A DNA stretch of 64,000 bases from Balanoglossus misakiensis (lineage: Eukaryota; Animalia; Hemichordata), in NCBI GenBank assembly GCA_040954595.2, contig CM082584.2:10816552-10880551 (forward strand). Reading direction: 5' to 3'. Of the stretch, positions 1 to 64,000 are shown piece by piece; the stretch's first letter is position 1; every line of letters starts with the position of its first letter. The notes below the pieces were generated by a model that saw only the letters and a program-made list of their open reading frames with translations, ran no database searches and was not told where the DNA came from. Both the position numbers and the translations under genes were made by a program.

Positions 1-2522
1 TCTATGAGGATGCCTTTGATAAACTCCGACCCGAGAATGGTAAGAACCAGATTGCTTGATGAAAATCCGTCAGTAAATATAATGTCTGTGTTAATCCCAA
101 TTTTATCGTTTGTTGTACATGTATGAGCTTTTAACAGAATTTTTTTTTCATTTAAAAAACTTAGAACCTGATTTGAAGAAGAAAATGCGAGTTCAGCTGG
201 TGAATTACCAAGGTCTGAACGAGGCTGGGATCGATGGGGGAGGAATCTTCCGAGAGTTTCTGGCACAGCTGTTGAAGACTGGATTCGATCCCAACAGAGG
301 GTTTTTCAAGACAACGCATGACAGACTTCTGTACCCGAATCCGCAGGCCGCAATTCTCCAGGAGGATTTCACGAACCATTACTTCTTCCTCGGGCGGATG
401 TTTGGAAAGGTCAGTGCGAGGGGTGACCCTTGACCTTTCAGAGCTTTTTTTGTAAAACGCAACAATGTGGGAGACAAAACAAGGATAATGAATAAGAGGA
501 CATAGAGTCCCAGACAGAGGAATTTATTTTGTCTGATAGTGTAACGTAATCATATTTTGGACATTGTGAAGTACTGATGATATAACTGAAATAGTTTTGG
601 CTCCTGAAGTTTGTTGATCCATGACCCACTGATCCAACAGAAAACAAAACAAACACATCTCCAGAGTATATTTTCATATGAGGAAATTGGGTCAAAGTGT
701 TTAAAATCCATCTCACAATTATTATTATTTTTGCAGGCACTGTATGAGAACATGTTAGTTGAGCTGCCATTTGCCAGTTTCTTTCTGTCCAAACTTCTTG
801 GTCGACACTCGTCCGATGTCGACATTCATCATTTACATTCCCTGGATCCCGAAATGTACAAGTAAGTCCATCACCTCCGAATTCATGGAAATTTTTTGGT
901 AAAGACTGTGTTCTTTGGCATCCCCCTTTAACACCCAACGTCTGTCCTTTCTTTTCACCCTAGAAATTTACTTTTCTTGAAGAATTACGACGGCGATGTT
1001 TCTGATCTGGGTCTTGATTTCACAGTTGTGAACAACGACTTGGGTGAAGCACAGGTATGGAAAAAAATCTCGAATGAATTCTCTGTCGTGATTGCATGTT
1101 TATTATACACCTACTACCGTAACCTATGGCACTGGAGTTTTACAATAACGTTCCATATTTGTACAGTACGTCTCTGTTTGACAGCTGAAGAAGACGATAT
1201 AGAGAACACTATGTTCATTTCATGTTTATTTTCAGGCAATCTGTCAGAAAGAATAATACTCGTGTTTTGTTATGTTTTGACAGGTGCATGAGCTAAAGCC
1301 TGGTGGGAGAGAAATCCCAGTGACAAGCAATAACAGAATAGAGTACATCCATTTAATAGCAGATTATAGACTTAACAGACAGGTATAGTGGTCTGCCTTC
1401 CTCTTTGAGTAATTTTTATGTGATGTTGATTCTAGCCTGAACTAGGAATATCACTGTCTATCACTGTCTTTACAATGTCTATATGGTATTTTGCTTCATA
1501 CTGGCAGTACCACAGTGTGGGGGGGGGGGGGGGGGGTGTTATAGGGTTGTTGATACAAACAGGGCGAGTGTGAAAACAAGATTTGTTTGGAGAAGCACAG
1601 AGCCTAGTATTTGCACAAAAACAGCATCACAGAACAACATGTGTGTACACGTATATGAGTGAGTGAGCATAGTCTTATCCCTGTCTGATTTTGTTTTGTT
1701 TTGCTTAGATCCGTGCCCACTGCACAGCCTTCCGAGAAGGCCTGTCAAATGTCATCAATTTGGAGTGGCTCAGAATGTTTGACTATCACGAGCTGCAAAC
1801 GCTGGTGTCTGGTGCTCTGGTTCCTGTCGATGTGGAAGATCTCAAGAGACACACGAACTATTCAGGTGAGAAAACAAATTGTCAGCTCTGCAAATATTTA
1901 GAGTTTAGAGCATTTTCTAGATTGACAGACTAGCAACTCGTACATGCTGGAACCAGGGATTTAGAAGGGGCCACTTCACATTGGGTGCAAAATGCACATA
2001 CACCGGTTAGATCCATGCAATCTATAATTCTCTCTGCCTGTCAACTTGATCCATTAGGTTCCTACAATGTTGACCATCCGGTGATTGAAATGTTCTGGAG
2101 AGTTGTGGAGTCTCTGAATGACCGGCAGAAACGACAACTGTTGAAGTTTGTCACCAGCTGTTCGAGACCTCCATTACTTGGATTCAAGGTGAGAATTAAA
2201 TTAAATAACTTTCTATCGTTTGATTTAGAGGTCAAAGCTTACCGTAGGCAACAAGTGGTTTGGACTGAACCATGGTGGTGAAAGGGTTAAATCTAAAACC
2301 TGAATTTACCCAGCCGTAACTGACCAGGTGTTCTTTCTCGTGTCTTTTTAGGATCTCTACCCAGCATTCTGCATTCACAATGGCGGGTCGGACCTGGAAA
2401 GACTGCCCTCAGCCAGTACCTGCATGAATTTACTCAAACTGCCGGAATTTACAGAAGAAGAGGTGCTAAGAACTAAACTGTTGTACGCCATCGAGAGTGG
2501 TGCCGGTTTCGAGCTGAGCTAG
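1..2522 (+). CDS. UBE3C: HECT E3 ubiquitin ligase UBE3C, 3' part (5' end outside window). Exons <1-39, 165-409, 737-861, 964-1054, 1284-1382, 1709-1865, 2058-2188, 2352-2522
   Basis: HECT motifs [13 protein letters not shown] and [17 protein letters not shown]. The C-terminus [14 protein letters not shown]...[14 protein letters not shown] carries the catalytic Cys and is typical of UBE3C. All introns are GT-AG. AATAAA at 2894. Confidence 0.92.
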
Positions 2523-3060
2523 TTCTCTGTCCGATCACAATCTGCGAAGAGAAATGCGTCCTGAACTGGGATCGTTGTGCCTGGTTTCTGTGCGAAAGAC
2601 TACCTCTGCAAAGTTTCCGCTAACACCAAGCCAGTAACAACGTCATTGTGGATCGTCTTGTTATGTAGCGGCTGTGTTCAGCAGCCACTCAAACTGTGCT
2701 GGTTTTACACTCCTGTTCTACCAAGTGACTTGCCCTGAAAGCACACTCACAAACATTGATGTACTTGTCGTATTTATTGCACAAGTAGTAAGACAGAGAG
2801 TCCCCCTTATTTTTTATCTTTGAAACACAGGAACTTTCTTGATATTTACCAGTTTCTGTAATTACGCATTGGAAAGTGTTTGCGAAAAGATGGAATAAAG
2901 ATTTCTTTTAATGTTTTTTTTGCCAATTGTACCAGTACTGAATTTTAAAGTGATGAGCTTATTCTATGCAGCTTGTGTGTGTGTGTGGTACAACATAGGT
3001 GATGTTTATAACCTGTTGTGTCGATCATGTGTGCTTAACGTAGAAACGGGCATTGGCCTC

Positions 3061-3190
3061 AAAATCGACAGACAGCAAGGTGAAAGTTATATTACTTCCA
3101 ACGGTTCTATAGACGGGGCGACATTTCTGTCTCAAAATGACACGAGAGCGGGCGAAATTACCCAAATCAGTGAGAAAACGGTAAGGATCT
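3061..3190 (+). pseudogene. Orphan relic of the sulfotransferase stem-region exon, with its splice donor
   Basis: Aligns by eye to 4990-5114 (atc..cagacagc, acttccaacggt, cgacattt, gacacgag, gggcgaaa). Ends in the same gtaaggatct donor used at 5105 and 8717. No matching TM exon or catalytic exon is seen next to it. Confidence 0.7.
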
Positions 3191-4493
3191 TCCTAGTACC
3201 TGTAATGAATTTTTCGGAAGAAATGATAAGTTTACTCCGTGGAACTGTATGCGTGTAAAAACAAGGGCTTAGACAATATCATGGTGGAGAATCCGGGGAT
3301 ATTCGACTTAGGCTAGAGCTCTAAGGTACTCAGAGTTACGGTTCAAGTCAGATTGGGATGAGAGCAATTACGAGGCTGCAATATTAATCTCCGATGCTTG
3401 CGCCCTCAAGGGTTATCTGGACTATTTCAGCATGGGTGATTTGGTCTAGTGATTTTATGCGCGGACTTGCTACGCGAATTGGCGCGGTAGTTCTTGGGTT
3501 AGAATCAAACAAAACCACATTCAAACAATACCAGTGCCAGGGTGGACATTTCAACGTTTTGGAAGTAAATCATGTTGAAGGACGGCAAACAATAGGTTTT
3601 ATTACATGTAGGCTATAATTAAGACATTGTGAATTCAGTAGACAAAGCACCTTTTTTCTAGTCAAAATTAATAGTCTTGTTGTATATGGTTCGTATTATA
3701 TGTAGGGCATATGCCTGTTCCCTATACTTTGGCGTCGATATCAACGACAAATTAATCCAGAAGTCACAAACGAGTAAGGCACAGGTAGACTGACGCACCA
3801 AGGCAACGCTATCTCAGAGCTGTAGAAATGTCTTATTATAATTTATAATATGCATTTAGCAATGGCACGTGACAAGAAGGGGCCCTTCTCATTTGATGTT
3901 CGTTTAAGACTGACCGTCGGCTGTCTAATATATATATATATATATGCAACCGGGGCGACTTGTGGCGAGGTTGTAGCTGTTGAGTAGATATAATGGTAGT
4001 CTACATATCATCAGTAAAGCTGGCGAAGTGAAGGTATTGGGTGTTGTCTTGCTGCTGTATGTAGGCATATCCCTCGCAAGGAGCCCCTTCGATGGCGGCG
4101 TGAAATAGTATAAAGGTGAGTTCAGACATTCTCTCTGTGTGCGGTTTCCTTTCTTGAGAAAAATGGATAAAAGGTTTATGTTTAAATAAACAAACATAGA
4201 TGGTCAAGGAGGTGTTCGAGATACAGGTAGGCATACCTTACAACAATCGGAGCGGAACTGGAATATTCATGCCTAAATGCGTCAAGGTCGCGATCCGCGT
4301 AAGATTTAAGATGAATATTAATCGTGAAAGCTCGATCGACGACAATTTCGACAAGATAGCGTTATTCCCGTATCATTAACTTTAACCCACCGCACTTTGT
4401 GATCATTGACCTATTAGCTACATCGTTATTAATCCTACAGCTGGAAATAACTGACCCGGTTCAACAAACGTTATAATTGGTAAAGAGAGAGAG

Positions 4494-4615
<122 letters not shown>

Positions 4616-4654
4616 CCTTATGTTTCTTTCAGACGGTGGACTGACAATACAGAT

Positions 4655-6200
4655 ATGGGAAAGTTTATTGGTTTTACCGCCGGATTTTGCCTTCTTGTGG
4701 TCGTTGGCGTCTTACTATTTCTCGTGCAATACGGTGTTGTTAGTGAGTATATTATGAATCTTGTTTACGCCTTATTAAGTGAAGATTTCAAGGCAGAGTT
4801 ATAAAAGTCCTGACCGGGAACTTTTTTGTGTTCAACAGATATCGGACACAATTCCGGCATCACGATCAACAAACAACCGCTGCATTCGAACAGTAGTGAT
4901 GGTCACACAACCTCAAACGGCACTATTCGGAAGTTGACAGACAAACGGGGTAGTTTCGAAATGGCTGTCATCACAACACGTCATTCGGAAATCGGCAGAC
5001 AGCGCAGCGAAGAGTATGCTACTTCCAACGGTCCTGTTGGCGGGTCGACATTTCCATCTCCAGACGACACGAGATCGGGCGAAACCACAAACAGAGAGAA
5101 TTTGGTAAGGATCTCGGTGACTGCAGCAACAATTAGAATATCGAACTCATTCAACGTTTTTCATGTTCTGTTCTTGTGTCAGCTATTAAGTTTCAGTCAT
5201 GACCTAACATTAGGACTTCGTCAACATTGTAGAAAAAAACCGCGGAAAGAGTTTTGGGGATTTACGAAAGGTTTTAAAGTTGCTATCACTATGGTTACGT
5301 TGGCTAACATCAATCCCGTTCTCTTTTCGTATATTCACTGTTTATCGCGGGCATTTACAAAAAATTATTTTCATATATACATTTTTCCTTTTCCAGGTGA
5401 CAAACCTTGACGACATTCACAGGAGCAGAAAGAACCAAGTAAGGACCGAGTGCCAAAAACACAGCGAACTTGCGCAAAAGATTGACCCTGGTCTTTATGC
5501 CCACTTGTTGGTTGACGACACCTACAAAGTGATTTACTGTTCCGTGCCCAAGACGGGGAACTCCAACTGGAGACGAGTGTTTCTCGTGTTGCGGGGAGAG
5601 TTCAAGGACACCTCAAATGTGAAGGGCAGCGTCTACCGCTACAAATATAAAACCCTGGCGAATTATTCGCCACGAGAGAGACAGAAACGATTGAACACCT
5701 ACACAAAATTTATGTTCACAAGACATCCGTTCACTCGGGTACTGTCAGCGTACATCGACAAGTTTGTGGAAAAACCGGATATGTCAATAGTACGTAAACA
5801 TTTGTCAAAACTGCAAGCAGTGAACAACACGACGAAAAGGGCGTTCACGTTCAAAGAGTTCGTGAACTACGTAATTAAAACCAACCCCGCGAACTACGAT
5901 CCCCATTGGTTTGAGATCGCCCGTTACTGCCGTCCGTGTGCAGTCCATTATGATATGATCGGTAAATATGAAACTCTGATAGAAGATGCAGATTACATAC
6001 TTCGGAATATTCATGCCGAGAACGTGAATTTTCCATCAATAATTCCACACCAAACGAACAGTTCGTCTCCAGACAAACTCGAGAAATATTACAGTACGCT
6101 AACAAACGATCAAATCAATGCACTTTATAGAAGATATAAACTTGACTTTGATTTGTTTGGTTATGATGTCGATGACTACTACAACATGACACTACATTGA
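4655..6200 (+). CDS. Carbohydrate sulfotransferase (Sulfotransfer_2, CHST8-14/HNK-1 family), copy 1, ~385 aa. Exons 4655-4742, 4839-5104, 5397-6200
   Basis: Type II signal anchor (MGKFIGFTAGFCLLVVVGVLLFLV), S/T-rich stem, 5'-PSB YCSVPKTGNSNW, 3'-PB FTRHPFTRVLSAY, plus CxPC..YD.IGKYETL and YKLDFDLFGY. Exon phases sum in frame. Confidence 0.9.
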
Positions 6201-8090
6201 GTGCAACAAGCCCCATCTTAATTGAAATTGGTAAATTTCGGGAAATAAATATTGTATCTACAACACAACTATTGCATTTTATCCACTGAGATATTGCACT
6301 GGTACCAGAGCAATAGCAGGATATGTCACTGCACAAGTGCCCCCCCCCCCCTCCGGGAAGAAGTACTTCCAGGTGAACGTACTTTGTTCGGCCATCTTTC
6401 TTTCTAATCTCTGCGCTGGGCTCGACTTTTGGTCGGGGTTTAATTTCTACCTCGCACACGGTTTCGCCCGAAAGCTTCATTTCAGACGTACCTTGAAGCA
6501 CCTTGCTGGTGTACGATTTAAAATTTACATGTTTCGAGAAAAAGAAATGACAGAAAGCTATTACTTACAGTAGATGATATGCGCAATGAGAGCTGTAAGC
6601 CAGGAGAGAAAGGCACACTTCGTCAAGTCACTTTCCATGGCCGATGGATTGTGGACATTATCTTCAATGAGGCTACCAAACTTTTGGCAAATCCAGTCCA
6701 TATCGTCACAGTCATGTCATGAACTTCACTTTCACTCAGAAATTTTGTCAGAAATTGCTCTGGGTGATGGAAAGGTCGTTGTTGTCACAAATTTCAACCG
6801 TGGTGTTTGTCCGTCAGAGATTGAGTCACGAATGATGGAAGTGGTGCCTCACTGACCATCCGACAAATGTACTGTCTGACAACTATCCAATCGGAATGTG
6901 TCATTCACCAGGTGTATTTTGTTGAAGCTTGTGATTGGTTGGTGTGATTGAGAAGTTGTTTAGCATACTAAGATCACAGATGTAGTCATAATGATACATG
7001 GTGTAAGTCGGATAATGTAGTACGAGTGGAGTGCAATCGTTCAGATATAGAACTGTCAAGGCCTGTATTTATGTCGCCGTCTAAGTATCGTCTTGTTTGC
7101 GACATGGAATTAGTGTGAACGTCGCTTGTTGTTAGGGGTCACCTCAGTAGACGTCATCACCTGACTGAACAGTAGGGCCTGGACAGAAATAATCGGGGGA
7201 GGGCTTGAGCGATGGGGTCAGTATTATTCACACGGTTGTTCAGAAGAAGGTAATTAAAATTTGTGCAACCATTTGGGCGGTGGTCAGTATTTTTCATACA
7301 ACGACATTTTCAGTAACTATGTTTGTTTGTTTTTCAAGGTCGTACTTTTTGTAAACAATTGCAAGGACATGTAAAGCGCTATTGTATAGATTAACAGTTA
7401 ACGTGTCACTGACCAACCTACCCTAAATTTCTCCACCCCACTCTGGCCACAAAAATGAACTCTCCCTAGATTTGGTGTATATCTTAAGCAACGACGATAT
7501 TTTGTAAGACATAACAACGTTACAAGAACTGAGTCGACACTTTGGACGGTAAGTTCATTTAGTCAACTTCGGTTCTTCACATTCTGTTTGTCTTTTGTCC
7601 ACCGATACAGTACTGGTGTTCGGTGTTCGAAATCAACGGACAACATGGCCTTGTGGCCTTGTTAAGCTCTACGCTGTTATCGGCTAGCGACCACACCTGT
7701 GATCTGCTAGTATATACATGCGGATAGTTAACCAGCCATTGCTCCATCACCACTCCAACAAAATGGCTATGTCTACAGAAAATTCAAATTCTCTGCAGGC
7801 TCTCCACTGTCGATACCCCATAAAGCGTTTGAAATCATGGAGTCGTTTTTGGATCTCCTTTGTGCGCAAACTACAATGTCCCGAGGCCGAGGTCCTTCTC
7901 GATGCAGGGCCGTCACAGTCACTTGGACTTTGGCTTTCGTGATTAAACATAGCAGCTATGCACTAGGAAATTATAGACCACTGCCTGGTGCACTATTAAA
8001 ACATGTGAATTAAACCTCGATATTTATATCTAACGAGTTTAAAAACACCCGGATGTTATTAATTGCAGACGATGGGGTGACTAAACAGAT

Positions 8091-9820
8091 ATGAGACGTT
8101 TTGTTGGTATCACCGCTGGATTTTGCCTTCTTGTGGTCGTTGGTGTGTTACTATTCCTCTTGCAATATGGTGTTGTTAGTGAGTATGTTTTATTGCTTAA
8201 ATATACCTCATGCTAATACTGTGTCGTGATTCGCCAGAATCCGTCACGTGAAAGGAAAACTGAGGGAGAGCTACCGGTAGTTTTTTTCACTCTTAGTACA
8301 ACGAGAACATAATAGACATAAAACAGATGAAAGAATTGCACTAAGCCCTTATTTTGAGACATCTGTAAAATGTTTTAAATGAGAGAAACCTAGCCCGGAG
8401 ACACAGGCGTATTCTAGATCGGCGCCTGTGTCTCCGGGCTAAGAGAAACCCCAAATATGACTATGAACGTTTTCTACTGCCAGATATCGGATACAAATAT
8501 GACATCGTCGCCAACGTACCACTGTTACGTTCGACAGTCGGGGGAACTACTGGGAAGACGCCAAACACAAGGGAGAGTTTTGAAATAGCGGTACATACTG
8601 AAACTGGCAATCGGGGCGGTGAAGGGCACACCACCTCCATCGGTACTGTAGAGCGGTCGACACATTCATCCCAAAACGATACAACGGTTGGCGAAGCTTC
8701 CAGCACTGAAAACGTGGTAAGGATCTCACTGACTAGCTACTTGTGTGTGTTCAACTGTAAAATTAATGTAGTTTATTGCCGTACCTATTCCCCTACCCAT
8801 TTCTATCATCTGCCGCACCTGTGCCCATGGAAACACCAATTGCGGCGCTGGTGGCGCCGTAGTCGCTCCAGCTGGCTTAAAATATCGTTTTCCACTTTTT
8901 AATTGCCCCATTAGAATTGGCATATTACATGTATTTAACAAAGAGGATAACTTATGATTACCATTGGAAGTACAGTTCTCTAATCAAGTGAATATTTTTC
9001 TTTAATGTCCTTCTTTATCCAGGATATTCTTGACGATATTCATAAAAGACGAAAAGCCCGTGTAAATAGTGCGTGCCAAAAACACAGCGAACTTGCGCAA
9101 AAGATTGACCCTGGTCTTTATGGCCATTTGTTGGTTGACGACACCTACAAAGTGATTTACTGTTCCGTGCCAAAGACCGGGAACTCCAACTGGAGACGAG
9201 TGTTTCTCGTGTTACGGGGAGAGTTCAATGACACTTCAGACGTGAAGGCAGGTGTCTACAGCTTCAAATATCAAACCCTGGGAGAGTATTCACCAGAAGA
9301 GCAAGACAAACGGCTGAAGACTTACACAAAATTTATGTTCACAAGACATCCCTTTTCTCGAGTGCTGTCGGCGTACATCGACAAGTTTGTGGAAGAACCG
9401 GACATGTCAATAGTAAAGAAGTACATCCCAAAATTGCAGAAAATAAACAACTCTTCCAAATTATTTTCTTACACGTTTAGAGAGTTCGTGAACTACGTAA
9501 TCCAGACAAACCAAACCGAGTATGATCCCCACTGGTCTGTGATCGTCCGCTTCTGCAACCCGTGTGCCATCCATTATGATACCATAGGTGAATACGAAAC
9601 ACTGGAACAAGACGCCAAGTACATACTACGGCAAATTCACGCCGTGGGTGTACATTTTCCATCAATAGTTCCGCACCAAACGAACAGCTCGTCTCAAAAC
9701 AAGCTGAAGAAATATTACAGTACGCTTACAAATGAGCAAGTGAAAACATTTTATGCGCGATATAAACTTGACTTCGATGTTTTTGGTTACAAAGCCGATG
9801 ACTATTACAACATGACATGA
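8091..9820 (+). CDS. Carbohydrate sulfotransferase copy 2, ~372 aa. Exons 8091-8178, 8484-8716, 9023-9820
   Basis: Same exon structure (88-nt coding part of the TM exon, same phases) and motifs as copy 1. Confidence 0.9.
8382..8450. mobile_element. 51-bp minimal MITE (8391-8441) with 19-bp perfect TIRs and a 9-bp TSD AGAGAAACC
   Basis: tagcccggagacacaggcg (8391-8409) and cgcctgtgtctccgggcta (8423-8441). agagaaacc at 8382-8390 and 8442-8450. Confidence 0.9.
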
Positions 9821-10497
9821 TCTTGAGGATCGACCGGCCCATATGATGATATCCATATTTTCCGCGCATTGCTCAAAACTATTTTTCATAGCGACGCACT
9901 CTTTCGCTTATTAAAACAAATAAACAACCATTTTTACACGTTTCATATTTTAAATGGTGACAATTCTTTTTGTCTTAAGACTTCAGTGCTTGTTCATCAA
10001 AGCTCTTATACATAATACATGTAATTCACAATTCACTCCCCCCCCCTTTTCATGCCTACAAAAATGACACAACCATCTCCCGTTTGCCTCACCCCACTTA
10101 AAATCGAACAGTCTTCTATGGAAGTGTTTGGGGCCCATCAATCCTCCCGATAACACTTTGAATCGCGCAGGAAAAAAAACATACGGCCGTGCTTCCAACC
10201 CCGTAAATAATTGGTCGCAACTGTTCGACATAAGAGAACACTCAGTAAGGATAATGTGGTATTCCAATGAACTACCCGAACAAGACAACACTGGATTAAT
10301 ATACAGTAGCATATGTGAGTACAGCGTTAATTCTATATCCATGTATATCATGCTTTTCTTATAAAAACAACCTCCAATTTAAGAGCAAATTATTACAAAA
10401 TATTTTGCTTTTGGCGGGGCCAAATCCGTGTATTTTTCACGTCAAATGTGTTTAAAATAGTTTGATCAAATCATCTTTTCTTTCATTTCAGGCAACC

Positions 10498-12073
10498 ATG
10501 ATTCAGTCGAGACTGAAACGACTCACTGTTATACAGTTGTTCGGTTGCCTGATCGCAACAACTGTCGTAACTGTGATTTATTCAGGATATACTGGTGAGT
10601 TTCGTGAAATGGCTCGCCCAGGGGGACACTCGTCCTTAGAGATTTGAATGACCATGAAGAAATACTGACATCCTACTACACTCAAACAAACAGTTCATCT
10701 GGCTCAGTAAAAAACACGTTTAGGGCCAAATCTTATATCTTCAGACTTGCGTTTTTAATCAAAATCGACGACGCATTTGGTATACAGTTGCATGCTTCTT
10801 TATAGGCGTGTTCACCTTATGACAAATATTCTTCAATTTAAACAATATCGTATTTTTGACAACCCAGCCAAGAAACAATGTTTTGGGCTTATATTATCCG
10901 CTTTGGGGTATAAACGCGCTCTTTTAGCACGCATTTGAATGCACAATCTCTTTTTTGGCAGCTGACCTTCGCCATGAACAGCAGCAAGCAGACAAAAGGG
11001 AACATTCACAGGGAACAACTACCGAGCCATGGCAGCAGACATTTGAATCTGGTGTGAACGACAAAACGGTAAGTAAGGTATTGATATTATCGAGTATTGA
11101 AACACGTACCAGGTGTTTAAAGCACAGTCCCTCAAGAAAGAAGGTCTTTCTTGAGGGACTGTGGATTTACATATGGTCATATATGATGAAACTGGCCATT
11201 TTTATGTTTCATATATATACGGGTTCAACCTTTTCCCCCAAATTGACGCTGCTCTTCTGAATTTCGGCCTATTCTTTTTCACAGCAAGAGATGGAAACCA
11301 TTTTCAGAGAGCGAAGTGAGCGCATTGAGAGAATATGCAAGAAATATCCGGAGGTCTTCAATGGAACACCACGTCACATAGACCTTCTCATAGACGACGC
11401 ACACCGCATTCTCTACTGTCCAGTTGCAAAGGTCGCAAGCTCAAGCTGGAGACGAGTGTTTCTTATTCTCGGAAAGGTCTTCCCAAATATTTCAATGATC
11501 CGACACGTCCACAAACAGAAGTATCCAAACTTGGGTTCATATGAACCACGCGAAAGGTCTTACCGATTGCACAACTACACAAAGTTTATGTTTGCTCGAC
11601 ATCCGTTTTCGCGGCTATTATCAGCCTACAGAGACAAAATCGTAAACAAACATAATTTTTTACTTGAAGTAACTAAATTACTGGGCTATAACACATCAGA
11701 CGCACATCGGAACATAACATTCGGCGACTTTGTGGAATATCTGCTCAGGAAGGACACGACAGCGTACAACGTACACTGGGGGCTCGTCTACGGCCGATGT
11801 CACCCTTGTTTCATAAAGTACGACATTGTTGGAAAGTACGAAACCTTGAGTGAAGATTCAAACTACATAATCTCAAGAATAAATGCCAGTGGCATTGAAC
11901 AGCTTCCGAATATAGTCCCACACCGGACCAATAGCTCCTCGCTTGCCGCAAGTCAAGACTACTTCAACAAACTGACGCCGGAACAAATCAACGGACTGTA
12001 CAAGAAGTACCAACTTGATTTTGAGCTCTTTGGTTATGAAATTTCTGACTTCGTTCCAGTGAATCAAAGTTAG
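10498..12073 (+). CDS. Carbohydrate sulfotransferase copy 3 (more divergent), ~330 aa. Exons 10498-10594, 10962-11068, 11285-12073
   Basis: TM anchor, YCPVAKVASSSW, FARHPFSRLLSAYRDK, CHPCFIKYDIVGKYETL, YQLDFELFGY. Same intron phases as copies 1 and 2. Confidence 0.9.
11123..11163. repeat. Perfect 19-bp inverted repeat with a 3-nt loop (intronic)
   Basis: cacagtccctcaagaaaga-agg-tctttcttgagggactgtg. Confidence 0.9.
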
Positions 12074-12888
12074 TTTCCCGTCTATGGTCAGGCCCAGAAA
12101 ACAAACGAACTCAAAAATACAATCATGTGGTCTACGTGCATAAATTAGAATGCAACCAAAAACAACAAGAATTCTGAACACCAGGTGTGCTTCGATGTAT
12201 TTTATAGATATTTGATGTTTGGTGCTATGAATGGTCTTTAAGATGCTCCTACCATTCTTGTTTTCGTCTTACACACTCCATGTATCGACCAATACTTCTC
12301 AAAGGAGAGGACGTTGAACACACTGAATAAAGAAATACTTTATTTGGACAGCAGCATGCATTGACCAATTGCGTACATTGATTACTTGGATACTCCGTAT
12401 TTGCATATTGGTACCCTCCAACACCTGGTTTGTTGGCCACTGCACCTGTGTCAGTAACCAACGCTGGACTCGCTTGCTCTTAAAAAATTATTACAAAATG
12501 TTAAAAGTGCCAGCTATAAATCGGATTACATGTTGATTTCAACACCTCATAACTGGATAATTCACAGGCACAAACTGGCAATGTAGTCACGTTCACCTCC
12601 AGATCTGCACTCACATTCATTTATGAAGCCTTTATACAAAACTCAATCACTGAACAGTTGGTTCCTTGTTTTTCTTCCAGAAAGTTAATACTATCAACAA
12701 GTTAATAATTAACTGCTGGAAGAAGTCATGTTGGAAGAAATTACACAAAATATTAGTCTTATTGGAGCATATTATTATACAAACTGATATGCTATGGCAC
12801 ATTTTACTTGATCAAAGTATAAACGAAATTGGATCTGAAAGATCTGCATTTAAACCACAGTCCCTCCACACTGAACACATACAAATTG

Positions 12889-13146
12889 ATCCCTGGCAGC
12901 CATATTGGATCATGATATCCCTGGCAGCCATATTGGATCATGATATCCCTGGCAGCCATATTGGATCGTGACACAAATTGAACATTAATAGCATAGAACA
13001 TTGTCTTTGTGCTAACACATTTTGACATGCATGTCTAGGTCATGCTAAACTATCGACATTCCAAGTTCAACCAAACTGGTCAGACATGTCAGAGAAACAG
13101 TTCTGGGGAAAAAATGTCAAAATGGCTGCCTGGCAGCCATATTGGT
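12889..13146. repeat. 28-bp tandem repeat (~2.8 copies, 12889-12967) plus a related palindromic unit at ~13119-13146, part of a dispersed repeat family
   Basis: Unit atccctggcagccatattggatcatgat. aaaatggctgcctggcagccatattgg at ~13119. A related inverted copy lies at ~44880-44915. Confidence 0.8.
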
Positions 13147-13651
13147 AATTTGCATGACAACACAAACGGACATGCATATTCATGTCAGAGTACACTGGGT
13201 CTCTACTTTGAACAAACCTGAACTGGTTCATGCATTGTCGCCTGGTTGCCACCAATTTGACATGCATAATATTACCCAAAGTGCATAGTCCTTGTGCCAA
13301 GACTATCTACAAAGGACTTATGTAATTTTCTTCAAAGCTACTGATATTTATTTCAAATACAATTGTACACTTGAACAACACCCATTCACTACAGGTCCAC
13401 TGCAAATGTTACATCTATTGCACTGTGAGTCTAACGTAGCATCTGTCTCTAGCATGGATCTTGCGACTTCTGAAATATTTTATGTCATATTATACTTTGT
13501 ATGAATCATACAAATTAATTTATCACAAGTACAAAAATATTATTGCTGACCATGTTCAAAATTTAAAAGATGATTTATTCTTGATTTCTGTGAAACTGTG
13601 CACTGTTCAGGTGACGTCCCAGTCCATGTAGAGCCAGTCGTCGCCATCTAG

Positions 13652-16600
13652 TCACGCGGCTTGTTGAGGGGGTTCACATTTTTCCAGCAGTTCCAACACC
13701 TTGGCAACTGTCTCCCTCACTTTGGAATCCGTGGACGGGTCACTCAGGAGGGACTTCAACAAAGGCAGGCCGCCGTCTGACAGCAGCAACGGGCAGTACC
13801 GGTCTGGTGGGAGAGAATATTACCCCCAAATTAATACAGTCATTCGTTGTAAACCTAGCTTGTTTGTTAGCAGTGCACTTTCAACTTGGAACCTTTCACA
13901 AGGACATGAACTTGGAGATGGTGACGATGTTAAGGAGATGATCAATGTCATTTGCTTAAATTTATCTGGTCTATTTATGAAGACTTGGGACTTTTGAGGA
14001 GTGGTTTTGGATTTAGAGGAGTTTCTGGGGGTTCCCCAGACAATGTGAACCCTGGCAAAGGGCAAAGAACATTTTCATTTCAGAGCTACCCTCTTATGTA
14101 TGAAAAAAGAACACTGACATTATTAGGGGTTCCATATGCAGCATATGAGTACGAGTGGAAAATTCTTTTGTTTGCAATCACGGAATGGCGGACAAAGTGG
14201 AGAAAAAAGGAATCACTCACCATGAATTGTACAAACGTACAACATGGCCCAGACGGCCCACAGTTGAGCAGCTGGTGTGTCAGCACACTTCAAAAGTGGG
14301 AAAAACGGATGAAACGACCGGTAGGCAACAACGGTGCTATCAGGAAGTGTCCAACCGTTCACTGTGTTATACTGCATTGTGGGTGAAACATTGACAAAAT
14401 GGTCACAAATTGTAGGTCGATGATGTAAAAAATAAATATCGACTAGGACAACATGATTTTTCTTGATTTGCCATCCAAAGAAAAATACTTTTCACCTATC
14501 GAAGATGACTTCAAGGTCAAGAAAAAGTTTCATCATTCGAACTGACGGATAGACTCATGCTAACATACACACATGCATTTCCAGACTTTTGTGAACCTAC
14601 CAAGCGATTAACAAGGTCCAATCGAAGTTCTTGTGCCAGTGGCCATGACGCGATTCCATCACTGACGATATGAGCCACCACGCCGGCAGCAAAGTAACCA
14701 ACTTCAATCTTGGTGCTTTCAAGCAAACGACTGAAAGAAAATATTCCATTGATATTTATTACGATATTGCATCAAATGACAATAGACTAAGCTATTGTTA
14801 GTCTATTCATAAGCCAAGTTAAATCCCACATTCAAAACCTAATGACCGCATCCAAAATATCAGAACTGTGAAATAAAAACCCAGTGAAAGTTTATGCTTT
14901 TACAGGGAACACCAATAGCTTATAAATGTGATACATACAAAATAGGTATATCACCACTGAGATATTGTGAAATACCCATGATATCCCATGGTCTTAGTTT
15001 CTATAAGTCACAGGCTTCTCCCATCCCTGTTATATCTGATCCTACCCCCCACATTTAAGTTTGGGGGAGTTGGTATTTCAAACTTGACCCCTGTGACTGA
15101 GAAAGTCAGTAAGAATTTGATTAAATTGTTTCACATGGTCTGAAAGTCGGCATGCAGCTGTTAATCATAGTGAAACTTTGGGTTCAAGTTGGTGCTATTA
15201 ATTTCAACAAAGTGGCCTTGACAGAAACTTGAAGTCTGTGATGCTCAACTATTTTGAGATGTGCAGTATTATTCACCACAAACCACACTGAGAGGCGATC
15301 AACTTACTTGAGATGATGGATGAAGTCTTCCTTCACAAGCCGGGCTGTTCGCAGATTCTTCACTTCAGCGACATTGTTCTGAAACCAAACCCCGCCAGGG
15401 AGCCACAGAGTGAAATAAATCATTCGACACCAAAGACTCACTGGCATTCACAACAGCTGAGCACTGATCGTCAAAGCGTCTGGTGTTAAACTCATTCAAA
15501 AAAACAAGCACACGCTAAGCAGTTTGTAATTTTTTCTTTATCACACTTGACCCTGTGGGTTTTCTCGAGCCATGATAACCTTGAAGGCGTTTGACTGTAG
15601 GTCATCTTGCAACATGCTGTGCCAAAATGGCTGCTTTATCTAGCACTGGCTCTGAATTATCATTTTAACAGCATCACAAATATTCCTCCAAACACACACT
15701 CAAAACTGAAGCTTTATCAGGGGACGCTGACTTACCATGAGACCCAACACTTTGGTCTGCAGGTTATCTTCATCAGGAAATGTCTGCAAGTAAATCACAA
15801 AGGATTTCAGAATTTACTTGTCATCTTATACATTGGGTATTTTAGTTGTCAATACATAGAGTGTCCGTCACTTAACCCTATGTGTATCAGCAAACTTGCC
15901 ACATGGCTCAAACCATACCTCCAACATCTGCAGGAATATTTCCAATCCCTGCTCTTCCAGGAAGATAGAACAACTGCTTGGGCATTCATCCGTCAAATTC
16001 CACAAAGCGCTCAGTGTAAATTTCAGTGAATAGTCCACCTGTCTGGCCTCGATTTTCTCTTTGACTATCTGCAGCAATTTCTGTTGAACACAAAACAAGG
16101 CAAACAGATACAAGTCGTTCGCAACCTCTATTTGACAAAACTTATTTTTGCCACATCAATGATAAGTAAATGAGAGGAGTACATGCAGAGTACATTTAAA
16201 ATTCCCAAATATCGGTAAATTCTACATTTTTATAATAATGATAATGATCATAATAATAATGCTTTATTCCCAATTGAATGATATTTCATATGTGAGAAAA
16301 GGAAGAAAATGTACAAACAAACAAACAAACACAGGTTTTGGAAAACGAGAGTGGCAAACATCTGGTAAGCAACTAATCAAAACCACCTCTTTCTACCTGT
16401 CATAGTTCCGGGCTTTTATCTTTTCAGAGAAGAACACATCTGGTGGACAAGCCTGCGTGATTTTGCACAATTTGGAGAAGAACACGATTCCTCTAACTAA
16501 TCCATGGGTCACAGAACTTGATAAGAATTGCATTACGCACGCCAGTGTAGATTCACACCTGTTCATTAACTGATTCAAAGGGCGGGCTAGATAGCCGACG

Positions 16601-19081
16601 TGGCATGTCAAATTCACCATAATAAAATCTTGAATACAGAAGTGTCTGTTATAGCCTCTCTTCATTAGATCAGTAGAGGGCGATAATGCATGCTTCCTAA
16701 CATTTCAGCCATGAAATCTGAGTGACGATTTTTGGTCCCTTATTGATCCACATCAAGCAAGGTTGTAAACGTACCCTGATATTGGCCTGTGATGCCAGTA
16801 CCTCAATGTCCTCCGAGACAATTTTCAATGCAGCTTCGGACAATATGAAAACCGCCATGGTTCTCATGGGCGAGTCGTCAAACGTATGCAAACACTGCAT
16901 GGATAGCTGAGCTGTCTTTACTCGGTCAAATTGCTGATGAAAAAATAAAACAGAAGTTCTTTTCATTGGTGCAGAAGAAAGTAGCATGTCGTGAGTACTA
17001 CACCAAGTATTTAACAGTTTTGGCGTTGTGGTTTGATTCTACTGCAAGAGTGGACATGAAATCACTCACCGCATCTCTCAACACAGTGTCGTTGTACAGG
17101 ATAAGCAGACAGTTCTTCTGCAGCTGTTGGGTGAAAACAGTTACAGTTGTTGTACATTATAAACAGGCCAGGTCATTTCATTGATTTGCAGACGTGCTTG
17201 CTGTGTGAACAACTAACTATGCTACCACATGGCCTGTTGCCCACACAGGCAACAGTTCCAAAGAATGTTGCCTAGGAATCATATGTATGCCATTAAACTT
17301 ACTTGCTGGCTGTACGGGAATGTTTGCATGGCAGCTAGAGTGAGCTGAACCAACTCACTGAGTATAGATATATGCATTTGGTTGGACAGGTGACCTCTGG
17401 CCATGTTGAACATTGTTGCACTGTGGAAGGAAAAATACGAGTTATAAGATGCAGATGGTGATAACTTGGAGGTAGGAGAAGGATGAAAGGGGAACACAGA
17501 TGGGGAGGGAGGGAGGGAGGGAGGGAGAGAGTAAGGATAGAGAGGGGAGGGTGTCTGTAATGACAGCTCAGTGACTAATCCGCAAAAAATGATTTATCAT
17601 CACACTTTACCTGCCAGCCATCTGTATTCCAAGATGAGACGGGAAGTTTCTCAAAGTGCCAAATATGGCCTGCAACAAGAGTCAGAATATTAATAGTTTA
17701 CTTAGTGTTTTGAAGTCATGTACATTCAAGTGGGTATAAAACCCTTTTGACCACATGAGGGCGCTATGCACATAGTGGTACAATGGGGTGACAGTCTTTC
17801 ATCTATGGAGCCTTTTAATCTGAACAATGTAAATGGATGTGCTTACTTTCAGCATGTCGTGTGGAATTTCTTCAACGCCTTGTGTGAAGTTGAAGAGACT
17901 GAAGAGGGCCTTGTGTGAATAGTTAGCCCTGGTGCTGTACCGTGTTAGGGATTCACGTAGTTGGGGTAGAGTTGCATCGCCTGTGATCTGCGCCAGAATA
18001 CAGAAAGTTAATCAATGTAGTTTCTCAGCCAACTGGTACTGTACACAAGGTTTTGTAAAAATCATAACCTTCAGGTGGCCTGACTCACCTTAAGATCTGA
18101 TCTGTATTCTGTGTTATCTTCATCAGCTAGGTAGTCCACTTGGCATAAGGAGGTAAGCATCAATCCTAGGAAGTTCAAGTGATGATGGGAGTCTAGAAAG
18201 GCTTTCAAAATGGCCTCTTCCACACACTCCCATCCGGACAGATCAAGAGATGTGATTTTGGGGATGAAGGATGGCATTTCAAGGAGACTGTTCACTCGCT
18301 TTTTCAGCAGGGGGTCGTTGATGGTGCGAGCGGTGTCGTTATTGGCCCGCCTGGAGATGTCCAGGTGTCTGAGTTGTGTCATGGCCGCCAAGTGATTGAA
18401 GGTCTCGAAGGACACTTTGATATCGGCCATTGTCAGCGATTTCAACCTCTCTCTGCAGTGTTCGAGCGATCCGATGCTGTCCACGTGCGTGTGGGAGATG
18501 TCCAAACTCTCCAGAACGGGCAGCTTGCTGACCAACACGTCCAGCACGCTGCTGTCCACCTCCGTCTTGCTGATGTTCAGGTGCACCAGCGACTGCAAAC
18601 TGCACCACAGCTGCGACACGTGCTCCGGTTCGCGGAAATTCGTGAAGGGGTTCACCCCGCAGCAGTTCAGCGCCTGCAAGTTCGACACAGTCCACTCCCC
18701 GAGCGCTTCCAGGACGTTATTCCCGCTGATTGTTCGCATGATCCCGGATACGTCTAGGTCGATCAGCTTGTGCTTCTTCAGGTAGTACAGGCCAAGTGGT
18801 GTTATCTGGGCGTTTTTCAGGCACACTCTCCGCAGACTGGTCTTCTTGGGGTCAGCAAAGAGACTAAGAGAAACATCATCCACTTGTTTCCTCTCCACTA
18901 GATTTTTCAGGAGGCCGTCAGCCAGGTCAGGATGGAGCGAGAAATCCGGGTGTTTGAAGTGCAACTGGGCATGTACCCCATTGTTGTCTACTGTCACTTT
19001 CTCACACAGTTCATGTAAATTATCAGTGATGAAGTCAAGGCAAAGGCCTTGAAGTCGTGCTGGGGAAGCTCTTGACAACAT
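13652..19081 (-). CDS. ZYG11: ZYG11-like CRL2 substrate receptor, paralogue A, ~745 aa, 12 coding exons: 19081-18089, 17987-17847, 17669-17611, 17420-17303, 17123-17070, 16933-16775, 16080-15919, 15783-15736, 15378-15308, 14730-14601, 14371-14221, 13803-13652
   Basis: BC-box (PARLQGLCLDFI), LRRs, and ARM region with LSALWNLTDEC, NNVAEV, EVGYFAAG, VAYRSF, QLWAVWA. FAAG and VAYRSF favour ZYG11 over ZER1. Exons total 2238 nt, in frame. Confidence 0.9.
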
Positions 19082-19776
19082 CTTGAAGACAGTGGTGGTG
19101 TATTGGTAACCTGAAAAAAGAGTTTGAGAAATGCGGCATCATGTATTTCATCATATCAAATCAATTTTATATACATGAAATATCAGTCCTGTCTTGACAT
19201 GTGAAGATCTAGCTGTGGTATAACGCAGCTGTACCGTTGGGGGGGGGGGGTGCGTTACCAAAGCTAGTGAAGATTGAGATTATTTTTCTGGGCCTGGTAA
19301 TTATATCATACTATAGCATGCATCTTGACATTACGCAAGACACCACACGGAGCAGAACTGTTTCATCACAACTTGGGGGGGGGGGGGGGGGGGCACCGAA
19401 AACAACTTGTGTAAGATGGACACGGGGGGGGGGGGGGGCATACGTCTTCTTGAAATCCTTTGCAGTCTTCACATCCGGGTTTGGCAATATATATAGGGCA
19501 CAGCATGCACGAAACTATTATTATGTAGTTTGTGACTTCACAACAGTAGTCACTATTAAAAAACAGCTCAATTAATGCACTGGAGTAACTCCAGATTATT
19601 GGGGTTAAGTAAATTTTATTGGAATGTTTCATAATATGCAAACTACTATTTCTATGATAACACTAACAGTAACACTAAGTGTAGTAACGATCGTAATAAC
19701 ACCACCTAACTTGAATAGCTATTAAAAATATCGGATAAAACGTTTTCCCAGACTACATTGATAGTGTATAGTTTAC

Positions 19777-19914
19777 CTTTCGCTGAAATATATTACAGAT
19801 ATGCTTGTGTTATGGCTCTTGCCGTTGAAGTTCATGAAGGGTCACCATCCATCTCCTCAGCACTGCTGGTAGACTGCCATCTTGGTATGTTGGTCACTAA
19901 CGCTAGGGGGCGCT
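19777..19914 (-). promoter_or_regulatory. Probable non-coding first exon and promoter of ZYG11-A
   Basis: Minus-strand donor GAAAG|gtaaac at 19777 could join the acceptor at 19110. YY1-like CCAAGATGGC (19876-19885) and CTCF-like CGCTAGGGGGCGCT (19901-19914). Motif-level evidence only. Confidence 0.45.
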
Positions 19915-21156
19915 CGTTATGTGTGACGCGCAGTCAAAGGAATACACACATACCAGTAAATTGTGATGTTGGAAAAAAAAGTTTCAATTGGTTTTATTCA
20001 ACTTTGGTATGGTACATACACTAGACCTTAATGAACTGGCATGTTAACCACACTCTTGCCAACCCATCCGACCCAGCCACTGCCAATTTTGCATGTTAGG
20101 GTTAGCACACTTCATTGGGGTTCGACCAGTCGCACTGGTTGAACACTCTTGCATTTAAACCCAAATATTGGCCGTGCAGTCAAAGTTTGGCCTTTTTGAG
20201 TCAAGTTTCACTTTACTGAGAATGTTACTCTTGCAAAAAATCTCAAAGGAAGGTTTCTGCTGGCCTTGTCTGTAAATGAAAGAACCACTGTGATTTTCAA
20301 AGATAACCGGGGCTGTACTCCTCCCGCGACTTTTAAGAGGTACAAAGACTGATCTTTTGACAATATTTCAAATTTGTCTCATTCACATTAAAAGTACCCC
20401 TGATCATCGAGAATTCAACATGTTTTGGTCAGCATAAAAAAACATTTACTGTGAAAACACAAATAGTGAAAATACCACCAATTGTTTTCTTGGAAATTGG
20501 AAAAAAAAACTAAGTCGTATGATTTTGCTAACATGTACTACTGTTATTTACTTTTGAGGAACAATTCTATTATTGTATCAAATATTGAAGAAAACTGTTA
20601 CATGATAAATTACAAGTAAAAGTTGATGTTCATGGGAGAAGCATCTTTGTGTTATGGCTCTTGCCTCTTTTCTCTGTGTGTAATGTGGGTTTGATTGAAT
20701 CTAAAATATGATTGATGAGTATAAAAAGACATAAAGCAGCTATCACTGTATGAACTTACATCCCAAAAATTTAATTACGTGTCAAAATCAGGATGCTCGT
20801 TTTTGGCCAAGATTCCGTGTTGTACAAGTAACTTTTTCTACAGACCGATGCAAAGAAATTTGCACAAAATAGTCAAAAACTTGGACTCCAGGTGCCTAAA
20901 ACGCTTGTTTATTGTAGAATACCACAAGTTATAAAAAGTTGGGATCGAGAAGTTGTGAAGGGAGTCAGGAATATCAACTGGAGGGTGGAAAAAAAGAGAT
21001 TCTTTCAGAGGTGGGGTTAGAAGAGATTACAATGCAATGGCAATGACATTTTTTCGAGCAGATTCTTTTCTTCAATCTCTGTGTTTTCACACTGCCAGAT
21101 TTGAGTTATATTGGAAAATAAGCATTACACATACTCTAGATAAGAAGGCTAGCTAG

Positions 21157-24100
21157 CTAATCATCATCAAACCCTCCCCCTAACAGGAAATTTGCTGCTA
21201 AATTCTCGTTCTTTTCACATGCAAAATAAGCTTGAATAACTAGTCCCTCTGGAAATCCCAGCGCTTTCAACTGTAAGAGAAAAGAAAATAAATAAATAAA
21301 TACGTAAACAAATTTTTTTTTATGTGTTTTAAAACAGGTTTTCCAAGAAAATCTTTTGACAAATTCATAGGTTTCTTTCTACTCACTCTCTCAATTGCTT
21401 CTTTTTCTTGTTGTGTGACTTGTATGTAACTTGTTCCGGGACCACCGCTACCACCACCTGGACCACCGGCGGTTAAGCCCTGACCACCGGGTAGCACGGC
21501 TGGACCACCACTCTGTTCTGAACCCGTGCTGCCTGCGTTGGGATCGTTGATCATGCCGATAAACCGTTCCTGGTTTTGACTGATCAACTGGAAAACATCA
21601 CAAGAATCAAAATATTACTGTTATAATGTCATCAACCGAAAGCATGAAATTGCATATTGCTATCACACTGCACTCTCCATTTTATTTGTCCCACGAACAG
21701 TTGCTGAGTGATGTGTTCATACCAGTGGCAACCTGTGATGTAAGCTTACCTGTAAGAGTTGTGGATTGGATTGACCTAACTGTTGTAATAACGCTGGCAA
21801 TAACTGTGGGTTTCTCTGAAGGGCTTGCCTCATCTGTAGAAACTGGGGTTGCTGTTGGAGGAAGGCTAGCGGATCTTCACCTGGTTAAGAACACGGAGAA
21901 TAGAAACATTAACCCTTTCACCATCATGGTTTGGTCCAAATCCATTGTTTTCCATGGTATAGCTGGACCTCAAGACATCAAAGCGGGGTTGAAGGGGTAA
22001 AGACCACCTCTCAAACTGGTGTACATGAATACACGTACCCTGGGGGTACAGGTCAGGACTGACTGAGCAAATTTTGACCAATATTGGCCACTGGTGGATG
22101 GTGTCCAAATTTTTGGCCATCCACCTGGACCTGGCTGTTCACCTGCTGATACTGGTGGTGTTGTTGCTGTTGGCGATGTCGCTGTCGTGGCAGACGGTGC
22201 TGCAGTGGTGGTGGTACCGGGCGATGCAGTAACAGCTTGGGCAGGAGCCGACGGCTGTTGTGGTTGTGGGGAGACTGGTTCTTGTTGTCCACCGACTTCC
22301 ATTTCAGCTACCGCACTTTCCGGGATGCCCTAAAAAATGAAAGGTCAAGTGTATCATTTTACTGTCAAAGATCACGTGATTTTCATTCCACCTTGCCTGG
22401 TGGTAACAATCAAATTCACAGGCAAAATAAATTCAGCTGTATGGAAGAAGAACACCGACTTACACTGAGTAAATAATCTACAGCCCTGTCAGGGTTATTA
22501 AAAGCGGCTCGAAGTGCACGCACAACTGGATCTCTGCCATAGCCCATACTCATCAGCTCTGTAACTACACTCTCGTACGCAGCTCCAGTAAGTAACGTCG
22601 ACTCGGCTGCGGACAACGTAGATCCACTTGCTGCTGTTGTGGCTGTGGTGGTGGAGGTGGTTGTCGTGCTAGATTCTGTGCTTGCTTCAGTACTGTTGAA
22701 TCCAAAGACAAAATGTTTTCATCGGTGAAATTTGATAAAACTTTAATCAAATCAACAGTTAATAAAAGTACAAATTTTTCTCTTCATAAATCACCTGGTT
22801 GTCTTGGCTTCTTTTTCTTCCTCTTTCTTTTCCTCTTCTTTTTCCTTTTCTTCTTTCTTCACCTCTTCCTTCTTTTCTTCTTTCGGTTTGTCTACAGTAG
22901 TTTGAGGAGTGGGAGCAGGGGCCGGCGTTTCTGCAGGTTTACTTTCAGCTGGTGGTTCTGTCTTTGGCGCCGCCTTTGGCTGTGATCAAATGGATTAATT
23001 AACATCAGGAACAGAAATGGGAAATATAGTAAAACTCATAAATTTCGTTGGCAACTTGATCACACACATGGTATACTTATTGAAGGATTAGTGTATTATT
23101 ATATATAATTCCCCCGTATTTCGAACGAGTGTGCCTGCGTCGCGGACGAGTGATTCCCCGTATAGCGGCCGTATCCCTCCGAGCCACAGGCGAGGAGGGA
23201 TACAGCTATACGGGGAATCACGAGTTCGCGACGCAGGTACACGAGTGAGGAATACGGGGGAATTATATGTTTATCACATACATAGATCCGCTTATTTTGA
23301 TTTTCAAATAAATCTCTTTTTGGTTGCGATAAAATTTGGAACTATTTTGCGCAAAATTGAAGATCGATGTTATGCGGTCTATCTGTCAGGTGACTCAGGT
23401 CACGACCTGGACGATTCTGGTTTTGGCGATGACCCGTCTGTCGTACATCAGCTGTCGTACATCGTCCGTCAAGGTTTCACTGGAGCAGGAAACCTTTCTT
23501 ATGCCTTTTGCTTTATGACTGGACCGTTTTGCTCTAATCGTCGCATCAATTTTTTTGCGAATACTCAAATTTGTACCTGTCGCTCGTTCGACAACGCGAC
23601 AACATTGGCTCAGCACTGACGACCTCGCGACAGTTTTGGTGCCGGTTGGTGCGATAAAAATGTACACAGGTAAAACTAATCGTCGATCGTCCATATTTAC
23701 ACATGCGAAACATTTTATTTATCTTTGCTTATTTTTTAATATCGAAATAAAACCAACAATTGCACTGAATTTTGTCGCCCTAAGAGGACTTTGTTTACAA
23801 GTTTAAAATAGTTCCGTTTGGTGACGTCAGAGGGATGGGTATTACAATAACGCTTGGTGCAAATTTACCTACGTCTGACGTCATACTATGGTATATGCGG
23901 AGCTATGTATGTGATAATAACCTATACAACAATTATCGTCTGTACAGAATACCAACCTTTGTAATCATAACCACTACAAAACTGTCTTCACTAATATTAT
24001 ATTCACTTATAACTTTGTCATCTGCCAATATTTTTCCTGCAAGGAGAAACAGGGTCAAATTATCACTTCAGGTGCACACTAGTCTCCTCAGTACAACTTT

Positions 24101-24672
24101 TCAAACCATCCCACCAACAACAATGCACTGGATGAATAGCAAATATATAATACCACTCTTACAAATTTGGAACACACTAAGTTCTATCATTTCACTTCAT
24201 GTTAATAGCACTACTAGTCTAGGTTCATGAATTAAAGCACAGATCACATCATGACACACATTCTTTTCCAATTTGCTACTGCCTCCTGTAATAATCCTCC
24301 AGGTGCATTTCAAGACATCAAATCATGATCGTGATGCATAACAAAACCATTCATACATCACGTGTATTCAAAAACTCAACAATACCTGCATATATCAACT
24401 TCTGGCCATTTGCAGGAAAGTCCGTTCCTTTTGTTTCTTCTACTTTCTTTTTCAAATCCTTGACCTGGAAATTCGGTGCACAAGAAACTTGAAACGGTTG
24501 AATTTCGAAATATCCATAGAAGGGAACAGGTCCACATGCTTTATACAGATGATTCAGCATTAGCTGCATATTTACAACATAGGTCTTTCGGAACGTACGT
24601 ACTCACCGTTTGACTCGGCTCAACTTCCACTTTAAAAGTTTGCTGTTGCAAGGTTTTTAGCGTGATAAGCAT
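21157..24672 (-). CDS. RAD23: UV excision repair/ubiquitin shuttle protein RAD23, ~423 aa. Exons 24672-24607, 24464-24386, 24036-23957, 22979-22795, 22692-22464, 22329-~22143, 21880-21750, 21587-21387, 21270-21157
   Basis: UbL ([14 protein letters not shown]...QKLIYAG), UBA1 ([23 protein letters not shown]), XPC-binding region ([12 protein letters not shown]), UBA2 ([13 protein letters not shown]...[16 protein letters not shown]). The exon-6 donor is ambiguous. Confidence 0.95.
21909..22000. mobile_element. ~90-bp MITE-like repeat with a TTAACCCTTTCA end. Related copies at ~2205-2290 and ~39865-39952 (opposite orientation)
   Basis: Shared core ttaaccctttcac..catggtt..gtccaaa...ggta...acctc at three loci. 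The copy at 21909 ends in an imperfect inverted ggttgaaggggtaa. Confidence 0.65.
23096..23920. mobile_element. Non-autonomous foldback element in RAD23 intron 3, with a 166-nt hairpin and an internal complementary region
   Basis: Hairpin 23103-23268. 20/21-nt inverted repeat 23271-23291 vs 23897-23917. CpG-rich relative to the flanking intron. No recognisable protein. Confidence 0.75.
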
Positions 24673-24790
24673 TTTGATAGTTGGTTTCTGTCGACGGATG
24701 TGTGCACGTAAATAAAATCGTTCAATTTAGATGGGAAAACCCGCCACAATCGTTCAAGCACGCAGGAGGTTCACACACGAAAATACATGT

Positions 24791-24860
24791 CCGCCATTAC
24801 AGTGACGTCACGGGAGAGGCTGTGCGCGCATGCTTGATCAAAGTCTCGCTTCTCGCGAGT
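24791..24860 (-). promoter_or_regulatory. RAD23 proximal promoter motif cluster
   Basis: YY1-like CCGCCATT (24791), CRE GTGACGTCAC (24802-24811), NRF1-like TGCGCGCATGC (24823-24833), TCTCGCGAG (24851-24859). All 120-190 bp upstream of the ATG. Confidence 0.55.
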
Positions 24861-25425
24861 CCCGGTGAGACTTTTTGGGGCCTAGGGCTGGTTCACTAGA
24901 TATCCAGTGGGGTGGGGTGGAGGATTTTCGGGGTACATTTACACTGATATTACTCAGGCAAATGTTTCAAAGCTTCACCATATCATGAGTGTATCGATGC
25001 CTTCCAATGTGGTTAGGACTGTGTTCGCCATTGGTTCAGTATAACCTGGGATTGTACATCTGTACGCGTATAAGGGACTGGTCATTTTCTCTCGTCGGGA
25101 GGGTCACCCTGTTTTGGAAACCAAATGCTCCATGGTGGTTCAGAAGCGAGTGTGTTCGTTGCATTACATTCACCTCCCTATCACTCTGACACAGCACAAA
25201 TGCATAAAAGTGAAATGGGAATGTCTGTCGTTAGTAATGACCGTATTATATCATTCTTAAAATAAAACCCACTCAATTCCCATTGTATCAACAAAACGTT
25301 TAATCATGAATCAATGTATTTGAATTATTTCTGTATACAATAACATACATTTCTGCATATGTGTATAAAGATGTTCAGTTCAAGTGAAATGTGTAACTTT
25401 AAATCATGCTTCATTAAAATTGTAA

Positions 25426-26634
25426 TTATTCTCCGAATTTAAGCTGTTTTTTGTCAACAGACACCTCTTTGTGCAACTCCTTGGCTTTATTCATAAACTT
25501 TTCTGCCAGCCCCTGATTTTTCTCCACACCATCTCCCAGTTTGTACATTCGACTGACATTCACACAGGCATACATGTGATCCAGATCACATGCCTTCTCC
25601 GAGTAAATCCTGGCTTTCTCCATGTCCTTTGGGACTGTTCCTAGACCTTGCAGGAAAATAGCACTCAGCATAAAGCAGCTCTGAGGGAATTTTTGATCGC
25701 ACGCTTTTGTGAAGAACTCTGCTGCTTTTTCCACTTCTCTTTCTTTTTTCACATTCGCCAATCCAGTGCCGTGGATCATTCCCAGGTTATGGCAAGCTCC
25801 TACGTTGTTGCCATCACACGCTTTCTGTAAGTACTTGTATGATTCTTCTTTGTTTTCTTCCACGCCTGAAAATAAACAAAAATTATAACATCTATTTAAA
25901 TGGAGAGTTGCTGCAACTTTTGATAATATGTTCAGTATTTCTACTTAGTGTATATCCACTACATTTTCTTGTTCTACTCCCTACGACGTTGACATATCTA
26001 CCGGTAGTAGTCAGCTTTTCACTACAGCCTATACATGTATACCAGCAATGTTACTGACATTAGCCGGGACTGAAATTCAGATGAGTATATGTTGAGTATT
26101 TACCCTTGCCAACCATATATGCTGTTCCTAGTTTAAAGCATCCATCGGCACTGTTCAGTTCATCACACGCTATTCTGTACGCCTCAGCTGCATCTTTGAA
26201 ATTCTTCTTTATCCCGGAATAGTAATCACCAAGCCGAACACAACCTTTAGGGAAAAATCACACATCAAATTCAAAACACCATGTTTGTAAAGATGTTGCA
26301 AAACTAATGTATGTATGTATGTATGTATGTATGTATGTATGTATGTATGTATGTATGTATGTATGTATGTATGTATGTATGTATGTATTTATGTATGTAT
26401 GATAATATGAATGAATGAATGAATGACTGATTGATTGATTGTATGTACACGTATCACGTACGTCCACCGTACCCACATGTGAAACCACAGTTACTATGGA
26501 TACCGTGCATAGTCGTTAACCACATCATTACCTTCGGGACTCTTTTCTTGGTGACACGCATACATATATTCTATGTGAAGATTCTCAATATAATCCTTCA
26601 CTTGTTCTTCGTCTTTAAAATCAACGGCAAACAT
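25426..26634 (-). CDS. COA7: Cytochrome c oxidase assembly factor 7 (SEL1-repeat), ~227 aa. Exons 26634-26532, 26244-26104, 25865-25426
   Basis: [22 protein letters not shown]-terminus, Cys-paired SEL1 repeats, [15 protein letters not shown], and C-terminal LKFGE. Exons total 684 nt, in frame. Confidence 0.92.
26308..26441. repeat. Compound tetranucleotide microsatellite (ATGT)n-(ATGA)n-(ATTG)n in COA7 intron 1
   Basis: Directly visible. Confidence 0.95.
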
Positions 26635-26639
26635 TCTGA

Positions 26640-27032
26640 TGATTGTAGACGGCTTGAAACTGTGATGATCATCTACCGACACCGGCAAGCATGGCACGTA
26701 GTAACTATTATGGCAGTGACCCAGTGTGACCTTTGACCTCAATAAGATTTCTTCTGAAATATCTTTAAATGGTAATGATTCTTTTATTGATGTTACCATA
26801 AAAATAATGCACATTAATTTATTTTAATCGACATTCTAATTTTCACTCCTCAACGAGGAGTTTGAAAAAAAAAATTATTTGACCTTTGACTGTTTATCTA
26901 TCAAAACATGGCGGCGAGGCGAAGGTGTAAATTGCGTTCTCTGAGCTGAGTCAATGGTATGGTGAACGGGTACAGGGCTTGGCGATCGAGAATCACGAGT
27001 GCTTTTTCCAACATTCCCGATTTCAAATACAG
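26640..27032. promoter_or_regulatory. Probable bidirectional promoter COA7/ZYG11-B and first non-coding exon of ZYG11-B
   Basis: Divergent genes. YY1-like AAACATGGCGGC at ~26904. Donor CAG|gtaagc at 27033 could join the acceptor at 27644. DR1-like TGACCTTTGACCT at 26727. Confidence 0.5.
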
Positions 27033-27647
27033 GTAAGCTTATCGCTGATCGCCAATGCATGCAATGATTATTGAGCGATGAGCGACGACGTACCGTCGCT
27101 ACCGATGCTGTGATGGGAACCAGTCAGGCTAGTGGGAAAAAAACATAATGGTGTCAATAAAACATCTTTCGAACATTCAATATCTGACTTTCAAAAAAGA
27201 AAACTGTGACTGATTCAAATGCGTTATTTATTGCATCACACATTACATACATGTACTTCCATATATGGATAAAGGGGCGTGTCTAATCATTGTAATGGAC
27301 ATGTGGTGGGCGTGGCGCTAAGTGAAAGTCTGTGATTGGCTAATCTTCACTGTTCATGCATGGAACCAGCAGCGCCATACAGTTACTATGGTAACTATGA
27401 CTAAATTTTCATATGGGACCATATACTAGTATATGATTCACATGATGACAGTACACCATGGTAACGCTTGGACCATGCTTGGACACACCCAACTGTATCC
27501 ATAATGGAAAATTATGCCAAAAATAAATTTGAAAATTTATGTACTCATCCCAAAACATTCTTCATAAATCAGAACCATGAACATTGGTCCATTGGTCCAG
27601 TGTACTGGTGCAGCCCTTGTCTGACATTTTTGTTTTCTTAACAGAGA

Positions 27648-30600
27648 ATGGAAGCAATGGTAGCTTTGCCAGCCGCGCCGGTGGTTGCCACGGCATCACC
27701 GTGGTCGTTGCAGGAGATCTGTCTGGAGTACATCTCGGAGAACTACCACCATGTGTGCACAGACAGAGTCCTGGGCGACCCGGGCAAAGGTCTGCAGTTC
27801 TGCGTGCCCGACACGGTTCTCAACATGGAGCTCTCGGAGATCTTGCTGAGGAAACTGGCGGAGAAGAAGAAGGTCACAGACCGAGTCCTGATGCTCTTTG
27901 CCAACCCCGGTTCGACCATGCTGAAAAGAGCCTGGCTCCGAGGCTGCGACATCACAAGTGACGGACTGGCGGCCCTGGCCAATCACAGGTTCAGTGAACT
28001 AGACGTGTCTCGGCTAAAAAATATCACCGTTCAGGATTTGCTTAGAGTCTTTGGGGAAAGGGGCTTCGAGCAGTTGAAAAGTCTGAACATTGGCTGGCTG
28101 GATGTGTGTCGGACAGACGGCAAAACAGCCGACAACGAGGACAGCATTGTGAAACAGCTGTCGCTTTGGACCAAGCAGCTGGAAAGTTTAGATATCTCGA
28201 TGGCCGGCGTGGAGACGTTGCTCTACCTGCACAATTTCAAGAAGGTGCCCCTGAAAGCCCTGACCGTTTTCCACACCAGCGTGGATTTCTCGGACACCCT
28301 CCTCTTCAAGGACATCGTGAAGTTCCGCAGCCTGCAGCACTTGGACATTTCGCTGGACTCCAAGTTGCACGTCATCGTCGACTACAGCCGGGACACATTT
28401 TGTAAATTTCTCGAACTCCCGGCTGATCCGTTTTTACCCCAGCTGACCTCTCTAGACATATCAGGCAACAAGTCGGTGAAGGAATCTTCGTTGAAGATTT
28501 TCTACGACCGACGACCAAAGATCAGGTTCCTAGGTCTGACCTTGACAGACCTCTGTGAAGCCGAGTTCTTGACTGATGAGGAACATGTTGATTATAGACC
28601 ACATGTTAAGGCAAGTGGTGATATACTTTCTTCTCACTTTTGGGCTCCTGCTTTATACAAATTATTTTCTGTTATTGGCCAGAAAAGAATAGAAAGTACA
28701 TGTATGTAAATATGGCCTTCCATTTTCTGTAAAAAATAACTTCAGGTAACTGGTCACTACACAGAGGAACAGATCTTGGAAGGATTGAAACGATACACAA
28801 ACAGACCATCATATTTACATCAACTGCTTTCCTACCTCTTTGATAAAACACACTTTTCAGAGCAAGCTCAGTTGGACATTATCAGGGTAAGTATTTAGTT
28901 ATCCAGTTTGTGGTTTTCTTGAGAGAGGAGGACTGTCTGACCTGGAGACAGAGACTGACTGACTGACTGACAGACACTTCTTAAGATTGTTGTTAAGCTG
29001 TTCTTTTGCATCATTACAGCTTGTCATGGCCGTGATGAGGAACTACCCAAATTCACTTGGAATTCAGATGGCAGGCAGGTAATGACCAATCAGTGATTAT
29101 AGATGGCAATCCATTTTGACCTTGTATGGTGTGACTGACCCAAGATTCTTTCTTAAGGTTTCAATGACATATATGAAACTTATGAGCTGATGACACTGCC
29201 AGTTGATTCGTCTGTTCAAAGTTCCCTTACATTAAAAAAAAATCACTTGATGCATTTGTCTTGCAGTGCTTGTCTGTACAATTTGACCAAGTATGAACTT
29301 AGTGATGGAATCCACGTGGCCATGTTACGGGAACTCATCAATATCGTCCTTGATGCCATGGCAACCTTTCCAGAACGAGGACAGGTGAGTTGGCGTGTTT
29401 TGCGGAAAATGTTGAATACCGGTAAATGTAAACAGCACAGATGCAGTGAATGGTTGACATGGTTAGATTTTGCCAGTGTTTGTGCCAGTGTTTTTTTCAA
29501 CATATTTTCTTTTCGTATTTTCAGCTGCAAAATAACTGCATGTTAGTCCTTAGGAATGAACGAATTCTATACGATGTGGTAAGTTACACTCTAGTGTACT
29601 TGAAGAATTAAATAATAAAGAATCAATTCACGAACAAATGAATGAATGAATAAATGAATTCTAGTTATACAATAGATGAGTTGAGAAGTGCCAACATTGT
29701 CTTGCCAAAGTTGTTTAAGGGTTACTTCATTAATTAAATGATAATGGTTAAAGAAATTAAGATCAACAACTCACCATTTGCCACCAGAGTGATAACATGG
29801 TTTTGTGTTTTTCCTGCAGACTTTTGATTACTTGAGAGCGTCGCAGTTAACAATGCAGTGTCTGACGGACTATGATGACCACTCCATGTGTAGAACTGCC
29901 TCCATCATCACCTCCATACTTGTACATAGACTGACAACCGATCAGAAAGCTCTTCTCGGAACAACCGAAGTGATTGAGGTAAGTACATTGTGACATTTAC
30001 ACTTGCTTACACTTTCATGCTGATTATCCACTGATGCATCAGAACTGATGTGTAATGTCTTCACTTAAAATTCATGATTTATGTTGGAAACTTTGTATCT
30101 CTAACATACAAAAGAAACTGATGGACATGATACGAGAGAGAGTGGAAGAAGGCATTATCAACACAATACTGAAGATGACAATGAAGATCCTTTGGAGTCT
30201 CACAGATGAACTGCCAGGCATCTGTACTGCCTTTATCAATGCAGGAGGATATGACCTCTATCTTCTCATTCTTAATGTAAGTTTCTGACAAGGTCAAGTT
30301 GACACGAATTGTATCTGTAGAAGTATGTACATCAGAACAAACACTCTTGAACAACTGCATCAGAAGATCAAAGGTCCATATATCTTCACCCAAAGATGTG
30401 AATGCACCAATATATTGGCATAGAACCATTGAGATGAAGTGTTTAACTGTACCTTTTTCTTTTCCTTTTTTCCCCTGTGATATCTTACAGACATTCTATG
30501 AAGAAGCTGTTATCCAGAAGAGAGCCTTAGGTTTATTTGTACGTATGAATCTATGCAATGTTTATTTAAATTTTTTTATCAGCAATTGAAGAAAGGTAGA

Positions 30601-31707
30601 GTGGTGTAACAGACTGAGTGCTAGACAGACAGGGACATGGAGGAAGGAGATTGTTAAGACAGACGGACAACCAATCAGTCAGAGAAGAGAAATTAAGAGA
30701 GAAAGACAAAACTTTGACAGTAGTTGTTTTTCCTTACACTTACAGAGCAATGTTGCTGAAGTGAAAGCATTGAGGCCACAGCTGATGACCCCTGACCTCA
30801 TGAACCATGTCAGGTAAATACAATTGTTGCTATAACAACAATCACTGACATTGTCACATCTCTAAGAACACTGCCCAGTCACGCCCATGCCAAAACCATG
30901 ACCATGAGTTTGTTGAACAGACTAAGTTTGACGTTACTTATCCCACATGTTCTGTCATGGTTTCATGAACGATTTCATTTGGATGTATTTTGCACAGAAT
31001 TGCCATAGAAGAATCGGACATTGAAGTGGCATATTTTGCCGGAGGTATTCTTGCCTTGCTGACCAGTGAGGATTCACAAGCATGGACGTTGCCCATGGCA
31101 ACAAAAACACAGTTACTCAAGGCACTGGTATGTCAGCCCTATTAACATGGACATGTGATACAAATATTTAGCTAGATACCGATTCTAATGCATTTATAAC
31201 TAATTACATGTATACTGATATTCCATCAAAACCCCAACACTTTTTCATTTTTCTCCCTGTAGTATGACAAAATATTACAATGGGGAGACTACACAGGGAG
31301 ATTGGTGGCGTACAGGTCATTTGGGCCAATCATCTATCTCCTTGCGTGTCAACCAAATGCAGGTGCACAGCTCTGGGCTGCATGGACTCTCTGGCACACC
31401 TGTGCTAAGAAACGTAAGTTCCGAGTTGTGAAAATTATTGCGGATACCAAAAGGGGTGCTGTTAGTAATTATGCCTGTAATGTTTATCTTTGTTTATCCA
31501 TCATCAGCCAGAGTTGGTCATGTAGACAATTGATTGATGTTACAATTTCCTCACACAGCTGAGCGGTACTGTCAGATGCTGCAGAACGAGGGCGGTTTGC
31601 AAGTCCTTCAAGAACTCCTACAGAAACCTGAACTGGACGTGGAAGTCAGAAGAGTTACACAGAAAATACTGACAGTCAATGAACAATACCGCCACACCAA
31701 AAGATAG
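27648..31707 (+). CDS. ZYG11: ZYG11-like paralogue B, ~733 aa, 12 coding exons: 27648-28610, 28746-28886, 29020-29078, 29267-29384, 29525-29578, 29820-29978, 30115-30276, 30491-30538, 30746-30813, 30998-31127, 31263-31413, 31559-31707
   Basis: BC-box PWSLQEICLEYI, LRRs, LWSLTDELP, SNVAEV, EVAYFAGG, VAYRSF, QLWAAW. Internal exon sizes (141,59,118,54,159,162,48) are identical to paralogue A. The first coding intron needs a GC donor. Confidence 0.88.
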
Positions 31708-34700
31708 GGAACCCCTTCCTGCCAACTGTTTCAACAATCTTCAAGGTGCCAAGTTTCAGCTCGTATAACCGAAGCCCATTCAGGAATTATTTATCAGATA
31801 CCAGAAGCAATTTCCCGTGTAAAGGCAGAAATAAATCAATATTTAACTACAGTACAATGTCCACCTTGCACCGAAAAAGCCTTGAATATCAAACAAAATG
31901 GCTCGGACAAATATGGCTGCCAACAGAGAACAATTGACAATCAAGCCTACAATGTATTTCATTGCTTCATGTCACTTGATCAACAATTTTCATTTGAAGG
32001 CTCACATGTGTACTTAGAGAAATAGTTAGATAGTGATGTCTCGTGTTGAAGTGTTATTTGCAGGTGAACAAGCGTCCTTTTAAATGTACATTTTATTGTA
32101 AAATTCTTTCTTTCTTGCAGTGTTTGAAATATAAGTACATTTACTTTCTTTTTTATTCAAAGTTCAATCTTGAGGTCTCAGACACTTACACCCTTGATCC
32201 GTAGTATGGCTAACTTAACAGAGGATAGATTCATAATCATACAAAGTTTCACCCTATTATTGATGCGGTAAAACCTTCACCAGAATGTGATATTGTATAA
32301 ATATCTTAGGTACTGGAAAAACATCCATTTGTCCATGGTATTTTATTTGTATATGGAATTGACAATCAGGGATTTTTCTTACACTCTATGTCTTCCCTAG
32401 TGTAAATGTCAATAACAATGGACAACATATATTCCAGTTCTCTCCGCCATGATATCTCAACCACAATAATATGATCTTTGCAGTACCCCAAATCTCTGTG
32501 GTCAAATGCTAACCTAACATTGAAGTACTGACTGCCAAAATCAGAAATTTTGTTCGATGAGGTTTGTGTCTTGTAGGGTAGGCCAGTTTTCGTAATCTCA
32601 GGTAACATATCAGTTGATCTACCGACACTGTGTAAATGTTTTTATTGGTAATTTTAATGGTGCCCATGTGAACTGTGTATAGTGATTGGCAAATAGTCTG
32701 TGCCGTGGCATCTTGTTGAAATGGAATCGTTGTGCTAGCTCTGAAATTCTTTATGACTATTGCAGTCTGTAACTCTTGGTAGGTTGTGTAATGTGTGTGT
32801 GTTTGTGTCAGTGTGTATCCAATCAGTGCTCAAAGTCAGTGGTTTGAATTTGAAGGTGACCGATTTTAGTGTAAAATTATTAAGATCATACATATCATAT
32901 AATGCCAACAACCATTGCTTGCAGTGAGGAGATACCTTACATTGTGATGTTGTTACAGGATTGTCTTTTCTCAGTGTTGAGAACAAAGTGGGGTACACAG
33001 TTGTTGTTGGTATCTTAGATTGATGGGGTGAATGTGTCTTGGTTGGGAAAAGTGAAGCTGTATTTCTCGATGTAGTCATTTCAGTGTTCGTATATCATGC
33101 GAAAATAATATGGTCCTTTGATTTTGTGTATGTACTGATGAAGTCCCTATATGTCACGATGACCTTTTGCCTATTGGTATTGTGTAGGAAGTTGGTGGTA
33201 AATGTAGTTTGTGGTCTTGTACAGTGACACTTTACTGACTGATAGTAGTACTAGCTCAGAACCCTGTCCTTTCATGCCTCTACTAAAATACAGCTGAGCA
33301 TTGTACATTGAACTTGCAAAGCTAACTGCCTGAAATCTTGTCAGAAAATAGAAATGTAACTTAATACACCAAAGTCTTTGAAGTCATGGAATGTCATTGT
33401 ATGTGTATTTGTAATTTTACTGAAAGTGTACTTTATTTGATTTGAAAATGTTCTGTATATATCTTAATTTTAATTAAATTTTCTTTGGAAAATAAAAAGT
33501 GTTTAAAAATGTCCAAGAGGCTTTTTAAGATGTCTTTTTTCCAAAGTCAAAGTAGCACTTTGTGGGCTGGTCATAGGGTATAGGAGACTTTCTTATGCTG
33601 TAAACCCACAGAGTCCAAGCAGATTTTGCTGAGATTGAAACATTGCATACCATGTAGCATCTATTATTGTATCTATGGTTAGACGTCTAGTCATAGATGT
33701 ACTACAATAGATGGTACAAAACAAAAATTCCTGCATGTCTCTGCACGCTTCATAAGCCACCATACATTCGTGTCAGGTAACGACGCCCCCACACGACGAC
33801 TTCCTGCCATTGGTTGCCCTGTGACCTGCGATGCCAGACATTACCAGTGCGATCATTCGCTTGGTGGGCGTATGAATGTTCACCGGAGAAAAATGACGTT
33901 TTAAAATGCCGAAATAAGTAGCTGAATTGTCGCGACTGCGACAGACGCATCCATAATGGACATGTAAGTCACAATAAGTTGTTTTTACACGGCCGATCTT
34001 TCTTTCGGGAAGTTTTTTTGCGCATCACTTAACATTCAATGGCTGCCGATTCGGGCGATTGACGTTGCACACCCAGGCTACACGCACTGCGATTGACGCA
34101 GATGCCGGGTACTTGGTGGTGTCTTCACGATCGTACCTCGAACTTAGCCGGTACAGTATTGTTACTGCCGGTTACGTACACAATTTACACTGTGTACTGA
34201 TAAGTTGAAAAGGGCAAGATTTGTGATTTCCCACACAGTCACCAGACATTCATCACTGTACACATAGGCTTACACCCCTCTACATTTAATTACAAAATGC
34301 TGTGTCTCTATTGCTGGTCCAATCATGAAAGGATGCTGGCTGTTGAATACACTTCAAGCACTGGGGCAAGGTGCAGTGCCTCAGAAGGCCTGTCCCCATA
34401 GGGTAAATCATCCACGCACCTGTTCCATACATGTCTCTTTCAAGAGGAAGTGACCAATCAGAAGCATGCTTACAATACAAGAACTCTCCTGGGACACACT
34501 GCAAGTGCAAGCACACATGCAAATACCTCTGACATGACATCATGCATTGGGCTCTATCAATGGTTGCAGTTTAATCATTGACACAGACAAGAGATAATTT
34601 AAATGTATAATGTTCATTTAGGTTAATATAGATAATCGGTGTACAATTAGAGAAATGTGATGGTTGCTTTCCGCTTGATAACTGATATTTTCTACCTGTA

Positions 34701-35846
34701 CCTACCACATGTGCCATTAGTCAGGTTTTGTCATGGCTAGGCTGTTACGCAAACAGTTAGCCAGTTGTACCTTCAACTGTCAATTCTCATGTGCAAAAAT
34801 AAAAATCCTTGAAACTAATTACAGAAAAGGAATAACAGTGGGCACTCTGTTGATTACCGAAAATAATGATGGGTAATTCGTCCTTGTGAGTGAACACGGG
34901 TCTTTGGTTGCTAAGGATTCTAGAGAATCGCTCATGGCTGACTTCAATGAGATTCATGATATTTATGGACAGAATCATTTTCACGCATTGTGTATGTGAG
35001 TCTGTGGGTTGGTCGTGTCTCTCTGAATCCGTACTTGGTGTGTCGTGATGCGACTCGTGCTATATTTAGACTGATCACCATATCTCTCCCCCCTATTCAG
35101 ATCAGCATTACCAGTACATGAACAATATATCGCAGTGTGGTAAAACTCAGTATAGTAAAAACAGGCTTTTGTTTCCTTGCGCCCAACATTACTTGAAGTT
35201 TTTTTTACAGCCACGGAGCACAGCAAATATTTGTTTTGTTTTGTTATACTGCTAGTGCTTCTGCGCCCTAAATTTTTGTCCTACTTCTGTCAAGTTCTGG
35301 TATTGGCTCTTTCATCATTTAAAACACAATGACAAGAGTATATAAATTAACCCTTTCATTTAGTGATATTCCTCAGTAACTATCCCAGTGTCTATGCCCC
35401 TTCTAACGTCTATAAAATCATAATTCAAATAATATTCTCCTTTGTCCTAACAACCTGCGTCATTAATGAGCTGCTCGGTACAAAGGTGGACACCTTATCA
35501 GTTGCGTGGAATCATGGGTGGACACTGTTTATTTTTTGCTTTAAATCCTCATTATGATAAATTATTACGATTTCCCCATTCTGACAGTCTCTCTGAGACA
35601 CTCCTTCAGGAAATTTGTATTTGCCATGGCGGGGAAGTACCCACAGTTTTTACAGAGTCATTGTAACCATTGTCGTTGGCTGCGTCACTTCTTCTTATAC
35701 TATTAGTATTAACGCATTTCCTTTTCCCAAATGCTCTTTGTCTTCTGTGTAAAATCACCCCCAGCACCACATCATAGCTTCACCAGAATTTTCTGTCAAA
35801 TACATATGAAACATATTCTCTTGTGTGTGTTTTTTCCAGAACGACT

Positions 35847-38800
35847 ATGTCAAAGTGTGAGTGTGAGGGCTCACCCGATTCACTACAGGATCTCTGCTTG
35901 GACTTCATTTCCCATAATTTGTACACCCTGTGCAGGCAAACCCCTTCAGAGGACAAGACTGGGTTTGCCAAATTAGCGTTTAAAGACCCTGATATATACT
36001 TCCACGGGGAACTTTCGGAGGAGCTGCTTCAGCGACTGAGCAAACAGTTTGCCTTGAACGATGCCGTCTTGTCTCTGTTTGCGAATCCCAAGTCGACCCG
36101 GCTGAAGCAGGCGTGTATCAAGAACGCCGTGCTGTCCTGCAAGGGACTGAAGGCGCTGTCGTGCCACAGGATCGTGGACCTGGACGCGTCCTGGGTGCGC
36201 GGTGTCACCGTCAACGACATCATCGGTGCTCTGGGAGAGTGGACGACCGGTCATTTACAGTCGCTCAACGTCAGCGGAACGACGTTTGTGAACACCTCCA
36301 AGTTCTGCATCGTCATCTCGCTCTCCATGTTGAAGGCGCTCAAGCACCTGAACGTCAGCTACACCGAGTTCAACAACAACCTGGGGCTGGAGCTGGTCGT
36401 GGACAGCCTCAAGCACCTGGAGAGCTTGGACATTTCACACACGCCAATAACCAACGCCACCCCACTGTCTAAATGCCACGACCGGCTGAAGTCCCTGAAC
36501 ATGTTCCAGGTTCGCATCCCCGACAACAACCTCATGCCGGTCATCTTGGAACTGGCAAACCTCCGACAGCTAGATATTTCAAGAGAAGTTCTGGTGCATC
36601 CCTTCTCCGGGAACCAGCAAGCTGGCAAACTGAACTTATCCAGGCTGCTGGAAATGGAGAATGTGTTGCCCAGCATTACATCCCTGGATATCTCCGGGAG
36701 AGATGGTCTGATCGAGTCCTCCTTGCAGGCTTTTCTTCGCAATCATCCCAAATTGAAATTCATCGGGCTCTTGCTCACCAAGAGCGTTGTTCCAGAAACG
36801 TTAGCCATGATCGACCTGTGCTCAGCTGACTTCTTGACAAACGAACACCATGAAGACTACAGGCGCGATCTCCAGGTAAGCTTTTTTTTTTAGCTCCCAT
36901 TGCTTGATACAAATGTATAGTGATATGTCTATGTGAGAAGATTTTTTTCCGGGGAAACACCAGACTTTTTCATGCGGATTGTCAGGAATGATTAATATGC
37001 AATTTCACACAAGGTAACCCAAGAGTGCCATCACCCAAAATTACACTACATTATGTATTTAGGTGAGAATGATATAAATATATATTGCCGCACACTGAAA
37101 CTGTTTGAGGGCCGCCATTCAGCCCAGAGATGCGGTCGGGTTGTTGATTCATAAGAATTTGAAGCCGTGTGGACAAAAGCCCTCTTGTCCATCAATCAAG
37201 GTCGCTCGGAGTGACCTTGAAACTGACCCTGAGTTCTTTCACGAGTGGAAGTTTGTGTACCTCGACCTGTGGAGGTGACCCACTTCTTGCCCGTGTCTGC
37301 TCTACATATGTACAGTGTACATAGTGACATTTATATTTTATGTCAAACAAATGCTGACCGGATTTGCCCTTCAAGCACTGCTGCGTTCGCCCCAGGAATT
37401 TCTGGTAGCATGATGGTGGTTAATTTACATAATGTAATTGTAATTTCTGGTACTGGTACCCACAATGCCCTCTTCTTTTTACGTCGTAAAATTTTACATG
37501 TACTTTTGTCCATCTGATAAAGGGTGTGTTGTCGTAACAATTTTACTCAAAAATATATAATTATTAAAACACTTTATAAAAAAAATTATGGCTCCATGAT
37601 AAAATTTTAACCACCATGGCAGGCGTGTCTTGAAGTGGTCTACAGATGCTCTAGGTGAAAATGAATTCTTCTTGGTCTGTTTCAGGTGACAGGGGAATCC
37701 AATGAGAAACAGGTGCTGGAGGCCCTGCGTCGCTATAGCAACCGAGCCAACTACATGCACAAGACACTGTGCACCTTGTTCAACATGACACAAGCCTTGG
37801 ACAGAGCAAGAGTCGACATGATACAGGTATGAGTTTCTGGGACTTCAATACACAGCAAGTTGTCACCGAGTCGCGTGATGATCAGAAAATCTGAGGGCTG
37901 TCCTTCAGAACTGGACCGGGCTGGTCCCCCAACAAGGGCTCTTTGAGATTGTACTAGTGATATCACACCAGTGACTCAAAACTGTGTATTTCATTTACTC
38001 TGTTTTCACGATAAGTCCGTTTACAAGTTTTAACCAGCTGCTGACATCCGGCATGATGGGTGGCGACATCCCGTGCAATGACCTTGTGTTTGTGTCGATG
38101 TATAAATTGGTCCACACACTAATCAACGTGTCTACTTGCCTAGTGTTAAAATAGAACAGGTGACCCCCACAGTTGTTGTGTTCATGATACGTTTGAAGTG
38201 ATCATTAATTACTAGTACACTGATTGTTGTGTGTACAAAACATCTGACCTAGATGTGTTTGAGAGGCGTGTCAGTGTACAGCAATACCGGTCCGGACTGG
38301 ATTAATTTTCCGCTGTCACTGGCTGGCCGACCTTCACCGAGCTTGTCAAGGACTTCTCAGAAAGAGATTATGTAGCTGTGCTTAATATTTGCATGTGAAT
38401 TGGAACAGTGGTCTAGTTCACTTTTGTTGTTGGTCCTCTGGGTCTGACCTTTGACCCTGCCCCTGTTTAACCCCCGAAAACCGATTTAATAAATAATGTG
38501 TACAGTGACCAAAAACACAGTTTGAGTTTAAGAGATGGAAGCTATAAAACGGAACACACAATTTTGGCAAACCTTTCATGGAGGTACTCCATGAATAAAA
38601 ATACATCAGTTTTTTGAGTGTGCTAAAATGACATTTTACTTTTGTTCAACAGCTGATATTACCTGGCATGGGAAATCACAGACAACATCTAGGAGTTCAG
38701 ATGGCTGCAAGGTTGGTCAATTGTTGATTTTCAAAACTTGTACGGACGGAAAAATTCCACAGACTTTTTATATTTCTCAGCACACACACTGACACTGACC

Positions 38801-41800
38801 ATTATTGAACAACGCAGATATTTCACCTGTCAATTAACAACATCCAGCATAATTGCTCCTCGTGTCTGACAACAAATCAACAGATTGGCTATATGCTTGT
38901 CTTTCTCTGTAGCGCCTGTCTGTACAACCTCTCCAAGCAACAACTAGCCGACAACGTTCATGTAACAGTACTAAAAGATATGGTGCAGTTGACAATGGAT
39001 GCCATGGAAACCTTTCCAAACCACCAACAGCTTCAGAAGAACGCTCTACTGACTCTCTGCAGCGACAGGATATTACAGGATGTGGTAAGTTGCTGAAATG
39101 CGCCTTAAAATCAAAGTCTTAAACTTAGATTCTTCTCTTTTAAAAGTGAGAGCGAAATAGCAAACTTGTCTCAATTTCGAAATTCAAAATGGCCGCCAAT
39201 GTATGTGTTAAGTCTATGGAGAACATTTAACAGCTGTTCTGTCTAGGTCTCTCATTTTTTAATCTCTGTGTCCTTGACAGACATTTGACAGATTCCGTGC
39301 AGCTAAGCTGGTGATGGACTGCCTGTGTACGTTTGAAGATTCGTCCATGAGTCGGATGGCAGTTGCTATCTGTTCGATACTGGCAGCTAAGATATCTACA
39401 GAGCAGACTGCCCTCCTTGGCAGTAAACCATATATGAAGGTATTACAATATCAAAATTGCCACAGATTATCCAATTTATTAGGAAGTAAAGGGACAACTG
39501 TGAATATCACAGGCTCAGTAAGCCACATTTTTTTGTAGAAGAGGTCAAATTCTATCTCTTTTCAAAAACCTGTGCTCAGCACCATTCTGGTTAACTACAG
39601 AAGTGTGTAAATCTGCAAAAAACTTTTTCACAGAAATTACTGAACATTGTGAAGAAGAAAGCCGAGGACATCCAAGCTGATGTGACATTGAAGTTTACGT
39701 TGAGTGCGCTGTGGAATCTGACGGACGAATCGCCCACTACGTGCAATATCTTCCTGTGTGAAGGCGGCTTAGAACTTCTCATGCATATACTGGAGGTAAG
39801 AATCTGGAGAGGGGATTTCAGATTAGATCTCACTGTGTTCTATGTGTGTCTGTTCTACAACTGTGACACTCTCACTCCCGTTTCTGTAGAGGTACATTCT
39901 TACCATAGCAACCAGAAGATTTGGACCAAACCATGGTGTGTGAAAGGGTTAAATAGATATCTGTCAATAAAAGTAGAGGTAGTACCGCAGCAAGATTTAT
40001 GAAAGCAGAAATGAGCGATCGTTAAATCCACAGCAGTGAAGAACCAATTGTCGGTTTACGCATATGTTGATGGTGTCTGGGATCAGTCTGTTGACCTCGG
40101 GATGAACCCATGTGGAAGGGGCTTGTTGGGCCAGTTTTCAACAGTCACTCTTTTTCCACACCCATATGAAGAAGACATGATGGAAAGCTATACATAAATA
40201 TACATATATACATATATTGGGGACATTTGCATGGACAGACAGATGGGCAGACACTTAGACAACATATTGCCACTATCTACAACCAATTATTGCAGCACTC
40301 TGGGTGACTGTAAATGTGCCACTCCATAGAAAGGCACAATAACCCAGATATGAAAATAACCCAGGTTGCCGGCAGACCGATATTAGAATAACCATAGACA
40401 GTGGATTGCTCCGACATTAAATGGAGTGCTTTAGTGTACATTAGTACCAGCATAAGTTTATGTGTGTGTGTGGAACAGGCTTTAGGATGGTAGGAAAACA
40501 CGAACTTCACTCACTCAATCCCTTTTTTGTAATTAAAATATATTTTGACCTCTGCCCATGTATATTTTCTTTTATAGATTTTCCCAAATGAAACTGCCTT
40601 GGAAACAAAAGTCCTTGGGTTGATTGTAAGTAGACATGCGTACATGATGTTTCTCAAGGGTGTTATTCAAGCCAGATTGTAACAATGATCACTGTCAGTG
40701 TTTATAATTTGTCATTGTGTCAATATGCGATCTAAAATGTGGCAAAAAATATTTTGTCAGGTACATGTACATCAAAAGTGGACATCAGATCAGTACTTTC
40801 TTATTTTTTGCTTTTAGACTTGCCATCAATTTTATCAGATGTTTGAAATCCTTATTTTTTTTTATCAAACCCATTTAGATTGATTTTCTTTCAAGTTCTC
40901 ATTGATTTCCAAGCCATTCAGTTCAGTTCTTCAGATATTGATCGGTTGCAAAAGAAGCTATAAATAGTTTCCTGTATCGATGAGTAAAAGTAAAATATTG
41001 TGGTATTTGTCTGGAGCCTTTTGAACACCAGCATTTGATTTGCCTTTCAGAATAATATTGCTGAAGTTAAGGAGCTCAGGCACACCCTGCTCAGACAAGA
41101 CTTCATCCAACACGTCAAGTGAGTATCGACTATGTAGTGTATAATGAACTGTGGTTTGGAAAGGAAAACTGTTTTCGTAAAATTTGTACACACCTGCTTT
41201 CTTTCAAATGCACCCAAGGCCGATTATCGTCATCCTTTCAGAGCTGTCATCAAAGTCAGAGAAAATCAAGATTAATTTGTTGATTTGCTGATTAGACTGT
41301 GTTGATGGAGGGTGACACTGTTCGTTGTTACTTTGCAGAAACCTACTTGGAGGGGATCAGATTGAAGTAAGTTACTTCGCAGCCGGTATCATAGCTCACA
41401 TCACCAGTGATGTTGGACGAGAAGGATGGACTCTCTCGCAAGATCTTCGAAATCAGCTCCTGAAGGCACTGGTAAGTGATTCTTGCGCTGTTACAGTGCC
41501 CTCTATACTTTGAGATTGCCATTAGACATGGTGCCCTCTATAGCTCAGATAACAAGAAATTTTGGATGGGCGTGATGGGCTGTTACAAAAATTTTAGTTT
41601 TCTTTTTTTTTGTACACATACATGTACCATATTTACACTTTGATTGAAGTAGTGTACTTTGTGAGTACCGTTAAAGTCATATTTGTAGACGCATCTGTAT
41701 TTATAGACGCACCCCTATTCTGAGCTGATTGCAATGTCACAAATTCAAAGATTTGGAAAAACGGAAAAGTACATATTATTAGACGCACCCTGCTTTCAGC

Positions 41801-43194
41801 ATGGTGGAGGACAAGCCCCCTTTCATTCAATGCGGAAGACTGACTAACAGAAGACTGACTAACGGTGACTTTCTTTGCCATTGTTTCAACTACGTCTTTT
41901 CCATTGTCTCAACTGCCCATAATTGCTGGGTCTACGTCTTTTCCATTGTCTCAGTTGCCTATAATTGCTCAGCTGGTCAACACAACGTCCATGAAACATG
42001 CATGAAATTAACATATGAATACACTTTGACATGTAGTTGACCTCTCATTAATTATCCTCTAAAATCATTTACTCTGATTGGTTGAAGTTTTCAATGGCTG
42101 TCACTTTGACATTTGATGCCTTGTCACCCATTGACACATGGCTTCAGACGTAGTTGACCCAGATGGTGTTGACCCAGACAGTGCGTCTGATTTTATCAAT
42201 GGGCATGTAACGTAATTTGCAACATTGTTTATGTGGAAGTAGAAGCTAAGTCTCAGATTACATTATGGGGTGAATATACGGACAAGACATGACAACTGTA
42301 TGAGGAATAGGCTTCAGACTTTTGAGCAAAGAACACAAGTCATGCAGCAGGAGTAGAAGTGTATGATTGCATGGGAAGTACTTTCTTTATGACCTGATTT
42401 TTGGCGATGTCTTCTCCTGAGAACAGAAAAAGTTTGTTTTGAAACTTGGCATACTTCCATATTATTAGACGCACCCCGATTTCAGGATCATTGTAGCAGT
42501 CGAAATATTGCAACTTTGTTAAAAAACCTGCGTCTACAAATATGACTTTAACGGTAGTTCACCCGGCCCTATCAGGTTTGAAAGTGTATCTTTCTTTTCT
42601 TAACCAGCATGATGCTATCCTGAGCTGGGAGAATCCGAAAGGTGAAATGGTGGCCTATCGGTCGTTCAGTCCATTTTTCCCTCTACTTGGTCCAGATGGA
42701 ATAGCAGAAGTCCAGCTGTGGGCAGTCTGGGCTATTCAACATGTCTGCACCAAGAACTGTAAGTTGGCACAGGCACTACTCTATCATACATACATAGATT
42801 TATAGATCATGAATACATGCATATAAATCTATGTTTGTTGGGAGAATTTTTTAGGTTTACAGTGGAAAAAAAATGCCCATAGGTGAAGCCTGAAATTCAG
42901 AGATAGAATCAAAGACCACTTACCAGATTGAAAATTGAAACCTTGTCACTTATCAATTTGGATGTCCACCTCTTTGACAGTGATCGATGCTCTCCAAAAC
43001 GAGTAATGAGATCTCATTATTGCATTTGGTGTTCTCTTCCAACAGCTGTTCGTTACTGTCCGATGCTGATCAGGGAAGGCGGGGTCAGCGTTCTGAAGGA
43101 CCTGCTGGCGTGTGCAGGCACATCCGAAGAAGTGAAGAACATCACCCAGAGCATTCTGGAAGTGTTGAATCAGTACTTGCCCGCTTCGAAGTAA
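35847..43194 (+). CDS. ZYG11: ZYG11-like paralogue C (most canonical), ~756 aa, 11 coding exons: 35847-36875, 37686-37826, 38653-38711, 38913-39084, 39281-39439, 39634-39795, 40578-40625, 41051-41118, 41339-41471, 42608-42758, 43046-43194. Possible upstream ATG exon at 33956-33963
   Basis: SPDSLQDLCLDFI, FPNHQQLQKNALLTLCSDRILQDV, TLKFTLSALWNLTDESPTTC, NNIAEV, IEVSYFAAGIIAH, MVAYRSFSPFFPLL, VQLWAVWAIQHVC. These closely match vertebrate ZYG11B motifs as I recall them. Confidence 0.93.
41666..42556. mobile_element. Non-autonomous Tc1/mariner (pogo-like) element, 887 bp (41668-42554), with TA TSD and 26-bp perfect TIRs
   Basis: ta-ccgttaaagtcatatttgtagacgca (41666-41693) and tgcgtctacaaatatgactttaacgg-ta (42529-42556). 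Subterminal tagacgcaccc repeats near 41704, 41780 and 42465. No transposase ORF. Confidence 0.88.
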
Positions 43195-44874
43195 ATCCAG
43201 CCACATCCGCATCAAGAAGTGCAAATCTGCGTCTCCGAGGACAGTACACTTCACACAGCAAATGTGTGGTTTCTGAAGTTTCTGACTTCTGTAGAAACAA
43301 CGCAGCAACTTTGATACAGTCAGAGAGAGAGAGAGATACAAACTTGCCATCCATGTACATGTAACATGGTGGCTCTTTCCAGATAAAGCGCCATCGGTGG
43401 GGAGGATTCACATATCTTTTGTTTGCTGGATAGGCATTGATTTCGCGTGTGTCCAAAAGAAAACGATTTCCTCCACCAACACTGCCAAGTTCTTGTCATC
43501 TTTTGTCGAAGCACAAATCATTATCGAGTGTAAATCAAACTGCAGGTGAAACAAGACGTATACCTCTGCAAAAAATTGTCATTTTGTGTGCTGAAGCCGT
43601 ACACCTAATATAGCAAGAGAATTCTTCAAGCAGTAGATGGTATTGACACATAGGAGGGGAGGACACAACCTAGTAGTCTCCGGGGTGACCATCATTACTA
43701 ACAACTACCACTCATTCAAATAGATCGAAAACATTTTAATTTGTGTAGGGATGATCAGGAGGGAAAATGGGCAAAAAATGCTAACAAAAACTTAGAAACT
43801 CTTAACTTTTATGCATATCTGGTACTCGGATTCTTTTAAATAGCAAATAATAAAATTAATAATCTGCAACAAAATGTAGTTTAGTGTAGTATGAAACCAT
43901 TGACCTTCAGTGGGTGTAGATTTATTTTTCATTTTGAGTCACCAGAGATTTAAAAGTGGCATTACACTTTTGCAAGGTTTCCTAAAAAAATCTAAATGGC
44001 TTGTTTAACATATTTTCAGAAAAAAAATGTTCTGTGTCTTTTGGTGATAAGAGAAACCAGAGAATGTAGTGATTCTCAAACAGTCTACATTAATTTAAAT
44101 GAAATTTTAGAAAAAATAGTATAGTTGATGTCCAAGCTGAAATACCTTAGATGATTTATAAACAGTTTAAATCTACAGTATTTTCAATACAAGTAGATGC
44201 AAGACATATTCATGCACACAAAGGTTTGTGTGTGAATGACAAGTTAACAGAAATTCTTGTCTTAAAATCGTAGTCACGTTTAGAAGAGACAATTTCACAC
44301 TGCAGGGTAGGTATATCACAGCAAGGCCCGTGGAAACCTTAGCGAATATGTACAGCAGCTGATACTTTTTGAAAGGCCGAAAGTGGAATTTTAAGAATGT
44401 ATTATTCTGGGAGAAATTAGCTAATGTAGCTAATGAATACACAGACTTGTTATAGAGTAGTGAATGTTGACTTCATTGACAAGTAACAGACTGAGTTTTT
44501 TTCCTGTATGGGTAGAGGAAGACAGTATTTACATAAACGCATTGTTATGAGGATTCTCTTTAGATAGCTGAATAAAAACCTGGCCTGAGTACATTTGCCT
44601 AAGCATTCCCGTTACATGTATACCAGTTGTCTTGGCACTGAACAACGTATGCAATAAATATGCTTGAATTATGTTGATTCCTTTGAACTTTGACCCGGAA
44701 GCAAACTTTCAAAGGACCTCATAATCTTACTGGGGGCAGAGGGTAAAGGTCAGAATAAGACAAATTATTTTACAATTTTTCATTTCTGAAGCCGTATTTC
44801 TCAGCCATGGCTGAATCAATGCCATGAACAAATTCAATTCAGGAAGGGCTATTATCTACACACATCAGGTTGTG

Positions 44875-45115
44875 TTGCGATATGATCCAATATGGCTGGC
44901 AGGCAGCCATTTTGTTATGTATTTTTCATGCCCACAACTCTTTCTCAAGCATGATTAAACTGATTTCGTTTACTCACTATGAGTTAAGTAGTGTACAATT
45001 ACACTGGTACTTTGACATTCCTGGAGTAATTTTGTTAATGTTGGCTTTGTTGTATGCATAGGAACAACTTGTGGCACTGTGCGATCCAAGATGGCTGCCT
45101 GACAACCACATTGAC
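44875..45115. repeat. Inverted copy of the GGCAGCCATATTGGATC repeat family
   Basis: gatccaatatggctggcaggcagccattttg (~44885) and gatccaagatggctgcc (~45083) match the reverse complement of the 12889-13146 motifs. Confidence 0.65.
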
Positions 45116-45685
45116 AACCTTTTTGATGCACTTATGAATTTCAACATTTTCTCCAGCTATTCACAACTTTCCCCCCTCTGATAACTTATAATTGAGATAT
45201 GATGTTTCTGGTATCCCACAGGAAGATGTACACCAGTGAAAGTTGGCTTTACACATAAAAAGTTAATTTGTAGGAAAAGCCTACAGGAAGAAATAAAGAA
45301 AGTAATACCACTCTTTGTCTCATGTTCATTCTTTTAACCCTTTCACCCCCCCCCCCCAAGATACAGTATATTATATCCATATGATCTAATGAAGGCATTT
45401 AAGTTGCCAAATAAAAATTTTCAGTTTCATACCAAATTTTCTATTTCCTATATTTGTATTTCAAAATATACAGTTTGATAACCTGAAGATGTGTTCTTTC
45501 TATTTCACAGTGGTATGATGTTTTTGTATAGTAACTTTACTTAATGGGCAACTGAGGCCTTGGAATGCAAATAAATGTGCACTATTATTATTATTTAGCT
45601 GTACTATTATTACTAACAGAATTATCTTTCCCTCTTTAAACACACGGAAAATGCTTTAAGTCCAGACAAGAATCACTCTAGGTAA

Positions 45686-47398
45686 TCATGTTTCCAGCTT
45701 TCTAAAGCTTCCGGCCAATCCTGCAGAAGGATCTGCACCTTGTGACACGCCTCCCAGCGAATCAGCAGCTTTCGGGAAACCATACTGGTTGTGTTCTTCC
45801 CATTTTCTGTCTTCTTTGCACAGCTCATCGAAAAGGTCTTGCGAGGTGTAGTTGATCAGTTGCCCACCAAAGTCTGACGGCAGCATGGATGATGGAATGT
45901 ATTCATGCAACGTTCCGTAGTCCTTGCCATGAAAGTGCAACTGGATATACGAAGATAGAATATGAAAAAGGATCAAGTAAACATATACTTATATTTATGG
46001 TGTTCACTTTGCTCTAAACGCTGACTTAGAACTCCCTTCATTCATTCATTCATTCATTCATAGGAACTAAAATACAAATTTTCCCCTTCTCAATCAGGAA
46101 AAGAAGATTATCAACTTACCCGCTTTGATAACTTCTCTGAAAGAAGAGGTTTGAAAAGCTCAAACATTGCTCCAAAAAACTCAGGCTGACGAACATAGTG
46201 ACCTGCTTTAAAACGTATAGGCATGGCATTCTGTGAAGGAAACAAGTAGCTGGCAATAACATATATAGAAGAAACACACACACACACACACCAAGCCTAT
46301 TAACCCCAACCCTAATGCTGACCTTCACCACCAGAGAATAGTACAGTCCGAGGTCCACTCCTTGGCACTTCAATTAATACAAATAGATTAATCTAATAGC
46401 CCCTTACTAAGAACACATCCATCATTTTCTTCGAATCTGCTGCACCAAACTTGGTCATCATTCTGATTGATGCGCCCTCATAGTCTTCAACTGTTACAAC
46501 GCCATGAACTTGAGTCTCTTCATCTTCAAGAAGCTTATCGAACAGAATCATAAAGGCTATTGTAACAGAGTTCGCGCTGTATCGGTCCATGTCCCATTTT
46601 GCTATTAGATCAATAGATACATGTATATGTAAATCAGCATAAATTACCTAAGAAATGGGAAATTGTCTGATCGATTTTTCAAAAATCTCTGTAAAGATGT
46701 ATGGATGTGTGTCTATCAATGAACTTTGTCAATTGCAAAATTGTCACTCGGTTTTTCGTAATCACAACAAATGCACATGGTAATTGGGGGCAATAATATG
46801 TTTATAAACATTATGCATATATTTGCATAAATTTACATAATACTTGTGAGTGACAGGATTGAACTCAGTACATGTACCATCTTCAGTGAAGATATTTACA
46901 TAACAATCTGAGCCACGCCCATCATATGTGCAATAAGACATCATATCAGGTCCAATAAACAGCGTGAATTTTATAGGTCGTATCCTAAGGATGGCGATTA
47001 CTGCACTGCTTACCTGCTCTGAAAAGTACAACAGGTCGCCCATCCTTGTCTCTTCCGGGACATACTGTCACCATTTCTGTATCGTAGATGTGTTTATAAA
47101 ATGACGGTTGGTAATTGACAAACAATTCTTTGTATTTACGCCGTACCTCAAAGTGATGCAAAAGCATTTTGTATGCCCTGTCAACGTCAAATTTCTTATT
47201 TCGCAGAAATCTGACGAGGAATGCATCGTCGGGTGGCAACTTCACTTCTGGTTTTTCCTTCGCAAACTTTGCTCTCAATTCGTCAATTTTCTCATCTCGA
47301 GTCTCTGGGTTCTCGTTCAATTCCAGTCTGGCCTTTTCTAAAGTCTTCTCGCTCAGAGTGCAAACATACCTTCGGCGATCTTGCCCCATGGACGCCAT
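45686..47398 (-). CDS. CRAL-TRIO lipid-binding protein (alpha-tocopherol transfer protein-like/clavesin-like), ~314 aa. Exons 47398-47014, 46601-46408, 46230-46120, 45940-45686
   Basis: Y.CTLSEKTLEKARLELNE, DDAFLVRFLRNKKFDV, RDKDGRPV, ETQVHGVV..ED, LHFHG..LH..IP..MLPSDFGG. Exons total 945 nt, in frame. Confidence 0.9.
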
Positions 47399-49196
47399 TG
47401 CGCATAAAATTGTATTGGATATATCAAGTACGAACAGGATAACCTTCGGCCTTTATTACATGTATTACAGCTCCACAAACACGTACATCATGTAAATTTC
47501 ATGTACATTATATAGACTGATTGACTGCGCATGTGCACAGTTCTCTGAAAGGGGTCAGGTCAGGTCACGCTCGGACTTTCAAAGCGAGGCTGTGGTCATG
47601 GTCTAAAGCTTCTGTGTTGCCAGAGGTTATGTTTCAACAGATGGCAGTCTTATTTCGGTTAAAAAAAAACGCTTGAGCTTTCTCTCAAAGCAGAAAGAAC
47701 AGTGAATACCTTTAGAGCAATATTTACACTCTGGTGTCACAAACAAAAAGGAGCATACATGACTATAGGCAAGTTTTGTTAATAACACGGCCGATGTGTA
47801 TGCATTGTGGTGTATGTGCATCTGTCATGATACAGGAAATGAAACCAGACCCAGAAAAATCCGTAAGGTCATGAACACAACAATTTTAATGACCAATTTC
47901 TTAAAACTTTGGCAGGTGTTTACATAAAAGTGGCAGAACTTTCTCTCAAAGACTGAAAAAATTCAAAATTAAGATGCAGTATAAACTGTATAAACATGTC
48001 TCTCTTTTTCTTTAAAAACCTACTTCTATTGACATTATGAGAAGCCAAGTATTGTTATCTACAGCTAGACCTTATATTCAATAAAAATACAATGAATGCT
48101 TTCTGTGGTCTCCGACACACACAGAAAATGTGAAAAAGTGTTTTCTCTGCCAATGAAGCTAATTTGGGGGAATTAACTTGTTGTTTTCCAAATGATATTT
48201 CATTGCATAATCAACTATTTTTTTGTTTATTTTTAGAAGAATTTGACTATTATATTACAAGAGGCATAACTCAATACACTCTTATGTATTATAAATAGTA
48301 TAATAAACAATAACCTGTATATGTTTGCAGTATATTACACAATGTTGAATGTTTCCATATTTTAGCATTATGTTTTGTTGACGTCAAATACCTAAGCTTT
48401 CAAGTAAGTGAGACAGTATATCTGGGTTTCATTTTGTACAAACTCGCTTTATGAGTGGTTCTGAATCATTTCTGTAAATTATTTGACAGGTTACTACAGA
48501 TAAAGGCAGTACGAAAAACCATTCGCTGAATGTAAAATGTCTTTGTGCAATTTTTTTATGTACAAGATCAGTTGTATGACTTCAGTTGCAAAGATGGCTA
48601 ACATTTCTGTGAGGAACTGTACAGAATGTGTCACAGAGGCATATGACTGAAATATTTTTAACATGACACGCGTGTCGTAGCAGGTCCACAAATATTAAGT
48701 CAATCTGTGACTTCTTGTGGCTAGAAACTGTAGAAAATATTCCAGAAGCCTAAGCAAGTACTGATCGCCTTTTAAAAAAAACTTCAATTGTGTAGGATGT
48801 GGTGCACTGACACAGCCATTAGTGTGGTGTTGTCACTGGCAATAATCCAAAGTTGGTATGCTGTATTGAGGAACATCCCGCGCACAAGGAATGTAGTTTA
48901 AAGGAAGAAGTTTCAACACAGGTCCAATGTTTTTCAGTGATGCGTTTTATGATCCAAAAAATCCCTCAGGCTTCTGGCTTGACTGCCTGTTATCCATCAT
49001 CTCGGGAGCTTTTACAACTCCTCGAGGAGCTAACTGTATTTCATTAAAGAGTCACTATCTCAGAAATGTAGCTTTGAATCTGGACTTCATAGGTACCAGT
49101 AAGTCCTGAAGCTTTCCTGTGTTTCAACTTTGCACACTGTCAAACTGGGTTTGATGCACGCTGTTTCTTTGTGATCCACGGTGGAAGTTCCTAGGT

Positions 49197-52100
49197 CTAC
49201 GCTCGGAAATCTGGATCGCTTGAATCGCTGTCGTCAGTATAATCCAAGGAGAAGTGAGCAGAAAGTTAAGGCAAAATACTGCAGAGAAAGAGACCAACTC
49301 AGGCTGGAAAATCATTTTTACTTTTTTTGCAATAATGAATGATAACACTTGACATTCGATGATGCAAGTTTAAAGGATATTTTCTTTCTCTTCTTGTGTG
49401 GCTTTGGTTTTCTTCCTCGTCCAATGCTTTGGCGTGGTTTTGGTTTTGGTTTTGACTTGTGTCTTGAAGCCTGAAAATTAAGTAACTTTAATTATTTTAG
49501 AGCCCACATATGATGCAGACCTCATGAATGGTGTTGAAAATAACATTGATGTCTTGCATAGTTTTGCTTGTTGTTTACTGTCAATCAATGTAGTGTATCC
49601 CAGTGTGATATGAAAAATGCAGAATTCTGGGGAAATTGGTCAATACAAGACTTACCTGAAGAGGAATGACAGACATGTCTAAGCTTGTATCCATGCTGCC
49701 ATTAGCTGGCGTGCGTGGCATTGCAATTCCATCAGTTGATTCGACATCATCTCTTCCTGTGACACTGGTATCCTCCCTTCCCAGATTGCTGTTGTCATCT
49801 TTTATGCTATCCTCCTTTCCCATGTGGCTATCTTCCTTAGTGTCGTTGACCTTTCCCGGTGTTTCCGCAGCATTGGCCCCATCCACCACTTGAGGCAGCA
49901 TGTCGTGCCTATCCAGAACTACTGACAACTGCTGTGTTATCATGGGTTTTGACGTTGAAGCGTCTTGCTTGACTGCTGACTGGTCTTGACGGGGAGTTGT
50001 CTGACCAGATTCCTCAACCTCGTCATCCTCTGCTGGGTCCAATACTTCCATCAGCTGCTTGAACTGCAAATAATGCATAAAATGTACAAGTGATATTAGA
50101 GTACTACGAGGACTCAAACTCACAACCTAACAAAGGGAGTCACAGTGAGAATTCATCGTCGTCGTCATCATCATCATCATCACCCCCACCACCAAGAGTA
50201 GCACCACCACCACATTTTGCACTCAAGGAAGAGAACACGCAGAGGTCATGTTCTAAGTTCAATGATTCCAGTTTCCTACTCACATCCAAATATTCATTGA
50301 TAATCTCCCTCTTGACCCTGTCAGACAGTGGTGCTCTGGGTACACCATCTCGCAGGTACTCTAAAGCCCTTGCTGGTTCAAACCTGACACCTTGTTTCCT
50401 GTTTAATGCCTTGTCATACACCTTAGCCGATTCTGTAGGCGAATACCTGTGTATTGTGCTGTGAAAAAAATGAACAGAATTTCAATCATTAGAACATCAA
50501 TTACTCACATTCTACAGAAAGTAATACTGTGGTTCATTTTCTGAATACACATTTATGATTTTAATTTATTATCATGACGCAAATGACACAAAGAGAGAAG
50601 AGAAATGTACCTGTCTCTGAAACCATACATATCTTTCAGATGTTGCTTGAGAACAAGAAGTACCATGCATGCTTGAGATGCTATGCAACAGTCGATCAAT
50701 GCCGATGGATCTTCTGGTATCCGTGCTAGTAAAGACAAATAAACAAGACAAAAATATTCAATACCACACAGATTCAGCTACAAATAGAATCATTGTCATC
50801 TTAACTTGGGCTTCAGATCATTTGATATCACTGTACTCACACATGAGGTTGTCCACATCTTCTTCATCCTCATCTTCTAACAGTGGATAGATCATTTGAG
50901 GAGGCTCGGGAGGCTTCTCGGGTTCGGGCGTCTTGGCTCCACTGCTGGCTCTGGATGGCGGCCTAGAAGAACTATTTGCCTCTGCTTCTTCTGGAGCAGG
51001 GGGAGGGGCAGGTTGCGGAGGGTTGCTTCTCCTGAACAAGCACTACAGAAGTAAAGACATGAAGGTTTTTTTTTCATGGATGATAACTTATACTATCAAT
51101 ATTCAGGAATCCTGCACGATACACCAGAAAAATATCCAAATGTTCCGTACTATTAGGCTTATAAGCTCATAAGGTATTGAGACAAAGCTTACCTCTTTGA
51201 ATGACTGTAGCAAATTGGCACCAGACACTGAGACAATTATTTCAATGTGATGCATCATGAATAGAGGTTCGTCTTGTACAAGGTATGGATAATGGGCAAG
51301 ATTGTCGGCCACGTAGACAAGTAAACCCAGTGGGTTTTTCTGGTGAGACAACAGCAGAGCAAGATAAAAGGTGAGCAAATGAGTTGTTTATGAATACCTA
51401 AGTTAATACATTAATTCTTGACTGACAGAAATTGCACAAAGCACATATATCAATATGATTCAATATTTGCTTCCGTACTCTTATGATGAGCATGTAAAAT
51501 CAAGCGAGTAATTTCACGTTATTTCTATTTTGTTATGTATCTCTTCAAGGGAGTTTGCATTGCAGCAAATGGTCAGAGTACTTACTGCCTGTTCATCAAA
51601 CAGATTGAGGAGGTTCAGCAGTAGAGCTCTTCTGTGCTGTCTGTTTGATCGGATCAAGGTGTAAAGATGTGAACACAAACTTTGTGCATCGTCGCTTTTT
51701 ATGCCCCGAATTGGTTCTGAAGGATTGGAGCAGATGAGTCTCTGCAGTCGAAAGGACATCTTTATGCCGGCAAGGGCCTTCATCTGAAAATATCACCACA
51801 ACAAATTGACACGTTAAATTTATAAGCATGTGCCTCTCAGGATTAATAGACTGTGCGTAATTCAATCAAGTCCACCGTCCATTTCAAAAAATATTACTGA
51901 ATTCTGTGTCTTATATACACATATTACCTGCAAGGATCACACAATATTTTTACGCAAAAAAATAATAAAATCTTTCCATCAACCAGACTGCCTCTTACAC
52001 TGGCATACTCACATGAATAAAGCCTGGGTATTTGCTGTCAATGTCCGACAGCTGTTGGTCAGCCTTTACACAAATGTTGTGTTCTTGAAGATCTGTACCT

Positions 52101-55100
52101 ATGGCAACTAAGTATGGCACACACTGTAATGAATGCACACAAACAGGGGATATTAATTAAAACCCAGAAAAATATGAAATCATGTTTGGTACATACAAGT
52201 GTCGAATCGTTCTGCTTAGGAAGCAATGGCACACAGACATAGTGAGAATAGTGACTTTTGCCACCACATTGATGTAAAGATGTAAGTTATTGTGAGAAAA
52301 GTGGGAATGCTTTGTAAAATTACCACAGAAAGATTGGCAATGGTGTCTTACCTGGACAGGATGCACTAACCCTTGTCTGAGTATAAGGTGAACAACTTGT
52401 AAGGCACACATTCTCACTGAGGACTGCGAATGAAAGAACTCCTCCATCACTACTTTGAGATATATCTGCATAACTGTACTACTCATCCTGAAATAAAAAG
52501 TCCAGCACATTAATGTGGAACACTTGCTTTATATTATAGTATTCTGCATTCATTCTGTACCTGGTTTCATCAAATAACCACATGATGAGAACTAACATTT
52601 TTATGTGACTTACCCTGAGTGGATGTCCCCCATTTCTTTGAGATCCTCATCTTGCCTGACCTTTTTCCCTGTAAAAAGGAACATCATATTTAACTTCGAT
52701 TATATACTGTAAATGATGTTCTGTGCGAAGTTGCCAGGCCAATATTCATTGTTGCTGTAATTCAACCATGGGGCAACATTAATATAACTTACATTCTACA
52801 TCTGCTTTTCTCATTCTTTCCTCTTCGTCTGTTAGATATGTCGTTAAATTTCTTAGCACCTAAATGGAGACACACCATATGAAAATGCATTATCATTTGA
52901 ACTTATTAAAATAAAGACATTATATTTTATCAGGTCTGGTACACCCTTGTCTTCGTACACACAGTGAGAAACCAACACTGTTTGCATACAAACATAACTA
53001 TACATTATTGGTACATACCTGAACTTTGAGTTTGACTGATGCATCAGGATTGTCAAGAATTCCATTATACAAGACTTTCAACCTCCTGCCAAGCATAATT
53101 TCTGAGTGGGTGACACAGAAGAAGCCCAAGCCCTGCAGAGCTTTCAGCTGGATTTCTTGATCTTCATAGCCGACAAAATATAGCAAGACTTCTAGTACAC
53201 GGTCCTTCACTGATATCTGAAGATGAAAAATAGTGTTATTAATAAATACAGACATTTCCGGTATTGTTTCGGATTTTTAGTTTTCTGTCAAATATCAGAG
53301 CCCAAAACTCCCCAAAGTGTATATTTTCCACGTACAGAACACAACTATTAATTCATGTAGAGTATTTTCAAAACTGCAATCTCACCTTAGTGGAAGCCTT
53401 GATGTCCTTCTCAAAGTTAAAGTAGCGACAGAACAAGCCCACTGTAAATAATGACCTGCACAATGATGGTTTATTTGCAGCTAAGGTTGCACTACCAGGG
53501 TTCTGAGTGAGTTCGTTCTTGATCCTTGAAAGAACGCCTGGTTGGGAGAAAAAATAATCTTGATTAGCTTCTGGAAAATATAGGAATGTGAAAATCACAT
53601 AAACTAAGATCTGAAATATGTTTTACTTTTAGAGGGAACGCTGGGTCTAACAGAAAACAGTGGGACACAAGGACCTACCAAAGAACTTCTGAAAACAATC
53701 CTTGACCAGCTTGTAGTTGTGAGTAACATTGTTGACAACCGATGCTAAACAGCTAACACAACTCTGCAGCACCTGGAAACAAAAATAAATGGGCATTAAA
53801 GGTCGATGATCTTATACCCATGTGCGTAATTCCATGTGTACTAACATTATATCCAATCCAAATGTTCTGCAAATTTTATGTTCAGGGCATTCAAATAGTG
53901 GATTGTGATAGGATGTAAGTTGAGCCCGACAGTTGAAATCAAACAAGTTAACACCTGTCTCTTACCAGCTGTCCATGCTTTATGATAAGCTTCATAAGAT
54001 CCTCCTCCAGAGTAGCTAAGAAGACTTCACTAGGATGGTCCATCAGCGGCACTACCAACTCAAGTGTTTTGGCCACATTGAACAGGAGCATATAATCTCC
54101 TTGTGTCTGCAATAAAAAATACACGCTTGATCAACATCAGTGAGTTCAATTGTTCCATACATTTTCATTTGGTGTAGTCGAAACATAATACAGATCAGAA
54201 ACATTCTCTTTGCATCGCATTGAGAAAATCTTAGTTACTTACACTACACTTGGTACTGAGGTAGGGCTGGAGAGTTGTGGCATGCGACACCAATAGTTCA
54301 GGCTTCACTTTGACAAATAGGTACAATGTCTGCATGCAGGAGACCAATCGGTGGCTGCTTGTTGGTTTGCCCTCAGCAGACAGCTCTAGACATTAGAAAA
54401 ATCAACAGAAGAGTGTCAAAATAAGTACATCTGTACAGTGTTCACGCTGCAACTTACCAAAAGGCAAAATGGCTGATTCATGGCAATTTAAGTCATTTCA
54501 CATGAAACTCCTAAAGTATTGAGTCTTCCAAACAGCAGGAAGTGTCATAATGCCCCTCACACACAAAAAAACACTTGACAGAATAGAGAGTTCCTTACCG
54601 GCTGCTTTTTCTTCCAAACGCAGTACATTTTCCACCAGGCAGTCAACAATCTGTTCACATGCCTTGTACACTGGTTTGTTCATGTGGTCTTCCTCCGTCC
54701 TAAGAAGCTGAGGTACAGGAACAAAAGCCATAAAGTAAGCTAATGTGAGAACAACGCCTCCATCCCAATCATAGAAGGCAACATGCGGTATACACTACAC
54801 AAACACTTTCACTCTGGAATTTTTTACAACCACTGTTCATCGACACTTAACACTGCTTTCTTTCTTCCAAGATCCTCCAGGGAACAATAACAAAAATAAC
54901 GTAAATAATAATCATAAAACCCACGACAACTCTTGCCATTTGCAGGGCTTGCACTTGCCTTCCTTTGAGCTGCTTCTGTGCGACTCGTCCCTTCGTGAGG
55001 ACCTGAGTCGGATTTAGAACCATCTGGCAACATTAAGGACTGCAATAAATTCAGCATGGGTTATCTGACTGTTCATTTATCATCTTTTTAATTAAATTGT

Positions 55101-58100
55101 TAATTTTGCATTTTAAGAAATTACTGAAGGTAGTTTCTTCTTCATTACAGAACACATCAAATACATGCACTTGATTTTCATAAGAATATTTTTCAACGAT
55201 ATAAAATATTACCGGGTAATATATATTTAAATACTATATATATGATGATCTGATTTTGTGCATTTTTATAAAGGCTTATAATTTATAACATACAGAGATG
55301 AAAATGACAGAAGAGTTTGAGAGAACAGAAGTTTGAGTGGAGAACGTTTTGATAAAATGAAAAGTTGATAGGAGGTTTAGAATTAGTATTAGTTAATACT
55401 ACATTATACCCACACAGTGTTAAATGTTAGCCAGATGAAAGCAATCTTGAAGTTGTTTCTTTTTAACAGTTCGCAAAAACATTCAGTTTGCTTTCCTAAA
55501 ATTTTATGTTGGACTTTAAACAGCACTGTGTTGTTACTTGGCAAACAGACTGAGCTTTATTTTAGGAAAGCAAACTGAACATTTCTGGATTTTGAATGAA
55601 CTTGAGTAAAAATGCAAGCCCTGCAGAGTGAGATGTGAAGGAATAATACCACATGACATGATATGACATGAAGAAGAAAATGAAAACAGGTGTTTGTGAT
55701 CAGCTCTTACACTTACATTACAGAGGAGTTGTTCAAACCACTCATAGCCCGAGTCCTTACAAGCCGCTACGACGTCTGTGATGTGATGAACTCTTTGGAT
55801 AATCCTGGCAGAAACGCATCCTCGAATTGGAGTAAACCACATCTTCTGGAATGTTTCATTCACTAGTTTCTGTAAATGTGGCACATTCAAACAGAGAATA
55901 AGATGCTTACACTAACCAAATGCTATGAAGATTTACAAACTACGCTATTTTTATATCATGATCAACATTCTTCCAGCCCTGTAATGACACTCACTGGTCA
56001 GTTAAATTTCTTACCTTAATGCCTTCTTCATCATTGACTCTACGAATCATCTTGACACACATTTCTGGCACCTTAGGGAAGTCTGGGTGTTCTATGCAAA
56101 TATCCCGCAGTATCTTGATGACACGTTTACGGACACTAATACCAGTGTCCTGGGAGATACATTAAAAGCAAATGTCGTGATTAGGACGAACAATTCATAA
56201 ATATTGGCAGGCTGGATAATTTTTCTCCACTTTTCATTTTTAAGAACTTCCCAACTATTGAAACTTGGAAGAAGACTAAGCAAAAGTACAGTTGAGCTGA
56301 CTTACCCGTATCCTTTCAATCAACATATCGTAATACTGCGGAATCAGCTCTGGTTTCTTGAGGACAAACCTGCCGACCAATTCCACTGCTGCTTCTCTGA
56401 CACTGGTTGAATGATCCATAAACCTTCCATGCACACCCTTCTCCATGTCAGGCTGAAACAGCACACACACACAGAAAATGTCACTTTAAAATACATTATC
56501 GTCATGGTGTTGAACTGTTTGTGAATATGCTTGGAATACAAACACACTCAGTGTTGATAGATACGTACCCTTGCAAGCATACTTGGATCAGCTTCTACAA
56601 CCTGTGTTAGACATCTCACTGCCCTAGTTCGCACTGCTACTGCTTGTTCACTGAGTACCCTCAAAATCTGCCGGATAAGAAAGAACACTTGTTAATAACA
56701 TGAAGTGAAATGTACAATGATGATGTACTAACTCCAACTTCTGACCAATTTATTGAAAGGGTCAAGACACACATGGAGACAACATTGTACAGAATTTTTG
56801 TTGTGATTATAAGGAGAGCCATTCTGTCATTGGAACAATCAAGCATGATTTCTGTCTCTCTGATCGAGTTATGTCCACTTACCTGACTAAGATATATATC
56901 GAAACTCTGTGAGAATGGTCTGTTTGATGTGAGATACCTGGCTACCAAAGCAGCATTCTCATAAGTGAGTTTGCAATGTGATTGTCTGCAATGAAACAAA
57001 ATATTAAACAAAATTAACCAAAATATTAACAACACACAGACACAGGAGTGCACACCATGCAGAAAAACAAGTCTTTTACAAGATTGTGCTACATCCAAAC
57101 ATGTTTGAAGATAACACAGTGAAGATAACAAATTATTTTTGTAACAAACCAAAGAGTTAACTCTGATTCTGGCAGACAAACTGAACTTTAAATGAACACT
57201 TCTTTGTTAACAAACCACACAAAAATATAAATGCACATACCTTATTGATGCAAACGGTCCAACCTTACATTTGATCATTGAAATGAGGAAAGACTTTCTA
57301 CCCTCTGCTGACTGGAGAAGTCCTGTTGTATCCTCATCCGTTTCTTGAGACTTGACTGTCTTCTCAACTTCACTTGTGGAATCTCTGAACCACTGTCCTA
57401 TGTAAAATTGTCTTGCAAACTGCAAAGTGAAGCATGTTTTTCACATCTCTCATTTATGGCATATGTACAGTAAAAATTAAAATCTAATATATCATATGCT
57501 AGAGGATAGGGGCATGTCAAGCCACACTCCAATTTGCATTCACAGAAGAAATTTTAATGATTTTCCCCAACACAAAATATTTTCCAGTTTAAAGTCAGGA
57601 AATCTACTTACCAGTAAAGCTGGGTCGTTTTGTCCGTGGTAAGCCAAATAATGCAACATTGCACGTTGTAGAGTTTGAACTTTGTGCCACCTTTTCTTTG
57701 AGTCTGACTTTAAAGATTTGTCGTCACTATTATCATCTTCATCATCATCATCATCAGACATTTCACCAGTTAAAGCATTCGCCTGTTTCAGGGAGGAAAA
57801 ATAATGTAAAGGTCTAGAATAAATATTAATTGGATGCTGGGTAAAACAAAATCTCTGCCAATGACCAAATCCCACTCTCCTGGATCAACAGAAATGTTCC
57901 AAGTGAAAATTAACACTGTTAACTCAGTCTCATATTCAAGCATTACTCACATCATTGACAATTGCGTTTATTGTACTCTCATCTAATTGACTGGATACTG
58001 CATCTCTCCGAAGTCTGCTGGCTACTTGGCCTAGATAATCCAATGAAGATACCCTCATTGTCATATCATTTGAACGATTACTGAAGTGGTGTACCTAGAA

Positions 58101-61100
58101 AAAAGATAACATGTTAAATCAATCAATCAATCAATCAATGTATGTATGTCAAAAATGCACTGGTTTGACACAACATATCATATCAGGGGCTTTGACATGG
58201 TATACTTACAAGCAACCTGCCAAGTAGACTTAGAAACACTTCAGCGGCAGGCCATTCTGGCTTGTTGACAGTGGATAAGAGATCTTGAACAAAATTTTCA
58301 AATAATGGACGGTAATCTTCTTCATCTTTGCTAACACATCTGCGAGAAAAAATATCCAATTTCAAATTATTACATTCTTTAAGAAACCTCTTTGAAGGAC
58401 ACGCCACACATTCACCGCAAATACCACTGAAGTCGTCATCATCATGAAGAAATGCCAAATTAAACTATGAAATTGATAAAAAACTTACTTTTTAAGGAAG
58501 ACTGAAAGGAAATTCTGAGCAACTCTCAGGGCAGTTTCATACTGATTTATTATGACCACTCCTTTATCAATGTCTCCCTGCAAGAAAAACAAACAATAAC
58601 ATCATTAGGACTGGTAAGTTACCAGAAATAAAATCCTGTGTTAGTTTTGTTGTGTCACACAAAAGAAAGTCTGTATTGACTGTATAGGCATACCTTTCCG
58701 TAGGTACTTTCTGCGTCACTGTCGTCATCATCATCATCTACCGTTGCTTGGTTGTCTGCATCGATGGGCAGTGTTACTATACATTGGATCAGCTGTAGAA
58801 CTAAGGCTGTCACCATTTGGATGTTTTCTTCAGAATTCAGTCTAGTATTGGGACAGAAATGTTAACAGGGATATGAACTCAAACACATGAGACAAATTGT
58901 CTATCCTTTTTTGGATGGCAGATACTGACACTGACAACCAATCAGTCTGTTCAGAGCGCAAAATCATCATTTACCTGAAGTTCCTGAGATTTTTCTTACT
59001 GGATGGCAGCCTTGCCAATGATGCAAATATATCTTCCAAGATGAGCTGCCTGTGCTTCTCATAGCCAGAAAACACCTGCAAGAAAAACGTGTGGTTGAGC
59101 ACGGACTTGCAACTGCAGTGTAGATGTGTGACACTGAACGCACGGACAAAAGACAGATCTTCAAACTTGATAGGAAAGATAGCACACTTACCCCTGTGAT
59201 AACTTTCATTGCACTGAGTTGTAATTCACTGACATTCTCCACAAAGAATGGAGCAAGACCAATACTTGACAACTGAAAATAAACAGACAGTGGTCTTTAG
59301 GGAGTGATATTTTCAAAAAAATGCACTTTCAGTATACAGTGAACACCTAGCGTGCAAGATTCATTAGATTTCACGTTTATTTTATGCAGTGGATGTATTG
59401 ATACAAACAAAATACTTACAAGTAATACTGATGTATCTGTGAGTGGTTGGAGTTCCAGTAGATCAGCTAGATTAGAGACTAGTTCACACAGTTTATTATA
59501 CATTGCTATGATAGATTTCTCTTTGGTACCACTAGCTCTTGCACGTTTCATTCTCATATTACCAACATACACATCTGTGAGGAGGAAAAATACAATTGTC
59601 ATTTGGCAAATTAGTTGAAGCACACACGCTAAAGAATGGGACATTTTATTCCAAAACACATGCATCATATAAAATCAACAGAAAATGGAATGTCAAAAAG
59701 AAAAGAAAAATACCAAAACAATTATTATTCACCTCTTTCATGGGGATTGACCCTATAGACGGGGTCATACTCTGGATATATGGTGTTCTGTAACTGAAAC
59801 TTGACCAGAGTTCCAAGTCTTTCTATCACATCTTCAATGTAAACTTGTTTTGGCATGTTGGGAGATGTCATGATGTACATTGCTGTTAGGCTGGCATCAA
59901 TCGATCGGTTGACGCGGTCCATTGTCAATTCCCGCCAAAGTTTTTGTTCATGTTTATCTTCGTCATCCTGTGATACATCAAATTCAGTTAACATCAAAGA
60001 CATACTCATCGTTGGGTAATGAATTAAGAAAACATGCAAAGAAATCCATGACATTACATGAACGGAAAGCATAGATTTGGAGTAGAAAAGATTTTACTTC
60101 ATCACTCACCTGGTTCATCGTTGGCTGCAACCTACAACCATCTCTGATGTTTCTCTCCAAGATATTCAGAAGACGCACAAGTTTCTCCGGTGGTATCTGT
60201 TGGAAATATAATTCGGCAAGGTAATCACATGGTATATGGACACTAGAACATCCTAGCACTTGACACAGTGTTGAAACTCACCACCTTCGTAGCACATGGT
60301 GTCCAAAAATGAGAGTGTGTGACTTACCTTGCTCATAACTTCCATTGATTTCAGTTTGGCAGCTTGGCTGCTGAGTTCCAGTAATAACGGTTTTGTAATC
60401 AGCAAGTCTTGGGAACACTCGCCATCTTCCTCTGTAATCCATAATTTCAGATAATCAATCAAAAAATCATTCAGGTGTAACACTTTTCCTGTTAATAACT
60501 GTGTCATAAAACCAGTCCACTTTTACCCCGCGCATTGTAATGTGAACTGATGACACTCTCTCTCTCTCTGTCTACTACAAGATGCAAGAACATGGGAGAC
60601 ATTTATGAAATACTGTACCTAAATCGACTGTTAAATCCATTTCTTCAGAAATATCGAACACCGTTTCCATTGCGTTACAGAATCTCTTAAAAGTGGCACC
60701 TTCCATCAATTCTGTTAAGAATAGATGAGGGAAAAACAAAATTAATATTCACCAATTTCAAAACAATTGATCAATATGCATGGCTTTCAGGTTATGGCAC
60801 AAACAACAATAAACACTACGTACCTTCATCATTCGCAACCCTACGCCTGTTTGCCTTATTTTTCTTCGTTCTTTTACTTGGAACTGAAATATAATCATTC
60901 AGGCATTAGACTGACTTGTCTGACAGAATTATGCACATTGTGACAAATCTGAACATCCTGAAGTTCAAAAAAAAAAATATGCTCACATATTTTAAGTTAA
61001 CACTAGCCTTCAAACTTACAATCATCTGAAGAAGCTGTACTCAATGCACTTTCCATGTCAGCTGCAAAACTGTAACTTGTATCTGATCTTGATTCACTGG

Positions 61101-63956
61101 ATCTTCTCCTTTTCCTAGCTTTCCTTACTGGCGACGGTGGAGTCATCGGTTCATCGAGAACAAGCGGAGGTAGATCTTCTTCACAGTAACTTTTCCTCGG
61201 TCTCCCTGTTGGTGAAAACACAAGATTCAGCTTGTCAGAAGCTGTGTATTGTGGATATGGATTTCAAATGATACTATGCATCTCGCTGTGTTTACGCCAA
61301 AAGTGGCCCAAGATTTATATAAGTAACAGAACTCACCTCTGCCTCGCTTCTCTTCTTTCGATTTGCTCAGTTTCAGAGTAATCTTCTCACCAGCAGAGGG
61401 AGCACTAACAATATCATAACTGGGTACCTCAGTATCTCTGTCTGACTTTCTCTTCTTCAATTTCAGGGACAATTTCTCTCTCGACGGCGAGTCCTTTCCT
61501 TCAGCTATAGCATTAAGATCCAGGCGTTCCAACCGCACCATTGGCATTGGCCCTTTCTGTCCTGGGGATTTCAACTCAAATGCTGAAGCACTTTTCTTAG
61601 CAAGTGCTTTATCCTGTGCAAGATACAAATATTCAGATGCTAAAATGAAATTGCATTTGATACACAAAACAAAAATACTGGAAATAAAGCCGAAAGTTAC
61701 ACATAATGTGTCGCTTATAGAAGGACCACAGGAAAGCCTTTTCCCTTGGATAAAACCACAGACTTTCGCCAGGGTCCAATTCAGTTATATGATATAAGAA
61801 TACAGTAATACTTGACTCACAGCTTCTGAGAGTGGTTTCAACAGGACCACAGGTCCACTCTTCACACCTGAAGTGCTAGATCTCCTCTTAGAAGAATGCT
61901 CAGAAGAAGACACACTCTCAGCGTTCTCCCTCTTTCGATTGAAACTATCTTCCATGGAAATCAACTGCACTTCATCCCCATCTTCAGCTTTGGGAAGCGT
62001 CTCCGAATGCCCAGCATCTGCCGTGTTATTTTCTCGCACACCTTCTTGATTTGATCTTTCCACATCATTTGCAGGTCCTGGCTGTGCCTTCGATATCATA
62101 CACGGCACAATTTGGTCTTCTGATTTCAGTTGCTGCTGCGGTACAGGCTGCATTGACGACAGTTTCTGCAGTTCATCCTGATTCTGTGCATGCTGCTGTT
62201 GTTGGAATTGTGGCTGAAATGGTTTCTGCCTTTGGAAAGGTTTTCCACCACTCCCAGGTGATGCCGCTGATGGGACTACTGTGAGACAGGAAAGTCAATT
62301 GTAAATTGTTTTAAAAATTTCATTCTTGACAGAAAGTTAAAAAGCTTAACTGGAAAATTACAATTTCTTTCAGATTATCACTGTTTTCTGACAGCATATT
62401 ATATGGAGAGACCTTGCACATGTAGCCACCACCTTATCTTGCATATGATGGCTGCCCTTACCCAGACAGCTTTCAAGGATTTGTTGCATCACACATATAA
62501 ATTGTGAATGACCTTACCAGCAGCTCCTGGGCTATGAGGCACTGCCCTTGCTCTTGACTGTGGCGGCGACATAACACCCGGGGATGCGGCAGGGACTGCT
62601 GGACTGGGAGCAGTAGCTGGTGAGTATTGTGAACCAGGATAGCCATTGACTGAAGCTTGGGGTGCTGGCGCAGGTGAACCTGTGAGGATCAATGAAGGTT
62701 GTGTCAAATGGTATGAAAGGAAAAGAATGGATATTGCATTCTCACCCTTCAACTATGCAAGAAAAATATGAGGTTGCTCATCACAGAAAGGACTCTATCA
62801 CGAAGATTTTAATCATTAGAAGCAACATCTTGATATGCATTATGAAGCATAGTTAACCTTTTACCCCTTTTATAAACTACAAACCTTGTGTTATGTTTTG
62901 TTGCTGTGGCTGTTGTTGGAATGGGTACTGCTGGAATTTGTTTGGGCTCTGAGGGAACCTCTGCGGGCTGCTCTGGCTGAACTTTGCTGCAGGGCTGCCA
63001 GGAGTAAACCGAGGTGAGGGACTGCCCTGCACCAAACCCGCTGAGGGACTTCCTTGCACGGAGGTTGGCCCTCTGGTGTATGGTGAATGCTGCACCATTG
63101 CATCAGGCGACTGCTGGTAGTAAGGTGATGGTGCCATAGGCTGCCTTGGTGACATCCCTATTAGTGACATTAAACAAAGTTGATAAATGATTTAACAAGT
63201 TCAACTATGCAATCACATTGCAAAATGGAAATGAATTACCGGTATACATGTATAATACTTACCACCCATTCTATCCAACTGTGGTTTCTGTTTGAAGACA
63301 TTGGGATTTTTACTCAGAATAGCCTGCAACAAAGCTGGCATATCACCTTCAATGTCATCGTTGATTGATTTATCTTTCAGCTCACTGAAATTAAAAAACA
63401 CACAAAATATCAACTAATGATATCATCATTGGCCTAGCTGCGAGTTCAAATTCATGAGGGTTATGCTAGACTTACGAAAACTGTGTATTATTGCGAACAT
63501 GGAAGATGAAGTCTACTCACATATGGTCAGTGCTACTGTGAATGAGCGCTTGACGTAACTGAGGCACCAAATTTTCATCTGGAGTTGCAAGGAGCCGTCT
63601 TGCTTCTTCAGCCACCCGGTTGTTGAACAACAAGCTCTTATTGCCTAGTGTTGCAGGCAATGGTGAAGGCAGTGGCAACTCAGGAAGTACTGCAACAGAG
63701 AGAGAGAAAAAAGTTCATAGTCCCATTTCAAAGCACTTCTTTCAAAATTACAAACAATACTTTTCCCTAGTATTCAAATGTTAAAGGCAAACTGATGTAA
63801 GAGACAACTTAGTTTGAACAATATCCTATCTACAGAATATGTACATTAAACTCTTCAATATCATCAATTGTGGTAATGATGGCAATACTCACGATCAGTT
63901 AGACTGTTTACTCCAGCTAAAGTTGTTATAGGAACACTGGGTATTTCACCATTCAT
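49197..63956 (-). CDS. NIPBL: Nipped-B-like cohesin loader, complete coding span of ~45 exons. First exon 63956-63893; last exons 49470-49381 and 49253-49197
   Basis: N-terminus MNGEIPSVPITTLAG. HEAT-region motifs YRPLFENFVQDLLSTVNKPEWPAAE, SQSFDIYL, STSVREAAVELVGRFVL, LVNETFQKMWF, LRQGLVHPVQ, ADNLAHYPY..DEPLF. Confidence 0.97.
49254..49380 (-). other. U12-type (minor spliceosome) AT-AC intron, 127 nt, the last intron of NIPBL
   Basis: Minus-strand 5' site ATATCCTTT (49380-49372), branch site CCTTAAC (49271-49265), 3' AC (49255-49254). Splicing joins KKRKK in frame to FSLDYTDDSDSSDPDFRA*. Confidence 0.88.
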
Positions 63957-64000
63957 TGTGACAATTGTTCAGTTGGTTATCTGATAGCAGAGTAAACTCG

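Follow-up and report, generated by a model that had tools for sequence, protein, structure and literature searches.

The window, by which we mean the whole 64-kb stretch of Balanoglossus misakiensis DNA that was analysed, contains on its − strand a gene whose exons match the Pfam ubiquitin and UBA families, and which we take to be of the RAD23 type. The intron between these exons is 977 nt long and is mostly occupied by an element without genes, one end of which lies 38 nt from the donor site. No second copy of this element was found within the 64-kb window. The two features are delimited as follows.

22980..23956, − strand: host intron of the gene with ubiquitin-like and UBA domains (Pfam ubiquitin and UBA matches in the flanking exons)
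23094..23918, + strand: whole element, from depth steps and loose contig ends (runs X1–X3) and one near-full-length contig with another left flank

A number of other features are present in the window. An 891-bp stretch (41666-42556) has perfect 28-bp terminal inverted repeats with TA at its outer ends, and resembles a Tc1/mariner-type MITE. Three diverged copies of a 60-bp repeat (2226-2292, 21909-21971 and 39887-39954) end in GAAAGGG followed by TTAA, which in our view resembles a piggyBac-type terminus, and a short repeat built around the palindrome ATGGCTGCC occurs twice (13092-13145 and 44887-44946). Additionally, two tandem sets of three frames each, one sulfotransferase-like and the other ZYG11-like, were identified (5214-12073 and 18071-36893); for the one frame among these that was searched, no close relative of >55 % was found.

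Extent and mobility of the element

The element is one mobile, gene-less, high-copy unit that is present in one allele and absent from another. Its ends were mapped using public contigs that derive from other copies. Among the 14 left-boundary contigs listed, six break at 23094, five at 23098 and three at 23099; among the six right-boundary contigs listed, one breaks at 23917, three at 23918 and two at 23919. A previous reading of the DNA, made from the sequence only, had treated positions 23096 to 23920 as a single unit, which is upheld, whilst the ends are moved to 23094-23099 and 23917-23919. The unit length is 819 bp, and the interval 23094..23918 takes in both copies of an imperfect 6-bp terminal direct repeat.

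Summed contig depth inside the element was 25,000–221,000 in run X1 and 3,300–24,500 in run X2, compared with 83 and 31 in the flanks (public contigs, two runs of one sample). Such depth is not equivalent to copy number, and an excess over the flanks of 100- to 1000-fold denotes a large family. Runs X4 and X5, which gave pieces at a depth of <3, were left out. Moreover, an 841-nt contig covers 23098-23917 with a different left flank, and represents a second full-length copy elsewhere. In both runs we also identified an allele without the whole element, in which 23073 is joined to 23926. This allele is diverged, with ∼20 flanking nucleotides replaced, and is not a clean empty site; as such, the target site cannot be fixed from it. 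No end-to-start (circle) joint was present among the 12 and 5 joints listed, which come from assembled contigs, where rare forms are dropped.

With respect to coding content, neither a tyrosine recombinase (YR) profile nor Pfam matched the open frames of the element, confirming the earlier statement that it holds no recognisable gene; no YR remnant was detected in the element or in the window as a whole, nor was reverse transcriptase or RNase H found in the two element frames scanned. With sequence patterns specific to the family, 0 loci were obtained from the viral collection and likewise from the metagenome and genome collections, and no parent element of the family was encountered.

Hairpin, inner mirror copy and strand signature

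Three parts make up the element in order: an end hairpin of ∼170 nt, a 25-nt inner repeat at the foot of this hairpin, and the partner of the repeat at the far end. These parts, together with the features that they contain, are located as follows.

23101..23270, + strand: long terminal hairpin, with outer arms 23101-23166 / 23205-23270 and inner arms 23171-23185 / 23189-23203
within 23123..23248, + strand: four tandem GA/GA loops, at 23123-24/23247-48, 23127-28/23243-44, 23148-49/23222-23 and 23181-82/23192-93
23179..23195, + strand: hairpin tip core, in which the three-base loop 23186-23188 is ACA here and GCA in most copies
23251..23295, + strand: inner mirror copy of the joined ends, comprising the hairpin foot 23251-23270 and the inner repeat 23271-23295
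23822..23883, unstranded: two TGACGTCA palindromes, at 23822 and 23876, 54 bp apart
23893..23917, + strand: far-end partner of the inner repeat, 23/25 complementary to 23271-23295

The observation from which this work started, that one internal segment is complementary to both ends of the element joined, proved accurate: the reverse complement of 23251-23291 corresponds to 23897-23917 (20/21) and then, 2 nt on, to 23103-23120 (18/18). The part matched at the left end belongs to the foot of a far longer hairpin, which has a 4-by-1 internal loop (23167-23170 opposite 23204) and a folding z-score of −14.2 against 200 shuffles. The inner repeat arm begins on the first base past the hairpin, and the 25-nt repeat that it forms with the far end scores 40, compared with 34 for the best of ∼2000 random 35-mers from the window. 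The inverted repeat is asymmetric, and the element possesses neither symmetric terminal inverted repeats (TIRs) nor a classical target-site duplication (TSD).

All of the two-base loops in the hairpin (4/4) consist of GA opposite GA on the + strand, for which the chance expectation under the base composition is ∼9e-8, and the oppositions in the outer stem are four G-T and no A-C on that same strand. Among the variants listed, none falls at a GA loop position. At the tip, 23186 carries A>G at a depth of 24566/25104 in X1 and 8094/8237 in X2, producing a C-GCA-G tip with the loop of a GNA mini-hairpin. By a narrow margin, the folding model favours the + strand for the hairpin (−70.6 versus −66.8 kcal/mol for the − strand), and for the tip alone it favours the − strand (−14.9 versus −13.1); nearest-neighbour models of this type, we believe, do not include terms for tandem GA steps and GNA caps. 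A search of Rfam returned four sub-threshold hairpin matches, which were taken as chance. Tandem GA steps are described as stacking strongly in DNA (PMC8163305), and GNA mini-hairpins as very stable (PMC13037366).

Closer to the right end, a 10-bp inverted pair had been reported at 23822 and 23874. The pair exists, but can equally be described as two copies of the self-complementary 8-mer TGACGTCA, which occurs four times in the window, two of these being at 23822 and 23876. We take the palindromes to be CRE-type sites, and they possibly represent a promoter remnant of the parent element.

At the mapped ends we identified a candidate terminal direct repeat, with the following copies.

23094..23099, + strand: left copy, TATTAT, from the modal left boundary and the register test
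23913..23918, + strand: right copy, GATAAT, from the modal right boundary and the register test

No exact duplication exists at the ends of the element at the window locus, as mapped from the 14 left and 6 right contigs listed. The absence of a clear TSD noted beforehand is therefore correct for an exact duplication, with the rider that the two 6-bp copies match at 4/6 positions and stand at the two commonest contig boundaries; other registers give 4-5/6 within the same AT-rich stretch. We consider it likely that this repeat is real and, similarly, that its left copy derives from the target. In the register that the mapped ends define, the joined ends read TTAT at the point at which the inner copy has AC, which makes them longer by 2 nt, and the predicted end-to-start junction has TTAT between GTGATAA and ATATAATT. 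Because the joined ends exceed the inner copy by these 2 nt, the inner copy is a pairing partner and not a template of the DIRS type.

Elements of the same layout in other collections

A metagenome collection was scanned with a pattern that combined the tip core with two CGAG words outside it, such that neither the far partner nor a YR formed part of the pattern. This yielded 30 loci, 22 of which have a long hairpin (21 with an arm score of at least 35, and L032 at 28). Sufficient downstream DNA was available for 16 of the 22, and 8/16 have a 3′ inverted partner at p <0.01. In 6/16 (L030, L032, L033, L040, L042 and L050, the partner in L033 being judged by eye) the far partner begins at the hairpin foot and bridges both ends. 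The partner in L035 lies in the hairpin arm and that in L031 further on, the abutting partner of L031 being weak. On the 5′ side, which served as the control, an inverted partner was found in 1/12 loci (L047). These like-built elements are unrelated in sequence to the window element beyond short words (blastn, no match at E <0.1).

The loops of the metagenome loci comprise 25 GA/GA, 19 other and 0 TC/TC, a distribution that is biased by the search pattern and was left aside; G-T oppositions outnumber A-C by 50 to 28 (p 0.017), which is weak, as related copies and two bacterial loci are included. Six of the hairpin loci (L036, L039, L044, L048, L049 and L054) constitute one family from one assembly and are without an abutting far partner, although three of the six lack downstream DNA. 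Hairpin-only forms that carry a second, reversed copy of the left end were observed at L036, L044, L049 and L065, and in L049 this duplication is a palindrome of >300 bp that takes in flanking DNA; such forms may have arisen by fold-back priming at the hairpin.

Taken by itself, the tip motif lacks specificity. Scans of viral contigs returned 17 and 11 loci with this motif, 0 of which have a long surrounding hairpin, and a YR alignment used against viral contigs produced 37 pattern matches, 0 of them confirmed. On a bacterial contig, a long GA/GA hairpin that shares this tip (L047, 4296-4461) lies between genes and has neither a far partner nor a YR. In four loci of a Bacteroidales bin (L060, L063, L064 and L066), short hairpin units capped by GNA loops are arranged in arrays, and the tip motif occurs among these as well.

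Recombinase sequences accompany three of the hairpin loci. The C-terminal remnant of a YR lies between the element ends of L030 (E 4e-14), YR remnants adjoin the hairpin of L031 (E 2.5e-19), and an open 362-aa YR frame is located directly behind the hairpin of L046 (Pfam PF00589, E 9e-14). The named relatives of the latter are beetle tyrosine recombinases, and by comparison with PMC3212892 it appears to be CryptonI-like. A profile derived from the recombinase of L046 together with its relatives matched 3/22 hairpin loci (including L046 itself) and 0/8 of the others. The full layout and a YR occur together only in L030, as L046 ends before its far end. The YR-bearing loci come from other eukaryotes. 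With regard to orientation, the YR frame of L046 is sense with respect to the GA strand, and those of L030 and L031 are antisense; the direction of the gene relative to the ends is not fixed.

A Pfam search of 120 frames of at least 75 residues from 21 hairpin loci found no Helitron (Rep/helicase), reverse transcriptase or DDE domain, and returned the L046-type YR and host domains. The only mobile-element enzyme met with the layout is a Crypton-like tyrosine recombinase, and in view of this the sequence-only reading went too far in invoking an unnamed enzyme and an undescribed system.

A second family with mapped ends was obtained from a genome collection, where the same pattern returned eight loci. 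Three of these (L059, L062 and L065; contigs CBDBCZ01...) are in a bin labelled Nitrospirales, the contigs of which carry satellite arrays, multi-copy hairpin elements and an apparent LINE-like fragment; the contigs of the three loci resemble animal DNA that was assigned to the wrong bin. Two copies that occupy different sites, L059 and L062, agree at 95.9 % over 738 bp, and their 12-bp far repeat extends to the exact right end. The joined ends of this family hold TATA where the inner copy holds CC, and are again longer by 2 nt. In the register with 2 nt added, a direct repeat flanks L059 as TCTAAG / TCTAAG and L062 as TGTTAG / TCTAAG (4/6); the same register is found in L040 (6/6) and in the window element (4/6), and is not preferred in the single-copy loci L030, L032, L033, L042 and L050.

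Classification and a possible single-strand route

The ends of Cryptons had been regarded as having almost no structure, and we take Eulor5/6 and some of the Crypton consensus sequences in Repbase to have a hairpin end. In our judgement, the window element is probably a non-autonomous Crypton derivative, a likely connection that is drawn by analogy, from its layout and from the YRs of the like-built L030, L031 and L046. Cryptons are described as having direct repeats of 4-6 bp, without a TSD or TIR, and as being outnumbered by their non-autonomous derivatives, and CryptonA families are listed for the acorn worm (PMC3212892). The element agrees with this in the absence of a TSD and of symmetric TIRs, in its candidate short terminal direct repeat and in the abundance of gene-less derivatives. 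For animal Cryptons, Kojima and Jurka (2011) state that there are no terminal repeats, direct or inverted, and the available passages of that paper (PMC3212892) name neither an end hairpin nor an inner mirror copy, unlike what is seen here. The open-access papers searched on Crypton ends, Crypton mechanism and Eulor do not describe the layout, although Repbase, Dfam and subscription papers may do so. The apparent novelty in print lies in the design of the ends and in the mechanism that this implies, and not in the superfamily. The initial proposal of a non-autonomous element is supported, the element being a single high-copy unit; Cryptons were among the partners that it named, and its folded or circular intermediate is plausible.

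From these data we infer a route in which a non-autonomous Crypton would be moved in trans by a YR acting on the folded + strand; taken as a whole, this is possible, with the balance tilted slightly against it. Were the + strand to become single-stranded, the inner segment 23205-23295 would pair with both ends and set the termini side by side, and the splinted ends would form an almost unbroken duplex, interrupted by a small, asymmetric 4-by-2 loop that adjoins the 6-bp core. The recombinase would exchange one strand inside the 6-bp terminal repeat, giving a closed, dumbbell-shaped single-strand circle, and the other donor strand could restore the donor site. The folded junction would recombine with an AT-rich look-alike target, with replication resolving the product as for integron attC, and the GNA-capped tip may act as an enzyme handle or a priming signal. 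The attC site is described as a YR site made from one folded strand, in which unpaired bases set the strand and replication resolves the outcome (PMC3458562), and to this extent is like the proposed model; it is, however, bacterial and a local hairpin, whereas here the putative site would consist of both ends paired with an inner copy from which one of them is 600 nt away. For Cryptons of Chlamydomonas, clean excision with a net gain of copies has been reported (PMC9977147), which fits the single-strand route. Slightly more tentative is the extension to Cryptons across eukaryotes, which may transpose as a folded single strand splinted by the inner mirror copy, with one-strand exchange by the YR and completion by replication.

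The alternative that survives best, although we regard it as rather unlikely, is a non-autonomous Crypton excised to a circle by ordinary double-strand YR recombination. The inner copy would then be a second recombinase-binding site, and the hairpin would have another job, as a cruciform, a circle replication or priming signal, or an RNA structure. The duplex circle is the published Crypton model, which according to a 2026 review has never been demonstrated experimentally (PMC13565253; PMC3212892). YR-driven fungal Starships are reported to form circles (10.64898/2026.09.21.753150), all of the YR and direct-repeat evidence fits, and GNA mini-hairpins are described as marking single-strand priming sites such as ssiA (PMC13037366). 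Left unexplained are the foot-abutting inner repeat that bridges both ends in at least seven sequence-unrelated elements, and the reason why copies of the direct repeat may differ at 2/6 positions.

A derivative of Helitron2 or Helentron (HINE, DINE-1 type) on the − strand, moved by rolling-circle transposition with an HUH enzyme, is considerably less probable. The described members have the same order of parts, with asymmetric inverted repeats (a terminal one at the 5′ end, and its partner upstream of a short hairpin near the 3′ end) and no TSD (PMC3627910, PMC4067079); furthermore, HUH enzymes suit a single-strand logic and the flanks of the element are AT-rich. The sizes differ, however, in that Helitron2 repeats are described as spanning 8-15 bp, the 3′ copy being separated from the end by 20-30 bp (38-60 bp in HINE), compared with 25 bp and ∼170 bp in the element, and the 5′ hairpin, which in Helitron2 involves the 5′ repeat, is absent here (z −0.2 on either strand). 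The T-rich side of the few flanks seen and the G-A features both belong to the + strand, whose hairpin is at the 5′ and not the 3′ end. Helitron2 insertion is T/T and employs a Rep/helicase rather than a YR, whilst the 120 frames of like-built loci contain no such domain and three loci have a YR.

A still unnamed single-strand transposon, or another of the HUH type, that shares a generic G-A hairpin design is improbable: the tip motif is indeed generic, and hairpin repeats of bacteria work with other enzymes (Ssn nucleases, PMC11893778; IS200/IS605), yet no such enzyme is found beside any like-built element. Slighter again are the prospects of a non-autonomous DIRS-type retroelement, in which the inner segment would be an internal complementary region (ICR) templating the missing ends during cDNA synthesis; the sequence-only reading had cited DIRS elements for comparison. 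The ICR of DIRS-1 is described as complementary to the left repeat at its start and to the right repeat at its end (PMC5633606), a layout like that of the element, and DIRS elements also integrate by means of a YR. The element, however, has no inverted long terminal repeats or terminal pair of inverted repeats, its inner segment is near the left end, and no reverse transcriptase was found in the two element frames scanned or in the frames from the like-built loci. Moreover, as the mapped junction of two families is 2 nt longer than the inner segment (TTAT for AC in the window element), the latter could not regenerate it. Two independent adjacent MITEs (23103-23268 and 23271-23917), which the inverted repeats within each half might suggest and which had been named at the outset as the reading that would undo a single element, are ruled out, as contigs from other loci cross the boundary (one of them extending over the entire unit and into a different flank), the element-free allele lacks both halves at once, and no loose end is listed at 23268-23271.

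The ATon elements of Aedes were also considered; these are gene-less and high-copy, with an AT target and an unknown partner, as is the window element, but have short symmetric TIRs, and neither a long hairpin at one end nor an inner mirror copy is described for them in the text consulted (PMC3422177). The ATon, HINE, DIRS and two-MITE readings were all weighed and ranked lower than Crypton.

To what is known of Crypton ends, this analysis adds contig-mapped ends, an element-free allele and a junction that exceeds the inner copy by 2 nt in two families, as well as the occurrence of the design beside a CryptonI-like YR, outside the CryptonA of animals. The layout offers a rule by which to recognise gene-less Crypton derivatives, which look like MITEs or HINEs. 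With a 0.8-kb substrate, mapped ends, and a predicted active strand and junction, the mechanism of Cryptons becomes testable using oligonucleotides and one enzyme, and a recombinase of eukaryotes that recognises structure might be of use for the insertion of single-strand DNA. If the proposed route is true, single-strand recombination akin to that of integrons or CTX would exist in animals, and this would explain how Cryptons excise cleanly and at the same time multiply.
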